64,000 nt of DNA from Verrucomicrobiota bacterium (GCA_049510745.1 JBEKYR010000014.1:1-64000), one strand, 5' to 3'; counted from the stretch's first letter, positions 1 to 64,000 are shown. Made by a program: numbers and translations. Notes: a model not told the origin generated them from the letters alone.

Positions 1-389
1 TTCATCGGCGGCACGTTGACGCCCAGATCAATGACTTCGATGTTGGCCCCCTTCCACATCATGGCGACAAGGTTCTTGCCAATGTCGTGCAGGTCGCCTT
101 CCACCGTCCCGATGACCGCGCTGTGTTCCGGCTTCAGGCCGGCCGCCACGACCAGCGGCTCCAAAATCTTCAACGCCTCCTTCATCGCCCGGCCGGCAAT
201 CAGCATGTCGGGCACGAAGATTTCGTTCCGCTTGAACTTCTCCCCCACGGCCATCATGCCGGGCAGGAGCCGGTTTTCGATGATGTCACCCGCCGTCTCC
301 CCGGCGGCAAGACATTGATTGACGAGGTCGGCAATTTCTTTGCGTCGTCCGGCGATGATGGCCTGCGTGAGTGGGTGGGGTTCATTCAT
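1..389 (-). CDS. Corrinoid (cobalamin-binding) protein, 3' end beyond the window
   Basis: Not in the ORF track. Manual translation from ATG 389 gives MNEPHPLTQAIIAG...LLPGMMAVGEKFKRNEIFVPDML...GTVEGDLHDIGKNLV...IDLGVNVP: a B12 cap domain plus the DxHxxG cobalt-ligand motif. Confidence 0.93.
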   Translation of the reverse strand, partial: MNEPHPLTQAIIAGRRKEIADLVNQCLAAGETAGDIIENRLLPGMMAVGEKFKRNEIFVPDMLIAGRAMKEALKILEPLVVAAGLKPEHSAVIGTVEGDLHDIGKNLVAMMWKGANIEVIDLGVNVPPM

Positions 390-480
390 AACAAGGAGAA
401 GGTTGCCAGTTTGCAGTCACTGGGTCTTGTCATCCGCTCATGCGGTCGCTGCTCCAGCAGCGCGATGGCGGGAAAACTGT

Positions 481-2133
481 TCATGGCAGCATCAGATGCT
501 CAATGTAACGATCCTCGAAGCTGTCAGCGAGATTTAATTCGACGACCTCGACCTGCAGCCGCAGATTTTCCATTTCGTCCAGCGTGGTGCGGTCCACCAA
601 TGCCAGCAACGCCCCCGCCAACGCCGTGTTGCCCACCACCCGCACTTGCTCCTCGCGGAAGCCGGGCAAAAGTCCGATGGCGATGGCATGGACAACATTC
701 AGGTGCATCCCGAACCCGCCGGCCAGATAGACGCGCGCCAATTCCGCCGCGCGGACACCGGCCGTTTCCAGCAGTATCTCGATGCCTGCGCCCATTGCCG
801 CCTTGGCCTGCAACAACAGCGCCACGTCCGCTTCGCTGATGCGCAACCCGCCCGCGCCGTTTGATTCTGTCAGGCGCAAGGCCCGTTCGCCACCGTCAGT
901 GTGACGATTTTGGGTGGGCACACTTTCCCACGCTGCCGGGTCGAATCTGCCGGTCGCGCCCAGCAACCCGCTGCGTCGCCCCGTGGCGAGAAAATCCACG
1001 TACGCCGAGCCGCACAACCCGTTGGCCCCGGCGAGCGGGACGTTGCCGATGGTCTCGGTTTCAAGTCGAAAGGGATTGAGCGTCAGTCGCAGGCCGCTGA
1101 CCGCGCCCTCGCCTGCCCGCGTGCCGCAGCGCAATCCGCACCCTTCAAACGCCGGGCCGGCGGCGGTGGCGCAGGCGGTCAACTGGCCGCCGCTCTGCAA
1201 CACGATCTCGCCGTTCGTCCCGATGTCCACCAGCAGGCTCGGCGACGGGTCGAAGACCATGCCGGTGGCAAAGACTCCGGCCGTAATGTCCGCTCCGATG
1301 TAAGCCGCGATGCCAGGGAGCAATTGCACGGGTATCTCCGGGGCAAGACTGTCGGCGGCCAACCGGAGGTCGCCCGCCAAAACCTGTCTGCCTGCCAGGA
1401 AGCGAGGCCTGAACGGCGCGACCCCCAACGGCGTCGGGTCTTCCCCGGCCAGCAAGTGCAGCATCGTGGTGTTCCCGGCCACCGCGCCGCCGGCGATGCG
1501 ATCCAACGGCCGGCCAGCCCGCTTGCAGGCGCGGAGCAGCAGCGGCCGGATCGTTTCCTCCACGATGGCGCGCTGCATGGCGGCCAGGTTCTCCGGTTTG
1601 TGCGCCGCTTCGATGCGCGTCACGACGTTGTCACCGAAACGGATTTGCTCATTGAACGCGCCGGCCCGTGACAACACTTCGCCGGTGACTAGGTCCACCA
1701 GCAGCACCACCACCGTGGTCGTGCCCACGTCCACCACAAACGCCGTGTCGCGCCCGCCGGCCACTGGCGAAAACAACGGCTGATGCGCGCAGGGGATGGC
1801 GATCTCAAAGGTCTCGCCCACTTGGGGCCGATGTTCCATGCGGGAACGGCCCGGAATCTGGATGGTCACCGGGCCGTTGATTCGAGCGCGACAAGCCTGG
1901 ATGGTGGCGGGTGCAGCCACGACTTTGCCATCCACGGAAAGTTCCCCCTCACGCAACACGACTTCGCAGCCGCGACAGAGTCCGCGCTGACCGCAACGAG
2001 TGTTCAGCGGCAGCCCGTGCGCCGCGAGCACATCGGCCACCGAACGGTTGTCCCGCGTGACTGCGATCTCCCGGCGCTGGCCCGATTCCAGTTCGACGTA
2101 AATCTGGCTTGTTGGCTGAAGATTCGATTTCAT
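481..2133 (-). CDS. RACo/RamA-like reductive activator of corrinoid proteins (2Fe-2S ferredoxin + ASKHA ATPase)
   Basis: N-terminal CGQRGLCRGC...QAC; motifs VDVGTTT, GNTTMLH, VDIGTNGE, AAGPAFEG, AGGFG; adjacent to the corrinoid protein gene. Confidence 0.92.
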   Translation of the reverse strand: MKSNLQPTSQIYVELESGQRREIAVTRDNRSVADVLAAHGLPLNTRCGQRGLCRGCEVVLREGELSVDGKVVAAPATIQACRARINGPVTIQIPGRSRMEHRPQVGETFEIAIPCAHQPLFSPVAGGRDTAFVVDVGTTTVVVLLVDLVTGEVLSRAGAFNEQIRFGDNVVTRIEAAHKPENLAAMQRAIVEETIRPLLLRACKRAGRPLDRIAGGAVAGNTTMLHLLAGEDPTPLGVAPFRPRFLAGRQVLAGDLRLAADSLAPEIPVQLLPGIAAYIGADITAGVFATGMVFDPSPSLLVDIGTNGEIVLQSGGQLTACATAAGPAFEGCGLRCGTRAGEGAVSGLRLTLNPFRLETETIGNVPLAGANGLCGSAYVDFLATGRRSGLLGATGRFDPAAWESVPTQNRHTDGGERALRLTESNGAGGLRISEADVALLLQAKAAMGAGIEILLETAGVRAAELARVYLAGGFGMHLNVVHAIAIGLLPGFREEQVRVVGNTALAGALLALVDRTTLDEMENLRLQVEVVELNLADSFEDRYIEHLMLP

Positions 2134-2169
2134 GCGGCAAGAATCATGGCGTCGTCCTCGTCCTCGTTA

Positions 2170-3993
2170 TCACCACACCTTGATTTTGAGATCGCCCCGG
2201 CCGGGATTCTCGAACGGTCCCGGAGTTGGATTGGATTCGTTCCTTTTCCTGCCGAAGTAATCGGTGTTGATGCGAATCCGCGTGCCATCAGGTTGTTCAT
2301 AGGCCGCCTTCGGGATAACGGCCCGGCCCAGCAGCTTGGTCGTCACTGTTTTGCGGGTTCGCTCCGTGTTCCAGGCCGGGTCATACTTCATTTCGAGATA
2401 GAGATCGCCGGCCTGCTCGACCAGCTTGAGCGCCGGAGCAAACTCCGGTTGGACCAGCGGCGCGGCTTCATGCTTGGACGGCTTGGCGCCCTTGAGAAAA
2501 ACATTGCCGTTCATCCACACGGGCAGTTTAGCGTCATCGTATTGGCTCAAATCTCCGCGTCCCGCCAACAAGTTGTTGTAGTACCGGTCATCGCCGCGCG
2601 GATTGTCATGGAATCCGGCCAACTCGGTCGAGTGAGATTTATGAAACGGGGTCTGGCGGGCATCAAACTCGACCACGCTCACTGCCCCGCCGAACAAATC
2701 ATGGACAAAGGCGACGCCGCGCGAGGCACTTAAAAGAGACTGCGCCGAGAGGAGAATGTTGTTGTCCACCAGAATCGGCCCGTGGTCCACTTCAAAGAAC
2801 AAGTCGTATGAGACGTTGTCATGTAACAGGTTGCACGAGACGCGCGCGCCCTGGCCCATCCAGTCGAGCCAGACACCCCCGCAGCAGCGATAAATGTGGT
2901 TGCCTCTGATTTGAACATCAATGGCGCCGTGAATCTTGATGCCCGCCATTTCCGCGCCGCTGAACAACTGCCGCACGTGGATGTCATGAATATTGTTGCC
3001 GGTGATGGTGCTGAACGCGGCGCCGAGACTGCCCACGATGCCGGTTTGTTCGCAATGCGAAATGTCGTTGCCGCGGACGAGATGGTGACCGATGGTCTCC
3101 TTGTTCCAGCCGTTGGTGAGCGCGCGCTGGATTGTCTCAACGTAGCCCTCGGCGGTATTGGCCGAAGTGTTGTCCCACTGGTCGCCGTATTTGCCCAGCG
3201 CAATGCCTGAGCAGATCGAGTGGCTGATGACGTTGCTCTCAATGATCCAGCCCTTGCTCCAGTGTGTGCCGATGAGGCCAATCTGTTCCGCGGTCGGCGG
3301 CGCCCACGGCGTGGCCGCCTGGCGCAGGGTGAAACCGCGCACCGTAATGAAGTTGATGCCGGTTTTTTCCGGGTAAAACACCGTCCGGCGCACATTGATC
3401 TCCACCAGGTGCTCGTTCGGATTGATCCCCTTGAACCGCGCCCAGATCGCGGTGTTCTCCTGATCCACTTCAGCGAACCACAAAGGCGTGCTGGCGGGTG
3501 GTTGAAGGACATCGTCCAGCTTGGCCGCCTCGGTTAGCCATTCGCCGTCCAGATAGACGGCGCCGAGGTGGTGGTTCCTGCCCTTGGCCTCGAACCAGTC
3601 GCCGTGAATAAGGTCGCTGAACGGATTGAAACTGCCGAAGAAAGAATTCGGCAGCGTCGCTTTCCAGACAGCATCCTGAACTCTCACCCAATTGGTGACG
3701 ACTTCCGACCCCTTGATCTCGACCTTCTCGCCCGGCGCAGCCTGATATACGATGCGCTTCCGATCCGATTCACCTCCGCGCGGCGGACTGATGCGTTCGC
3801 GGTAAACCCCTTCATGCACCGTGATGACATCACCCGGTTGGGCAACGTCGGCGGCCTGTTGAATGGTGCGGAACGGCGCCGAGCGCGTGCCGCGACTGGC
3901 GTCATTACCGCTGGGAGCGACATGGAAGTTGGCGGCTGGCGCAGCGGCCACAAACGCGAGGGCAGTTAAACATGCGGCGAATATTGCTTTCAC
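2170..3993 (-). CDS. Secreted GH120-family beta-xylosidase-like beta-helix enzyme
   Basis: GTG start with signal peptide. HVAPSGND...PFRTIQQAA...GDVITVHEGVYRE, VEINVRRTVFYP and ATPWAPPTAEQIGLIGTHWSKGWIIE match XylC-type GH120. Confidence 0.85.
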   Translation of the reverse strand: MKAIFAACLTALAFVAAAPAANFHVAPSGNDASRGTRSAPFRTIQQAADVAQPGDVITVHEGVYRERISPPRGGESDRKRIVYQAAPGEKVEIKGSEVVTNWVRVQDAVWKATLPNSFFGSFNPFSDLIHGDWFEAKGRNHHLGAVYLDGEWLTEAAKLDDVLQPPASTPLWFAEVDQENTAIWARFKGINPNEHLVEINVRRTVFYPEKTGINFITVRGFTLRQAATPWAPPTAEQIGLIGTHWSKGWIIESNVISHSICSGIALGKYGDQWDNTSANTAEGYVETIQRALTNGWNKETIGHHLVRGNDISHCEQTGIVGSLGAAFSTITGNNIHDIHVRQLFSGAEMAGIKIHGAIDVQIRGNHIYRCCGGVWLDWMGQGARVSCNLLHDNVSYDLFFEVDHGPILVDNNILLSAQSLLSASRGVAFVHDLFGGAVSVVEFDARQTPFHKSHSTELAGFHDNPRGDDRYYNNLLAGRGDLSQYDDAKLPVWMNGNVFLKGAKPSKHEAAPLVQPEFAPALKLVEQAGDLYLEMKYDPAWNTERTRKTVTTKLLGRAVIPKAAYEQPDGTRIRINTDYFGRKRNESNPTPGPFENPGRGDLKIKVW

Positions 3994-4008
3994 GTCTCTT
4001 TTTGCTCA

Positions 4009-4779
4009 CTACTGTTTGGCCGGCACGAGTTCGGCGCGCAGGATGGATTCGTCCGGCGCGTGACCGAGTTGCATTCCAGGCTCGATGATTTGAAAGCGTT
4101 CGGCGTCCCAGTTGCCCCAGAGCAAGTCCTTTAGCAAGGCCGGATCGCCGCGCAAATGCTCGAACTTCCAGCCCAGCCAGTCCGCGCACTTGCGGGCATA
4201 TTCCGCCTCCGTCGCCGCGTCGTCCGTGCCAAGCTCAAGATAAGTGGCCGTATCGTGCAACGCCCACTGCCCGCGCTCGGTCTCCACGAGAAACTCGACC
4301 TCCTCCGGCTCGAACCTCGCCGCAAGCCCGGCGCGCATCGCGGCGAGCCTTTCCGGCCCGGGCACCCGGCGGCCGCGGTTCCAGCCGGGCGTATAGTAAT
4401 AACAGGCCGGACACCGCCGCTGATGTTCGGCATAGGCTTCCTTGCTCCCCATGAACACTGTCAGGCAATCATGGGCGCGCGGAATGACCAGTTTGTGGCG
4501 CAACGGGCGGAGTCCCGCCGTGCCGCGACCGCACAGGCCATAGGCCAGCGCCACGGCCTCGATATCGGCCCGCGCGTCCATCACGTCAAGGTTTTCCTGC
4601 AAAGTGGCGCGGAGTTGGCCGGGCCGCTCATGCAAACCCATCTCGAAGAAGCGCACTTCCGCAATGTGCCGCGCCCCCCGCCCGGCCAGCGCGATCTCGC
4701 GCTCAAACACCGAGCAGGCCAGCAGCGCAATTCTCGGCTCCCGGAGCGCGTCCCTATCCGCCTGCGAAAAAATGCTCAT
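4009..4779 (-). CDS. DUF1638 domain protein
   Basis: LACSVFERE, GLHERP, LAYGLCGRGT, IPRAHDCL..FMGS, YYYTPGW; this family is typically found beside corrinoid genes. Confidence 0.85.
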   Translation of the reverse strand: MSIFSQADRDALREPRIALLACSVFEREIALAGRGARHIAEVRFFEMGLHERPGQLRATLQENLDVMDARADIEAVALAYGLCGRGTAGLRPLRHKLVIPRAHDCLTVFMGSKEAYAEHQRRCPACYYYTPGWNRGRRVPGPERLAAMRAGLAARFEPEEVEFLVETERGQWALHDTATYLELGTDDAATEAEYARKCADWLGWKFEHLRGDPALLKDLLWGNWDAERFQIIEPGMQLGHAPDESILRAELVPAKQ

Positions 4780-4811
4780 GACAACAAGGTTTCAATCTCT
4801 GCGCTGCGCCC

Positions 4812-5870
4812 TCATCCAACTCGTACAACTTGGGCGAAGCAGCGCACGTTTTCCGCCGGTGAATGTCGGGGCACTTCGCATCCCGCCCCGGCGATCCAGG
4901 CCGGCCCGGCAGCGGCGCGGCATTTTGCCAGCGCCTGGCGCACGTCCTCCGGCGTGCCGTTCCTGACCACGTTGACCGTATGCACGTTGCCCAGCAGCAC
5001 TTGGCGATTACCCATGGCGGCCCGGGCCGCGCCCAAGTCCACCATGCTGTCCAGATCCACGATCTCGCAGCCGAGCGTGGCCAGGGCGTCGGCCAGGTGC
5101 AGCGTGTGCCCGCAGATGTGCAGCCGCACCCGGCCGCCCGCGGCGTGAATGCCGTCCACCAGCCGCTTCTCGTGCGGCAGAACAAACTTATCGTAAAGCT
5201 CGCGGCTGATCAACGAAGCGGCGGCGTCGCCCACGCCGATGAGGTCCGCCCCGGCCTCGATCTGCGCGCGGGCAAACTTCAAGGCGGCGTTCACGGTGAA
5301 CTCCGCCAAGGCGTGAATGAAATCTGGATCGTCGTAGTAATCCATCATCAGGGCGTTGAGACCCCGCAAGTCGGCGCTTTCGGCGCACGGCCCTTCCACC
5401 CAGCCCTCGATCAGGTGCGTGTCGCCGAGCTTCCGGCGCAGCAGACGCACGGCCGCGAGACGATTGGCCATGCGGCTGCCGGTGCGGTGCGGGTCCGCAG
5501 CACACAGTGTGCGCAAGGCGGCGGGGTCGGAAAGCAAGGCGTTCTCCTCGATGATCGCGGGCGGACCGTCCGGAGGATAGAAGATGTCCGCCCCCAAGTC
5601 GGCGGCTTCGCAGCACGGGTCGGAAATGACCGACACATGGTCAAAGCCAAACTGGCCCGCGGCGGCGCATTGCCCGGCGGCCTGGATTTCGGCGCGCGTC
5701 GCGTAGTCGTGGTATTTCGCGCCGATCAAATCGGCGGACCACATCATGGTGATCGGCATGACCGGCGGGCGGTCCACCGGTTTGCCTTCAATCAGCCTCA
5801 CGACGCGTTCTCGTGAGTTCATCGCCTTGTCTTCGCAGGCTGACTGATTGATCTCCATGTTCCCTTTCAT
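4812..5870 (-). CDS. UroD-fold methylcobamide methyltransferase (MtaA/CmuA-like)
   Basis: MNSRERV...DRPPVMP, EGPCAESADLRG, Zn-ligand motifs LHICG and GAGCE. Start could be 5822-5870. Confidence 0.88.
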   Translation of the reverse strand: MKGNMEINQSACEDKAMNSRERVVRLIEGKPVDRPPVMPITMMWSADLIGAKYHDYATRAEIQAAGQCAAAGQFGFDHVSVISDPCCEAADLGADIFYPPDGPPAIIEENALLSDPAALRTLCAADPHRTGSRMANRLAAVRLLRRKLGDTHLIEGWVEGPCAESADLRGLNALMMDYYDDPDFIHALAEFTVNAALKFARAQIEAGADLIGVGDAAASLISRELYDKFVLPHEKRLVDGIHAAGGRVRLHICGHTLHLADALATLGCEIVDLDSMVDLGAARAAMGNRQVLLGNVHTVNVVRNGTPEDVRQALAKCRAAAGPAWIAGAGCEVPRHSPAENVRCFAQVVRVG

Positions 5871-5955
5871 TCGTCTGGTTCTTTCTCAAGTTCCAGCCCA
5901 GCATATCATGCTTTGACGCATTGAGGGCGAGGCAATAGTGGCAGGGCAACGACCC

Positions 5956-5987
5956 AAAAAAAGAACCCCGTCAAAGGTGGCGGGGCC
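5956..5987 (-). terminator. Probable intrinsic terminator downstream of the H-X9-DG gene
   Basis: Minus strand reads GGCCCCGCCA-CCTT-TGACGGGGTT followed by CTTTTTTT; one mismatch in the stem. Confidence 0.6.
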
Positions 5988-6018
5988 TTTCCGCAATGAA
6001 CCGGCGGCGCGAAGACGG

Positions 6019-6930
6019 CTAGTCGGTCGGCGGTCTCCAGTTGGGCTGACGAAAGCGGTTGCGGACGTAATCAAAATCCGGCCCATAAGTCAAGGCCCCA
6101 CTCATGACGTCGTTCGCTTTAACCCCCGAAGCAGCCAGGAGCCCGGCTTTGACGATGATCGGATCCATCCACTTGTGAATTTCCACATGGCCATCCGCAA
6201 AGGCGAAGGTATTGACGTTGATATGGTACATGGCGATGGCATCGTCCCAGTGCTGCCTGTCCGTGTCAATATTCCACTCGCACATCCAGGTGCCGACGTT
6301 ATAGCCGCGATAATCGCAGTCCTCAATCATGGCAAAGGTCATGGACGCCATCGAAATCTGGCTGACCTTGACATAATAGCTCGGCACACTGGCGCCAGAA
6401 GTTATGACGGTGGGGTCGCCGCCATAGTTCTGCGTTTTTGAATAACTGTCATAGGCCCAACCGTACCCCGGGGCTCGATTGACGGAGCGAGTATCGCCGG
6501 GACAATGATACGATTGTGGGTTGGGACAATAATGATAAAGAAGATCGTAGAAGGTCAAGCCGTACACGGTGTTCGACAGGGCAGTCTCTGGCGATTCGCC
6601 CGCGTAGGGCGGGTTTGGGAGCGGCCCGCTCCAATAACCGCCGCCCGAGATGCCCGTCGGGCCATAATACATCGGCACCACCCATCCGCTGTTGTCGTCC
6701 GCATACATCGTCAAAGCCAGCCCGTGTTGCTTCTGGTTGTTCACGCAAGCAGTCTGGTGCGCCTTGAGTTTTGCCTTGGAGAGCGCCGGCAGAAGCATCG
6801 CCGCCAAAATCGCGATGATGGCGATGACCACCAGCAACTCGATTAACGTGAACGCCCCGGGAGCCGGCCCGCCCGACCGAGCCGACCGCGAACCGGACTG
6901 TTGACCGCCATTATCCACTTGTCTTTTCAT
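6019..6930 (-). CDS. Prepilin-type N-terminal cleavage/methylation protein with H-X9-DG C-terminus (DUF1559-like)
   Basis: [30 protein letters not shown]...[28 protein letters not shown]. Start placed at ATG 6930. Confidence 0.9.
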
Positions 6931-6963
6931 GATTGTCGTCTTGCGTTTGAGCGCGCGCCGGAA

Positions 6964-6991
6964 GAGGGCCGGGCAGCCATGCCCGGCCCTC
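6964..6991. other. Perfect 12-bp intergenic hairpin
   Basis: GAGGGCCGGGCA-gcca-TGCCCGGCCCTC just after the LamG gene stop, with no U-tract. Confidence 0.7.
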
Positions 6992-7003
6992 CTTCTCAGC
7001 ACC

Positions 7004-10000
7004 CTATTGTTTTCCTTGGAAGTACATCTGCGTGCCGTGTGGCGCGACTGGCACCGGCGACGAGGCGTTGGTTATCGTGCTATACGGCCCTGATACCACT
7101 GGCGCCGAAACCACCGAGCCATAAGGCACACTGACCATGAACCCGGCCGGCGGCGCCGTGAAGTTATACTGCAACACCAAGGCGTTGGTATCCACCAGCG
7201 CCCCGCTGAGAGCCTGGCCGATTTCCGTCGGCGTCAGAATGCGGTTATACATGCGGAAGTCGTCCAGCAGCCCATTGTAGCCGCGCCACCACCCGCCGTC
7301 ATACATGGTGTCCGCGCCGAGCTCCATCTTTGCTCCCGCCGGCCAGCTCCAGGCCTCACTGTTGGCCCCCGAGGAATCCAGGGCGCCGTCGAGGTAGAAC
7401 GTAATAGACCCGCTGAGGCTGTCATCATAGACGAACGCGCAATGATGCCACTTGTTGTCGGAGACCGTAGCCGACGATTCAAAGTGATTCCAGTTGTTTT
7501 GGGCCTGGACGAACATGTTGCCGTCGTCGTGTTGAATTAAGGCACACCCGCTGGAGCTGCGATGATCGAAGAGGATGGCCCCTTCGTTGTAACCGTCGGT
7601 CTGATCGGTGCCGGCCGAGCGCATCCAGAACATGATGGTCCCCTGATCCGAGTCCAGCGCCGGCGGGCCGAAGCCGATGATTTGCGAAGTGTTTGTGTCA
7701 ACAAACTGCATGACACCCGTCCGCGTCGTGGTGCCGTCCGAGTCGGACGCCAGCCAGGTCACGGCCGAGGCGGAACCGTCGTAGAACGGGCCGGCCGGTT
7801 TCTCGTCGCGAATGACGTTGCTGGCCGCGTTGATGCCCACCTTGAGCGGCAGGCCGACGGCGACGTGAGCTTGCAGTTGGGCCTGGGTCAAGGCGTAGTT
7901 GTAGAAAGCCACCTCATCCAAAGTCCCGTTGAAGCCCAAACTGTTGCCGTTTCTGATCCCGACTTCCGTCGGGTTGCTGGAATTAGGCACATAGGCGCCG
8001 CTTGCCACGGCGCTCGTTCCGTCCACATAGCCAAAGACGTAGGCCGTCGCAGTGGCCGTGCCGTCATATACGACGGCGGTGTGGTACCAGTTGCCCGGGA
8101 CAAAGGCGGTGGCGCCGTTTATTTGCACGGTGATGCCTGACGCATTCCCCATCATCCAAGTCAAGCCAGAGCCGCCGTCGTCCTGATACAAGATGTAGCC
8201 GAGCCGGGCCGGGGAGCCGCGGAACTGGGAACTGAATATCGCTTCGGTCCCCGTGTCAACCGGCTTGAGCCACAATTCGAGCGTGAACGGCCCGGCCGGA
8301 TTGAGGATGCTCGAATAAGGAACCTCGCCATGCCCCCCGCCGGTCACAGCCAGTGCGGTGTCAGGATCGCCCGCCAGGGCGCCCGCAACGCCGAGGGTGT
8401 AGGATCCCGCGCCGGCAAGGTAGCTGCCATTAAGGCCGCCAGCGTAGTCGTGCATCGTGGTGCTTCCAGAGCTTTCATCCAAACGCCAGTAGGCCGAGGG
8501 ATTGTCCGCCATCACTTTGGCGGCGTAGCCGTTTGGCGGCGCAACAAAAGTCAGCGCGATGGGCTGGCTGTTGGTCGATCCGAAGTTGTTATTCACAGCC
8601 AGAGTGTAAGTGGCCGAGTAGTTGGTCTGCGTCCGGGCCAGAGTCAAAGCCGTGGCGGTCGCGCCGGAGATCATCACAGTGTTGCTCTTCCACTGATAGT
8701 AGAGAGGCGGAGTGCCCGCGACGTTGGCGGCCAGCACAACCGTTCCCCCCGCGTAAAGCGTTCCGCCAGCCGATTGGCTGACAATGCTCGGGCCTGATGT
8801 GTTCGTGCCGAAGACGAACGTGGCATAATGGACCTGCAGGTCGTTGGCGCTCAGGGCCGCGCTGTAAATGGCCAATTCATCAATCGTGCCCGTCCAGGCG
8901 CCAGGGTCGTTGGTCGTGGTCGAGCCAATCCAAACCGGCGCTCCGGAAGCGCTGCCAAATCCAGCCTGGGTCTGCGAGCCTAACGATTGCCCGTCCAGAT
9001 ACGCCGTGATCGTGTTTGTGTCGGTGAACACAAAGGCGACGTCCGCGAAGCGGTTGAGCAGATTATTCGGCGCCGACCAACTCAGTTCCACTCCGCTGTC
9101 ATTGGTGTAAACCAGGGCGCTGCCGTCGCCGGAGGCGCCGAAGGCGTAGCGGATTTGCGTCCCGTCCAGGGAGGCCTCGGAGAAGATGAAGACGTTGCCG
9201 GCGTTGCCGGGGAACAAGTCAACCAGGGCTTCCACCGTCCCGGTGCCGCCGGGAAACTCGTAGGCGCTCTTGGCGGGGATTTGAACGTCTCCACCACCTG
9301 TCAAATAGAGCGCGCGCTGGCCGTAAGAGCGATTGGTCTGGCCGTCATAGGAGGCGCTGCCTTCCAGAGCGCCGGGGTGCGTCCCGTCAACCGCGTTGGC
9401 GATCGTTGCGCCCGTGCTCCCATCGACCTCGAAATAGGCGACCACGCTCGACTCGCCGGTGACAAGGCTGCGGTACGCGGTGTTATTGGCGGTCTGCGTG
9501 GGCGCAACCGTCAAAGTCACCACCGTGGTGGTGGCGGACAGGCTGCCATTGCCTACCACGCAACTGAATTGGTTGCCGCTCTCCGCCTGGGGCACCAGCG
9601 GCAAATACAGGGTCGGCGCCGTCTCGCCGGACAGATTGGTGATCCCGCCAAACCATTGGTAAGTATTGCCCGGGTCCTGCGACGCCAAGACGCTGAAATT
9701 AGCCGCGCCGTTGTTCCAAACCGTCGTGCTCTGCGGTTCAATCACCAGGCTCGGCAGGGGGCGCAGCAGCAGGTCGTTGGTGGTGAACTGGCCGGATGCA
9801 AAGGTGAAAACGCGCTCTTCGTCGATGAATCCGTCCACTGTCCACCAGGCGCCGTCAGTGCCGATGAACATGTAGCCCGCCGGGGCGGTCAGTGGAACAG
9901 AACTGTTGTCATTGGTGGCGCACGGGACGCCGTTGGTGTAAAAGATGAGGGTTCCGTCAATGTTCACCAGGGCCAAATGAATCCAGCGATTGGTGTCCAG

Positions 10001-10543
10001 GAGCACGCCCGGCCCAAAATCAACCACGGAGGTGTGGGAATCGCCCTGATGAACCACGCCGGCATGGAGCGAGGAGGTGCCGTTAAAATTGTCCTCGATT
10101 CGGACCGCCGCGCCGCCGCCCGGCCCCAAGCCATACTGCGAGCCGCCGGAAGACATCAGCCAGGTCTCGTTATCGGTGCCGCCCACGTACCCTTTGTTTT
10201 GCGGAAGGTACCATATTTCCAGGCCGTAGTTGGTGGCCGGCGGAACGTAGCCGGTGTTCCAAATTTCCGTCCCGAAGCCGCCGAAGCCGAAGCGGGCGGC
10301 ATTGGTGCTGATAAAACCGGTGGTGCCCAGCGGCCCGCCAACGGCGTTCTGAACAATCGGCGGCTCCGGACCAAAAAAGTAGGAAGCGGTGTAGTTGTGG
10401 CCGTTGCCGCTGGAATCGGCTGTGAAGGCGCTGCCGCCGTCGCCAAAATGCCACCAGCCTTGGGTGGTCACCGTGGCCGAAGCCGGCCGGATCATAAAGA
10501 GCGCCGCGAGGGCGCAACTGATGCAGAGGATTTTGTGTCTCAT
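7004..10543 (-). CDS. Secreted multi-LamG/immunoglobulin-domain protein
   Basis: Signal peptide; four LamG-like units ([31 protein letters not shown]...[25 protein letters not shown]); Ig units (GTPPLYYQW...[11 protein letters not shown]). Confidence 0.88.
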
Positions 10544-10687
10544 GTGACGATTGGGTTATTGGGCATTCTTGTTTTCGTTGTCATCCGCGCCGACAGAACA
10601 TCCCGCAACAACGGGAGTCACCACAGTAAGCGCGCATAATTTCTTAAATACTCCAATATTCTTAGCAAAGCCCCCGTCTTCTGGGTA

Positions 10688-10702
10688 TCACGCAAACGCG
10701 GG
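10688..10702. promoter_or_regulatory. Putative regulator box, copy 1 (TCACGCAAACGCGGG)
   Basis: One of four near-identical 15-mers; lies about 145 bp upstream of the LamG gene. Confidence 0.65.
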
Positions 10703-10728
10703 TGCCCTTTCCTCCGCCCGGCGGCGCT

Positions 10729-11406
10729 TCAAAACAACCTTTCCTTCAACGCCTTGGCCACGGCTCCGGTCCGGGTGTGGACATGCAGCTTGGTGTAAAT
10801 GTTCCGCAAGTGCGTGTCCACCGTATGATAGCTCAGGTTCAGCTTGTCCGCAATTTCCTTCTTGATCAATCCGCTCACCATCAGTTCCAGGATTCCTTGT
10901 TCCCGTTCCGTCAATTTGTAGTCCTCCTGCGAGGCGGGGAGCCGGGAAAACATCTCCAGCACCGACCGCGCCACCTGCGGCGTCATGGGCGCGCCGCCGC
11001 CGTGGACTTCCCTGATGGCTTCGACCAGGTTTTCCGCCGGCGACGTTTTCAACAAATACCCGGAAGCCCCCGCGCAAATCGCCTTGAATATCTTGTCATG
11101 GCTGTCCACCACCGTGAGCATGATGATGTCGGTCGCGGGGGCAAGGGACTTGATGCGCTTGACAGCTTCCACGCCGTTCATGCCGGGCAGTTCCACATCC
11201 AGCAGCACGACGTCCGGCAGGACTCCTTCCTCCAAGGCTTCCAGCGCCTCCTCGGCGTTGGGATAGCGGTGGGCGCATTTCAAGAAGGGGACCCGGGCCA
11301 GGGCGCGGGCCACCGTGTTGCGGAACGTCTCGTTGTCTTCCACCAGCCAGACATTGATGAGGGGCTGGCCTTCGCCGCTCACAGGGGGGGACTTCTGAGG
11401 TTTCAT
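10729..11406 (-). CDS. NarL/LuxR-family response regulator
   Basis: VWLVEDN, LLDVELPGMNG, GASGYLLK, LTEREQGILELMVSGLIKKEIADKL...TVDTHLRNIYTKL. Start uncertain (11406-11490). Confidence 0.93.
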   Translation of the reverse strand: MKPQKSPPVSGEGQPLINVWLVEDNETFRNTVARALARVPFLKCAHRYPNAEEALEALEEGVLPDVVLLDVELPGMNGVEAVKRIKSLAPATDIIMLTVVDSHDKIFKAICAGASGYLLKTSPAENLVEAIREVHGGGAPMTPQVARSVLEMFSRLPASQEDYKLTEREQGILELMVSGLIKKEIADKLNLSYHTVDTHLRNIYTKLHVHTRTGAVAKALKERLF

Positions 11407-11505
11407 GAACGTTTTAATCGCGGCATCTTCCTGCATCATATTGTTGGTTGTTTCATAAACAAACTTCTCCCCATAGTTTAACACCATCATCGGCCTTTAA
11501 ACCAC

Positions 11506-11520
11506 CCCGCATTTACGTGA
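11506..11520. promoter_or_regulatory. Putative regulator box, copy 2 (TCACGTAAATGCGGG on the minus strand)
   Basis: Inverted copy overlapping the kinase stop codon, upstream of the response regulator. Confidence 0.6.
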
Positions 11521-14473
11521 TGGACGCCGTGACGGTGAAACGCGAGCCGCGTCCGGGCTGGCTCTGAATCTGCAATTCGCCCCTCAAGTCGGCCGCCCGC
11601 CGCCGCAGGTTCTTCAACCCGTTGCCGCGCCGCACCTGGCTCTCGTCGAATCCGGCGCCATCGTCTTCCACGCTCAAGCGGAACTGGTTGGAAGAGACTT
11701 TGACGAGAATCCGCACCCGCGTGGCGCGCGCGTGTTTGGCGATGTTGTGCAGGATTTCCTTGAACATCGGAAACACATTCTGCCGCAGGCGCAGCGAGGG
11801 CCGGGCCGAACCGGTTTCCCCTTCCACAACAATCTCGAACGGGATGCCGGGGAGCAGGGTCCGCGCCGTGTCTTTCATCCGCAAAACCAGGTCCTCCATG
11901 CTGTCGCCGGTCGGATCCAGAAACCACACGATGTCGCGCAGCGAGCCAACCGTGGCCAGCGCCACCCGCCGGATTTCATCCACCTCCGGCGCCGGAGAGG
12001 AAACCATTTCACTGAGCAAGGCGATGCTGCCGAGGTTGCTGCCCACTTCGTCATGCAGGTCGCTGGCGATGCGCAGCCGGAGGCGCGCCAGTTTTCGCTC
12101 GGAAGCCAGGCGCATTTCGTAAATCACCACCAGCAGCAGCACGACCGCGGCGACGCAGACCACCTTGAACCACCACGTCTGCCAGAAGTGAGGCAATATG
12201 ATCAAGGCCAGCGATGCCCCTTGCTCGTTCCAGACGCCGTCGTTGTTGCAGGCCTGCACCCGGAAACGGTAAGTCCCCGGATCCAGATGCGTGTAGTTGA
12301 CGCTGCGCCGCGTCCCGGCTTCAACCCAGTTCTCCTCCAATCCTTCCAACATGTATTTGAAGCGCACTTTTTTCGGCTCCGTCAAACTCAGCCCGGTGTA
12401 GTGGAATTCAAGCCGCTGAACGCCGGGGGCGATCTTCAGCGGCGTCTTGGCCAGGCCGGGCGCGCTTGAGCTGGCGGCGTCGGCGATGGATTTTCGTTCT
12501 CTTCCTTCAATCACTAATTGATCAACGGCCACGGGCGGAGGCAGCCGGTTGACGGGGATGTTTTCCGGATCCACCACCGCCAGGCCCCGCACGGTCGGAA
12601 ACCAGAGCCGTCCATCCCGCGTCTTGCAGCCGGAAGGCTGCGTGCCGCCGTTGCATTCCACGCTGGGCAAGCCGTCCGATTTGGTGAATGGAAGGCATTG
12701 AATCCAACGGCTCTGTCCGCTGGCGAACCGGTTCAGCTCCTTTTTGTTCACCCGAAAAACTCCGGCCAGCGAGCCGCACCATAAGTTGCCGCGGCCATCC
12801 TCCATGATCGATCCCAGCAAATCATTGGCCAGTCCGTCCTGGGTCGTGAAGCTGGTGAATTGGCCGTCCTTGAACCGGATCAATCCGCCGCCGAAAGTTC
12901 CGATCCAGAGCACCTCTTCCGCATCCAGGTACAACGAGCGGATGGATTCGTTGCCGAGTCCCTGGCTTCTTCCGAAATGAGTCTGCTGGCCGTTCTTGAG
13001 GCGGTAAAGCCCGTCGCCCTGCGTGCCGATCCACAGGTTGCCCTCCGGGTCCTCGGCCAGCGCGCGCACATCCGTGCCGGTCAGACGGCTCTGCAAGTTG
13101 AACACGACGGGTTTTCCGTCCTCCAAACACACGATTTCCGGCTTGGGCCGTTGCTGGCCCACCCAGAGGTTGCCCTTTGAATCTTCATACAGCGCGCACA
13201 CAATGCCACTGCATTCTCCCGGATTGGCGTAGGGCACGAATTTATCGCCCTGCATCCGGCACAGCCCCCCTCCCCAGGTGCCGGCCCAAAGCGTCTGCCG
13301 CCGATCATAGAATACCGAATGGACGTAATCGTTGGGCAATCCCTGGGCCGTGCCGTAATGCGTGATGACCCCGTCTTTGAGCCGGTCGGCCCCATCGGCG
13401 ATCATCCCGATCCACAGTTCGCCCTCCGCCCCCTCGCACACCGACATCACGCAATCCCCGGACAACCCTTGTTCCCGTCCATAACTCCGGAACACAACCG
13501 GTTTCACGCGGGCCAGCCCGCACGCATCGGTTCCCACCCATATATTGCCTTCGCGGTCCTCGCAGAGGGCACGGATGAACCCTCCGGGCAGCCCTTCCTT
13601 CTGGGAGAAGGCGCGGACGGCGCCGTTGGTGCCATAGCAGTACAATCCGCTGCCGTACGTCCCGACCCACACCTGGCCGCTATAATCTTCCTGGATACAA
13701 ACCACGCTTCCCTTGGACCAGGGGTAACTCCCGAAATCCGCGACGCAACGGCCCTGCCTGAACTTTTGCAGACGTCCGTTGGCCGCAACCCAGCATCCGC
13801 CCGCGCGGCTTCCCGCAATGACCGCCGGCGAAAACTCCCCGGCCGGAACCAATTCCATCACCCGGGTGTATTGACCGTCCTTCCACACCCCGACCTCCTT
13901 GTCTGTGGAGGCCCACACTTCGCCCTGCGCATCTGCCGTCAGGAAATTGACGCCGGTTTGCAACACCACAAAATTAGTGTGCGCAATCTCACCCTGGCCT
14001 TCCGGGAAGCGGATCAGTTCCTTGTCGGGACTCAGCAGCCAAAGCATGCCGTCTGGAGTCTCGGCAAACGTCTGGATATAGCCGGATAATTTCATCCAGC
14101 TTGGAGGCGAACAAACCTGGAACTGACCACCGGAATAGCGCACCAGGGAACCTTCTATGGTCCCAATCCACAGCGTCCCCAGCCGATCCTCGAAAAGCGA
14201 AAGGATTCGATTGCTCGGCAATCCAGGCGTGTCGTCTGGCGTAAACACCTTGAACTGCACCCCGTCAAAGCGCACCAGCCCGCCCGCCGTGCCGAGCCAA
14301 AGATACCCGTCGTGCGTCTGCACAATCGAGAGGACCGAGCTTTGCGGCAGGCCATCATCCACCTGCCAGGAGTCGATGCGATACGGCTGCGGCTCCGGCG
14401 CGCTCAAGGCCGTTCCCCCCGGAAGCAATAGAATGAGTATCAGGATCGCGCCTATGAATCGGTTCACGCTCAC
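11513..14473 (-). CDS. Sensor histidine kinase with periplasmic beta-propeller and Y_Y_Y domains (HisKA_3 type)
   Basis: Repeated ED..G.LWIGT..GL blades, FKYMLEG...YTHLDPGTYRFRV, TM helix, IASDLHDEVGSNL, EDDGAGF, GNGLKNLRRRA. Probable GTG start overlaps the upstream stop codon. Confidence 0.9.
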   Translation of the reverse strand: MSVNRFIGAILILILLLPGGTALSAPEPQPYRIDSWQVDDGLPQSSVLSIVQTHDGYLWLGTAGGLVRFDGVQFKVFTPDDTPGLPSNRILSLFEDRLGTLWIGTIEGSLVRYSGGQFQVCSPPSWMKLSGYIQTFAETPDGMLWLLSPDKELIRFPEGQGEIAHTNFVVLQTGVNFLTADAQGEVWASTDKEVGVWKDGQYTRVMELVPAGEFSPAVIAGSRAGGCWVAANGRLQKFRQGRCVADFGSYPWSKGSVVCIQEDYSGQVWVGTYGSGLYCYGTNGAVRAFSQKEGLPGGFIRALCEDREGNIWVGTDACGLARVKPVVFRSYGREQGLSGDCVMSVCEGAEGELWIGMIADGADRLKDGVITHYGTAQGLPNDYVHSVFYDRRQTLWAGTWGGGLCRMQGDKFVPYANPGECSGIVCALYEDSKGNLWVGQQRPKPEIVCLEDGKPVVFNLQSRLTGTDVRALAEDPEGNLWIGTQGDGLYRLKNGQQTHFGRSQGLGNESIRSLYLDAEEVLWIGTFGGGLIRFKDGQFTSFTTQDGLANDLLGSIMEDGRGNLWCGSLAGVFRVNKKELNRFASGQSRWIQCLPFTKSDGLPSVECNGGTQPSGCKTRDGRLWFPTVRGLAVVDPENIPVNRLPPPVAVDQLVIEGRERKSIADAASSSAPGLAKTPLKIAPGVQRLEFHYTGLSLTEPKKVRFKYMLEGLEENWVEAGTRRSVNYTHLDPGTYRFRVQACNNDGVWNEQGASLALIILPHFWQTWWFKVVCVAAVVLLLVVIYEMRLASERKLARLRLRIASDLHDEVGSNLGSIALLSEMVSSPAPEVDEIRRVALATVGSLRDIVWFLDPTGDSMEDLVLRMKDTARTLLPGIPFEIVVEGETGSARPSLRLRQNVFPMFKEILHNIAKHARATRVRILVKVSSNQFRLSVEDDGAGFDESQVRRGNGLKNLRRRAADLRGELQIQSQPGRGSRFTVTASIT

Positions 14474-17400
14474 GGATGATACGAAAACAAACCCAACTCC
14501 GCAATTGCCGGACAGACCGGGCATTTCACAATGCGCAGCCGCACTTGGCGGGTCGTGACAGGCTCGGTGCGAACCAGACGGCAATTGCCGATGCTCGTCC
14601 CTTTCGCAAACTCCAGCCATTGGCCGTCCTTCCATTGATCGAGCGCAAATTCCTCGACCCGCTGGCCCAACGGCAAATATTCGCGCAAGCGAACAAGGTT
14701 GAACGTGACCGGCTGCTTGAATTCCAAAACCAGCTCCGCGTTGGTCACCGCGTCGTCCGTCGCCCAATAAGTGTCGCGGCGGTCATCCAATACTTTTTCC
14801 GGCGCGAAATGCGAATCCTGGCCGCGAACATTGCTGGCCGTGACTCTTGCGTCACGGGCAAGGTCGCGGGCGAAGGTGGCGTCCAGCAGCCGGCGAAAAC
14901 CGTCGAGCGATTTCACATCGGCCTCGGGAATTTGCCCGCGCCGATCCGGCGGAATGTTCAACAACAACGTCGCTCCGCGTCCGACCGATTTGAAATACAG
15001 ATCCAGTAATTGCCCCGGCGTCTTCACCTTGTCATCTTCGTTTTTGTGGTAAAACCAGCCCGGCCGGATTGAAACGTCGCACTCCGCCGGCACCCAATCC
15101 GTGCCGGGCCGGTCGCCGCGATTGAGGCGTCTCTCATCCGCGTCGCCGGGCGCGTACTCGGCGGCGTTCAACGTCGCCCAGCAGGTTTCGCCCGCCACGC
15201 CGCTTTCGTTGCCCACCCAGCGGATGTCCGGGCCGCCGTCGCTGAAAATGCAGGCCCCCGGCTGCAGCTCGCGCACCAGTTGCCACGTCTTCGGCCAATC
15301 GTAGTACGTCTTCCGGTCGATGACGCGCCTTTCGTTCGCGCCGCCGTAATAGCCCGTGCCCCCATTGGCGCCGTCGAACCAGACTTCGCTGATCGGGCCG
15401 TAATTGGAAAGCAACTCTCGAAGCTGGTCGCGATAATGAGCGATGTATTCCGCTGTGCCGTAGTCCGCGCGGTTCCGGTCCCACGGCGAAAGATAGACGC
15501 CGAACCGCAAGCCCTGCCGCCGGCACGCCTCCGAAATTTCCTTCACCACGTCGCCCTGCCCGTCCCTCCACGGACTGTTCTTCACCGAATGCTCCGTGAA
15601 CTTCGAGGGCCACAGGCAAAACCCGTCGTGATGTTTCGCCGTCAAAATCAATTCCTTCATCCCCGCGTCATGGGCGGCGCGGACAATTTGCCCGGCGTCG
15701 AACGCGGTCGGGTTGAAAATCGTTTCCGGTTCGTTGCCCTCTCCCCACTCCTTGTCCGTGAACGTGTTCACCGTGAAATGGACGAAGCCGACCAATTCCA
15801 TTTGCTGCCACGCCAGTTGCCGTCGGCTCGGCGTCGGGCCGAACGGCGCGGGCGGTTCAACCATCTGCGCTTGAACAGACTTCAACCCGCCGTCGTGGCG
15901 ATAATTCACATCGAGCTGCGCCAGGCGCTCTTCATGCACTGCCAGCCGCCGCGTGAAGTCATCCCAGTTGCGCGCTTCTCTCGGCGACCAGCCGACTTCG
16001 GCCAGCGCGCACGCGCGCGGGAAAATCATGTATTCCGCCTGCCTGAAATTGGGAATGTATTCCGTCCACACGTTGCCTTGCGCGCCGAGGATGCGCGGTT
16101 GGAATTGCGCCGCCAGATTCGCGGGCGCCGGTTCAAACTCATAGACTTTCTCCAACGGCGTGTAACCGCCGATGGCGAACGGCTCGGTGGCGTGGTTTGT
16201 GGACTGGTAACTGTCAAAATAACAATAGCCCGTCGGCGTCATCACCGCGTCGTGTCCGCTGCCGGCCGCTTCCGCGCCGCCTCCTATCCAGTCCATCACC
16301 ACCGCGTCTTGCGCCAGGCCGCCTTGCAAAATCTCGCTCCAGCCGACGAGCGTGCGCCCGTGCGCCTGGACGAACTTTGCGATCCGCCGGATGAACCAGC
16401 TTTGCAATTCCTCCTCGTTTTTCAGTCCTTCCCGCTTCATCAGCGCCTGGCAGTCGGGGCTTTTCTTCCAATCCTCCTTCGGCACCTCATCGCCGCCGAT
16501 GTGAACATACTCCCCCGGAAACAGTTGAAACACTTCCGTCAGCACGTCCTCCAGAAATCCAAACGTCTCTTCCTTGGCCGGGTCGTAAATCCCGTTGAAG
16601 ACCCCGCCGATGAGCGGCGGCTCAAACGGCCCGCCGCCGCAACTGAATTGCGGATACGCCGACAGGGCCGCGCTCGAATGGCCGGGCATTTCGATTTCCG
16701 GAACAATCCTGATGTGCCGCGCCGCCGCGTACTTCACCACCGCGCGAATGTCGTCCTGCGTGTAAAAACCGCCGTAGCGTCCCTTCTTGTCGTAAGCCGT
16801 GCTGGCTTTGGCCTCCATGCCGAAACCGCTCCTGGTCCGCCACGCGCCGAGTTGCGTGAGCTTCGGATACTTCTTGATTTCGATCCGCCAGCCCTGGTCG
16901 TCCGCCAGATGCCAGTGAAACGTGTTCATCTTGTGCAACGCCATCTCGTCCAGCAGCCTCTCCACTTCCGCCTTCGTGAAGAAATGGCGGCTCACATCGA
17001 GCATCAGCCCGCGCCATTTGAAGCGCGGCTGGTCTTCGATTTGCACACACGGAATTTTCCAATCCGCTTTGCCCGCGGCCTGCGGCGAGAAAATTTCCGG
17101 CGGCAGCAATTGCAGGAGCGTTTGCGCGCCGTAAAACACTCCCGCCTCCGTCGGCGCGCGGATGACGACCGCGTCCGGCGCGACGGCCAATTCGTAGCCT
17201 TCCGCGCCCAGATTTGCGTTCGCCTGGTTTGTGGTCAGCACAATCGAGCCTGGGATCGCCGCACCTTCAACAGCTTTCCGGTCCACCCTGATCCGGTAGC
17301 CGGTGGATTGGCGCAGCCGTTCGGCGAGAAATTTACCCGTTTGGCGCGAGGCCGCGTCCACGCGGACGCGCGTGTCCGGCCCGAGTTGAAACACGCCCTC

Positions 17401-17523
17401 GCGCAGTTCCATCCTCTGCGGCGCGGGGATGATGGCCGGAACGCTGGCGCCGCCGGCGAAAACAGCCGGCGCCAAAAGCGAAGTGAGGATGACGATGCGC
17501 TTGTATTTCATGTTCATTTTCAT
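14470..17523 (-). CDS. GH20 beta-N-acetylhexosaminidase fused to GH29 alpha-L-fucosidase and an F5/8-type C-terminal module
   Basis: GH20: RGLMLDVSRHFF, PEIEMPGH, HIGGDEV. GH29: LTAKHHDGFCLWPS, YLSPWDRN, VWFDGA, ECDVSIRPGWFY. Confidence 0.92.
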   Translation of the reverse strand: MKMNMKYKRIVILTSLLAPAVFAGGASVPAIIPAPQRMELREGVFQLGPDTRVRVDAASRQTGKFLAERLRQSTGYRIRVDRKAVEGAAIPGSIVLTTNQANANLGAEGYELAVAPDAVVIRAPTEAGVFYGAQTLLQLLPPEIFSPQAAGKADWKIPCVQIEDQPRFKWRGLMLDVSRHFFTKAEVERLLDEMALHKMNTFHWHLADDQGWRIEIKKYPKLTQLGAWRTRSGFGMEAKASTAYDKKGRYGGFYTQDDIRAVVKYAAARHIRIVPEIEMPGHSSAALSAYPQFSCGGGPFEPPLIGGVFNGIYDPAKEETFGFLEDVLTEVFQLFPGEYVHIGGDEVPKEDWKKSPDCQALMKREGLKNEEELQSWFIRRIAKFVQAHGRTLVGWSEILQGGLAQDAVVMDWIGGGAEAAGSGHDAVMTPTGYCYFDSYQSTNHATEPFAIGGYTPLEKVYEFEPAPANLAAQFQPRILGAQGNVWTEYIPNFRQAEYMIFPRACALAEVGWSPREARNWDDFTRRLAVHEERLAQLDVNYRHDGGLKSVQAQMVEPPAPFGPTPSRRQLAWQQMELVGFVHFTVNTFTDKEWGEGNEPETIFNPTAFDAGQIVRAAHDAGMKELILTAKHHDGFCLWPSKFTEHSVKNSPWRDGQGDVVKEISEACRRQGLRFGVYLSPWDRNRADYGTAEYIAHYRDQLRELLSNYGPISEVWFDGANGGTGYYGGANERRVIDRKTYYDWPKTWQLVRELQPGACIFSDGGPDIRWVGNESGVAGETCWATLNAAEYAPGDADERRLNRGDRPGTDWVPAECDVSIRPGWFYHKNEDDKVKTPGQLLDLYFKSVGRGATLLLNIPPDRRGQIPEADVKSLDGFRRLLDATFARDLARDARVTASNVRGQDSHFAPEKVLDDRRDTYWATDDAVTNAELVLEFKQPVTFNLVRLREYLPLGQRVEEFALDQWKDGQWLEFAKGTSIGNCRLVRTEPVTTRQVRLRIVKCPVCPAIAELGLFSYHP

Positions 17524-19814
17524 TTCTCCGTCCTGACCCGCAGCGGCAGCCGCGCCCGGATGTCATCCGACGCCCCGCCCACGAGTATCTCATACCGGCC
17601 CGGCTCGACGAGGTATTGTTTCTTCACCGTGTCCCAAAAACGAAATTCTTTCACCGGCACTTCGATTTCCACCCGCGCCGTTTCCCCGCGTGCAACGTTC
17701 ACGCGGCGGAACCCGCACAACGCCTCGCGCGCCTGCGTCACCGCCGATTTTACATGGCGATAATAAATTTGCACCACTTCGTCGCCGTCGCGGCCGCCGG
17801 TGTTGCACACCTCCACGCTCACGCGCACGGTGTCGTTTGCGCCGGCCTGCGCGCGGTCCAGTCGCGCCGATCGGTATTGGAACTTCGTGTAGCTGAGGCC
17901 GTGGCCGAAAGCGAACAAGGGTTTGCCGCCGAAATACCGATACGTCCGATTTGACATCGCGTAATTGGTGAACTCCGGCAAATCTCCCGTCGAACGATAG
18001 AACGTGACCGGCAATCGCCCCGCGGGGCTGGTCGCGCCGAATAGAACCTCGGCCACAGCCGTCCCCCCCGCCTGCCCCGGATACCACGCCTGCACGATGG
18101 CGGGGATGTGGCGCGCGACCCACGGCATCGCCACCGCGCTGCCGCTGCAATTGATGAACACCACCGGCCGGCCCGTCCCGTGCAACGCTTTCAGCAAATT
18201 GATCTGCACCTCCGCCAACTCGATGCGCGTGCGGTCGCCGCCCAGGAAGCCCTCATTGGACACATGCAAATCCTCCCCTTCCAGTTCCGGGTTCAACCCC
18301 CCAACGTAAACGACCGCGTCCGCGGATTTCGCGGCGGCGACGGCCCTGGCCAGGGCCTCGGCGTTGGCCATTCCGTTGGCGCCGTTTTCGTCCAGCGAGA
18401 GCGGGCCGCCCGTTTCAAAAATCACCTCCGTGTTCGTGCCGGCCAGATTCCGGATGCCGCCGAGGATTGTCACCGGATGCGACGGCTTGCCGTTGTAATT
18501 GCCCAGCATCATGGGAACCGAGTCCGCGTTCGCGCCGATCACGGCCAGCCGCCTTGTTTTATGCCGGTCCAGGGGCAGCAGGCCGTCGTTTTTCAACAGC
18601 ACGATGGACTCGCGCGCCATTTGCAGGGCCAGCGCGCCGTGGGCGGCCGTGTCGTTCTCCGTGACGGGAATCTGCGCGTAAGGCACGGCCTCGGGCGGAT
18701 CAAACAAGCCGAGCCGAAAACGCGCCTCCAGCAGCCGCCCCAGCGCGGTGTCAATGTCCGACTCGGCCAGCAATCCCTCCTGCACCGCGTTGGTCAGGCT
18801 TTGATATTCCGAGCCGCAGGTCAAATCGCAGCCCGCCTTGAGCGCCAGCGCGGCGGCCTTCTCAAAGCTCACCACATATTTATGAAACTCCACCATGTCG
18901 TAAATCGCGCCGCAGTCCGAGACGACGTGCCCCTTGAAACCCCACTGACGCCGCAGCAAATCGGTCAGCAGCCATGAGCTGGCGCAGGCCGGCGTGCCGT
19001 AAAGCTGATTGTAAGCGCCCATCACCGCGCCGACGCCGCCCTCCCGCACCGCCGCCTCGAACTGGGGCAGGTACGTTTCATACAGATCGCGTTCCGGCGG
19101 CTCGGCGTTGAACCGATGGCGCACCGCCTCCGGCCCGCTATGGACGGCAAAATGTTTTGCGCACGCCATCGCCTTGACGTATTTCGCATCGTCGCCCTGC
19201 AACCCTTGGATGAACGCCACCGCCAAACGCGCCGTCAGAAACGGGTCTTCCCCGTACGTCTCCTGCCCCCGTCCCCAGCGCGGATCGCGAAAGAGGTTGA
19301 TGTTCGGCGACCAGAATGTCAGTCCGGTGTAGTTGTCGCTGTCTCCGTTGTGCGCCTCCGTGTATTCGCGATTCTTGGCCCGGGCTTCGGTCGCGATCAC
19401 ATCCCCCGCCTGATGCACGAGCGGCGTGTCCCACGTCGCCGCCATGCCGATGGCTTGGGGAAACACGGTCGCCACGCCGTTGCGCGCGACACCATGCAGG
19501 CCCTCGTTCCAGTAATCGTACGCCGGCAGGCCAAGGCGCGGAATGGCCGGGGCGTGGTTGCAAACCTGAAGCGCCTTTTCTTCCAGCGTCATCCTTCCCA
19601 CAAGGTCGCGCGCGCGCGCGTCGAGCGGTTGGGCCGGATCTCTCCATAAAGGAGCATCGCCGGCTTGGGCGCGGTTCATCCAAACCGGACCGAAAACAAG
19701 GAAAACAGACGCCAGCCAGACTTTCAAAACCGGAAACATCGCCCGACACCCGCGCCGCGCCGGCGTCTGTCGCTCCAAGTTTTCAAGGGCTTGTGGTTCC
19801 ATGGATTCCGTCAT
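17520..19814 (-). CDS. GH3 beta-glucosidase/beta-xylosidase with Fn3-like domain
   Basis: WNEGLHGV, RDPRWGRGQETYGEDP, CAKHFAVHSGPE, VVSDCGA, AWYPGQAGG, FGHGLSYT. Start uncertain (19739-19850). Confidence 0.92.
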   Translation of the reverse strand: MTESMEPQALENLERQTPARRGCRAMFPVLKVWLASVFLVFGPVWMNRAQAGDAPLWRDPAQPLDARARDLVGRMTLEEKALQVCNHAPAIPRLGLPAYDYWNEGLHGVARNGVATVFPQAIGMAATWDTPLVHQAGDVIATEARAKNREYTEAHNGDSDNYTGLTFWSPNINLFRDPRWGRGQETYGEDPFLTARLAVAFIQGLQGDDAKYVKAMACAKHFAVHSGPEAVRHRFNAEPPERDLYETYLPQFEAAVREGGVGAVMGAYNQLYGTPACASSWLLTDLLRRQWGFKGHVVSDCGAIYDMVEFHKYVVSFEKAAALALKAGCDLTCGSEYQSLTNAVQEGLLAESDIDTALGRLLEARFRLGLFDPPEAVPYAQIPVTENDTAAHGALALQMARESIVLLKNDGLLPLDRHKTRRLAVIGANADSVPMMLGNYNGKPSHPVTILGGIRNLAGTNTEVIFETGGPLSLDENGANGMANAEALARAVAAAKSADAVVYVGGLNPELEGEDLHVSNEGFLGGDRTRIELAEVQINLLKALHGTGRPVVFINCSGSAVAMPWVARHIPAIVQAWYPGQAGGTAVAEVLFGATSPAGRLPVTFYRSTGDLPEFTNYAMSNRTYRYFGGKPLFAFGHGLSYTKFQYRSARLDRAQAGANDTVRVSVEVCNTGGRDGDEVVQIYYRHVKSAVTQAREALCGFRRVNVARGETARVEIEVPVKEFRFWDTVKKQYLVEPGRYEILVGGASDDIRARLPLRVRTEK

Positions 19815-19869
19815 GTCTTGGCAATTCTGCCTGAAAAATGATTCTGACATCCTTGCGGACAAACCGCCT

Positions 19870-19884
19870 TCACGCAAACGCGGG
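19870..19884. promoter_or_regulatory. Putative regulator box, copy 3 (TCACGCAAACGCGGG)
   Basis: Identical to copy 1; upstream of the GH3 gene. Confidence 0.65.
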
Positions 19885-19902
19885 AGTTGTCCGGCCAGTG
19901 CC

Positions 19903-22900
19903 TCACCACGAAACCGCCAGCAGCGCCGTGGCGGCCGTTCCCCGGTCTTCGCGTTCGCGCAATGACTGCACAACCGCTGCGAAGGAGCGCGCCACGCTGC
20001 CTTCAAAAATGGCCCGCCCGCCCGCCATCACACGCACCGGACGATCCAAATCCAGCAGCGCGTCGGAAAGGCGCAGCGTCAGGCTGCCGGCGCCGGGCGC
20101 TTCGATGCTGATCGTTTGCCCTTCGACACGCACGGCATAAATTTCATTGGGCCGCACCGCCTCGGGCGCCCGTTCCAGCCAGTAAAACCGCGTGTCCGTG
20201 ACCTCGTCCTCCTGTTGCCACACCACGCGCTTGGGCCACTCGTCGCGCGCCAGCGGTGACATGCGCGGAATCACCTCGGCTTCGCGGCCCTGCATGTTGT
20301 GTGGCAGGCCGGGATACACCGTCAGCCGATGGACGTAGCCCCTCGGATCAGCCGCCTGCAATTCATCGAGTTTTGCGTTGAACTCGCGCACCACCGTGTT
20401 CCGGTTGTAGGCGGAATCCTCGCCCCCCATGTAAAGGAAAAACGGCAGGTTGCGCAACCCTTCCGGGGTGACGTGGTTCGGATGCCCGGCGCACATCGCG
20501 GCCGCGGCCAGGCGGTCGGACAGCCGCGGGGCCAGTTGATAAACGCCATCGCCGCCCGCTGAGTAGCCCATCAGATAAACGCGGTCCGGATCGACTCCCC
20601 GCTCCATCACCATGTCGGCGATCAACCGGTCGAACAGGCCGTCCGCCTCCTTGATGTGCCACATGTTCCAGGTGTCCGCCGGCGCGCGCGGCGCGACGTT
20701 GATGCTGCCCGGCGGAAATTCATACCGCCCGTAATAGCCTCTCCAGTTCCGGTCGTTCTCCTCCGTGGTGGCCTCGCCCCCGCCGTGCATCGTGATCCAC
20801 AGGCTGTGTTTGCCGTCCGGCGCGTCGCCAAAAGTTTTTTCCATCCACTTCAGGGTTTTGTTTCCCATCACGATTTTTTTCGCGGACACTTCTTCCGCCG
20901 CCGATTGCGCCCTGGTTCTGCAAACGTCCTCCCAGGCGAGCGAAATCAATCGCTCCGCCTCGGCGCGGCTGAACTTCAAATCGGGCGGCGCGCCGCGCTC
21001 GGCGGCCGGACGGGCCAGCCAGGCTTCGGCCTGCAGAACGCAGGGCGGCGTCGGCGCCAGGTCGCTCCAAACAAAATCCAGCGTGTGCCTGTTCGCGCAC
21101 GACGCGCAGGACACGGCCTTTTCCCTCGCTTCGCCGTCGCGCGCGAAACGAAATGTCACGCTGGCGGCATGGTCCGGCAACGTGAACTCCGGCATGTCGT
21201 TCAAGTCCGCGGTGCCGGCGCGGGTGTGATCGTGTGAGAGAAGGTTGCCGCTCGCCGAACGCAGTTCGACCTCGGCGGATAATCGCTCGCCATCGGCTTT
21301 CTCGCGCAGACGCACCTGCACCACCGTCGCCGTGGTGTTTGTCTCCACCGCGAGCGCGGCGTAGCGGGCGGAGACATTGACCGCGGGCACATCGCGCGAT
21401 GCGCGGTCCCAGGCCAGCGGAAAATACTGGCCGGTGCGCCGCCAGCTTGTGGCGTAAATTTGATGGAGCGGATTGGCGCTGCGCGCCGTTTTGGCGGCGT
21501 CGCTGTTGAACCAGGCGCGGTTGAGGCCGTTCTTGTCATATTCATCCGCGCCGGCGAAATACCAGTCCCCGTCCCAAATCTCGACCCACGTGTGGTTCCC
21601 ATCCTTGTGCGCCCATTCGGGTACGCCAGCGACGCGCGCCGGCACGCCGACCGCCCGACACGCATCCACCAAAATGATGGCCAGGCCGGTGCAGGTGGCT
21701 TTGCCCTGTTCGATGGATTCCTTCGGGCTTTGATTGTTGCGTTTGCGGCCCAGGTTGTAGTGAACGTTGAGCCGTTTGAAGAGGTCGCGGTTCAACGCCT
21801 GCGCGGCTTCCGTCCCCGTTTTGCAGTCGCGCACGATGTCGGAGGCAATCCGGTAAAACTCCGCCCGCCACGGATCGCGCGGTTCGTCCAGCGATGCGTA
21901 AGGCACCACGTCGTTCAAGAACATCCGCTCCGGCACGGCGGCTGCCCACGAAAATTTCTTTCGAGCCTCGAGCGCCAGCGAAAGATTCTCCATCAGAAAA
22001 TCACTGCTCAATTCGGCCCGGTCGCTGGCGGCCATGTTGTCCACAAGAAAATACGCCGCGCGGCGGCCGGGTTCTCCCTCCTTTGCCGCGGCGGCCGCAA
22101 TGAAGGTTGCCGTTTCGACCGGCATCGTTTCGTCCAGTTTCAGCAACCGATCCTGGCGAATCCGCCAGACGCGGCGGCGCTCGCCGTCTTTGAAAGCCGC
22201 CGCGCAGGCGTAGCCGTCAGCGGTCGGTTCGAGGACGGGTTGTTCGAGGCCGGGCGGAAGTTCGCGGCTGTTCCACCCCAGTTCAACCAGGTTTGTGGCC
22301 CAGCGTTTGTGGGCGTTCCAGAGATCCCGCTGCGCGTAGTAAATTTCCAGCGCGCGATCGCGCGCGTCCTTGCCGGGAATTGGCGCAACTGAAATTTTTT
22401 CGCCCGCGGACTGGCGGGTGAATTGCAGCAGGCCCCACATTTCCGGACGATGCATGTCCACCACCCCCTGCGGCGACCAGACCCAATTATCCTCGGCCGT
22501 GTCCGGCACTTTCCTGTAAACGCCGCCGTTGGTGGTGATTTGCCACTCGACGCGCGAGAAGTTAATGCGCCATTGCTCGCCTTCGGTCGGCGGGCCGGCG
22601 TGACGGGCGTGTTCCGCGAGCACTTTCCACGGGAATGCGATTTCAACGCTCCAGCCTTGGTCGGTGTCGGCGGGATTGTTGAGCGTGCCGTTGACGTGGA
22701 CCGCGGTTTTCAGCCCGGGAATGTCCCACGCGTTGTCCGGCTTGCCTTGATCCATGTAAGGCTTGTCGAGCATCAAGTCCCAACTGGTGTTCAGCGCGTT
22801 CATCTCGAATTCGTAGTAAGCGTGCGTGTCGCCATCGGGATCAATGAACACCTCGAAATCGGGGTCCTCGAAAATGACCGAGTCGTGCTGCGTCAGCGTG

Positions 22901-23256
22901 GCCCAGACGTGCGGTTCTTCAAGCTCGGCCGCAATGTAGAGATAATCGTCGTCCCAGAGCAGTTTCGCCCGCGTGCGCAAGCGCGGTTTGGGCTTGGCGC
23001 CGTCTTGAATGTCCACGAAATCAGTCGTCCACGGCGCTTCGGCCCACGCGGCCTTGTCCAGCTTTCCATCCACCAAAATCGGCGCGGCGGTGTGGCGGCA
23101 GAGATAGCCGTGCGGAACGATCGGTTCCATCTTTTCCCGCCACTCATCGAATTCACCGGCGTCGCACCGCCAAACGGCGGTCCCCGCCAGCAACAGCCTC
23201 ACAAGGTAACTGCAACCTTGCTTCCAGCAATGATCCATGCTTTGTCGTTTTTTCAT
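19903..23256 (-). CDS. Multidomain protein: CBM9-like domain + transglutaminase-like domain + alpha/beta hydrolase
   Basis: CBM9-like VDGKLD..AW, LLWDDDYLYI, YYEFEMNALN, WRINFSR; transglutaminase-like ATCTGL...GVPARVAG...NHTWVEIWD; hydrolase HGGG, RVYLMGYSAGGDG, GLPHNM. Confidence 0.8.
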   Translation of the reverse strand: MKKRQSMDHCWKQGCSYLVRLLLAGTAVWRCDAGEFDEWREKMEPIVPHGYLCRHTAAPILVDGKLDKAAWAEAPWTTDFVDIQDGAKPKPRLRTRAKLLWDDDYLYIAAELEEPHVWATLTQHDSVIFEDPDFEVFIDPDGDTHAYYEFEMNALNTSWDLMLDKPYMDQGKPDNAWDIPGLKTAVHVNGTLNNPADTDQGWSVEIAFPWKVLAEHARHAGPPTEGEQWRINFSRVEWQITTNGGVYRKVPDTAEDNWVWSPQGVVDMHRPEMWGLLQFTRQSAGEKISVAPIPGKDARDRALEIYYAQRDLWNAHKRWATNLVELGWNSRELPPGLEQPVLEPTADGYACAAAFKDGERRRVWRIRQDRLLKLDETMPVETATFIAAAAAKEGEPGRRAAYFLVDNMAASDRAELSSDFLMENLSLALEARKKFSWAAAVPERMFLNDVVPYASLDEPRDPWRAEFYRIASDIVRDCKTGTEAAQALNRDLFKRLNVHYNLGRKRNNQSPKESIEQGKATCTGLAIILVDACRAVGVPARVAGVPEWAHKDGNHTWVEIWDGDWYFAGADEYDKNGLNRAWFNSDAAKTARSANPLHQIYATSWRRTGQYFPLAWDRASRDVPAVNVSARYAALAVETNTTATVVQVRLREKADGERLSAEVELRSASGNLLSHDHTRAGTADLNDMPEFTLPDHAASVTFRFARDGEAREKAVSCASCANRHTLDFVWSDLAPTPPCVLQAEAWLARPAAERGAPPDLKFSRAEAERLISLAWEDVCRTRAQSAAEEVSAKKIVMGNKTLKWMEKTFGDAPDGKHSLWITMHGGGEATTEENDRNWRGYYGRYEFPPGSINVAPRAPADTWNMWHIKEADGLFDRLIADMVMERGVDPDRVYLMGYSAGGDGVYQLAPRLSDRLAAAAMCAGHPNHVTPEGLRNLPFFLYMGGEDSAYNRNTVVREFNAKLDELQAADPRGYVHRLTVYPGLPHNMQGREAEVIPRMSPLARDEWPKRVVWQQEDEVTDTRFYWLERAPEAVRPNEIYAVRVEGQTISIEAPGAGSLTLRLSDALLDLDRPVRVMAGGRAIFEGSVARSFAAVVQSLREREDRGTAATALLAVSW

Positions 23257-23352
23257 GACGGCGTCAGATTAAATTCTCCGCACTCTCTAACAATGGTCCC
23301 AACTCGGTTCAAGTGTGAAGCGCATGTTCGCAGTCTTCCGGGCCTCTTGCCC

Positions 23353-23367
23353 TCACGTAAACGCGGG
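23353..23367. promoter_or_regulatory. Putative regulator box, copy 4 (TCACGTAAACGCGGG)
   Basis: About 100 bp upstream of the first gene of the minus-strand locus. Confidence 0.65.
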
Positions 23368-23450
23368 AGTCCGGAAGGCGCCCTCCGAATTGAGACCCGG
23401 TATAACTTGCCTGATTGACTATTCCCCCGCATTGGTGTTACTAATCTGGG

Positions 23451-23903
23451 ATGATAAATCTTAATGATTTAACAGCAAGTCAACTCCACCGCGTTATCGC
23501 GATTAAAGAACAAATTGAGAAGCTCCAGGGCGAACTCGCCTCCCTCGCCGGTGACATCGGCGAAAGACCGGTCCCCTTCAAGGCCAGGCGCCGCCGCATG
23601 TCCGCCGCCGCCCGGGCGAGGATTGCCGCCGGCGCCAGGGCCAGATGGGCCAGGGTCAAAGGAAGAAAGGCCGCGGCTTTCAAGCCCGCGAAGAAGGGCA
23701 AGAGGCGATTAAGCGCGGCTGGAAGGGCGGCCATTATCGCTGCCACAAAGGCCAGATGGGCCAGAGTCAGAGGCACTCCGGTCACACCGCAGGCGGCCAA
23801 AAAGGCGGATCGACGCAGCAGTCCGGCCGTCAGGGCCAAGCTTGCGGCGGCTGCCCGCGCCCGATGGGCCGCGGCCAGAGCGGCTGGCAAGACCAGCCTG
23901 TAA
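23451..23903 (+). CDS. Small basic Ala/Arg/Lys-rich repeat protein, probable nucleoid-associated protein
   Basis: N-terminal coiled coil (IAIKEQIEKLQGELASL) followed by three S-A/P-A-x-R-A-x-I/L-x-A-x-x-R/K-A-R-W repeats. Confidence 0.75.
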   Translation: MINLNDLTASQLHRVIAIKEQIEKLQGELASLAGDIGERPVPFKARRRRMSAAARARIAAGARARWARVKGRKAAAFKPAKKGKRRLSAAGRAAIIAATKARWARVRGTPVTPQAAKKADRRSSPAVRAKLAAAARARWAAARAAGKTSL

Positions 23904-24011
23904 GCTCCGGGCCAAAGGCAGGGTACTTAACGCCCCGCCAGCAGTAATTGGGACGGAACCTCCACTATGTGCGAGGGCGCATTTCTTTTTTTGGGTGGCG
24001 GTTTCCGGTTC

Positions 24012-24044
24012 CTAATCTTAATCTTGCTCTTAATCTTAATCTTA
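24012..24044. repeat. Hexamer tandem repeat (TTAATC)
   Basis: ctaatc-ttaatc-ttgctc-ttaatc-ttaatc-tta between convergent genes; related units occur at 25163-25185 and 33180-33197. Confidence 0.75.
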
Positions 24045-24695
24045 GTGATACCCAAATCCCGGTGTGTTGAAGGAAAACGTCATTTCCGATTCCCGGAAGC
24101 TCCTGTAATTCTTGACGTGCCAGTCGGAGAACAGGATGTTGACCCGGTTGTTGTGCGTGGGCGGATTGTACGCAAACAACACGTTGGTGTCGTTGTCATT
24201 GAGGTCGGCGTTGATCGCGTAGGAGGGATAGTTGCAGTCGCCGGACAGGATGTAAAGCGAGGGATAGCTGATGCTCCGCAGGTTCACGCTCGATGGCGTG
24301 TCGCCCGCCGTCACGTAAAAAGCCACCGATCCCATGAAGTAGCTGTAGCCGGAATGGTTGTAAAACGAGTTGAAGCCGGGGCAGCGCAGGACATTGGTGT
24401 TGTTGCCGTAATAGGAAAGCAGCGCGAACGTCCAGGGCGTCGGCTGGTTTGTCCAGGCCCCGGCGCTGGGCGTCTTGATGTCCGCGTAGGACACGGGCAG
24501 CCGGTCGTCGCTGTCGTCGGCGTACATTTGCATGCCCAGACCGATCTGACGGAGATTGTTGACGCAATAGATGGCGACGCCTTTCTCCTTCGCCTTGGCC
24601 AGGGCCGGAAGCAGCATGCTGGCCAAAATCGAAATGATCGAAATCACGACCAACAGTTCGATCAGCGTAAATGCTCCTTGCTTGTTCTTCACCAC
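24042..24695 (-). CDS. Prepilin-type protein with a variant H-X9-DW C-terminal motif
   Basis: [30 protein letters not shown]...[27 protein letters not shown]. Confidence 0.88.
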
Positions 24696-24770
24696 ATTAC
24701 CTTGCTCCTTGCCCCAACTTAACCTCGCCGGCCCGCTTTGGCCAGCAAAATAACTCTGCCGGACGCGCTC

Positions 24771-25070
24771 TCATTTCTGCGCGGCCGCTTTGGCGTTCAC
24801 TTTGTTCATCGTGTCCTCCAGAATCTTCCGCTGTTTCACGTCCATTTTGATGCTGTAACCCAACCCTCTCAGCGGCTTGATTGCGGCGACGTAATTGCTG
24901 GCCTCGATGGCGGTCAACGCCTGCTCCAATTGCTGCTTGGGCTCGCCGGAGAGCGATTGGAAGGCCTCGCGGACCTTGGCGGTGTCGATGTTCTTGTTGG
25001 AACACCCGATGGCGGCCAGGCACACCGTCCCGGCCAGGGCGGAAAGAAGAATCAACCTTTTTTTCATCAT
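24771..25070 (-). CDS. Small helical lipoprotein
   Basis: MMKKRLILLSALAGTVCLAAIG-C lipoprotein signal followed by an amphipathic helical body. Confidence 0.75.
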   Translation of the reverse strand: MMKKRLILLSALAGTVCLAAIGCSNKNIDTAKVREAFQSLSGEPKQQLEQALTAIEASNYVAAIKPLRGLGYSIKMDVKQRKILEDTMNKVNAKAAAQK

Positions 25071-25162
25071 GCGCGTTCTTTGCCTCAACGCACAGGCCAC
25101 TGTATCAGGTTCCTTGGCTTTGTCTGTCTTTTTGTGCAGCAATTTCTTGCTCCTCAACTTAT

Positions 25163-25285
25163 TCTTGCCCTTAATCTTAATCCCCTTCCCGGCCTGTCCG
25201 CCGGCCAGTGCGCCATTGCTTTGGCGGCGGCGGAGGCCTCGGCGAAGGCGGAAGGGCAGGACGGGGATTAAAATAAAGGTCAAGA
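25163..25285. repeat. REP/MITE-like element with terminal inverted repeats
   Basis: TCTTGCCCTTAATCTTAATCCCC (25163-25185) pairs with GGGGATTAAAATAAAGGTCAAGA (25263-25285) at 20/23 positions; GC-rich core. Confidence 0.6.
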
Positions 25286-27153
25286 TCAAAAATAACAAAC
25301 ATGATGGCGCGCGCCGGTTTCCGAAATGGATTGCCGCCACCGCGGCTTTTCTGGCGTTTGAGGGCGAACTGATGGCCGGCAAGAGGCTCCTGCCCGATTT
25401 CGGCGGCGCCGCCTACGTCTGGTGCGGGGTCGTGCTCTTTTTCCAATTGCTCGTCGTGGCGGCCTATTACGGCAGCCGCCGCCTGGGGCAGGCGCCTCGC
25501 CAAAGGGAAATCCTCCTTGGCTTGGGCCTGAGCGGATTATTGACTCTTCTGCCGCAACCCATCCGCGCCTCCTGGCTTCCGCTGGAATTGCAGCCGCTGG
25601 CCGCGTTGCTCCCCTTTGCCGGGCTGGCCACGGCCCTCTTTTGCGCCACGCCGCTCCTGCACCAAACGCAGGCCGATCGCGGCGACTTTTCCATTTACGC
25701 CTGGTCCAACGCCGGCGCGCTGGCCGGCCTGATTTGCTACCCACTCCTGGTCGAACCGTTCACGGACCTTTCCACGCAAAATTGGGTCTGGGTCGCGGGC
25801 GGCCTTTTCGTGTGCGTTTTCGGGTTGCGCGAGGCGCGTCTCGGGCCGGTCAGCCCCGCGGCATCCGCCGGCATCGGCAAAACGCGCTGGCAATGGTGGG
25901 TCCTTCCGGCCGTCAGCAGTGCCACCATGCTGGCCACGACCAACCAGATCAGCTACGAAGCCGCCGCCGGTCCGCTGGCCTGGGCCATGCCGCTGGCCCT
26001 GTTTCTGGCCACCTACGTCTGGGCCTTTTCCGGCAATCGCCAGGACTCCCTCGGCCTGCTGGCCGCCGCCGGATTGGCGGCCTTGACTGCTTCCCACATG
26101 GTGACGGAGGCCCGCAGCCCCTTGTTGCTGGGCTTCGCCCTCCTCGCCGGCGGGACCAGCATGCTCGCCTGCCACGTCTGGCTGGCCGCCTCGCGCAATG
26201 TCAATACTCACGGTTTCTATTCCGCCTCCGCCATCGGCGGCGCGCTGGGCAGCGCGCTGATGGTGCTGGTCATTCCGCGCGTGACCAACGGTCCCGTCGA
26301 ATTTCCCATTCTGACCTTGAGCGTCCTGACCATTGCCGGATTTTTGTGGAGCGGCCGCGTCGTCCGGCCTATTCTCACCACCTGCGCCGTCGTCGCCATT
26401 GGCGGAACCCTTGCCGCCGAATCCAGCGGTCGCGCCAATGAAGTCGCCCGCGCCCGCACCCTCTACGGTTGCTGGCGCGTGACCCGCAAGCCGGACACGC
26501 AATTCTACTCGCTCATTAACAACACCACCACCCATAGTGAAGAAGACCGCCGCAATCCCAGCGCCGGCATGAGCTATTACGGCAAGGAAACCGGCCTGGG
26601 CCGGCTCATTCTGCAACGGCAACAATCGACCAACGCCTTGAAATCAGGCGTGGTGGGCTTGGGCGCCGGCACTCTCAACCGCTACCTCCGCCCGCAGGAC
26701 TCCATCATCTATTACGAGTTGGACCCGAAAGTCGAGCAGTTGGCCCGCGCCTGGTTTACCTATCTGGACAATCCCCGCAGCCGCGTCGTGCTGGGCGACG
26801 GCCGCAAATCCTTGGAACAGGAATCACAAAAGTTCGACCTCATCATCCTCGACGCCTTCAACGGCGACGCCATCCCGATGCATCTGCTGACCCGCGAAGC
26901 CGGCGAAATCTACCGCCGCCGTTTGAACGCCGGCGGCGCGCTGGCCATTCACATCACCAACGCCCACGTTGACCTGCGCCCGGTCGCCACGGGCCTGGCC
27001 CGCTCCATGTCCACCGGTTGCGAGTTCTCCATCGCGGGAAGGGTCCGTTGGGCCATCTTGCGTCCCGGCGGACCGGCCCCTTCCGGCGCGGCGCGGCTCT
27101 GGACCGATCAGCGGAGCAGCCTTCTCGGCCTGTTCAAGCAACGGGAGCAATGA
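25216..27153 (+). CDS. Fused multi-TM membrane / spermidine-synthase-like SAM-fold protein
   Basis: LLPDFGGAAYVW..LFFQ, YAWSNAGAL, VVGLGAGTL, YELDPKV, GDGRKSL, DLIILDAFNGDAIPMHLLTREA. The true start is unclear (see findings). Confidence 0.8.
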   Translation: MLWRRRRPRRRRKGRTGIKIKVKIKNNKHDGARRFPKWIAATAAFLAFEGELMAGKRLLPDFGGAAYVWCGVVLFFQLLVVAAYYGSRRLGQAPRQREILLGLGLSGLLTLLPQPIRASWLPLELQPLAALLPFAGLATALFCATPLLHQTQADRGDFSIYAWSNAGALAGLICYPLLVEPFTDLSTQNWVWVAGGLFVCVFGLREARLGPVSPAASAGIGKTRWQWWVLPAVSSATMLATTNQISYEAAAGPLAWAMPLALFLATYVWAFSGNRQDSLGLLAAAGLAALTASHMVTEARSPLLLGFALLAGGTSMLACHVWLAASRNVNTHGFYSASAIGGALGSALMVLVIPRVTNGPVEFPILTLSVLTIAGFLWSGRVVRPILTTCAVVAIGGTLAAESSGRANEVARARTLYGCWRVTRKPDTQFYSLINNTTTHSEEDRRNPSAGMSYYGKETGLGRLILQRQQSTNALKSGVVGLGAGTLNRYLRPQDSIIYYELDPKVEQLARAWFTYLDNPRSRVVLGDGRKSLEQESQKFDLIILDAFNGDAIPMHLLTREAGEIYRRRLNAGGALAIHITNAHVDLRPVATGLARSMSTGCEFSIAGRVRWAILRPGGPAPSGAARLWTDQRSSLLGLFKQREQ

Positions 27154-27162
27154 AGCCAACTC

Positions 27163-29232
27163 ATGAACCTTGACCACGCAAACTTGACAAGGAAGAAGTC
27201 GCTGGTTTGCGCCTTGCTCGCCGTGGCCGTGCTGGCCGTCTTTTGGCCCGCCCTCCGCTGCGGCTTCGTTGATTATGACGACCTCGATTACGTCACCTTA
27301 AACACCCACGTTCAACACGGCTTGAACGGGCCGGCCGTCCATTGGGCCTTGACCACCGCGCACGCCGCCAATTGGCATCCGCTGACTTGGGTGTCGCACA
27401 TGGTGGATTGCCAGCTTTACGGGCTTCAGCCTGCCGGGCATCATTTGACCAGCCTGCTGTTGCACCTGGCCAATGCCCTCTTGCTCTTCCTGCTCCTCAA
27501 CCGCCTGACCGGCGCGCTCTGGCCCAGCGCGTGGGTGGCGGCGCTCTTCGCCCTCCATCCCTTGCGCGTCGAATCGGTCGTCTGGGTGGCCGAGCGCAAG
27601 GATGTGCTCAGTTCGTTTTTCTGGATGCTCTCCGTCGGCGCTTACGTCCGCTACGCGGACCAATTCAAAGTTTCCAACCCCGAATCCTTCCGGGGCAACA
27701 GTTCAGTTCCCCTTCCCCAATCCTCCTCCGCCAAGACTGCGGAGGCCGCAAGCAACGGAGGACAACAGTTCAAAATCTTCTACGCGCTGGCCCTGGTGTT
27801 TTTCGCCTTCGGTTTGATGTCCAAACCGATGCTCGTGACGCTGCCCTTTGTCTTGCTCCTGCTGGATTATTGGCCGCTCGGCCGGTTGCAGTTCGGAGCC
27901 GCCTTCTCGTGGCGGCTGATCGCGGAGAAGATTCCCTTCCTCCTCCTGGCCGCCGCCTCCAGCGCCGTCACTTTCCTTGTGCAAAGCCATTCCGGCGTGC
28001 TGGCCTCGCTCTCCGCCGTTTCCCTGGGCCAACGGCTGGCCAACGTCCCCGTAGCCTACGTGCGCTATGTGGCCAAGATTTTCTGGCCGTCGGGGCTGGC
28101 CGTGTTTTACGGCTATGAACACTGGAGTTTTTACCAGGTGGCCGGCGCGCTTTTTCTTCTGGGATCGATGACGTTCTTCGTCGTGCGGCAGAGGCGGGCG
28201 CGGCCCTATTTGGCGGTGGGCTGGTTTTGGTTCTTGGGCATGCTCGCTCCCACCATCGGCCTGGTGCAAGTGGGCCATCAATCGATGGCCGACCGTTACA
28301 CCTACCTTCCCAGCGTGGGCATCTCGCTCATGGTGGCCTGGGGATTGCGCGAGGGGGCGGCGCGCCGTCCTTGGCTGCTCAAAGCCGCCGCCGCGGCTGC
28401 CGTGCTGGCGCTGGCCGCCTGCGCGGTCTTGACGCCCCGCCAAATCGCTTTTTGGAGAAATCCTGTCGCCCTCTTCTCCCGCGCCGCCGATATTTCCGAT
28501 CAAGACTCCCAGACTTGTTACAATGTCGGGTGCGCCGTGATGGAGCAGGGCAACTTTGTCCGCGCCGCCAGATGCTTTGAACGGGCGCTCAAAGTCGCCG
28601 GCAAGAACGCTCCGCCTTCGTTCCTCGCCCGGACCAAAAACAATCTCGGCTGCGCCTTTTTGGAGCAAGGTCGGATTCCCAACGCCATTTCCAATTTTGA
28701 AAGCGCCCTGGCGTTGCAACCGGCGTTTCCCCAGGCCTACTTCAACATGGGCCGCGCCTTCCTGACCAATGGCCAGCCCGACGTCGCGGTCGATTGCTTC
28801 CAACGCGCCCTGGCCCTGGACTCCGGCGTGGCCGAAATCCATTACAGGTTAGCCAACGCCCTGCTCCAATTGGGCCGCCCGGCCCAGGCCATTGCCGAGT
28901 ACTCCCAGACCCTCCGCCTTCGCCCAAGCATGGACGAAGCGGCCAACAACTTGGCCTGGCTCCTGGCCACTTGCTCCGACCGCTCCTTGCGCGACCCCGC
29001 CAAGGCCATCGCGCTGGCCCGCCAAGCCAGCGCCCACAGCCGCGACCAGAATCCGCGCATTCTCGGCACCCTCGCCGCCGCCTACGCGGAAGCGGGAAGA
29101 TTCTCCGAGGCCGCGGCCACCGCGCAACAGGCCCGTCAATTGGCCCTGGCTCGAAACGACCCCGCGCTGGCCGCGGTCCTCCAATCCCAATTGCGCCAGT
29201 ATCAGCTTGGCAACGAACCTTCCCACCCGTGA
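27163..29232 (+). CDS. TMTC-like membrane glycosyltransferase (GT-C fold) with C-terminal TPR repeats
   Basis: FVDYDDLDYV, NWHPLTW, LFALHPLRVESVVWVAERKDVL, LMSKPMLVTLP, ADRYTYLP, then TPR repeats. Confidence 0.85.
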   Translation: MNLDHANLTRKKSLVCALLAVAVLAVFWPALRCGFVDYDDLDYVTLNTHVQHGLNGPAVHWALTTAHAANWHPLTWVSHMVDCQLYGLQPAGHHLTSLLLHLANALLLFLLLNRLTGALWPSAWVAALFALHPLRVESVVWVAERKDVLSSFFWMLSVGAYVRYADQFKVSNPESFRGNSSVPLPQSSSAKTAEAASNGGQQFKIFYALALVFFAFGLMSKPMLVTLPFVLLLLDYWPLGRLQFGAAFSWRLIAEKIPFLLLAAASSAVTFLVQSHSGVLASLSAVSLGQRLANVPVAYVRYVAKIFWPSGLAVFYGYEHWSFYQVAGALFLLGSMTFFVVRQRRARPYLAVGWFWFLGMLAPTIGLVQVGHQSMADRYTYLPSVGISLMVAWGLREGAARRPWLLKAAAAAAVLALAACAVLTPRQIAFWRNPVALFSRAADISDQDSQTCYNVGCAVMEQGNFVRAARCFERALKVAGKNAPPSFLARTKNNLGCAFLEQGRIPNAISNFESALALQPAFPQAYFNMGRAFLTNGQPDVAVDCFQRALALDSGVAEIHYRLANALLQLGRPAQAIAEYSQTLRLRPSMDEAANNLAWLLATCSDRSLRDPAKAIALARQASAHSRDQNPRILGTLAAAYAEAGRFSEAAATAQQARQLALARNDPALAAVLQSQLRQYQLGNEPSHP

Positions 29233-29291
29233 GTTTCCAGCGCAAAATGGGTATTGCGTTCTATGGGCGTCTGGTATTCCCTTTTAGCGGA

Positions 29292-29537
29292 ATGACAACG
29301 ATTACCTGCAAGATTCCCGAACGGATCGACACCGAACTGGAGGCCGTGGCCGAAAAGCGGGGGGTCTCGAAATCAACGGTGATTCGGGAAGCCATCGAGG
29401 CAAATCTGGAACAGCAAAAAAGACGGGTCAAACTTTCCGCCCATGATGTCATGAAGGACGCCTGTGGCGTCATCAAAGGCGGCCCACGCGACCGCTCTTG
29501 GAACCCCAAGCGGATGGAGGGGTTTGGGCGTGACTGA
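29292..29537 (+). CDS. Ribbon-helix-helix (CopG-like) antitoxin
   Basis: MTTITCKIPERIDTELEAVAEKRGVSKSTVIREAI...GPRDRSWNPKRMEGFG; overlaps the following PIN-toxin remnant. Confidence 0.82.
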   Translation: MTTITCKIPERIDTELEAVAEKRGVSKSTVIREAIEANLEQQKRRVKLSAHDVMKDACGVIKGGPRDRSWNPKRMEGFGRD

Positions 29538-29646
29538 AGGGGTCATTTTGGACACTGGGCCGCTGGCCGCTTATCTTCTGTATCGCAAGCATCGCCGCCA
29601 GGTGATACAAACGATTATGCCTCCGAACAGGCAAACTCTTCCCTAG
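29530..29646 (+). pseudogene. vapC: VapC/PIN toxin remnant with an internal deletion
   Basis: 38 codons from GTG: the PIN N-terminus VILDTGPLAAYL is joined directly to a PIN-like C-terminus YRKHRRQVIQTIMP. Confidence 0.75.
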
Positions 29647-29685
29647 GTCCCAGATCCTCGTAAGAACCGTTGCAGTACATCCCGG

Positions 29686-29734
29686 GGAGCGCGCGCGCCC
29701 TCGCGTGCAGCGGTCGGCGCCCTCGCCGACCGCT
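29686..29734. repeat. REP-like double hairpin
   Basis: GGAG-C, then GCGCGCG-ccct-CGCGTGC and AGCGGTCGGCG-ccct-CGCCGACCGCT; both loops are CCCT. Confidence 0.65.
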
Positions 29735-29854
29735 TCTTCGCTCTCCTATCCAAATTGTATAGGTCATCGCTCGGCGGTAAAACCGCGTTAGACGAGGATT
29801 TGCGCCCGGCCCTTCCGCCTTGCCAGCGCCTGAAAAAAAAGCGACCCTGCCCGC

Positions 29855-31186
29855 ATGTACCGCCTGGCGTGGATCGTAGGCGCTGTCGGGTTGCCGCTCT
29901 CCCATTACTGGCTGGCGGCAAAAATCGAGCCTTTCTACTCTTCCATCTATTGTTTTCTCTGGTGGTCCTATATTTTTGTGGCGGATTTCGCGGTTTTCAT
30001 CCAGCGGGGAACGTCGCTCTTGCACGACCGCCCGCGGGAACTCCTGGTTCTCTCCATCTGGTCGGTTCCCCTTTGGCTGCTCTTCGAGCTGGTCAACCTT
30101 CGCATCCAGAACTGGTATTACGTCATGGCCCCCTGCGCTCTTTCGGTGGGTCTGCTTTATCTGGTCCTGGCTTTCGGCTCGGTCCTGCCCGGCATCTTTG
30201 TCACCGCCGAGTTGGTCATTGGCGTGATCGAGAAGTGGGTGCCTGGGGGCAAAATCACAGGACGGCCCTTTCCCGTGCCCGGCTGGAATATCGCCCTCCA
30301 ATTGCTCATCGGCGCCGCCATGCTGCTTTTCCTGCTGGCTTGCCCAAAATCCTGCGGCTGCCTGGCGTGGGGATTTGCCTTTTTCCTGGTCGATCCAATT
30401 TGTTACTGGCTCGGAAAAACACAACCGGCCCGCGGCGGCCGCAGTTTGCTCGGCCAATTGGCCTCGGGCGACAACACCCGCTTGGTCGCGCTCTTGCTGG
30501 CGGGACTTGTCTGCGGCGGCCTTTGGGAGGGCTGGAACCTCGGCGCGCGCACCAAGTGGATTTATTCCGTCCCGTTCTTTGACGAATTGAAAATCGGCGA
30601 GATGCCCGTCCTGGGTTTCTTGGGCTTTCCGCCCTTTGCTTTGGAATGCTACGCCCTGGTCAATCTCCTCAGCTTCTTTCGCGGCGGACGCAACTGGGAA
30701 CTGAGCGCCGCGGAGAACCGCCAGCGCCGCGGCCTGCCGGCTTGGGGCGTCGCTGCCTGTGCCCTGCTCATGCCCGTTGCCATCTGCTTCGCCGCCCTGG
30801 CCACTATGCCAACCGTGGCTTCCTTCTCCGAGCCGTTGGACTGGTATTTTCACTCCGCTCTTGGCACTCAAGGTGTCGCGGCTCTGCGCGAGCGCGACGC
30901 CTTGCAGGGACATCAATTTCTCAAGCTCAAAGACCGGCCGCCCGAGATTGACCCTGCCCTCTGGGCGCGCCTGCGGCAAATCGCGCGCCTGGCGGAACTC
31001 AAAGGGATGGGCCTGGCCAACGCCACGGCTCTGGAAAAACTGAAAATCACGCGCTTCGATGAGCTGGCCAGGCAGAATCCGGCGGACCTCGCCTCGCAGC
31101 TCAACCAACTCGGCGGGGCCGTTCGCCCCGAGCAAGCCAAAGTCTGGATTCGCGCCGCCGGCAAGCAGCCTCCCGACGCCCCCTAA
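29855..31186 (+). CDS. Membrane protein with C-terminal DUF4332-like domain
   Basis: Many TM helices (WLLFELVNLRIQNWYY, GEMPVLGFLGFPPFALEC); tail LAELKGMG...LEKLKITRFDELARQNPADL...WIRAA. Confidence 0.75.
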   Translation: MYRLAWIVGAVGLPLSHYWLAAKIEPFYSSIYCFLWWSYIFVADFAVFIQRGTSLLHDRPRELLVLSIWSVPLWLLFELVNLRIQNWYYVMAPCALSVGLLYLVLAFGSVLPGIFVTAELVIGVIEKWVPGGKITGRPFPVPGWNIALQLLIGAAMLLFLLACPKSCGCLAWGFAFFLVDPICYWLGKTQPARGGRSLLGQLASGDNTRLVALLLAGLVCGGLWEGWNLGARTKWIYSVPFFDELKIGEMPVLGFLGFPPFALECYALVNLLSFFRGGRNWELSAAENRQRRGLPAWGVAACALLMPVAICFAALATMPTVASFSEPLDWYFHSALGTQGVAALRERDALQGHQFLKLKDRPPEIDPALWARLRQIARLAELKGMGLANATALEKLKITRFDELARQNPADLASQLNQLGGAVRPEQAKVWIRAAGKQPPDAP

Positions 31187-31307
31187 TCAGCGCGACATGG
31201 GTATCGCCTTGAGCTCAAAGGCGAGTCGTTGCCCAAAAGTAAGGCTGGGCCAGCAATGGAGGTTTAAAGTCGGTGTGCCGTCGCGTCGCTGTGGCGCCTC
31301 TTATTGA

Positions 31308-32795
31308 ATGGCGCAGGCTGGACGGCTTGAAGGTGCAATGTTGCTAAATCGGAGTTGCCGGACTAAACTCATTTCCGTGGTGACGAAGTTTCACCTAACT
31401 ATGGCCGTTGGCTGCGCGATTTCCTTGTTCACAAATGATTCCTCCTTCCTCGCAGGAAAAAACAGTCCACAGGCGGGGGACATTCCGCCCCCGCTGCTCT
31501 TGAGCGACGTCGTTCAGGGGCCGCCAGCTTCGGACATTTCCTGGGAAAAGTTGAAAGGCAAGGTCGTTGTTTTGGAGTTTTGGGGAACCAGGTGCGGGGC
31601 GTGTCTCAAAGCGATTCCTCATTGGAACCAACTCGCGGCCGAATTCGCGTCCAAGCCCGTCGTGTTCCTGTGCATCTCCGATGACAATAAGGATGATCTG
31701 GCTCTGTTCCTCAAGCGAACCCCCATTCAAGGCTGGGTGGCTCTGGACCAACCATTCAGTCCGACCAGAACGGAATTTGACGTAGTCGGGATTCCTCATA
31801 CCGTGATCGTAAATCCCGCAGGGAGGATTGCTGCGATCACCCATCCGTCCGACGTAACAGCTCAAAGTCTGGACGAGATTTTGGCGGGGAAACCCAGCAC
31901 TTTGCCGCCGTTTGTTCCTTACATCGAGAACGGCGGTAACGATCTGTTGGCGGTATCGAATATCGCGCCCGCAAGGGTGGAGGTGTCGATCAGCGGACCA
32001 GTCGAGGTTCCGGCTGGCGCCTTCAATTCGCGTGGTTGGAAAAAACCCGACTATCAATTCATCGCAGAAAAGGCGTATTTGCGGGATGCTTTGAGTTATT
32101 TTTTTGATATCACCCCACTACTGGTAACACAAAAAGGGAAGGTTCCGGACGGACTGTATAATATCTCCGCAGCCGCTCCTCCGGGGCAACTTCCGCAGCT
32201 TCAGGCCGCGGTTGTGGCTGCGGTGAAAGAGAAGTTGGGCATCACCGTCGTGACAAATCTCCAACAGACCCAAGTCTATAGCCTTATCGTTTATTCATCT
32301 AACGCACCTTGTCTGCAAAGGGATCAAAAGACCGGCGGTGGCGGTGGACGTCCTGGAGGTTTTTATCTGCAAGGGAGCCATATGAAAGCGATCTGTTCCT
32401 TTCTGGAGGACGCCGTCAACAAGCCGGTCATAGACGAGTCGGGGCTGACCGGCTTATGGAAGGTGGACTTTAATTGGCCAATGTCGGAATCAGAGTTATT
32501 GCAACAACGGCTCTGTCACCAGTTTTACGCGATTCTTGACATGCCTCCCGAGAAGATCGACCTCGAAGATTTGCCACAGCATCTGCAAAAGGCCGTCTCG
32601 TCTCACGAACTCCAGTTATTGAAAATCGAACTAGCCAAGCCGGTTCATCAACGTTTTCAACCCGATCCAGTCAAAGTCATCAAGGCCGCTCGTCAACAGT
32701 TGGGATTGGACCTTAAACTGACTATGCGGAAAATGCCGACCCTCTTGATTGATGCAAATCCATCCTCAGAGGCCGATCGAAAGCAGTCTCCGTGA
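31308..32795 (+). CDS. Redoxin/TlpA domain fused to TIGR03435-family domain
   Basis: LKGKVVVLEFWGTRCGAC, GIPHTVIV; C-terminal KPVIDESGLTG...QQLGLDLK...LLID. Start uncertain (31308-31401). Confidence 0.8.
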   Translation: MAQAGRLEGAMLLNRSCRTKLISVVTKFHLTMAVGCAISLFTNDSSFLAGKNSPQAGDIPPPLLLSDVVQGPPASDISWEKLKGKVVVLEFWGTRCGACLKAIPHWNQLAAEFASKPVVFLCISDDNKDDLALFLKRTPIQGWVALDQPFSPTRTEFDVVGIPHTVIVNPAGRIAAITHPSDVTAQSLDEILAGKPSTLPPFVPYIENGGNDLLAVSNIAPARVEVSISGPVEVPAGAFNSRGWKKPDYQFIAEKAYLRDALSYFFDITPLLVTQKGKVPDGLYNISAAAPPGQLPQLQAAVVAAVKEKLGITVVTNLQQTQVYSLIVYSSNAPCLQRDQKTGGGGGRPGGFYLQGSHMKAICSFLEDAVNKPVIDESGLTGLWKVDFNWPMSESELLQQRLCHQFYAILDMPPEKIDLEDLPQHLQKAVSSHELQLLKIELAKPVHQRFQPDPVKVIKAARQQLGLDLKLTMRKMPTLLIDANPSSEADRKQSP

Positions 32796-33247
32796 CGAAC
32801 TGGGGAAGCGTGCTTCGAGACTTTACTTGCGCTAATCAATCAATCCCAGCCGACCAGTTCGACCGCCGTCCGGGCCACCCCCAAATCGGGCCCCGGCGCT
32901 ACGCTACAGGCCGCCAGCCGTCGGCTCGCTTCGCTCCGACAACTGTCCGAAATGGATTGGAACAGGTGTCCGAATTGATCGGAATCCGCATAGGATCGCC
33001 CGCTTTTTAAGTTTTCTCGTGCATTTCAGCCAACGTGGCGCCGGCTCAAACAATCGCTTTTTCGAGCCTCGCCAGTGCAATAGGGCAAATCCAACGAGCG
33101 GCCCGGCCGGGAAATCAGATACAACCGCCTCTTTTCGTCCCTTTCGTCCGTCTCCGTCCTTTTCGTGCATTTCCTTATCTTAATCGTAATCGTAATCCTC
33201 TTTCCCTCCCCAAAGCCAAAAAAAAACGGAAAAAGTAACAAAAAGAC

Positions 33248-33304
33248 TTGCATATACAGAATACTGTGTCATATTCGCAACGTGCGAGAACTTGCTCTTT
33301 GACA
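33248..33304 (+). promoter_or_regulatory. Putative sigma70 promoter with A-tract UP element and boxA-like site
   Basis: A-tracts, then TTGCAT-N16-CATATT with ACAG-aata-CTGT in the spacer, then TGCTCTTTGACA at 33293-33304. Confidence 0.5.
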
Positions 33305-33400
33305 TAAAGTGGAGCCGCCGCGGGAAACCTCCTGTCACCTCGCCGCAGGACGGACCCCACGCCGCCCGCAATGGCGTCATTCACGACCGCCGCATGGCCA

Positions 33401-33470
33401 ATCGTGCTGAATCGTGCTGAATCGTGCCGAATCGTGCTGAATCGTGCTGAATCGTGCTAAATCGTGCCAA
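33401..33470. repeat. Tandem repeat, 7 x 10 bp (ATCGTGCYRA)
   Basis: Seven consecutive units visible directly in the sequence. Confidence 0.95.
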
Positions 33471-33560
33471 AAAAAGAAAAATCCCAACCACGATTGATGA
33501 ACCATCAGATCTCGCTTTAGCCTTTAGCGTTTAGCCTTCAAGCCCTTCCCCCGTCGCTCC

Positions 33561-33600
33561 GAGTCAATTCGACCCAATTCGACCCAATTCGACCGAAATC
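33561..33600. repeat. Tandem repeat, about 4 x 10 bp (GACCCAATTC)
   Basis: gagtcaattc gacccaattc gacccaattc gaccgaaatc. Confidence 0.85.
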
Positions 33601-33776
33601 AATGTTCCTCCGGCCGGGCTTCAACCCTCCCGGCGGGGCTTCTCCCGCTTGTGCAGGGCTGTGTCGGATTGTGCCACGAATTCGCAAGCGCCTTGAGTGC
33701 AATGGTATCCGCCGGAAAGACTGTTGATTTACGGTCTTGCAATCGTGGCCAGGAAGGATACGATGGCATTAGGAAA

Positions 33777-33850
33777 ACGGGTGTGGTTCAATGGGAGAAT
33801 GCGGGCTTCCCAAGCCTGAGAGGAGGGTTCGATCCCCTTCACCCGCTCCA
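33777..33850 (+). tRNA. tRNA-Gly(CCC), atypical (A1-C72 mismatch)
   Basis: Cloverleaf: ACGGGTG/CACCCGC; D arm GTTC/GAAT; anticodon arm CGGGC-TTCCCAA-GCCTG; T arm GAGGG-TTCGATC-CCCTT; discriminator T and encoded CCA. Confidence 0.85.
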
Positions 33851-33867
33851 TTGATAATAACGAATTT

Positions 33868-35271
33868 GTGAATCTTGCGCAAAAACACTTCTCAGTGAAG
33901 CACGCGCCTTCAAAGAGCAGATTCCTGTTGCTGGCCCTGGCTGCGGGGCTTGTCATGGGAATGGAGACCTCCGCGCAATTCGCTGACGGCGGCTTTGAGC
34001 TCGATACTTCGGGCTGGCCGCCCGCCTCCCCGTGGGTCGTTACGACGTACATGAACCCGGTCGATGGCGTCACCTTGCAGACTCCGCAAACAGAAGCGGA
34101 ATTGAACCTGCTCGAAGGCGGTTCTGACTTGACCTCTGTCACAAACTCCCCCACCGGGCCTGATTCTCAGCCGGACCCCAACGTCGGCGCGGACGCATCG
34201 CTCCGCTGGCCCAGGTACGGATACCAGTGCGCCCTGATCAATCAGGATGGGAGAGACGAAAACGCCAACTCGTTATCGCAGAGCGCAACAGTCGGAGCCG
34301 GCATGATCAATCCTATTGACGGCCAAGTGCATGTGAGCTTTGTGGTGGCGCCTGTGCTTGAGAACCCCCACCACCTGCCCTTTCAACAACCATACTATTT
34401 CATCCAGTTGACGGACGATACACAGAACACCATTCTGTACCAGGATTTTGGCGCGCTGGACGACCCGGATATCCCGTGGAAAATCGTGACCACAGATGTC
34501 ACTGAATATGACTACACGGACTGGCAACTCATAGACGTTGTGCCCGACGGCACCAATGTTGCGATGGGCGACCAGCTCACGCTCACAGCCATCGCCAGCG
34601 GCTGCTCTCTCGGAGGTCATATGGGCCAGATGTACGTTGACGGCATTGATGGGGCCACAAATTTGATCCCCGGCATCTTCGTGACTGGCACGGCCGCCCA
34701 AGCGGCCCTCGCCGGCGGCAACCTGACCTACACGCTGGCTTACAGGAACGGGTCCGCTTCCGCGGAGGCCGGAGTGGTGCTTTGCTTCAACACGCCGCTG
34801 AACACCACCTTCCAATCGCTCGATGCCCCCGGGCTGGCGGCCTCCCCCCCGCAGGTCGGGATGCCTGGCATGGTTTCATGCACGCTTACCAACCTCGCCC
34901 CGGGCGCCAGTGGCAGCCTCACCGTTACCGTCAATATCAACCCCGGCACGACCGGCACAATCACTGCCAGAAATTACTATATCTACTCAAATATTGAACC
35001 GCCGCTTCTCGGCCCCAAGCTCAGCACCCTGCTGGTCAATCTCAATCCCATCCTGCTCTCCGCGCCCACCCTGTCCGTCGACGGCAGCTTCTCCTTCGGC
35101 TTCACCAACGCCCCCGGGGTCTGCTTCACCGTCTTGAGCACGACCAACCTCTCATTGCCGTTGAGTCAATGGACCGTCTCGGGCGGCGTGGTGGAGAACC
35201 CCGCCGGCAATTACACGTTTACCGACAACGCCACGAAACAGGAATACTTCTATTGCGTCCGTTGGCCTTAA
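33868..35271 (+). CDS. Secreted protein with DUF11 domain and verrucomicrobial-type C-terminal domain
   Basis: Signal peptide; DUF11-like GGNLTYTLAYRNG...LAPGASGSLTVTV; tail FTVLSTTNLSLPLSQW...YTFTD...FYCVRWP. Confidence 0.78.
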   Translation: MNLAQKHFSVKHAPSKSRFLLLALAAGLVMGMETSAQFADGGFELDTSGWPPASPWVVTTYMNPVDGVTLQTPQTEAELNLLEGGSDLTSVTNSPTGPDSQPDPNVGADASLRWPRYGYQCALINQDGRDENANSLSQSATVGAGMINPIDGQVHVSFVVAPVLENPHHLPFQQPYYFIQLTDDTQNTILYQDFGALDDPDIPWKIVTTDVTEYDYTDWQLIDVVPDGTNVAMGDQLTLTAIASGCSLGGHMGQMYVDGIDGATNLIPGIFVTGTAAQAALAGGNLTYTLAYRNGSASAEAGVVLCFNTPLNTTFQSLDAPGLAASPPQVGMPGMVSCTLTNLAPGASGSLTVTVNINPGTTGTITARNYYIYSNIEPPLLGPKLSTLLVNLNPILLSAPTLSVDGSFSFGFTNAPGVCFTVLSTTNLSLPLSQWTVSGGVVENPAGNYTFTDNATKQEYFYCVRWP

Positions 35272-35411
35272 AGGCTTTTGCGACGCCCCCAACGCCGGTG
35301 CTGGTGAAAGTTGGTCGAAAAAACATGACTCGATATGCTCCAGCGTTTCCCGCGTGAGGAAATGCGCCGGGCGCGGTCAAAGTTGTTAGGAAATCAAAAC
35401 ATGAGGAAGTT

Positions 35412-35876
35412 ATGAGTTGTGTTTGCATCTTAACGCCGCTGGTCATCGCCGCCTGGCCCGCTTTCAGCGCCGCCGTGGCCGCCGCCGCCAGTTCACTCGG
35501 CTACCAGGTCATTGCCACCGCCCAGGAAGAGACCGTCGCCAACGTTTCATCCAACAGTGTCCAGCTTGAAATCGCCCGCAGCGAGGTCGTCACCAGCCAG
35601 TTGGGCCGCCAGCAGCGGATCGTCGTCGCGCGCGGCGGCGTCTCGGTGACCTTCTCGCGCGACGCCCGCGGCAAGGCCTCCCTCTGCGTCACCGGCGAGG
35701 GCCACGACCGCGAGGAACTCAAGGCCCTGGGCAAGGAGTTGAGCCAGGCCGTCGTGCAACAATATGTGTACCAAAAGCTTATGGACGAAATGCGGTCGCG
35801 CGGCTTCATCGTCGTGGAAGAGCAAGCCAGCGAAGACCGCTCCATCCGCCTCAAGGTGCGCCATTGGGAGAATTGA
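35412..35876 (+). CDS. DUF1257 (Ycf35-like) protein
   Basis: C-terminal VVQQYVYQKLMDEMRSRGFIVVEEQASEDRSIRLKVRHW; immediately followed by DUF2997. Confidence 0.7.
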   Translation: MSCVCILTPLVIAAWPAFSAAVAAAASSLGYQVIATAQEETVANVSSNSVQLEIARSEVVTSQLGRQQRIVVARGGVSVTFSRDARGKASLCVTGEGHDREELKALGKELSQAVVQQYVYQKLMDEMRSRGFIVVEEQASEDRSIRLKVRHWEN

Positions 35877-35878
35877 CC

Positions 35879-36085
35879 ATGCCACAACGCGAATTTGACA
35901 TCACCATCGCCAAAGACGGCAGCGTCGAACTGCACGTCAAAGGTTACAAGGGCCGCGCCTGCCAGGAGGCGGCCAAAATCTTTGAGCAAATCGTCGGCGA
36001 AATGCAGTCCGAACGCCAGACCAGCGAGTTCTATGAACCGGAAGAGCAAGTCCGCTTTCGCCAGGATCAACGTCACGGAACATGA
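35879..36085 (+). CDS. DUF2997 protein
   Basis: ITIAKDGSVELHVKGYKGRAC...TSEFY. Confidence 0.85.
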   Translation: MPQREFDITIAKDGSVELHVKGYKGRACQEAAKIFEQIVGEMQSERQTSEFYEPEEQVRFRQDQRHGT

Positions 36086-36945
36086 CCCGCCCTGATTCAC
36101 CCTACTATCCGCGGCGGGCCAACCTGTTCAGCCCCCTGCTCGCTTGGGGCGACGCTTTGCACCGGTTGTGGGACCGCAGCGGCTTGCTCCTGGCGGACAA
36201 GGTCACGGTCAGGGGCGTCATTGCCAGCGTGTTTGTGCCGGGATTGGCGCTGTATCTCCGGGGGCCGCGCGCCTCGGGCCGGGCCGCGATGGGGGTATGC
36301 GCCCTCTTGTTTCTGTTTTTCATGGCTTTTCTCGGCTATCCGCTGGGCACGCTTGCGCTCGCCCTTTTGATGTCCATCCATGTTACGGGCGTGGTCGCTT
36401 ATTACCAGCCTGTCGTGGCCTCCGCGCGCTTGTCCTTTCGTTTGATGGCCACCCTGATGTTGTGCGCGCTGACAATTGGGTTCGTGTATCTGCCGGCGCG
36501 CGACCTGTTGGAGAACCGCTGGCTCATGCCATTGCAGGTCAAGGGCCAGGTGGTTGTCATCCACCGCCTCACCTCGCCCGTGACGCTCCGGCGCGGGGAC
36601 TGGATCGCTTTTCGGAATGGTTCGATCGGCGGCGACCACATGTACATTCGTTCCGGCGTCAACTTCGCCCCTGTCCTGGCCCTTCCAGGAGATCAAGTGG
36701 AGTTTTCGGCCGAGGCGTTTTCCGTCAACGGCGTGGCGCAACCGCGCCGGCAGAACATGCCCCAGTCGGGCGGATTCACCGTTGACCGAAACTGCTGGTT
36801 TGCCTGGCCGGAGTTTGCTATATACGCCCACGGACACGCGATGGATGTGTCCGGCATGGTGATGCAGATGGCCCTGGTGTCGAAAGACGAGCTTATCGGC
36901 AAACCTTTCGATCACTGGTTTTGGCGGCGGCAATCGTTCCAATGA
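36082..36945 (+). CDS. Membrane protein with degenerate signal peptidase I (S26)-like domain
   Basis: About four TM helices, then RRGDWIAF and VLALPGDQVEF...VNG; the catalytic Ser and Lys boxes are not recognisable. Confidence 0.65.
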   Translation: MTRPDSPYYPRRANLFSPLLAWGDALHRLWDRSGLLLADKVTVRGVIASVFVPGLALYLRGPRASGRAAMGVCALLFLFFMAFLGYPLGTLALALLMSIHVTGVVAYYQPVVASARLSFRLMATLMLCALTIGFVYLPARDLLENRWLMPLQVKGQVVVIHRLTSPVTLRRGDWIAFRNGSIGGDHMYIRSGVNFAPVLALPGDQVEFSAEAFSVNGVAQPRRQNMPQSGGFTVDRNCWFAWPEFAIYAHGHAMDVSGMVMQMALVSKDELIGKPFDHWFWRRQSFQ

Positions 36946-37718
36946 GCAGGTTTATCAATCTTGAATTCGGCGGTGAGTCCGAGGACCAGTCCCTCGGCTC
37001 GGAGCAGGGATTGGCCAAGGACGAAGCTTATTACTTGCGCGAGGCCCAGGCCGCCTTTGAAAACGCCGACTTCGAGAAAGCCCTCCGCCATTACGCCCGC
37101 GTCCTGGAGTTCAATCCCCAAAACGCCGCCGCCTGGACCGCCCAGGTCCGAATGCTCATTGAACTGGGCGAGTACCGCGAAGCCAAAATCTGGGCTGACA
37201 AAGCCCTGGAACGCTTTCCCCAGGAGCCGGAGTTGCTCGCCGCCAAGGCCGTCACCCTCTGCCGTGGCGGCGACCTGCAAAGCGCGATGGCTTTTTCCGA
37301 CGCTGCCATCGAGGAGCGGGGCGACACCCCCTATATCTGGCTGGCGCGGGGCGACGTGCTGCTGGCGTGCAAGGAGCCACGGGCGGATTATTGCTTTGAA
37401 AAGGCTCTGCTGCTGGCCCCGCGCAACTGGTTCGTCGCCTGGCTGGCGGCCCGCATCCGCGCCTATTACAAGCAATTTGTCTTTGCCCTCAACTTGCTGC
37501 AAAAGGCCATCGAGTGGAACACGGGCCATTTCCTGCTCTGGCTCGAATTGGGCCGCTGCCAGGAGAGCCTCGGCTTCCTGGGTCCCGCTGAATCCTCCTT
37601 CACCCAGGCCCTCCAACTCAACCCCAATTGCCATGCCGCCGACCAGGCCCTGACCCGCCTGCTTTCCCGCGGCCTCACCGACCGCGTGCGCGGCTGGTGG
37701 CGGCGCCTGGGAAAATGA
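36942..37718 (+). CDS. TPR repeat protein
   Basis: ALRHYARVLEFNPQNAAAW, FEKALLLAP, FTQALQLNP; ATGA overlaps at both ends. Confidence 0.85.
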   Translation: MSRFINLEFGGESEDQSLGSEQGLAKDEAYYLREAQAAFENADFEKALRHYARVLEFNPQNAAAWTAQVRMLIELGEYREAKIWADKALERFPQEPELLAAKAVTLCRGGDLQSAMAFSDAAIEERGDTPYIWLARGDVLLACKEPRADYCFEKALLLAPRNWFVAWLAARIRAYYKQFVFALNLLQKAIEWNTGHFLLWLELGRCQESLGFLGPAESSFTQALQLNPNCHAADQALTRLLSRGLTDRVRGWWRRLGK

Positions 37719-38791
37719 CCGCCGCCACCATGAGCACCGCCAACATCGACCGCCTCTTATCGGCCGTCAGTGATTTTCAGGCCTCGGACCTTCACCTGGT
37801 CGCCGGCGTGCCCCCCGCCTTCCGCGTCAACGGCGAAATCATCCTGGCCAACAGCGATGCCTTGACGGAGGAGGAAGTGACAGAATTGGCCGACAGCCTG
37901 TTGAACGAGCAGCAAAAGAAAAAGCTGGAGCAGGACTGGGAACTTTGCATCTCCAAACACCATGACGCCGTTGGCCGCATGCGCGTGACCTTCTACAGGC
38001 GCAACGGCCATCCCGAACTGAGCCTGCGCTTTTGCGGCCATCACATCGCTTCGCGCGAGGAACTGGGCCTGCCGGAGAAACTCGACGAGTTGGCGCGCCG
38101 GCCCAACGGCCTGGTCCTGGTCACCGGCGCCACCGGCGCCGGCAAAACCACCACCCTCAATTATCTGGTCGATCTCATCAACAACGAGCGCCGCTGCAAG
38201 ATCGTCACCATCGAGGACCCGATTGAATTTGTCCATGAGAACAAGCGGGCCATCGTCGTCCAGCAGGAGGTCCTCACCGACGTCCGCTCCTTCAACCGCG
38301 CCCTCATCCACGTCTTGCGCCAGGACCCGGACGTGATCGTCGTGGGCGAGATGCGGGACCACGAAGCGATCTCCACCGCGCTGACGGCGGCCGAGACGGG
38401 CCATCTGGTGCTGGCCACGATGCACTCCCCCAACGTGTCTCACGCCCTGGAGCGGATCATCGGCGTCTTTGAAGGCAACGCACAGCGGCAGATCGTTCTC
38501 CAATTGTCCAATTCATTGCAGGGGATCATCGCCCAGGACTTGCTGCCCGCCACCGACCGCAACCGGCGCGTGCTTGCCTATGAGCTGCTCATCGCCACCA
38601 ACGGCGTCCGCAACATGATCCGCGAGCACCAACTCCATCAACTGGACAACGCCATTCAAATGGGGCGCAAGGAAGGCATGGTCCTCATGGACAACTGCCT
38701 TTACGACCTCTATTGCAAGTGCCTCATCACCTACGACTCCGCCATCAGCCGCGCCCGCACTCCCGAACGCATCCTCCGCGACAAGAAATGA
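37715..38791 (+). CDS. pilT: PilT/PilU-family retraction ATPase
   Basis: ASDLHL, GATGAGKTT, TIEDPIE, LRQDPDVIVVGEMRD, AETGHLVLATMH, and the AIRNLIRE-like GVRNMIRE. Confidence 0.93.
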   Translation: MTAATMSTANIDRLLSAVSDFQASDLHLVAGVPPAFRVNGEIILANSDALTEEEVTELADSLLNEQQKKKLEQDWELCISKHHDAVGRMRVTFYRRNGHPELSLRFCGHHIASREELGLPEKLDELARRPNGLVLVTGATGAGKTTTLNYLVDLINNERRCKIVTIEDPIEFVHENKRAIVVQQEVLTDVRSFNRALIHVLRQDPDVIVVGEMRDHEAISTALTAAETGHLVLATMHSPNVSHALERIIGVFEGNAQRQIVLQLSNSLQGIIAQDLLPATDRNRRVLAYELLIATNGVRNMIREHQLHQLDNAIQMGRKEGMVLMDNCLYDLYCKCLITYDSAISRARTPERILRDKK

Positions 38792-38806
38792 CTCGTTCGC
38801 GCGGAT

Positions 38807-38845
38807 TGCGCAACTTTTGCGCACTCACCGAGCAACATCTGCGCG
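38807..38845. promoter_or_regulatory. Tandem enhancer (UAS) sites for a sigma54 activator
   Basis: TGCGCA-acttt-TGCGCA (38807-38823) and CGAGCA-acatc-TGCGCG (38829-38845), 22 bp apart and 65-100 bp upstream of the -24 box. Confidence 0.6.
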
Positions 38846-38908
38846 GAGACGCGGGCGGCGGCGGGCCAAAACACCGGTTTCATTCAGCAAACCAACCGAC
38901 GCAACGCT

Positions 38909-38923
38909 TGGCACACAAGTTGC
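38909..38923 (+). promoter_or_regulatory. Sigma54 -24/-12 promoter
   Basis: TGGCAC-ACAAG-TTGC with canonical GG-N10-GC spacing. Confidence 0.8.
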
Positions 38924-39004
38924 CTACGGTTGGCTGACGTCAACTGTTTTCGGGGCGCAAATGAGCGCCTGCGAACTGGTTAACCACAATATTCAACGTA
39001 AATT

Positions 39005-39535
39005 ATGAACATACTTAGGAAAGCTCTGATAGCCGGCGCGTGCGCGTGCGCGCTCTTTTCAACTACGGGCAGCCTCATGGCCCAGGGACGCCCCAATTTC
39101 GATCCCGCCCAAATGAAAAAAGACAGGCTCGACAGCCTGCGCGATCAAATGGAGATCAAGGACGATCAGGAATGGACCGCGATCGAAGCCAAACTCAGCA
39201 AAGCCTACGATGCCCGCGCCAACGTCATGGGCATCAGCATGCGCGGCGCTTTCGGCCGCGGCGGACCACGCCGCAATCCGAACAACGGCAACGCGGATGA
39301 TCAGACGCAAAGGCCGCGCCGGAACCCGTTCGGCGACCCAAGCCCCGCCTTCGATGCCCTGCAAAAAGCCATCGATGACAAGGCCCCCAGCGCCGAGATC
39401 AAGACCAAGCTGGCCGCTTACCGCGCCGACGTCAAGGACCGCGAGGCCAAGCTCGCAGCGGCCCAGGAAGATTTGCGCAGCGTCCTGACGCCCCGCCAGG
39501 AAGCCATCGCCACCATCAACGGTCTTTTGCAATAG
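39005..39535 (+). CDS. Periplasmic helical protein, loosely Spy/CpxP/ZraP-like
   Basis: Signal peptide; helical segments, Gly/Arg-rich linker and C-terminal VLTPRQEA (LTxxQ-type motif). Confidence 0.65.
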   Translation: MNILRKALIAGACACALFSTTGSLMAQGRPNFDPAQMKKDRLDSLRDQMEIKDDQEWTAIEAKLSKAYDARANVMGISMRGAFGRGGPRRNPNNGNADDQTQRPRRNPFGDPSPAFDALQKAIDDKAPSAEIKTKLAAYRADVKDREAKLAAAQEDLRSVLTPRQEAIATINGLLQ

Positions 39536-39555
39536 ACTCCCCCAACGGGGAGTCT
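39534..39555 (+). terminator. Hairpin after the first gene of the sigma54 operon (weak terminator or stabiliser)
   Basis: AGACTCCCC-caac-GGGGAGTCT with no long U-tract. Confidence 0.55.
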
Positions 39556-39629
39556 TACTGTGGCCGCGCCGGGCGTTCCGAGGGGCGGACATCCCCGGAC
39601 GCCGGCGCCGCCGCAGGAGGCCCATTAAA

Positions 39630-41384
39630 ATGAACGAAGCAAAAACAGCGGAAGCTCCGGTCGCCCAGTTGCTCGACCAGATGGTCGCTGCCAAGCAACT
39701 CTCCTCGACCGACGCGGCCATTTTGACCAAGAGAAACCGCTCCAGCCCGCAAAAACCCATCGAAACCGAGGATGAAGTGCTCCGCTGGCTGGCCGGGGAG
39801 TACGGCCTGGGTTTCACCACTCTGGACGAGGTCGAGCCGGACCGCGAGTTGCTTTCGCTTTTCCCGGCGCGCGTGCTGCTCAAAGAGGAACTGCTCCCCT
39901 TGCAGCGCGTCAACGGCGTGGTGGAAGTGGCCACCAGCCGCCTCTTTGCCACCCAGGGCCTGGACACGCTCAAGACGCTGACCGGCCTGAGAATCAAACC
40001 GATTCTCGCCCCGACCGAAGCGATCCGGCGCGAAATAAAAAGGCACCTCGGCGTCGGCGCCGATACGATTGACACCCTCGACGACGTCGCGCCGCTGCAA
40101 GTGGTCGATGAAACCGGGGAAGAGGACACCAACCTCGAAAACGCGGCCGAGGACGCCTCCATCATCAAATTTGTCAACCAGGTCCTCACCGACGCCATCG
40201 AACTGCGCGCTTCGGACATTCATTTGGAGCCGTTTGAGGACGAGCTGCGCATCCGCTACCGGATTGACGGCGTGTTGCAGGAGATTCCGGTGCCGGCGCA
40301 GATCAAGCGTTTTCAGCCGGCCATTGTTTCCCGCGTCAAGATTTTGAGCCATTTGAACATCGCCGAAAAGCGCCTGCCGCAGGACGGCCGCATCAAAATC
40401 CGCCTGGCCAACAACGAAGTCGATATCCGCGTGTCGATCATTCCGATGCTGCACGGCGAGGCGGTGGTCATGCGGTTGCTGCGCCAAAAGGCGACCTTGC
40501 TGGGCATTGAGCAACTGGGCATGGACCCCGGCGTGCTGGCCTCCTTCCACCGGGTGCTGGCGCTGCCGCACGGCATTATCCTTGTCACCGGCCCGACCGG
40601 CAGCGGCAAGACCTCCACCCTTTACACCGCGCTGGCGGCCATCAATGACGATGTTCGCAAGATCATCACCATTGAAGACCCCATTGAATATCAAATGCGC
40701 GGGGTCAACCAGATTCAGGTCTCGGAAAAGGCGGGGCTGACTTTTGCCCGCGGCTTGCGCTCCATTTTGCGGCATGACCCGGACGTGATCCTGGTCGGTG
40801 AAATCCGCGACGAGGAAACGGCGCAAATCGCCGTTCAGGCCTCGCTCACCGGCCACCTGGTCTTCTCGACTCTCCACACCAACGACGCCCCCGGCGCGCT
40901 GACCCGGCTGGTCGATATGAACGTCGAGCCGTACCTGGTGGCGTCGTCTCTCGAAGCCGTGCTGGCCCAGCGCCTGGTGCGCGTTTTGTGTCCGGAATGC
41001 AAAATGGAGGATAAGTCTCCGACCACCGCCGCGTTCAAGGAGCAGGCCGGCATCGCGCCGGGCGTCACGATCTTTCGCGCGGTCGGCTGCCAGGCTTGCC
41101 GCAACACCGGCTATCACGGCCGGCACGCGATTTTTGAATGGATGGACCTGGACAATCAAATCCGCCAGATGGTTTTGAAAAACTGTTCCAGCGGCGAAAT
41201 CCGCGAAGTCGCCGTGCGCAACGGCATGCACAGCCTCAGTGACGATGGCTGGCGCCTCATCGGCATGGGCATCACCACGCCCGAGGAAGTCATGCGCGTG
41301 ACCAAGGACCAGACCCTGATGGGCGGCAAAATCGGCCACGCCGAAGCCGACACTGCGTTCGACAGCCGACCCAAGGCCGCCTAG
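39630..41384 (+). CDS. gspE: T2SS ATPase GspE/PilB family
   Basis: ASDIHLEP, RLPQDGRI, GPTGSGKTSTLY, LRHDPDVILVGEIRD, LTGHLVFSTLHTND, CPEC...CQAC. Confidence 0.95.
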   Translation: MNEAKTAEAPVAQLLDQMVAAKQLSSTDAAILTKRNRSSPQKPIETEDEVLRWLAGEYGLGFTTLDEVEPDRELLSLFPARVLLKEELLPLQRVNGVVEVATSRLFATQGLDTLKTLTGLRIKPILAPTEAIRREIKRHLGVGADTIDTLDDVAPLQVVDETGEEDTNLENAAEDASIIKFVNQVLTDAIELRASDIHLEPFEDELRIRYRIDGVLQEIPVPAQIKRFQPAIVSRVKILSHLNIAEKRLPQDGRIKIRLANNEVDIRVSIIPMLHGEAVVMRLLRQKATLLGIEQLGMDPGVLASFHRVLALPHGIILVTGPTGSGKTSTLYTALAAINDDVRKIITIEDPIEYQMRGVNQIQVSEKAGLTFARGLRSILRHDPDVILVGEIRDEETAQIAVQASLTGHLVFSTLHTNDAPGALTRLVDMNVEPYLVASSLEAVLAQRLVRVLCPECKMEDKSPTTAAFKEQAGIAPGVTIFRAVGCQACRNTGYHGRHAIFEWMDLDNQIRQMVLKNCSSGEIREVAVRNGMHSLSDDGWRLIGMGITTPEEVMRVTKDQTLMGGKIGHAEADTAFDSRPKAA

Positions 41385-41390
41385 CCCTCT

Positions 41391-42632
41391 ATGCCCGTTT
41401 TCGTTTACAAAGCGTTTCAAGCCGACGGCCAAACCGCCGAGGGCCAACTCGAGGCGGGCGGACGGCAGGAGGCTTTTCAGCGGATGGAAGAGAAAGGCCT
41501 GCGGCCCATCACGCTGGCGGAGAAAGCCGCCGCCGCGGAGAAAGACGGCAACGGCGCGCCGCCCCCAAGCGCGGCGTTCAGGTTTCAATCCAAGAAGGTC
41601 ACGCCGCGCATGCTGGAAAACTTCACCCGGCTGCTCTCCAGTTTGCTGGCGGCGGGCGTGCCGTTGAGCCGCGCGCTGGTCATTCTTTGCAAAGAGGCCG
41701 CCAGCCCCCTGGCCGCCGCCAAGTGGAAGCAGATTTACGACTCGGTCGTCGATGGCATTTCCCTGGCCGATTCCATGGCCACCATGCCGGACACCTTCCC
41801 GCGCGTCTATGTGGCGATGGTGTCGGCGGGCGAAACGGGCGGGTTCCTGGACCTGGTGCTGGCGCAAATCGCCGATTTCCAACTGCGGGAAAGAGACCTG
41901 CGCGGCAAGGTCACCGCGGCCATGCTTTACCCGGCCATCCTGCTCGTGCTCTCCATTGCCGTGTTGATCGTCCTGATGACATTTTTTATTCCGCGATTCC
42001 AAAAGATGTTCGAGGGTTTCGGCGGGCAATTGCCGCTGTTGACGCGGATGATCGTCGCCGTCAGCTACTGGATTCGGCACTACGGGCTTTTCATCGCCGT
42101 CGGGCTTGTGGTCACCGGATTGCTGGTGCGCAATTGGATCACCTCGGAGCGCGGCCGGCGGACCTGGGAAGGATTCATTATTCGCGTGCCGGTGCTGGGG
42201 CCGCTCTTGAGCCAATTTGCCATGGCCCGCTTTTGCCGGATGCTCGGCACGCTGCTCAACGCCGGCGTGCCGTTGGTGCAGGCCCTCAACGTCGCCCGCC
42301 GCTCCATCGGCAACCAGATCCTGGTCGATGCCGTCTCCAATTCCATCGAGCGGGTCAAGGAAGGCGCGCAATTGGGCGCCAGCCTCTCGGATTGCAAGTC
42401 GCTTTTCCCCAGCTCGGTCCTGGAAATGATTTCCGTCGGCGAAGAAAGTGGCAAGCTCGACCAGGAATTGGTCCGCATCGCCGGCGTGACGGAAACGGAC
42501 CTGGACCGGAACCTGAAAACGGCGGTGGCGTTTCTGGAGCCGTTGATGCTTTTTTTCATCGCCGGGTTTATTGGAACGATTTTCATCGGCATGATCTACC
42601 CGATTTTTGCCATGCAAGACTACATCAAATAA
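41391..42632 (+). CDS. gspF: T2SS platform protein GspF/PilC
   Basis: FTRLLSSLLAAGVPL, AGETGGFLD, AMLYP, VGEESGKLD, LEP. Confidence 0.95.
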   Translation: MPVFVYKAFQADGQTAEGQLEAGGRQEAFQRMEEKGLRPITLAEKAAAAEKDGNGAPPPSAAFRFQSKKVTPRMLENFTRLLSSLLAAGVPLSRALVILCKEAASPLAAAKWKQIYDSVVDGISLADSMATMPDTFPRVYVAMVSAGETGGFLDLVLAQIADFQLRERDLRGKVTAAMLYPAILLVLSIAVLIVLMTFFIPRFQKMFEGFGGQLPLLTRMIVAVSYWIRHYGLFIAVGLVVTGLLVRNWITSERGRRTWEGFIIRVPVLGPLLSQFAMARFCRMLGTLLNAGVPLVQALNVARRSIGNQILVDAVSNSIERVKEGAQLGASLSDCKSLFPSSVLEMISVGEESGKLDQELVRIAGVTETDLDRNLKTAVAFLEPLMLFFIAGFIGTIFIGMIYPIFAMQDYIK

Positions 42633-42647
42633 AAAGACAGGACATTT

Positions 42648-43088
42648 ATGAGAATAACCCCCCGCCATGCAAATCGCCCCGCCCGCCGGACTCAGGGCGC
42701 ATTCACGCTCGTTGAACTGCTCCTGGTGATGACCATTCTGGCCATTCTGGCCGGCATCGTCCTGCCGAAGATGGCCGGCAGGGGCGAACAAGCCCGCGTG
42801 GCGGCGGCAAAGACCCAGATTGAATCCTTCGGCACAGCCTTGGGCACATACGAAGTCGATAACGGCAACTATCCTCGCGGGCGGGACGGCTTGCAGGCCC
42901 TGATCGTCAAGCCGCGCGACGCCCTCAACTGGCACGGTCCGTACATGGAGAAGGATATTCCGCCGGATCCGTGGGGCAAAAAATACGTGTATGAATGCCC
43001 CGGCAAACACAACCCGTCCGGCTATGATCTCTACACGACCGGCCCCGACGGCACTGTTTATGGAAACTGGACAGTACAACAACGATAA
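42648..43088 (+). CDS. gspG: Major pseudopilin GspG
   Basis: AFTLVELLLV, YEVDNGNYP, GLQALI, WHGPYM, DPWGKKYVYECPG. Confidence 0.93.
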   Translation: MRITPRHANRPARRTQGAFTLVELLLVMTILAILAGIVLPKMAGRGEQARVAAAKTQIESFGTALGTYEVDNGNYPRGRDGLQALIVKPRDALNWHGPYMEKDIPPDPWGKKYVYECPGKHNPSGYDLYTTGPDGTVYGNWTVQQR

Positions 43089-43620
43089 GGCCCGGCGCCG
43101 CGCCGCCTTCACCTTGGTCGAATTGATCCTGGTCATGACCATCATGGTGATCTTGATCAGCCTGGTTTTCCCTTCCCTGAAGGGCTTCTTCCACGGGCGC
43201 AACCTCGACAACGAGGCGCGCCGGTTTTTGTCGTTGACACGATACGCCCAAAGCCGCGCCATCTCCGAGGGTCTGCCGGTCGAACTGTGGATGAACCCGC
43301 GCAGCGGCTCCTACGGCGTGCAGGCGCTCTCCGGCTACACGGAAACGCGCACCAATCCGATGGCCTTCAACCTCGACTCCACCGTGACGCTCGCCTTTTC
43401 CGCGCCGTCCTCCGTCCTGGTGCGCTCCAACTTCTGGACGCAGGCCCAAGGGCAGTTCGGCGCGGTGGGCAAAATCCGCTTCCAGCCCGACGGTTTTATC
43501 AGCGACACCAGCCCGGAGAACATTTTTTTTCGGCAGGGCGCGGACGGCCAGATTTGGATCGCGGAAACCCCCTCCCATTTGAGATATGACATTCAACCCG
43601 GCCAACCCAACCGCCGCTAA
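43060..43620 (+). CDS. gspH: Minor pseudopilin, GspH/FimT-like
   Basis: AFTLVELILV, RYAQSRAISEG, IRFQPDG; position after gspG. Confidence 0.8.
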   Translation: METGQYNNDKARRRAAFTLVELILVMTIMVILISLVFPSLKGFFHGRNLDNEARRFLSLTRYAQSRAISEGLPVELWMNPRSGSYGVQALSGYTETRTNPMAFNLDSTVTLAFSAPSSVLVRSNFWTQAQGQFGAVGKIRFQPDGFISDTSPENIFFRQGADGQIWIAETPSHLRYDIQPGQPNRR

Positions 43621-43996
43621 ACGCGCCCGCTCCGGCTTCACGCTGGCCGAGGTGCTGGCGGCGATGCTGTTTTTGGTCATCGTCATCCCGGTGGCCGTGC
43701 AGGGGTTGCATGTCGCCAGCATGGCCGGCGAAGTCAGCCAGCGCAAAATGGCCGCCGCCCGCATCGGCAACAAAATCCTCAACGAATTGAAGGTGACCGG
43801 CCAATTGCAAAACACCAGCCAAAGAGGCGTCGTGCAGGACCGCGGCCTGACTTACACATGGTCGGTCAAAAATCAGCCCTGGACGGAGGACACTCTCAGC
43901 CAGATGACCGTGGCCACCGTCACCGTCACTTATATGGCCCAGGGCAGGAGCTTCGACGTCAACCTGAGCACGCTGCTGCCGCCCGTCCAGCCATGA
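43586..43996 (+). CDS. gspI: Minor pseudopilin, GspI-like
   Basis: GFTLAEVLAAMLFL; size and gene order fit. Confidence 0.75.
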   Translation: MTFNPANPTAAKRARSGFTLAEVLAAMLFLVIVIPVAVQGLHVASMAGEVSQRKMAAARIGNKILNELKVTGQLQNTSQRGVVQDRGLTYTWSVKNQPWTEDTLSQMTVATVTVTYMAQGRSFDVNLSTLLPPVQP

Positions 43997-44682
43997 AACC
44001 GCCCCTCCATCCCAACCCTGCGCGCGCGTTCACGTTGCTGGAATTGCTCCTGGCCATTTCCATCATGTCCATCGTCCTGGTTGCGATCCACGGCGTTTTT
44101 TTCACGGCCATTCACCTGCGCAACGCCACCGTCAATGCCGTCGAAGCCGGCCTGCCGGTCGAACAAGCCCTGGAAGTCATGCAGCATGATCTGGCCAACA
44201 TCGTCGCCTCCACCAACGGCGTGCTCATCGGCCCGCTCCAAACCACCACTCCCACCAACGCCCTGCCCGACCAGATCGGCCCTGATTTTTACACCACCGG
44301 CGGAGAAATGGACGGCATGGTGCCGTGGGGCAATATCCAGAAGATTGATTATTTGCTCTCCACGCCGACCAACGGCGTTCGCGGTCCGGGCAAGGACCTC
44401 ATCCGCGCCGTCACCCGCAACTTGCTCCCCCTGAACCAGCCGCCCCAGCCGGACGAACAACATGCGCTCCTGAGCGGCGTCCAGACTTTGACGTTCCTCT
44501 ATTATGACGGCACGCAATGGGACCCCGATTGGGACACCACCCAGCAAACCAATCTGCCCCTGGCCATCAAGGTGCGCATTCAAATGGCCGCCGCCCGGGG
44601 CGTCGCCGCCGGCGGCCCGTTGGAACTGGTCGTGCCTGTGGATATTCTGCTCAACACCAACCCCGTCACCGCACTGCAATGA
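43993..44682 (+). CDS. gspJ: Minor pseudopilin, GspJ-like
   Basis: AFTLLELLLAISI, LLSGVQTLTFLYYDGTQW, LPLAIKVRI. Confidence 0.82.
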   Translation: MKPPLHPNPARAFTLLELLLAISIMSIVLVAIHGVFFTAIHLRNATVNAVEAGLPVEQALEVMQHDLANIVASTNGVLIGPLQTTTPTNALPDQIGPDFYTTGGEMDGMVPWGNIQKIDYLLSTPTNGVRGPGKDLIRAVTRNLLPLNQPPQPDEQHALLSGVQTLTFLYYDGTQWDPDWDTTQQTNLPLAIKVRIQMAAARGVAAGGPLELVVPVDILLNTNPVTALQ

Positions 44683-46121
44683 AACTGGCCGCCGCCAATT
44701 CGACTTCGTCCCGCGCCTCGGTGTTGATCATCGTGCTCTGGGTCGCCTTTGGCCTGGTCGCCATCACCCTCTATTTCGCCAACGCCATGTCGATGGAACT
44801 CAAGGCGGCCGATAACCGGGTCGCCAGCCTGGAAGCCGATCAAGCCATCGAGGGCGCCGCCCTTTACGTCAGCAACATCCTCGCCAACCGCGCCAACATG
44901 ATGATGATTCCCACCCCGGACAATTTCCGCGCCGACGGCGTGAAGGTGGGCGAGGCGACCTTCTGGCTGGTGGGCCGGGACACCAACGACCTGCAAACCT
45001 CCGCCCAGGGCGAGCAGCCCGTCTGGGGCCTCATCGATGAAGCCTCCAAGCTCAATCTCAACAGCGCCACCGCCGCCGAGCTGCAGAATCTTCCGCAAAT
45101 GACGGCGAACACGGCCGCCGCCATCTACGATTGGCAGACCGGCAGCAACAGCTCGCCCAGCACCGGCGGCGCCAAATCCGAAACCTATTCCGGTTTGCAG
45201 CCCGCCTACCTCTGCAAAAGCGCCCCCTACGAGAGCATCGACGAGTTGCGCCTGGTCTATGGCCTGAACATGGACCTGCTCTACGGCGAGGACGCCAACC
45301 TTAATGGCATCCTGGACCCCAACGAAAACGACGGCATGGTCACGCCGCCTACGGACAATTCCGACGGCATCCTCGATCCCGGCGTCCTGGAATACGTCAC
45401 CGTCTGGAGCCGCGAACCGACCCTGGACACCAACGGCTCGGCCCGCATCGCTGTCAACGATATTTCAAGCTTGACCTCGTTTCTCCAGCAAAGCTATCCC
45501 TCCCTGGTCTCCTACCTGGCTCCCTTCGGCGGCGGCGCAGGGGCGGCCGGCGGCGCGGGGACGGCCGCCGGCGGACGCGCCGGCGCTGGCACCGGCGCCG
45601 GGGCAACGCGTGGCGGAGCCGCCAGCGCCACCGCCGCCGCCGCTCCCACCAGCGTGCTGGACTTCTACATTCGCAGCGGCATGTCCGAAAGCGATTTTCA
45701 GCAAATCGAGCCATTTCTCATGAATACCAACTTGACGGGCTTGATTAACGTCAACACCGCCACCGCCACCGCCCTGGCGTGCGTCCCGGGCATCGGCCTG
45801 AACCAGGCGCCCCAAGTGCTCGCTTACCGCCAGTCCAATCCGCCGCAGACGCCCTCGATCACCTGGCTCAAAACCGCCCTGGGCACCACCGATCCGGCCA
45901 CGATCGCGCAGGTTGGCCCTTATGTCACCCCCTACTCCTTTCAATTCACCGCCGATGTCGTCGCGCTCGGACACCACAACCGCGGCTATCGGCGGGTCCG
46001 CTTTGTTTTTGATTGCAGCAGCGGCACGCCCCTGATCGTCTATCGCCAGGACCTGACCCATCTGGGATGGGCCTTGGGCAAAAAACTGCACGACCAATTG
46101 TTGGCCGATAACTCGAAATGA
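44679..46121 (+). CDS. gspK: Minor pseudopilin GspK
   Basis: RASVLIIVLW, DEASKLNLN, SIDELRLVYG, INVNTA. Confidence 0.88.
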   Translation: MKLAAANSTSSRASVLIIVLWVAFGLVAITLYFANAMSMELKAADNRVASLEADQAIEGAALYVSNILANRANMMMIPTPDNFRADGVKVGEATFWLVGRDTNDLQTSAQGEQPVWGLIDEASKLNLNSATAAELQNLPQMTANTAAAIYDWQTGSNSSPSTGGAKSETYSGLQPAYLCKSAPYESIDELRLVYGLNMDLLYGEDANLNGILDPNENDGMVTPPTDNSDGILDPGVLEYVTVWSREPTLDTNGSARIAVNDISSLTSFLQQSYPSLVSYLAPFGGGAGAAGGAGTAAGGRAGAGTGAGATRGGAASATAAAAPTSVLDFYIRSGMSESDFQQIEPFLMNTNLTGLINVNTATATALACVPGIGLNQAPQVLAYRQSNPPQTPSITWLKTALGTTDPATIAQVGPYVTPYSFQFTADVVALGHHNRGYRRVRFVFDCSSGTPLIVYRQDLTHLGWALGKKLHDQLLADNSK

Positions 46122-47560
46122 TCGCCTTTTTCAAATCCAAACGCGCCGCTTCCGTCCTGGGTTTGGCCCTGGACGGCAACCGGCTGGAAGCCGTCGTTCT
46201 ACGCCGCTCCAACGGAACGCTGCATGTCCGCAAAGCCGTCTCCGCCGACCTGGCGATGTCGCCGCTGACCGACGACCCGGAACTGGTCGGGCGCGAAATC
46301 CGCAATCACCTCGACCAGGCCGGCGTGCGCGAGCGGCGCTGCGCCGTCTGCCTGCCCCTGGGCTGGCTGCTGACGCTGCAGGTCACCGTGCCGGAATTGT
46401 CCGATGCCGACCGGGCCAGTTTCCTGCAACTGGAGGCCGAGCGGGGATTTCACGGCGGCCCCGAGGCGCTCTTCACCGCCCATTCCCTGTTCCGGCCGGT
46501 GGGCGGCGAGGCGTTCGCCACCTTGCTGGCCGTGCCGCGCAACCACCTCGATACCCTCGAACGGGTCCTGCGCGCCGCCAAGCTCAAGCCCGTCACCTTC
46601 GCCCTGGGCGTCGGCGCCCTCCAGCCCGCCGCCGGCGACACAGGGCGCGTCCTGGCCCTTTGCGTGCGCAGCAATAGTATTGACCTGCAAGTCAGCGGCG
46701 GCGGCGGCATCGTCGCCTTGCGCTCGCTGGACGGGGCCATTGAAACCCAGGGCGGGCAGAAGCGGATTTCGGCCGAGTTGACCGCGCGCGAGTTGCGCAT
46801 CACGCTGGGCCAGTTGCCCGGCGGCCTGGCCGGCGGCCCCGGCAAAATCCGCGTCTTCGGCCAGGGCGAAATGTGCCGCGAGTTCGTCCATGATATATCT
46901 CCGCGCCTGGAGGCGATGGGCCTGGCGGTGGAAACCGTGGACCGGGTCCCGGACGCGCTGTTCGACCCGCCGCCGCCGCCGGACTTGGCGGTGTCTCCGG
47001 CGCTGGCCCTGGCCGCGGCCTGGGTGCGGGGCGCCGATTCCACTCCCGAGTTTCTGCCTCCGCGCGTCCAGCCGTGGCAGCAATTGATCAGCACGCGCCT
47101 GTCCACCCGCAAACTGGCCTACGCGGGCGGGGCGGCCGCCGCCGTGGTTTTGGGCATTCTGCTTGCCTTCGGCGTGCAGCAATGGCAAATCCACAGCCTG
47201 CAATCCAAATGGAACGCCATCGCGCCGCTGGTCAGCGAGTTGACCGGCGACCAGGACCAGATCAAAAAATTCCGGCCCTGGTACGACCAGACGTTTCGCA
47301 ACCTGCGCATCCTGCGCCGCTTGACGGAGGCCTTTCCCGAAGACGGCTCGGTTTCCGCCAAAACGGTCGAGATTCGCGAAACGGCCGGCATCACCTGCTC
47401 CGGCCAGGCGCGGGACAAGGCGGCGTTCGTCCGCATGCACGACAAGCTGGGCGACGACACCAATGAGATCAGCAACCTGCACGCCGAGACCCGCGGCCAA
47501 AACCCGACGCAGTTCACCTTGAACTTCCAGTGGGAGGAAGGAGTGGCCAATGGAAACTAA
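46118..47560 (+). CDS. GspL / PilM-PilN-like assembly protein
   Basis: N-terminal VLGLALDG actin-like region, one TM helix, coiled coil and ferredoxin-like tail; gene order fits. Confidence 0.7.
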   Translation: MIAFFKSKRAASVLGLALDGNRLEAVVLRRSNGTLHVRKAVSADLAMSPLTDDPELVGREIRNHLDQAGVRERRCAVCLPLGWLLTLQVTVPELSDADRASFLQLEAERGFHGGPEALFTAHSLFRPVGGEAFATLLAVPRNHLDTLERVLRAAKLKPVTFALGVGALQPAAGDTGRVLALCVRSNSIDLQVSGGGGIVALRSLDGAIETQGGQKRISAELTARELRITLGQLPGGLAGGPGKIRVFGQGEMCREFVHDISPRLEAMGLAVETVDRVPDALFDPPPPPDLAVSPALALAAAWVRGADSTPEFLPPRVQPWQQLISTRLSTRKLAYAGGAAAAVVLGILLAFGVQQWQIHSLQSKWNAIAPLVSELTGDQDQIKKFRPWYDQTFRNLRILRRLTEAFPEDGSVSAKTVEIRETAGITCSGQARDKAAFVRMHDKLGDDTNEISNLHAETRGQNPTQFTLNFQWEEGVANGN

Positions 47561-48083
47561 GAACCGCGAGAAAATCCTGGCCATCGCCGCCGGCGTCTGC
47601 GCCGGCCTGTGGCTCTTCAACCTCCTGGTCATTACGCCCATGACCAACGCCTGGCACCGCCGCTCCGCCCAAATCGACAGCCTGCGCAAGGCCATCGCCG
47701 AAGGCACGATGCTCCTCCGGCGGCAGGACACGGTGCGGGGGCGCTGGGACTACATGCGGACCAACGCCCTCTCCAGCAACCCGACCGTCGCCGAGCGGCA
47801 GTTGTTCGTCGCCTTTGACCGCTGGGTCGGCGCCAGCGGCGTGACCGAAGGCTCCTTCCGCCCCCAGTTGCACGAGACCGACGACAATTATTCCACCATC
47901 GAATGCCGGGCGGATGTGACGGGCACCCCCGAAGCCGTCACCCAGTTTCTTTTTGACATGGAAAAAGACCCGATTGGGGTTAAATTGGAGTCATGCGAAC
48001 TGACCTCACGCGACGACAACGGACGACAACTGGCGCTCGCCCTGGACATGAGCGGCTTGATTTTGCCCACACCCAATCCATGA
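47550..48083 (+). CDS. GspM / PilO-like protein
   Basis: NREKIL followed by a TM helix, coiled coil and VTGTPEAVTQFLFDME. Confidence 0.7.
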   Translation: METKNREKILAIAAGVCAGLWLFNLLVITPMTNAWHRRSAQIDSLRKAIAEGTMLLRRQDTVRGRWDYMRTNALSSNPTVAERQLFVAFDRWVGASGVTEGSFRPQLHETDDNYSTIECRADVTGTPEAVTQFLFDMEKDPIGVKLESCELTSRDDNGRQLALALDMSGLILPTPNP

Positions 48084-48652
48084 AATCGTTCGCCCCCATC
48101 ATTATCGCGTCGTTGCTGGTTGCATCCATGAGGGCGCCGGCCCAGGAAACCAATGCCGGGGCCAGGCCGGACTTTAATTCGTTCAAAATCATCGCTGAAA
48201 GAAATATATTTGACCCGACCCGCACGGGGCGGCGCCGGCCCGGCGCCCCGCCCCGCCGCGTCGAGCGCGTCAGCCTGGTGGGCACGAGCATCGATAACGG
48301 GGACGCGGTGGCTATCTTCACAGGCAACGGCGTGCCGGAGCGGCCCTTCAAGACGGGTGATACAGTGAAGGATTTCAAAATTGTCCAGATCACACTGGAT
48401 AGCGTCCGCCTGACGGGCGTGACCAACACCAATATGTTTGTGATGGACTACGACAGCCGAAGGAGCCTGCGCCGCGAGGAGAACGGGCCGTGGCAGGGGT
48501 CGTCCGACCTCTCCGACCCGGTCCTTATTCCCAGCGGCAATGCCGATGACCCGGCGCCGTCCGCCAGCGCCTCCGCCCCGCCCGCGGGCGGCGGCGGCGA
48601 GAGCGACATTATCAAACGACTCAGATTGAAACGCGAACAGGAGGAAAAATGA
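48080..48652 (+). CDS. GspC-like protein
   Basis: N-terminal hydrophobic segment, IAERNIFDP, SLVGT, GDTVKDFKIVQITLDSVRL; lies before the secretin genes. Confidence 0.6.
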   Translation: MKSFAPIIIASLLVASMRAPAQETNAGARPDFNSFKIIAERNIFDPTRTGRRRPGAPPRRVERVSLVGTSIDNGDAVAIFTGNGVPERPFKTGDTVKDFKIVQITLDSVRLTGVTNTNMFVMDYDSRRSLRREENGPWQGSSDLSDPVLIPSGNADDPAPSASASAPPAGGGGESDIIKRLRLKREQEEK

Positions 48653-50214
48653 AAATGAAACACCTTGTCACTATTCTATTGACTACCTTTGCCGCCGGAT
48701 GGCTCGCCGCCGCCGCGGACGACACCACCAACGCGCCCGCCCCCGGCCCGCCCCCGGACGCGACCGCCGCGAACACCGCGCCGACCCCCGCCCCGGCGCC
48801 GGAAACGCCGGACACAAACCTGCCGGCCGAACCGACGCCGACCAACGGCCTTATCCTCAACTTCCACGATGCGCCTTTGAACGCCGTGCTTAATTATCTC
48901 AGCGCCAAGGCGGGGCTGATCATCATGTCGGATGTCGATTTGCGGGGCAAGGTGAGCGTCGTGGCCAAACAACCGGTCACCACCAACGAGATCGTCGATT
49001 TGCTCAGCGAACAACTGGGCAAGAACAACTACGCCGTCAACCTCAACGGCCGCACTCTGACCATTATGGATGCCACCCGCGCCAAGACCAGCGCCCTGAC
49101 TCCCGTCATCGTCGCCAACGGCGGTCCGAACACGATTCCGATCAACGACATCGTCGTCACCGAAATCCTGCCGGTCCACACCCTCAACCCGGGGCAACTG
49201 GTCAAGGACCTTGAAACCCTCATCCCCCCGGGCGACACCGTCACCGCCAACGACGCGGGCAACGCCATCCTCATGACCGCTTCGCAAAAAGACATTCATC
49301 GCATCTCCGAAATCATCGCCGCCCTCGACAGTTCGGCCATTTCCGACGTCGAGGTCTTTATCCTCAAATTCGCCGATGCCAAGTCGGTCGCCTCCGAATT
49401 GAAGGAAGTTTTCCAAAGCGCCGATTCGGACATCACCCGCGCCAACACGCGCAACACGTTTGCCGGCCGCGCCGGCCGGGGCGGGTTCGGCGGCGGGTTC
49501 AACCCCTTCGGTGGCGGCGGCGGCGGGGGCGGCGGCACCGATGACAGCACGAAAACCTCGCAAACCCACGCCGTCTTCGTCTCCGACGATCAAATGAACG
49601 CCGTCGTGGCCAGCACGCCGCCCGACTACATGCGCACCGTCAGCAACATCGTTGAGCAGTTGGACCAACCGAGCCAGGACATCACCGAAATCAAAGTCTT
49701 CCATTTGAAGAACGCCGACCCCCAGGAGATCGCCGACGAACTGTCCACCCTGTTTCCTTCAAGCACCAGTTCGGACCAGAACAGCCGGACGATGGGCTTT
49801 CGGTTTGGCCCGCCGTTTATGCAGCAGCAATCCTCGGCCAATTCCCAAAGCACCCGCATGAAACACCAAACGACCGTGGTGGCCGTGGCCGACCGCCGCA
49901 AGCAAGCGGTGGTCGTCACGGCTTCGAAGGATATGATGACGGAGATCAGAGCGATGATTGCCGACTTGGACGAAGGCACCCAGGGCGTGCAGCATGTTTT
50001 TGCCTTGCCCATCGACAGCGCAGACCCGGCCAGTGTGCAGGAAACCATGACCGGCCTCTTTGCCGGCTCCGGTGCCTCCTCCAAACAAACGCAGACGCAA
50101 ACGGCCTTGAGCGCCCGCGAGCAGAGCAATGCCAACAGCCAATCCACCACCACCACTTCCTCCTCCTCCAGCAGCTTCGGCACCGGCGCCAGCGGAACGA
50201 CCGGAATTCGGTGA
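48649..50214 (+). CDS. gspD: Secretin N-terminal part (N0 plus secretin-N repeats, no barrel)
   Basis: Signal peptide; N0 LILNFHDAPL...RGKVSV; repeats VFILKFADA, VFHLKNADP...VADRRKQAVVV...IADLD. Confidence 0.85.
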   Translation: MKMKHLVTILLTTFAAGWLAAAADDTTNAPAPGPPPDATAANTAPTPAPAPETPDTNLPAEPTPTNGLILNFHDAPLNAVLNYLSAKAGLIIMSDVDLRGKVSVVAKQPVTTNEIVDLLSEQLGKNNYAVNLNGRTLTIMDATRAKTSALTPVIVANGGPNTIPINDIVVTEILPVHTLNPGQLVKDLETLIPPGDTVTANDAGNAILMTASQKDIHRISEIIAALDSSAISDVEVFILKFADAKSVASELKEVFQSADSDITRANTRNTFAGRAGRGGFGGGFNPFGGGGGGGGGTDDSTKTSQTHAVFVSDDQMNAVVASTPPDYMRTVSNIVEQLDQPSQDITEIKVFHLKNADPQEIADELSTLFPSSTSSDQNSRTMGFRFGPPFMQQQSSANSQSTRMKHQTTVVAVADRRKQAVVVTASKDMMTEIRAMIADLDEGTQGVQHVFALPIDSADPASVQETMTGLFAGSGASSKQTQTQTALSAREQSNANSQSTTTTSSSSSSFGTGASGTTGIR

Positions 50215-50243
50215 TCGCAACATCTTTCCAACCAATCAAAAAT

Positions 50244-51491
50244 ATGACCATCCAAACTGCGAAACTTCGGGCCGGCCGGTGGACGGCGCTAGGCCTCTGT
50301 TGCCTGACTCTTCCATTGCTGGCGCAAACCCGGACCGGCGGCGGCGGCGGCGGGGGTGGCGGCTTTGGCGGCGGCGGCTTTGGCGGCGGCGGGGGCGGGG
50401 GGGGCGCGGGACGAACTTCCACCGCCACCTCCGGCACTTCCACCATTGAACGCCCGGCCAACGGCCAGGTCGGCACGGCCAACTTCTATGTCGATCAGGA
50501 TTCGCGGCAGTTGTTTGTCATCGCCGACGACGCGACCGCCGGCTACGTAAGCAACGTGGTGGCCAACCTCAACCGCCCCAAACCGCAGGTCTTGATCAAG
50601 GTCGTCTTCCTGGAAGTCACCTATAATAAAGGCGTGGACATCGGAGTTGAAGGCGGCGTCACCAAAAGAATCAACGCCTCCACCACCAACTCCGCCTCCA
50701 GCCTTTTCGGTCTGGCCCAACAGGGCATCACCCCCAATTCCGCCGGCGTCAACACCCTCCCCGGCGCCGGCCTCTACACCGTCGTCGGCAACGATTTCTC
50801 CGCCACCTTGCGGGCCATCTCCGAAGTCGGGAAGGTCGAAGTCCTCTCCCGCCCCACCGTGCTGGCCCGCAACAATCAGCAAGCCACCATTGTCGTCGGC
50901 CAGGAGGTTCCTCTCATCACCGGCGTCACTTATGACACTTTTGGCAACGAGCACAACGCCATCTCCTACCAGAACGTCGGCATCATCCTCCAAGTCACAC
51001 CGTTCATCACCTCCGACAACATGGTCGAGATGATCCTGGCGCCGCAAATCTCGGAGGTCGATCCCAGCCACTCCCAGGCCATCGCTTACACCACTAACGG
51101 CCAGGCCATCACCGCCCCGTATATCGACATCCGTTCCGCCAACACGGTGGTCGTCACGCCCGACGGCCAGACCGTGGTCATCGGCGGCTTGATGCAAAAC
51201 AGCCGCTCCAGCACCGACAGCAAAATTCCCATTCTGGGGGACATCCCGCTCCTGGGCGCGTTGTTCCATCACAAACTCCAATCCGACACCAAGACCGAGT
51301 TGATTATTCTGCTCACTCCCTACGTGGTCAAGACGCCGTCCGACCTGGCCCGGATGAGCGCCGACGAGCGTGGCCGGGCGCAACTGGCGCCCAAGGCCTT
51401 CTCCCAGGCCGAGTTGAACCAATACCTGGAAGGCGGACAAAGCAAACCACCGCCCCCGGCCGCCCCGTCCGGCTCCCCCCATGCCCGATAA
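50244..51491 (+). CDS. gspD: Secretin C-terminal barrel part with its own signal peptide
   Basis: PQVLIKVVFLEV, VLSRPTVLARNNQQATIVVGQEVP, NVGIILQVTP, DGQTVVIGGL, KIPILGDIPLLGALF, KTELIILLTP. Confidence 0.9.
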   Translation: MTIQTAKLRAGRWTALGLCCLTLPLLAQTRTGGGGGGGGGFGGGGFGGGGGGGGAGRTSTATSGTSTIERPANGQVGTANFYVDQDSRQLFVIADDATAGYVSNVVANLNRPKPQVLIKVVFLEVTYNKGVDIGVEGGVTKRINASTTNSASSLFGLAQQGITPNSAGVNTLPGAGLYTVVGNDFSATLRAISEVGKVEVLSRPTVLARNNQQATIVVGQEVPLITGVTYDTFGNEHNAISYQNVGIILQVTPFITSDNMVEMILAPQISEVDPSHSQAIAYTTNGQAITAPYIDIRSANTVVVTPDGQTVVIGGLMQNSRSSTDSKIPILGDIPLLGALFHHKLQSDTKTELIILLTPYVVKTPSDLARMSADERGRAQLAPKAFSQAELNQYLEGGQSKPPPPAAPSGSPHAR

Positions 51492-51504
51492 AAAGAATTG
51501 ACTC

Positions 51505-52947
51505 ATGATGACTCGCCGTGGATGGGCTGTTTATGGTGTGCTGGCGGCCGTGTGGGTCGCCCTGATTGCCTGGCAGACAGGCGAGCACGTCCGCGTCCGC
51601 AAAGCGCTCCACGATAATCTCATCGATCGGGGCCGCGCGAAAACGACGGCCTGCGGCAAGCTCATGCGCTCGCCCCGCTTTTCCCCGGGCATCATCAACC
51701 GGGAACGGCTCGAAGGCGGCCTCAGTGTCCTGGTCGATACCAATGAGCTTCGCTCGGTCGAACTGCTCAACAATTCCGACGAGGTGGTCGCCTCCGCCGG
51801 GCCGCCCATCAAGTTGCCGCCGCCCAGCGACTTTGAGGGCGGCGTCTATTGGGGCGACGACACCGCCATTCTGAAGTATCCGATTGAATTGGGAACCAAC
51901 ATGGTGGCCGAACTGGTCATCCCCTCCGCGGAGTTGCTTTCCATGCGCACCAATCGTTTGGCCGCCGCCGGCATCAACCCGGACGACCGCCCGCCCTTCG
52001 CCCCCGACCAGCCCCCCCGCCGGGTGGATTTTCGCACCGAGCGTCCTTACTGGATGAAGGAGGAAGATTACAGGGCGCTGATCAACACCAAGAGCGCTCA
52101 CACCTTTGTCGTCGTCTTGTCCGCCCAGCCCGTCCTGGCCGCCCAGCGCGATGATTTCTGGATGCGCGTGTTCATTGCCATGATGGGCACGGTGGCCGTC
52201 GCCGGCTACGGCCTGGCGTGGCGCAGCCTGGTCAAAACGTCCGAGCTGCAATTGCGCCTGGTCCGCGCCAGCGAACAGAACCTGCACCTCAAGGAAATGA
52301 ACATCGCCGCCGCCGGCCTGGCCCATGAAACCCGCAACCCTCTCAACATCATTCGCGGCCTGGCCCAACTCATCTCCAAACACGAGGAGGCCGCCCCTGA
52401 AATCCGCGCCAAGTCCCGCGACATCATTAACGAAACCGACCGCGTCACCGCCCAACTCAACGGCTTCATCAACTACTCCCGTCCCCGCGAAGTGCGCCGC
52501 GCCCCCACCGACCTCGGCGCCGTCGCCGCCGAAGTCGCCCGCGCCCTCAATTACGACCTCGAGGAGAAGAAAATCCAGCTCGAAGTCCTGGTCGAATCCA
52601 TGGTCATCGAAGCCGACGAACAACTGCTGCGCCAGGCCCTCTTCAACCTCGTCCTCAACGCCGTGCAAGCCGTGCCCCCCCAGGGCGTCATTCGCATCCG
52701 CGCCAGCCGGCGCACCAACGAGGAAGCCTTCATCGAAATCTCCGACAACGGCCCCGGCGTGCCCGCCGAGCATCGCGCCGAGATTTTCAAACCCTACTTC
52801 ACCACCCATGCCGAGGGCACCGGCCTGGGTCTGGCCGTCGTCCAGCAAATCGTCCTGGCCCACGGCTGGGAGATCGAGTGCCTGGCCAACCAGCCCGCCG
52901 GCGCGCTCTTTCGCATTTCGCACGTCAAGCTTAAGATGAAGGAGTGA
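51505..52947 (+). CDS. Membrane sensor histidine kinase (ZraS/NtrB-like HisKA)
   Basis: Two TM helices, AAGLAHETRNPL, LRQALFNLVLNAVQA, DNGPG, GTGLGL. Confidence 0.92.
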   Translation: MMTRRGWAVYGVLAAVWVALIAWQTGEHVRVRKALHDNLIDRGRAKTTACGKLMRSPRFSPGIINRERLEGGLSVLVDTNELRSVELLNNSDEVVASAGPPIKLPPPSDFEGGVYWGDDTAILKYPIELGTNMVAELVIPSAELLSMRTNRLAAAGINPDDRPPFAPDQPPRRVDFRTERPYWMKEEDYRALINTKSAHTFVVVLSAQPVLAAQRDDFWMRVFIAMMGTVAVAGYGLAWRSLVKTSELQLRLVRASEQNLHLKEMNIAAAGLAHETRNPLNIIRGLAQLISKHEEAAPEIRAKSRDIINETDRVTAQLNGFINYSRPREVRRAPTDLGAVAAEVARALNYDLEEKKIQLEVLVESMVIEADEQLLRQALFNLVLNAVQAVPPQGVIRIRASRRTNEEAFIEISDNGPGVPAEHRAEIFKPYFTTHAEGTGLGLAVVQQIVLAHGWEIECLANQPAGALFRISHVKLKMKE

Positions 52948-54323
52948 AGAAAGTGTCCAACGACGTTTCCATCGGCCCGCGCGCGCCACGACTCCTGATT
53001 GTCGATGACGACGCCGGCCAGCGCAGCCTGCTGGATTCCTTTCTCAGCAGCCAGGGCTTCGAAACCGTCCCGGTCTCCTCCGGCGAACGCGCCCTCGAAA
53101 TCCTGCGCGAACAGGAAATCAACATGATGATCTCCGACGTGCGCATGCCCGGCCTGACCGGCCTGGAAACCCTCCGCCTGGCCCGCCAGCAACACGGCTC
53201 TTTTCCCATTCTTTTGGTCACCGCCTACGCCGATGTCCGCGACGCCGTCGGCGCCATGCGCGACGGCGCTGTCAATTATCTTTCCAAACCGATTGACCTG
53301 GACGAATTGCTCGCCTCCGTCCGCCAGGCCACCGGCCTGTCCCGGCGCGTGCCGCTCAAATTCGACGCCGGCAAGCAATTGCCCTCCAACATCGTCGCCG
53401 CCAGCCCCCTCATGCAGGCCCTTTTCCGCGACGTCTCCCTCATCGCCGCCTCCGAAAGCCGCGTGCTCATCACCGGCGAAAGCGGGGTGGGCAAGGAAGT
53501 CGTGGCCGATGTCATCCACACTTGGAGCGCGCGGGCCGCCGGAAACCTGGTCAAGGTCAACTGCGCCGCCATTCCCGAAACGTTGCTGGAGAGCGAACTT
53601 TTTGGGCACGAAAAAGGCGCCTTTACCGGCGCAGTCGCCCAGCGCATTGGCCGCTTCCAGATGGCCGACGGCGGCACGATTTTCCTGGATGAAATCGCCG
53701 ACATGGCCCAGCAGCTTCAGGCCAAATTGTTGCGCGTCGCCCAGGATGGCCGTTTCCAGCGCATTGGCTCGAACTCCGAAATCCACGTCAACGCCCGCAT
53801 CCTCGCCGCCACCAACCGCAACCTGGAGGAGGAAGTCAAAGCCGGCCGTTTCCGCGAGGATTTGTTTTACCGGCTCAACGTGGTGGAACTGACCGTGCCC
53901 CCGCTGCGGGAACGGCGCGAGGACATTCTCCCGCTGGCCAATCAATTGCTGGCCGGGTTCACCCAGGGCCGCGCCCGTCTCTCTTCCTCCGCCGCCGCCT
54001 CTCTGGAGGCTTACTCCTGGCCCGGCAACGTCCGCGAACTGGCCAACGCCATGGAACGCGCCGCCTTGTTGTGCCGCGGCGATCTCATTGTGCCCGAACA
54101 CCTGCCCCCCCGCATCCAGTCTGGCGCCCGTCCCGGTGCCGCGCTGGAATCGGCCGACGCCGGCAAGCTCGAGGAAGTCGAAGCGCAAGCCGTTCTCCAG
54201 GCCTTGCGCAAGAACGATTTCAACCGCACCGCCACAGCCAAGGCCCTGGGCATCAGCCGTCGCGCGATGATCTACAAACTCCAGCGCCTGCGCGAGCTTG
54301 GCCACAACGTCGATGCCCCGTAG
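52944..54323 (+). CDS. Sigma54-dependent response regulator (NtrC/ZraR family)
   Basis: REC domain, GESGVGKE, ESELFGHEKGAFTGA, FREDLFYRLNV, WPGNVREL, Fis-type HTH. Confidence 0.95.
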   Translation: MKKVSNDVSIGPRAPRLLIVDDDAGQRSLLDSFLSSQGFETVPVSSGERALEILREQEINMMISDVRMPGLTGLETLRLARQQHGSFPILLVTAYADVRDAVGAMRDGAVNYLSKPIDLDELLASVRQATGLSRRVPLKFDAGKQLPSNIVAASPLMQALFRDVSLIAASESRVLITGESGVGKEVVADVIHTWSARAAGNLVKVNCAAIPETLLESELFGHEKGAFTGAVAQRIGRFQMADGGTIFLDEIADMAQQLQAKLLRVAQDGRFQRIGSNSEIHVNARILAATNRNLEEEVKAGRFREDLFYRLNVVELTVPPLRERREDILPLANQLLAGFTQGRARLSSSAAASLEAYSWPGNVRELANAMERAALLCRGDLIVPEHLPPRIQSGARPGAALESADAGKLEEVEAQAVLQALRKNDFNRTATAKALGISRRAMIYKLQRLRELGHNVDAP

Positions 54324-54350
54324 TCCGCGTCCCCCGGGGATTCCTGATCT

Positions 54351-57300
54351 ATGAAAAGAACAGTCCTGGCACTGCTGGCAATAGCTGCCATCGCTGGTTG
54401 CATGCTGAGTCCGGACGGGATGAAAGGCGCCGACGATATGGCCCAGGGGTTTGCCAATCCGCCCTCTTCCGCCCGTCCGTGGGTTTATTGGTTTCCGCTC
54501 GACGGAAACATCACCAGCAACGGCATCACCGCCGATCTGGAGGCGATGAAACGGGTCGGGATTGGCGGCGTGCTCTACATGGAAACAGACCAAGGCGCGC
54601 CAGAGGGGCCGGCCCGATTCGCGGGACCTTTGTGGCGCGACCTCTTCAAACATATCTGCTCGGAAGCGCGCCGCCTGGGCTTGGAGGTGAACATGAACAA
54701 CGACGCCGGCTGGTGCGGCAGCGGCGGCCCTTGGATCACGCCGGAGCTGTCGATGCAGCGGGTGGTTTGGACCGTGACCAATGTGTCCGGGCCGCTGGTT
54801 TTCACCGGGACCCTCCCCCAGCCCGAAGCCAAATTGAATTTCTATCGCGACATCGCCCTGCTCGCCTTCCCCACACCCGCAATCAGTTACCTGATACCGA
54901 ACATTGGCGACAAGTCGGCCGAAGGGTCGGGGGAGATTCCGCTTCACACCGTTTTTGCGGCGCTGCCTTCGGAGGCGGTCATTCCGCGCGACCGCATCGT
55001 GGACCTCACGGCGCGCCTTGGGGAGGGTGGCCGTCTGGTCTGGGACGTGCCGGCAGGCCGTTGGACGCTCTTGCGCCTCGGACATACGACCACTGGAGTG
55101 GAGAACCACCCCGCCCCGCCCGGCGGCTTGGGATTGGAGAGCGACAAGTTGAGCAAGGAGGCGTCCGACGCGGCGTTTGCCGGCCTGATGGCCAAGGTCA
55201 TTGCTGACTCCAAATCGCTGGCGGGCAAAGGCAAGACGCTGGTTTCAACTCATATCGACAGTTGGGAAACCGGCTCCCAGAATTGGACCCCGCGTTTCCG
55301 CAGGGAGTTCAAGCGGTTGCGCGGTTACGACCCGCTGCCTTTCTTGCCGGTGATGACTGGGCGGGTGGTGGACAATTTGGAAGTTTCCGAACGGTTCCTC
55401 TGGGACGTTCGCAAAACGGTGGACGATCTGCTGCTGGAGAATTACGCCGGCCAATTCCATAAATTGGCCAACCGCCGCGGCCTGCGGCTTTCCATCGAAG
55501 CTTACTTTGGCGAGCCTGCGGAGGACATGGCTTACGCCGGGCGCGCCGACGAGCCAATGGGCGAATTCTGGTCGTGGACCAGATATGGCGCCGCCAGCAG
55601 TTGCACCGAGATGGCTTCGGCGGCCCATATTTATGGCAAGCCCATTTTGGGCGCCGAAGCCTTCACCGCCACTGACGGCGAAAAATGGCAGGGGTATCCC
55701 GGCTCGATCAAAGAACTGGGCGACTGGGCCTTCTGCGAAGGGATCAATCGTTTCGTCTTCCACCGCTATGCCCTTCAACCGTGGACCAATCCCGACCGCC
55801 TTCCCGGCATGTCCATGGGACCGTGGGGGCTTCATTACGAGCGCACTCAAACTTGGTGGGAACAGTCCAAGGCGTGGCACGAATATCTGGCCCGCTGCCA
55901 GTTCATGCTCCGGCAGGGGCTTTTCGCGGCCGACCTCTGTTTTCTTGAGCCGGAAGCGTCCCCACAGGGTTTTCACTCGCCAGTCAAATCCGGCTACGAC
56001 CGTCCGGGTTACGGTTTTGACGGCTGCACGGCGGAAGTTGTGCTCACGCGCATGTCGGTCAAAGCCGGACGGCTTGTATTGCCCGACGGCATGAGCTACC
56101 GGATGCTGGTGTTGCCCAAGGTCGGAACGATGACTCCGCGTCTGTTGGGCAAGATCAAGGAGTTGGTCGCCGCCGGCGCCACCGTTGTGGGCGCGCCGCC
56201 GGTGAAATCGCCCAGTCTGAGCGATTATCCCAAGTGCGACGACGAGGTGAAAAGACTGGCTGGCGAGTTGTGGGGAACAGGCGAACCGCCGGAGCAAGCC
56301 ACCGGGCGTCCCTTTGGCAAAGGCAAAATCATCTGGGGTGGAGAGTTCCGGCTCGATCCCGAACCCACGCCGCAACCCGTCAGTCAACTCAGTTCAGGGA
56401 AATGGATTTGGCGCGCGGAAGGTAATCCCGCGGAAGCCGCGCCGCCAGGCGCCCGTTACTTCCGCCGCCTTCTGACCGTCGAGGCCGCAAGCCCCATCTC
56501 CTCCGCCCGGCTGGAGATGACCGCCGATAATTCTTTCCAGTGCTGGGTCAATGGCCAGAGCGCCGGCAGCGGAGACGACTGGAACCGGATCGTTTCCATG
56601 GACCTCACCCACCTGCTCAAACCGGGCGCGAACCTGCTCGCGGTGGCCGCCGTCAACGGCGGAGACCATCCCAACCCAGCCGGCCTCATCGGATTGCTGA
56701 GCATCAAATACGCCGACGGACGTTCTCAGGAAATCCCCACCGACCAGAGATGGGAGGCGGCGGAAAGCGCGAGCCGCCAATGGATTTCCGACGCGACCGC
56801 ATCCGACGGATGGGCCGCCGCGATGGAACTCGGCCCCCTGGGCATGTCACCTTGGAACTATCCCGCCATGAGTCTCGGCAACCCGGACTCCATTCCTGAC
56901 ATCGATTCTCTTTGCCGCCTGTTGGCCGCGATGAGGGTGCCGGCGGACTTCAGCTTTCAGGCCGCGGACGCCTCGCCATGCCTGCGCTTCATCCATCGCG
57001 TCGCCGGTGGCACGGACCTCTATTTTGTCGCCAATAAATACCCGCGCCCGGAGGACGCCTTGTGCTCCTTCCGCGTTTACGGTCGCCGTCCGGAATTATG
57101 GCGGCCGGATACAGGGCGCATCGAAAGAGCCGCAGCCTATGACGAGCAAGACGGCTGCGTCCGCCTCCCTGTTCGTTTCGATCCGAATGGTTCGGTCTTT
57201 GTTGTATTCCGCGACGGCGCGCCGGTGGAGGAGGACCGGATTACCGCGATGAGCTGCGACGGCGCGCCTCTCCTGACCACCGCTTTGGCCGAGTCCGCTT

Positions 57301-58028
57301 ATGTCTCAGCCACCCGCGGGCGGTCCGAGGCAGTGGAACTGACGCGAGATCAGAGCGGACGCGTGGCAGCCGAAGTCTCGCGGCCGGGCAAGTATGAGAT
57401 GGCGTCCGCCGACGGTCGAACCCGGCGATTCGAGTTGGCCTTCGTGCCTCAGCCCATCGAAATCACCGGACCGTGGGACTTGCGCTTCCCTCCAAACTGG
57501 GGAGCGCCGGAACACGTCACACTCGACCGGCTGATCTCATGGAGTGACCATCCCGACGCCGGCGTGAAGTACTTTTCCGGCGCCGCCACTTACTGCAAGA
57601 CGATTCAGGTCCCGGCCAGCCTGATCGAGGGGAATCGCCGGTTTTATCTGGACCTCGGCGAGGTGGCTGTCATCGCGCAAGTCAAGCTCAACGGCCAGGA
57701 CCTCGGCATCCTCTGGAAAGCGCCCTATCGCGCTGATGTCACCGGCGTTCTCCGGCCGGGGGACAACGATCTGGAGATCAAGGTCGTCAACCTTTGGATC
57801 AACCGCCTCATCGGCGACGAGCAATTGCCGGAGGACAGCGAGCGCAACAGCAACGGCACGCTCAAGCAGTGGCCGGAGTGGCTTGGGAAGGGCCAGCCCA
57901 GCCCAACCGGGCGCTTCACCTTCACCAGTTGGCGGCTTTGGCACAAGAACGATCGATTGGTTGAATCCGGACTGCTTGGCCCGGTGACCCTGCAAACATC
58001 GGCAATAGTCACTGTTGCCGCCCAATAG
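54351..58028 (+). CDS. GH106 alpha-L-rhamnosidase-like glycoside hydrolase with inserted beta-sandwich
   Basis: FANPPSSARPWVYW, GITADLEAMKRVGIGG, GWCGSGGPWITPE, HIDSWE, MGEFW, GAEAFT, GINRFVFH, SGLLGPV. Confidence 0.9.
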   Translation: MKRTVLALLAIAAIAGCMLSPDGMKGADDMAQGFANPPSSARPWVYWFPLDGNITSNGITADLEAMKRVGIGGVLYMETDQGAPEGPARFAGPLWRDLFKHICSEARRLGLEVNMNNDAGWCGSGGPWITPELSMQRVVWTVTNVSGPLVFTGTLPQPEAKLNFYRDIALLAFPTPAISYLIPNIGDKSAEGSGEIPLHTVFAALPSEAVIPRDRIVDLTARLGEGGRLVWDVPAGRWTLLRLGHTTTGVENHPAPPGGLGLESDKLSKEASDAAFAGLMAKVIADSKSLAGKGKTLVSTHIDSWETGSQNWTPRFRREFKRLRGYDPLPFLPVMTGRVVDNLEVSERFLWDVRKTVDDLLLENYAGQFHKLANRRGLRLSIEAYFGEPAEDMAYAGRADEPMGEFWSWTRYGAASSCTEMASAAHIYGKPILGAEAFTATDGEKWQGYPGSIKELGDWAFCEGINRFVFHRYALQPWTNPDRLPGMSMGPWGLHYERTQTWWEQSKAWHEYLARCQFMLRQGLFAADLCFLEPEASPQGFHSPVKSGYDRPGYGFDGCTAEVVLTRMSVKAGRLVLPDGMSYRMLVLPKVGTMTPRLLGKIKELVAAGATVVGAPPVKSPSLSDYPKCDDEVKRLAGELWGTGEPPEQATGRPFGKGKIIWGGEFRLDPEPTPQPVSQLSSGKWIWRAEGNPAEAAPPGARYFRRLLTVEAASPISSARLEMTADNSFQCWVNGQSAGSGDDWNRIVSMDLTHLLKPGANLLAVAAVNGGDHPNPAGLIGLLSIKYADGRSQEIPTDQRWEAAESASRQWISDATASDGWAAAMELGPLGMSPWNYPAMSLGNPDSIPDIDSLCRLLAAMRVPADFSFQAADASPCLRFIHRVAGGTDLYFVANKYPRPEDALCSFRVYGRRPELWRPDTGRIERAAAYDEQDGCVRLPVRFDPNGSVFVVFRDGAPVEEDRITAMSCDGAPLLTTALAESAYVSATRGRSEAVELTRDQSGRVAAEVSRPGKYEMASADGRTRRFELAFVPQPIEITGPWDLRFPPNWGAPEHVTLDRLISWSDHPDAGVKYFSGAATYCKTIQVPASLIEGNRRFYLDLGEVAVIAQVKLNGQDLGILWKAPYRADVTGVLRPGDNDLEIKVVNLWINRLIGDEQLPEDSERNSNGTLKQWPEWLGKGQPSPTGRFTFTSWRLWHKNDRLVESGLLGPVTLQTSAIVTVAAQ

Positions 58029-58056
58029 AAATCGGCGTCCGTGCCGTTCGCAAAAC

Positions 58057-59451
58057 TCAAAGCGGAGTGTTCCAGCCGCCGCCCAACGCCTTGTAAAGCT
58101 GCACCGTCGCCAGCAGTTGATTGAGCAGCGTCCGGGTCAAGGCGTCTTGCGCGGGGAAAAGTTGCTGCTGTTCTTGCAGCAATTCATAGTAGTTGGCCTG
58201 GCCGCCGAGGTAGCGCTGGCTGGCCACTTGCACGGCTTCCTGGTAGGCGGCAACGGCGCGCGCTTGCTCGAGACGTTCCCGGGCCAGTTGCTCGCGCGCC
58301 GCCAGGGCGTTGGCCACTTCCCCCAAGGCGTTCAAGACGGTGGCTTGATATTGCAGGCGGGCCTCGTCCCACTGGGCGCGCGCCTGGCGCAACTGGCCCT
58401 TGAGCATTCCGCCTTCGAAGATCGGCCCGGTCAATTCGGCCGCCGCCTCCCAGGCGTTGGCGGAGCCGGAAGTGAGCGTGGAAAGTTCCGGGCTGACCTG
58501 CCCGAAGAGCGCCGTCAGACTCAGGCGCGGGTAAAAATCCGCCTGGGCCACTCCGACGCGCGCGTTGGCGGAGCGCATCAGTTGTTCGGCCTGGCGAATA
58601 TCGGGCCGCCGCTCCAGCAGCGCGGAGGGCAGCCCGGGCGGCACGTCCGGCAGCCGTTGGTCCTCAAGCGCGGCCCGCCCGCGCGCGACGGGTCCGGGCG
58701 GCAGGCCGAGCAAAATGCGCAGTTGGTTTTCCTCAACTGCGATCTGCCGCCGCAATTCGGGGATGGCCGCCGCCGCCGCCGCCAGCGCGGCCCGGGCCGA
58801 GGCGGTCTCGAGTTTGGAGGAAACCCCGCCGCTCAGGCGCTGGCTGAATATCGCCAGGCTTTGCGCGAACGAATTGGTGCTCTCCTGGGCGATCGACAAC
58901 TCTTTGTCCAGCGCCAGCAGTTGAAAGTAAGCGCCCGCTACCTCGGCAATCAGGCTGAGGGTCACGTTGCGGCGCGCTTCCTCGGTGGCCAGGTACTGGG
59001 CGCGGGCCGATTCGTTCAGCCGGCGGATGCGCCCCCACAGGTCGATTTCCCACGAAACAGAGCCGTCGAATCCAAGGGAAGTTCCCGCCGGGCCGCCGTT
59101 GTTGCTGGGCGCGCCGGCCGTGACATTTCTCCCCGCCCCCGCCCCCGCTTCATACGCCGCCTGGGGCCAGTAGAGAGACCGGTTCTGCGCCAGGACGGCC
59201 CGCGCTTCCACGACCCGCGCCACCGCCAGGCGTAAATCATAATTATTGGTCAGCGCGGTCTGGATCAACTCCCGCAGGGCCGGGTCCTGAAACAACTCCG
59301 GCCACGGCGCGTCCCCCAGCGAATTGGTCCGCGCGCCCTCGTCGCCGCGGAAGGAGGCGGGCGGCCGGGCGTCCGGCCTTTTGTAGTCGGGGCCGACGAC
59401 GCAACCCGCGGCGAAAAGCACGCAAAGGAGGAAGGGACAAAAGCGGCTCAC
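58057..59451 (-). CDS. RND efflux outer-membrane lipoprotein (NodT/OprM family)
   Basis: AAGCVVGPDYKRP, WEIDLWGRIRR, LLERRPDIRQAE, LYKALGGGW. Confidence 0.95.
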   Translation of the reverse strand: MSRFCPFLLCVLFAAGCVVGPDYKRPDARPPASFRGDEGARTNSLGDAPWPELFQDPALRELIQTALTNNYDLRLAVARVVEARAVLAQNRSLYWPQAAYEAGAGAGRNVTAGAPSNNGGPAGTSLGFDGSVSWEIDLWGRIRRLNESARAQYLATEEARRNVTLSLIAEVAGAYFQLLALDKELSIAQESTNSFAQSLAIFSQRLSGGVSSKLETASARAALAAAAAAIPELRRQIAVEENQLRILLGLPPGPVARGRAALEDQRLPDVPPGLPSALLERRPDIRQAEQLMRSANARVGVAQADFYPRLSLTALFGQVSPELSTLTSGSANAWEAAAELTGPIFEGGMLKGQLRQARAQWDEARLQYQATVLNALGEVANALAAREQLARERLEQARAVAAYQEAVQVASQRYLGGQANYYELLQEQQQLFPAQDALTRTLLNQLLATVQLYKALGGGWNTPL

Positions 59452-62400
59452 GTTTTTTCCGCCTCCTTTTTCCCGGCGCGGCGCGAGAGGCGTTCGACCA
59501 CGTAGTAATTGACCGGGATGATGAAAATGCCCAGCAAGGTCGAGCCGAGCATCCCGCCAATGACGACGGTGCCGAGGGTTTCGCGCGAAATCCCCCCCGA
59601 GCCCGTGGCGAACCAGAGCGGAAGGCAGCCGAAGACAAAGGCGAAGGAGGTCATGAGGATGGGCCGCAGGCGGATGCGGGCGCCGGTCAGCGCCGCCTCG
59701 GCGAGGGATTTGCCGCGTTCGACTTCCCTCTTGGCAAATTCCACAATCAGGATCGCGTTTTTGGCCGACAGCCCGATCAGCACGATCAACCCGATCTGCA
59801 CATAGACATTATTCTGGAAGACATTATTCTGGAAGCGGCGCGCCCACATCGCCAGAAACGCCCCCAAAACGGCGACCGGCGTGCTGATCAAGACGCTGAA
59901 GGGCAGCGACCAGCTTTCATAGAGCGCCGCCAGGATGAGAAAGACAAAGACAAGCGACAGGCCGAAGACGGCGGCGCGCGGGACGCCTTGGGCGGCCTGC
60001 TGTTCCTGGAAGGACATCCCGAAATAGTCGTATCCCATCCCGCCGGGCATGGTCTGGGCAAAAACCGCTTCCAGGGCCTTGGTCGCCTGGTCCGAACTGT
60101 AGCCCCTGGCGGCGTTCCCGTTGATCTGCGCGCACCGGTACTCGTTGTAGTGCATGACGAACTCCGGGCCTGTCCGATGCTTGACAGTGACCAGGGCCGA
60201 GAGCGGAACGCTCTGGCCCCGGCGATTGCGGACGTAGAACAACCCCAGGTTGTCGGCGCTGGAGCGGTAGAGGTCCTCCGCCTCGACATAGACCTGCCAC
60301 TGGCGGCCGAAACGATTAAAATAGTTGACAAAATAGCCGCCCAGGAACGTTTGCAGCGTCTGGTACACCTCGCCCAGATCGACCCCTTGTTTGAGGGCCT
60401 TGTCGCGGTCCACGTCGATGAACACCTGCGGGACGCTGGGCAGGTAGGAGGTGCTCAGGCCGGACAATTCGGGGCGTTTGGCCGCCGCCTCCATGAATTT
60501 GCCCAGGTTTTCGGTCAGGAACGCGGGGTCCTTGCCGAGCCGGTCTTCCAAAATGAAGGTGAAGCCGCCGGCGGTGCCGACCCCGGGAATGGCCGGGGGC
60601 GGAAAGGCGAAGGCCCTGGCCTCCGGCAGCGCCGCCAACTCGTCGTTGATCCGCGCGCGAATGGCGTCGAATTGATCGGCCGCCGCCGTGCGTTTGTCCC
60701 ACGGCTGCAAAGTGACAAAGAACAAGGCGTTGTAGGTCGTTTGCGCCTGGCTCAGCAGGCTGAATCCCAGCACCGTCGAGTAATACTTGATGCCGGGTAT
60801 CTGCTTCAGGATGGTTTCGATCTTTTTGCAAACGGCGTCTGTCCGCGGCATGGCCGCGGCGTTGGGCAGTTGGACGTTGATGTACATGTAGCCCTGGTCC
60901 TCCTCGGGCAGGAAAGAGGACGGCAGTTTGTATCCGGCCAGCACCGCCAGGAGGGCCACGCCGGCCAGCAGCACCAAACTGAGCACGCTCCGCCGAATCA
61001 GCAGGTCGCTCCAATGCACGTAGCCGTGCCTGGCCCGGCCAAAAACGCGGTTGAACCAGTCGAAGAACCACGTCAGCGGACTGTGCGTTTGGCCTCTTGG
61101 CTTGAGGATCAGGGCGGAGAGCGCGGGGCTGAGGGAGAGGGCGTTGAAAGCCGAAAAGATCACCGAAATGGCGATGGTCAGCGCGAATTGCTGGTAAAGC
61201 CGCCCCGTGATGCCCGGAATGAAAATTGTCGGCACAAAGACCGCCGTCAATATCATGGCGATGGCCACCACCGGCCCGGATACCTCCGACATCGCTTTGA
61301 ACGCCGCATCCTTGGGCGTCATTCCTTCCTCGATGTGGCGCTCGACCGCCTCGACCACAATGATGGCGTCATCGACCACCAACCCGATGGCCAGCACCAG
61401 GCCGAAGAGCGAGAGGGTGTTGATGGAAAACCCAAAGACGGGAAAGAGGGTGAAGGTGCCGATGAGCGAGACCGGCACCGCCAGCATGGGGATGAGGGTG
61501 GCCCGCCAGCCCTGCAAAAAGATATATACTACAAGAATCACCAGCAGCATCGCCTCCCACAGCGTGGTCATGATCTCCTCGATGCCGCGGCTCACGGCCA
61601 GCGTCGTGTCCAGCGACACGGCGTAGTCCAGGTCGCGCGGAAACTGCTTTTTGAGCTCCTGCAGCAAGTCCTTGACTCCGTTGGCGGCATCGAGGGCATT
61701 GGAGCCGGGCAACTGGTAAATGGCCATGACGGCGGCCGGACGCCCATTGAAGCGGCCGACGATGCTATAGAGCTGGGCGCCCAGTTCGATGCGGGCGACA
61801 TCCTTGAGCCGCACGACCGAGCCGTCGGAGTTCTCGCGGACGACGATGTCGCCAAACTGCTCGGGCGTGACCAGCCGCCCCTGGGCGGTGGCGGCGTAGG
61901 TAAACTCCTGCGACGCCATCGAGGGGGGGCCGCCAATCTGGCCGACGGGATTGACGGTGTTCTGGCTGCCGACGGCGTTGATGACATCACTGACTGTCAA
62001 GTTGAGTTTTGCCAATTGGTCCGGCTTGACCCAAAAGCGCATGGCGTACTGGCCGGCGCCAAAAACATTGATGTTCGAGATGCCCTTGACCCGCGTGATC
62101 TGGTCCACCAGGTTGATATAGGCGTAGTTGGCCAGAAAGGTGGCGTCGTAAGTCCCCTCGGGCGAATAGAGCGCCACCAGCAACATGGGCGTGGTCGGCG
62201 ATTTGAGGATCGACACCCCGTAATTCTGCACCGCCGCCGGCAGTTGCGGCCCCGCCTGCGCCTCGCGCAATTGGGTCAGCATCTGGTCGATATTCGGATC
62301 GGTTTTGACATCGAAATTGACCACCATGCGCATGACGCCGTTGTTGGCGTTGATGGAATACATGTAATTCATGTCGTCCACCCCGCTCATTTGCTCCTCG

Positions 62401-62594
62401 ATGGGCGTGGAGATGGACTGCTGGACCGTCTCGGCATCGGCGCCGACAAACGTGGTTTGAATGCGAATCTCCGGCGGGACGACCTTGGGAAACTTCGATA
62501 TGGGCAGCGTGGCCATCGACACCAAACCGGTCAACACCATGAGAATGGCGATGACCATGGCCACGATGGGGCGGTTGATGAAAAAACGGTACAT
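59448..62594 (-). CDS. HAE1-family RND efflux permease (AcrB-like)
   Basis: MYRFFINRPIVAMV, AIGLVVDDAIIVVE, GLSAKNAILIVEFA, RLRPILMTSFAF. Confidence 0.95.
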   Translation of the reverse strand: MYRFFINRPIVAMVIAILMVLTGLVSMATLPISKFPKVVPPEIRIQTTFVGADAETVQQSISTPIEEQMSGVDDMNYMYSINANNGVMRMVVNFDVKTDPNIDQMLTQLREAQAGPQLPAAVQNYGVSILKSPTTPMLLVALYSPEGTYDATFLANYAYINLVDQITRVKGISNINVFGAGQYAMRFWVKPDQLAKLNLTVSDVINAVGSQNTVNPVGQIGGPPSMASQEFTYAATAQGRLVTPEQFGDIVVRENSDGSVVRLKDVARIELGAQLYSIVGRFNGRPAAVMAIYQLPGSNALDAANGVKDLLQELKKQFPRDLDYAVSLDTTLAVSRGIEEIMTTLWEAMLLVILVVYIFLQGWRATLIPMLAVPVSLIGTFTLFPVFGFSINTLSLFGLVLAIGLVVDDAIIVVEAVERHIEEGMTPKDAAFKAMSEVSGPVVAIAMILTAVFVPTIFIPGITGRLYQQFALTIAISVIFSAFNALSLSPALSALILKPRGQTHSPLTWFFDWFNRVFGRARHGYVHWSDLLIRRSVLSLVLLAGVALLAVLAGYKLPSSFLPEEDQGYMYINVQLPNAAAMPRTDAVCKKIETILKQIPGIKYYSTVLGFSLLSQAQTTYNALFFVTLQPWDKRTAAADQFDAIRARINDELAALPEARAFAFPPPAIPGVGTAGGFTFILEDRLGKDPAFLTENLGKFMEAAAKRPELSGLSTSYLPSVPQVFIDVDRDKALKQGVDLGEVYQTLQTFLGGYFVNYFNRFGRQWQVYVEAEDLYRSSADNLGLFYVRNRRGQSVPLSALVTVKHRTGPEFVMHYNEYRCAQINGNAARGYSSDQATKALEAVFAQTMPGGMGYDYFGMSFQEQQAAQGVPRAAVFGLSLVFVFLILAALYESWSLPFSVLISTPVAVLGAFLAMWARRFQNNVFQNNVYVQIGLIVLIGLSAKNAILIVEFAKREVERGKSLAEAALTGARIRLRPILMTSFAFVFGCLPLWFATGSGGISRETLGTVVIGGMLGSTLLGIFIIPVNYYVVERLSRRAGKKEAEKT

Positions 62595-62619
62595 CGCGCC
62601 AGGATTTAAACGGCCCGTT

Positions 62620-63789
62620 TCATTCGTGTCTGGCCCCGGCCGGCGCGGGTTTGGGCGGCGTTTCGGGCGGCGCAACGGCGAACGGTTCCGGGTCCACCAC
62701 CGTGCCCTCCCTGACCTTTTGCGTCCCTTCCACAATGACCCGCTCGCCGGGTTCCAACCCCTTTTCGATCAGCCACTCCGTACCTATCTGCTGGCCTACT
62801 TTCACGGTTTTGACATGCGCCTTGTTCTGCGCGTCCACCGTCGCCACCTGGCAGGCGCCCTGCAACTCCATCACGGCCCGTTGCGGCACGAGCAACGCCC
62901 CGTGGCGCGTTTCTGTTTTGGCCCGCACCAGCGCGTACTGGCCGGGCCGCAACTCGTCCTCCGGGTTGGCGAAGGCCGCCCCCACTTGCAGCGTCCCCGT
63001 GGTGACATCGACCTGCCGGCCGGTAAACACCCACTTGCCGCGCCGGGGATAAACCGAGCCGTCGGAGAGGACCAGCTCCAGCTCCATTTCCGCCTCGTGC
63101 GCCGCCCGCTCCCCGCTGGTGGCGTACTGCCGGAAGTGCGTCAAGTAGAATTGCTCGTTGATGCTGAAATAGACCCGGATGGGATCGACCGTCGAGACCG
63201 TCGTCAGCACGCTCCCGTTGGGGCCGGCCAGGTCGCCGATCTGCGCCAGCGCCGTGCCCGCGATGCCGTCCACCGGCGAGGTGATTCTGGTGAAATCCAG
63301 ATTCATCCGCGCGTTCTCGACCGCCGCCTTGTCGGCCTCGACCGCCGCCTTGGCCATGAGATTGGATTGGACGGCGTCGTCCAATTCCTGCTGGCTGATG
63401 GCCTGCTCTTTGGCCAGCGGCGTGTAGCGTTTGACATCCAACTCCGTCTTGCCCAGCAGGGCCTGGTCTTGCGTCAGCTTGGCGGCGGCCTGGTTGAGCA
63501 GGGCTTGAAACGGGCGCGGATCAATCTCGAAGAGCAGGTCGCCCTGCTTGACTTTGCCGCCCTCGACATAATCCTGCTTCATCAAATAACCGGTGACTTG
63601 GGCGCGAATTTCGGCGTTGGGATAGCCGTCGGAAGTGCCGATCCACTGCTGAAAGACCGGCACATCGCGCGGGGCGATGGTCAAGACCTGCACCTTGGGG
63701 GGCGCTGGTTTGGGTGCCGGCTTCTGATCGCACGAAGTGCCCCACAACGGCAGGGCCGCCGCCGCCCAGAAAATCAATCGGTTCCTCAT
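62620..63789 (-). CDS. RND periplasmic adaptor (MFP) lipoprotein
   Basis: Lipoprotein signal GTSC, EIRAQVTGY, LFEIDPRPF, ITSPVDG, LRPGQY. Confidence 0.93.
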   Translation of the reverse strand: MRNRLIFWAAAALPLWGTSCDQKPAPKPAPPKVQVLTIAPRDVPVFQQWIGTSDGYPNAEIRAQVTGYLMKQDYVEGGKVKQGDLLFEIDPRPFQALLNQAAAKLTQDQALLGKTELDVKRYTPLAKEQAISQQELDDAVQSNLMAKAAVEADKAAVENARMNLDFTRITSPVDGIAGTALAQIGDLAGPNGSVLTTVSTVDPIRVYFSINEQFYLTHFRQYATSGERAAHEAEMELELVLSDGSVYPRRGKWVFTGRQVDVTTGTLQVGAAFANPEDELRPGQYALVRAKTETRHGALLVPQRAVMELQGACQVATVDAQNKAHVKTVKVGQQIGTEWLIEKGLEPGERVIVEGTQKVREGTVVDPEPFAVAPPETPPKPAPAGARHE

Positions 63790-64000
63790 TTGGTCAAAAG
63801 AGCGCTAAAAAGCACGCAAGGCGCAAGATGCCAGAAGATTTGCCCGGCGCAAGCATCTTCGTATCTTCTTATCGTGCAAGGGCTCCCGATGGCTGAAACG
63901 CGCGGGAATGCTCTCGGGTCACAATGGGCGGCGTGGTTTTGGACTTGTTTTCTGCCGGGAGCCTGGCCTCTCCCGCCCGCCCTGTCGATCAGCGCCTTCG

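Follow-up and report, generated by a model that had tools for sequence, protein, structure and literature searches.

A secretin encoded by two adjoining genes

The secretin GspD of type II secretion systems (T2SSs), which secrete folded periplasmic proteins, forms a gated 12- to 15-mer pore in the outer membrane and carries N0, the N repeats, N3, and the barrel, in that order, on a single chain (e.g., GspD/PulD/XcpQ; TIGR02517; PDB 6hcg, 5wq7, and 5wln). In a 64,000-nucleotide stretch of DNA from a Verrucomicrobiota bacterium (GCA_049510745.1 JBEKYR010000014.1:1-64000; referred to here as the window), the same domains follow in the same order on two genes, D1 and D2, that occupy separate frames. 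Compared with single-chain GspD, there are two chains, two predicted signal peptides, a cut inside N3, and, in most members, an extra N repeat. Is this split genuine, and how could a domain divided between two proteins serve a secretion pore?

The two genes belong to a complete T2SS operon (positions 39005 to 54323, + strand; Table 1). After a head gene, the order is gspE, gspF, gspG, three minor pseudopilin genes, gspK, a gene at the gspL position, gspM, gspC, D1, and D2. Thus, the components by which a T2SS locus is recognized (gspE, F, G, minor pseudopilins, K, L, M, and C plus a secretin) are all present, and the pair holds the position of the last structural gene of a gspE-F-G-H-I-J-K-L-M-C operon, as single-chain GspD does. 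The best NCBIfam matches were to GspE, GspF, GspG, GspK, GspM, and GspC, of which only GspG exceeded its curated cutoff; the gene at the L position had no NCBIfam match, and the H/I/J and L labels rest on the prepilin motif and on position. No pilotin gene was recognized in the operon. The kinase gene at the operon end adjoins D2 in 60 of the 70 named loci with enough flanking sequence.

TABLE 1 Features of the operon and of the D1/D2 pair (window positions)
Feature	Position	Strand	Remarks
Sigma-54-type -24/-12 motif upstream of the operon head	38907..38925	+	Motif function putative
Small exported helical protein, operon head	39005-39535	+	
Rest of the T2SS operon	39005..48652	+	Gene order conserved
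D1, periplasmic N-module of the secretin	48649..50214	+	521 aa; TGA stop
First half of N3 (strand 1 and helix 1; D1 aa 449-471)	49993..50061	+	
Ser/Thr/Gly-rich tail of D1	50062..50211	+	Short conserved helix (aa 486-498) with near-invariant Arg490
D1 stop (TGA) and AT-rich 29-nt spacer	50212..50243	+	Crossed without indel by contigs of four runs
D2, pore module (from ATG)	50244..51491	+	415 aa; frame differs from that of D1
Predicted second signal peptide	50244..50324	+	Cleavage before near-invariant Gln28; hydropathy heuristic and conservation
Second half of N3 (strands 2-3 and helix 2; D2 aa ~69-113)	50448..50582	+	
Histidine kinase and sigma-54-dependent response regulator, operon end	51505..54323	+	

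D1 comprises a signal peptide, a Pro/Ala linker, N0, N1, N2, N2', the N-terminal half of N3, and a Ser/Thr tail. D2, which starts 29 nt past the D1 stop, comprises a predicted signal peptide (aa 1 to 27), a Gly-rich linker, the C-terminal half of N3, the secretin barrel, and two C-terminal helices. An initial annotation made from the sequence alone had proposed a two-gene secretin broken inside N3, with essentially this content on either side of the break; the reading frames, Pfam, AlphaFold2, and the TIGR02517 spans agree with it, the signal peptide of D2 being a heuristic prediction. Pfam detected N0 (PF21305; residues 70 to 130; 30.7 bits) and three Secretin_N stretches (PF03958) in D1 and no barrel. 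In D2, it detected the double beta-barrel alone (PF00263; 160 bits versus a cutoff of 27.5) and no BON domain. On the GspD profile (TIGR02517), D1 covers positions 1 to 303 and D2 covers positions 275 to 599; the respective scores of 180.8 and 227.7 each fall below the cutoff of 351.35, and their sum is 408.5. The top Foldseek matches of D2 were T2SS secretins. The pair therefore holds the domains expected of GspD (i.e., N0 plus Secretin_N repeats in D1 and the barrel in D2) but divides them, and N3 itself, between two polypeptides; it would work like GspD yet is not a canonical member of that family.

Distribution of the split

The split is real, conserved, and old, and it extends across a large group of Verrucomicrobia. 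When all loci were pooled, 218 of 218 distinct D1-D2 pairs were split and none was fused (15 D2 loci starting within 250 bases of a locus edge were left out of this count). The initial annotation had suggested a search for the same split in related genomes, and every locus with both halves in view has it. Among 30 loci from 41 related genomes, these amounted to 28 of 28. In the species collection, where the best 80 of 531 confirmed matches were taken, they amounted to 78 of 78, the other two being cut by a contig end. In a sample of 401 genomes from the phylum, D2 occurred in seven, including this genome; the other six all carried the split, five of them outside the order. D1 was present in at least 293 of 401 sampled genomes of the order, although neither half passes the GspD cutoff by which such genes would be annotated. 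Among the matches listed, the nearest named relatives were labelled Limisphaerales or Verrucomicrobiia, and the record of a Limisphaera isolate (L141) carries the split.

Complementary halves of N3

In the AlphaFold2 model of D1 (a monomer, as is that of D2), complete strand-helix-strand-strand-helix units occupy residues 169 to 226, 233 to 338, and 347 to 441. They are followed by a lone helix (460 to 471); the strand preceding it (449 to 454) is unpaired and was not called as a strand. In the model of D2, only two strands (80 to 84 and 89 to 93) and one helix (96 to 110) precede the barrel; residues 24 to 70 have pLDDT values of <50, and the signal helix is the only ordered part upstream of the half domain. 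As modelled, the halves of D1 and D2 add up to exactly one N domain, with nothing missing or doubled.

Across 203 pairs, both halves of N3 retain the hydrophobic (buried-residue) pattern of intact repeats. The mean column entropy was 1.61 bits for the D1 half and 1.49 bits for the D2 half (intact halves, 1.23 to 1.50 bits), i.e., the D1 half is slightly less conserved than intact first halves (1.61 versus 1.23 and 1.32 bits), and in this half the genome shares only 59% identity with a congener. A conserved motif immediately precedes strand 2 in D2. The number of complete repeats in D1 is two or three in the loci and four or five in P0366, P0398, and P0358, and D1 proteins of all four lengths terminate in the same half domain; in 11 of the 218 D1 proteins, the half domain was not scored as the last part. 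Complex prediction with residues 66 to 395 of D2 and 343 to 500 of D1, supplied as alignments, gave scores of 0.24 and 0.23 (mark, 0.32; controls not folded) and counts neither for nor against rebuilding. Mean-field direct coupling analysis (DCA) between the halves (203 pairs; Neff, ~105) barely set its cross-validated positive controls (intact N2 and N2') apart from mismatched controls.

Published work bears on what these halves might do. N3 is described as necessary for pore assembly (PMC8134430); its ring is described as packing beneath the barrel through a hydrophobic interface, with a variable insertion separating the first helix from the second strand (PMC6155069), and pIV likewise has a disordered N3 loop (10.1101/2021.07.20.453082). 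From these roles of N3, the summing of the halves, and the retained core pattern, we consider it likely that N3 is rebuilt in the periplasm from the two chains after their export. D1 and D2 would each be exported by Sec through their predicted signal peptides, and strand 1 and helix 1 of D1 would pack onto strands 2 and 3 and helix 2 of D2, with D1 and D2 present around the ring at a ratio of about 1:1. Barrel assembly could then be supported by this reconstituted N3 ring, much as it is by N3 of one-chain secretins, and D1 would connect to GspC through its N0. With N3 rebuilt from two chains, the pore ring and the entry tube would consequently be joined noncovalently. The initial annotation had proposed that the domain is rebuilt in trans; its premise of complementary halves holds exactly, with the core pattern kept in addition, and rebuilding itself is the likeliest reading.

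The foremost alternative, which we consider unlikely, is that D1 and D2 are two real proteins that never rebuild the domain: the pore would consist of D2 alone, its N3 trimmed, and a separate ring of D1 would dock loosely on it or link it to GspC. XcpQ N0-N2 in isolation is described as forming rings unaided (PMC5646246), so D1 might dock in this manner; for RhcC1, a role in linking to a separate secretin has been proposed (PMC3459982), and a mitochondrial GspD lacking any N domains is described as oligomerizing (PMC8134430). The conserved D2 motif before strand 2 could cover the exposed core, and the D1 half diverges faster in orphan copies (see below). However, the D1 half keeps its full buried pattern in 203 sequences and persists while the number of repeats changes, and the D2 model offers no substitute strand or helix.

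A second set of cuts also speaks against this alternative. In locus L045 and in the near-identical pair L146/L148, D1 is cut again after helix 1 of N2, in the N2 loop, and the middle piece has a signal-like N terminus of its own (i.e., a third signal peptide), giving three chains. This leaves two half domains in the middle of the tube with no evident partner other than each other. L045 and L146/L148 stand apart in the trees, but the AU test did not reject one common origin for their second cuts (P = 0.185). Locus L302 was rejected as a further three-chain form because its break has no signal peptide; it looks like a frameshift error.

N3 is regarded as nucleating secretin assembly and as helping to open the gate. 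If it forms only when D1 and D2 meet, pore formation would be tied to the arrival of the entry tube. Were rebuilding true, the pore and the vestibule could also be expressed, deleted, and swapped separately, which is impossible in one-chain secretins.

Origin of the pair and other split secretins

The single chains closest to the pair are GspDs of the planctomycete type (P0008, P0010, and P0124; ~41% identical to D2 and 30 to 34% to D1). In their N3, helix 1 and strand 2 are connected by a long Gly/Ser/Thr loop (82 domains; median span, 90 residues), and the cut between D1 and D2 falls at the position of this loop, although these relatives are one chain. The D1 tail and the D2 linker can be read as the two ends of such a loop, and the Ser/Thr/Gly tail of D1, whose helix motif is present in 153 of 207 tails, is likely the first part of the ancestral one. 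In quick trees, D1 and D2 each formed one clade (SH-aLRT, 98 and 100), which shows a single origin of this group. The N0-N1 tree placed the split clade with the planctomycete-type chains and separated it from the order's other secretins (97); the barrel tree left open how the split clade joins the single chains and put D2 on a long branch. The single-chain comparison set is biased because it was chosen by similarity to D2. Judged from these sequence comparisons, the pair likely arose by fission of a planctomycete-type single-chain GspD within its long Gly/Ser N3 loop, with the gain of a new signal peptide, and fission of one gene is the simplest reading.

Split secretins, including chains that carry half an N domain, are already in print for other systems, which the initial annotation had overlooked; we found no report of this Verrucomicrobia split in the open-access library searched. 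In the mitochondrial T2SS of heteroloboseans, jakobids, and malawimonads, the secretin is described as several polypeptides (GspD, GspDL, and GspDN1-3), two of which correspond to the halves of a Secretin_N domain (GspDN2, C-terminal; GspDN3, N-terminal) (PMC8134430). A cut inside an N domain therefore has a precedent. As far as that description goes, the mitochondrial form resembles D1/D2 in having several polypeptides and a cut within an N domain; it differs in being eukaryotic, in having halves that are small stand-alone proteins, in the loss of N0, and in a truncated barrel. Its bacterial donor is left unresolved in that account (PMC8134430), and the Verrucomicrobia pair offers a bacterial model, cultivable in the form of the Limisphaera isolate, for the half-N-domain proteins of protist mitochondria. 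In the type IVb pilus, a separate N0-like protein, BfpG, is described as joining the secretin BfpB at 1:1 through strand pairing near the N3 ring (PMC12531336); unlike D2, BfpB is presented there as a complete lipoprotein secretin with an intact N3, and BfpG is an accessory rather than a fragment.

Rhizobial RhcC1/RhcC2 and HrcIIC1/HrcIIC2 of P. syringae likewise have the N-terminal part and the pore in two genes. RhcC1 and RhcC2 are described as deriving from two different secretins, a stump of type III secretion system (T3SS) origin and a Tad secretin (PMC3459982, PMC3574062). By analogy, D1 could be the stump of one secretin and D2 a pore recruited from another, and the long branch of D2 would fit such a replacement. 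We regard this as very improbable: D1 and D2 are adjacent and colinear, their halves are exactly complementary, and the same planctomycete-type chains are closest to both. Furthermore, the rhizobial type is marked by a T3SS locus, a BON-containing pore gene of Tad origin, and an unrelated N part, whereas D1/D2 lie in a T2SS locus without a BON domain; as described in those sources, its two genes are nonadjacent and of different origins, with no mention of a cut inside an N domain.

The same position may have been cut more than once. When 120 short proteins related to a single-chain barrel were compared, two of them, P0140 (a Candidatus Brocadiaceae GspD by its NCBI name) and P0193, opened with a signal-like stretch that leads directly into the second half domain. 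They are placed among single chains, and the starred branches force at least two origins; by their sequences, both look independently cut at the D1/D2 position, or they could be barrels working with half a domain.

Several candidates for fused or otherwise split members were rejected. P0007 is an out-of-frame D1 running into D2, with an internal signal-like stretch; P0121 is a D1 with a frameshift; and P0001 to P0006 are D2-type proteins with long tails or are chimeric. The breaks in L055 and L056 have no signal peptide and lie in other secretins, and breaks of the L099, L015, and L016 type within D1 or D2 were likewise rejected as other splits.

Two genes rather than one interrupted frame

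A single chain could in principle still be made by programmed frameshifting or stop read-through, in which case the second signal peptide would be incidental. Only 29 nt separate the genes, and D2 in this genome has a frame that is open 5' of its ATG; in many other loci, however, it is closed shortly after the D1 stop. Over the 218 pairs, all three relative frames (81, 73, and 64) and all three stops (TAA, 99; TGA, 84; TAG, 35) were represented, thus excluding a shared frameshift or read-through signal. In all 218 pairs, the stretch from the D1 stop to the half domain contains a hydrophobic 10-mer, which none of 164 internal loops has, and a stricter test (Met plus basic plus hydrophobic) passed in 160 of 166. 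Translation as one chain is accordingly scarcely credible. A scan of positions 48000 to 51700 for sigma-70 promoters and terminators found none between D1 and D2.

The initial annotation had argued against a frameshift artefact and had pointed to positions 50200 to 50250 as the region to check in sequencing data. Logan contigs of three samples not marked as a possible source of the genome (X5, X6, and X7) and of one possible source (X1) run through the D1 stop and the D2 start, showing no differing letters and no gaps; none of them crosses the Gly repeat at 50325 to 50413. The runs holding this DNA were peat and wetland metagenomes, and no RNA run was listed among them. Although the sequence comes from a metagenome-type assembly and relatives do show true frameshift errors in their Gly-rich loops (L302, L099, L015, L055, and L056), a sequencing or assembly error or a decaying pseudogene is refuted by the 218 split pairs, the indel-free junctions in independent samples, and the frame and stop counts, the known error cases bringing no new signal peptide and pN being lower than pS in all folded regions (12 pairwise comparisons).

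Additional copies of D1

A second intact D1, 478 aa long and 61% identical, lies on the minus strand of contig C5 in this genome (97514 to 98950); no secretion genes adjoin it, and D2 occurs once. Among 25 genomes of the family, 10 had two full-length D1 genes (eight orphan and two tandem copies), each with one D2-clade gene; the extra copies arose several times. All of them keep a scoring terminal half, the weakest being that of the C5 orphan (7.7 versus 20.5 bits), in which this docking half is more diverged and pN comes closest to pS (0.31 versus 0.42), still remaining below it.

The initial annotation had suggested a detachable or exchangeable vestibule, to which the extra D1 copies beside a single D2 and the sigma-54-type motif described below lend indirect support. 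As a reading that is less likely than not, we tentatively propose a modular secretin, in which a single D2 ring would take interchangeable D1 entry tubes (the C5 orphan here and the tandem or orphan copies of the nine other family genomes) by split-domain complementation, giving mixed or alternative vestibules. A sigma-54 promoter like that of the operon might then drive the C5 orphan, and the N-repeat loop might be a general cut-and-plug joint, used at least two or three times.

What we take to be sigma-54-type -24/-12 motifs lie 96 bases before the operon head and 45 bases before the C5 orphan (G000), and the two share 16 of 19 letters. Strict sigma-54 sites number 24 in the genome; the loose pattern has an expectation of 0.015 per 300 bases. 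The shared motif fits coexpression of the orphan D1 with the single pore, as far as a putative promoter can suggest. The two other orphans of the same clade (G022 and G004) also carry such a motif, which was absent before the other five orphan D1 genes. Upstream of the operon head, it was found in 4 of the 12 other operon loci scanned (two with short flanks).

Additional copies of D1 and mosaic proteins

D1, which encodes the entry-tube part of the split secretin, was also found as orphan copies away from the secretion genes and as tandem duplicates within the operon (see the table). The full-length orphan in the genome of the window (G000) is flanked by housekeeping genes and has a putative sigma-54-type sequence motif of its own 45 bases upstream. 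In two related genomes (G024 and G009), the orphan is preceded by a homologue of the gene at 39005 and adjoined by an OmpR-type two-component pair, and spaced TTAAC repeats are common to the upstream regions of the G002 and G012 orphans. The tandem copies at locus L040 were 96 to 98% identical over N0-N2 versus 78% over the terminal half.

Pieces of D1 and of D2 (second half of N3 plus barrel) were patchworked in large proteins at four loci of relatives (L048 to L051), behind an N-terminus that was anti-sigma-like or BlaR1 M56. Two of these mosaics have additional VWA or secretin-fragment parts; in that of L048, a D1-like tail is fused straight onto a D2-like linker and half domain. The mosaics came from one genus-level group.

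Coordinates of secretin-related genes and of the operon ends and flanks
Feature	Location	Remark
Orphan D1, G000	C5:97514-98950 (= L031:4518-5951)	Minus strand
Orphan D1 locus (G024, G009, G002 or G012)	L033:1184-5866	
Orphan D1 locus (G024, G009, G002 or G012)	L035:1259-6119	
Orphan D1 locus (G024, G009, G002 or G012)	L032:4601-8545	
Orphan D1 locus (G024, G009, G002 or G012)	L036	
Tandem D1 duplicates	L039:10032-13041; L040:9362-12447	Within operon
D1/D2 mosaics	L048:4759-6729; L049:3030-6932; L050:4554-8582; L051:2082-6407	
S26 signal-peptidase-like gene, TPR gene, PilT-family ATPase	Window 36082-38791	Immediately upstream of operon
Small exported helical protein	Window 39005-39535	Operon head
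Kinase, sigma-54 regulator	Window 51505-54323	Operon close
Glycoside-hydrolase-like lipoprotein gene (1225 aa), RND efflux pump operon	Window 54351-63789	By sequence appearance
Single-chain secretins, G000	C37:15181-17493; C46:21219-24017; C22:69035-70732	

Operon ends and flanks

The small exported protein, the kinase, and the sigma-54 regulator together form a trio that we take to resemble ZraP-ZraSR envelope-stress modules; because of this resemblance, the T2SS operon may be stress-induced. The PF13801 heavy-metal-resistance match of a homologue was weak (E = 0.004). In relatives, the long loci showed no PilT at this site upstream of the operon.

Taxonomic range and other secretins

The split-secretin locus was also detected under the titles Bifidobacterium, Akkermansia, Haliangiales, or Dongiaceae (L115, L122, L124, L126, L128, L134, L083, and L139). 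Given that L134 was placed within Verrucomicrobiota sequences in the tree, these titles may be wrong, and the range of the split secretin is not to be extended on the strength of such records.

G000 encodes three further secretins, all single-chain. Well over 100 of the best 150 profile matches (P0250-P0399) were proteins of 2000 to 5500 aa. Giant single-chain secretins (~4000 aa) with many N repeats were observed at L052, L053, and L054, from the same order as the source bacterium.
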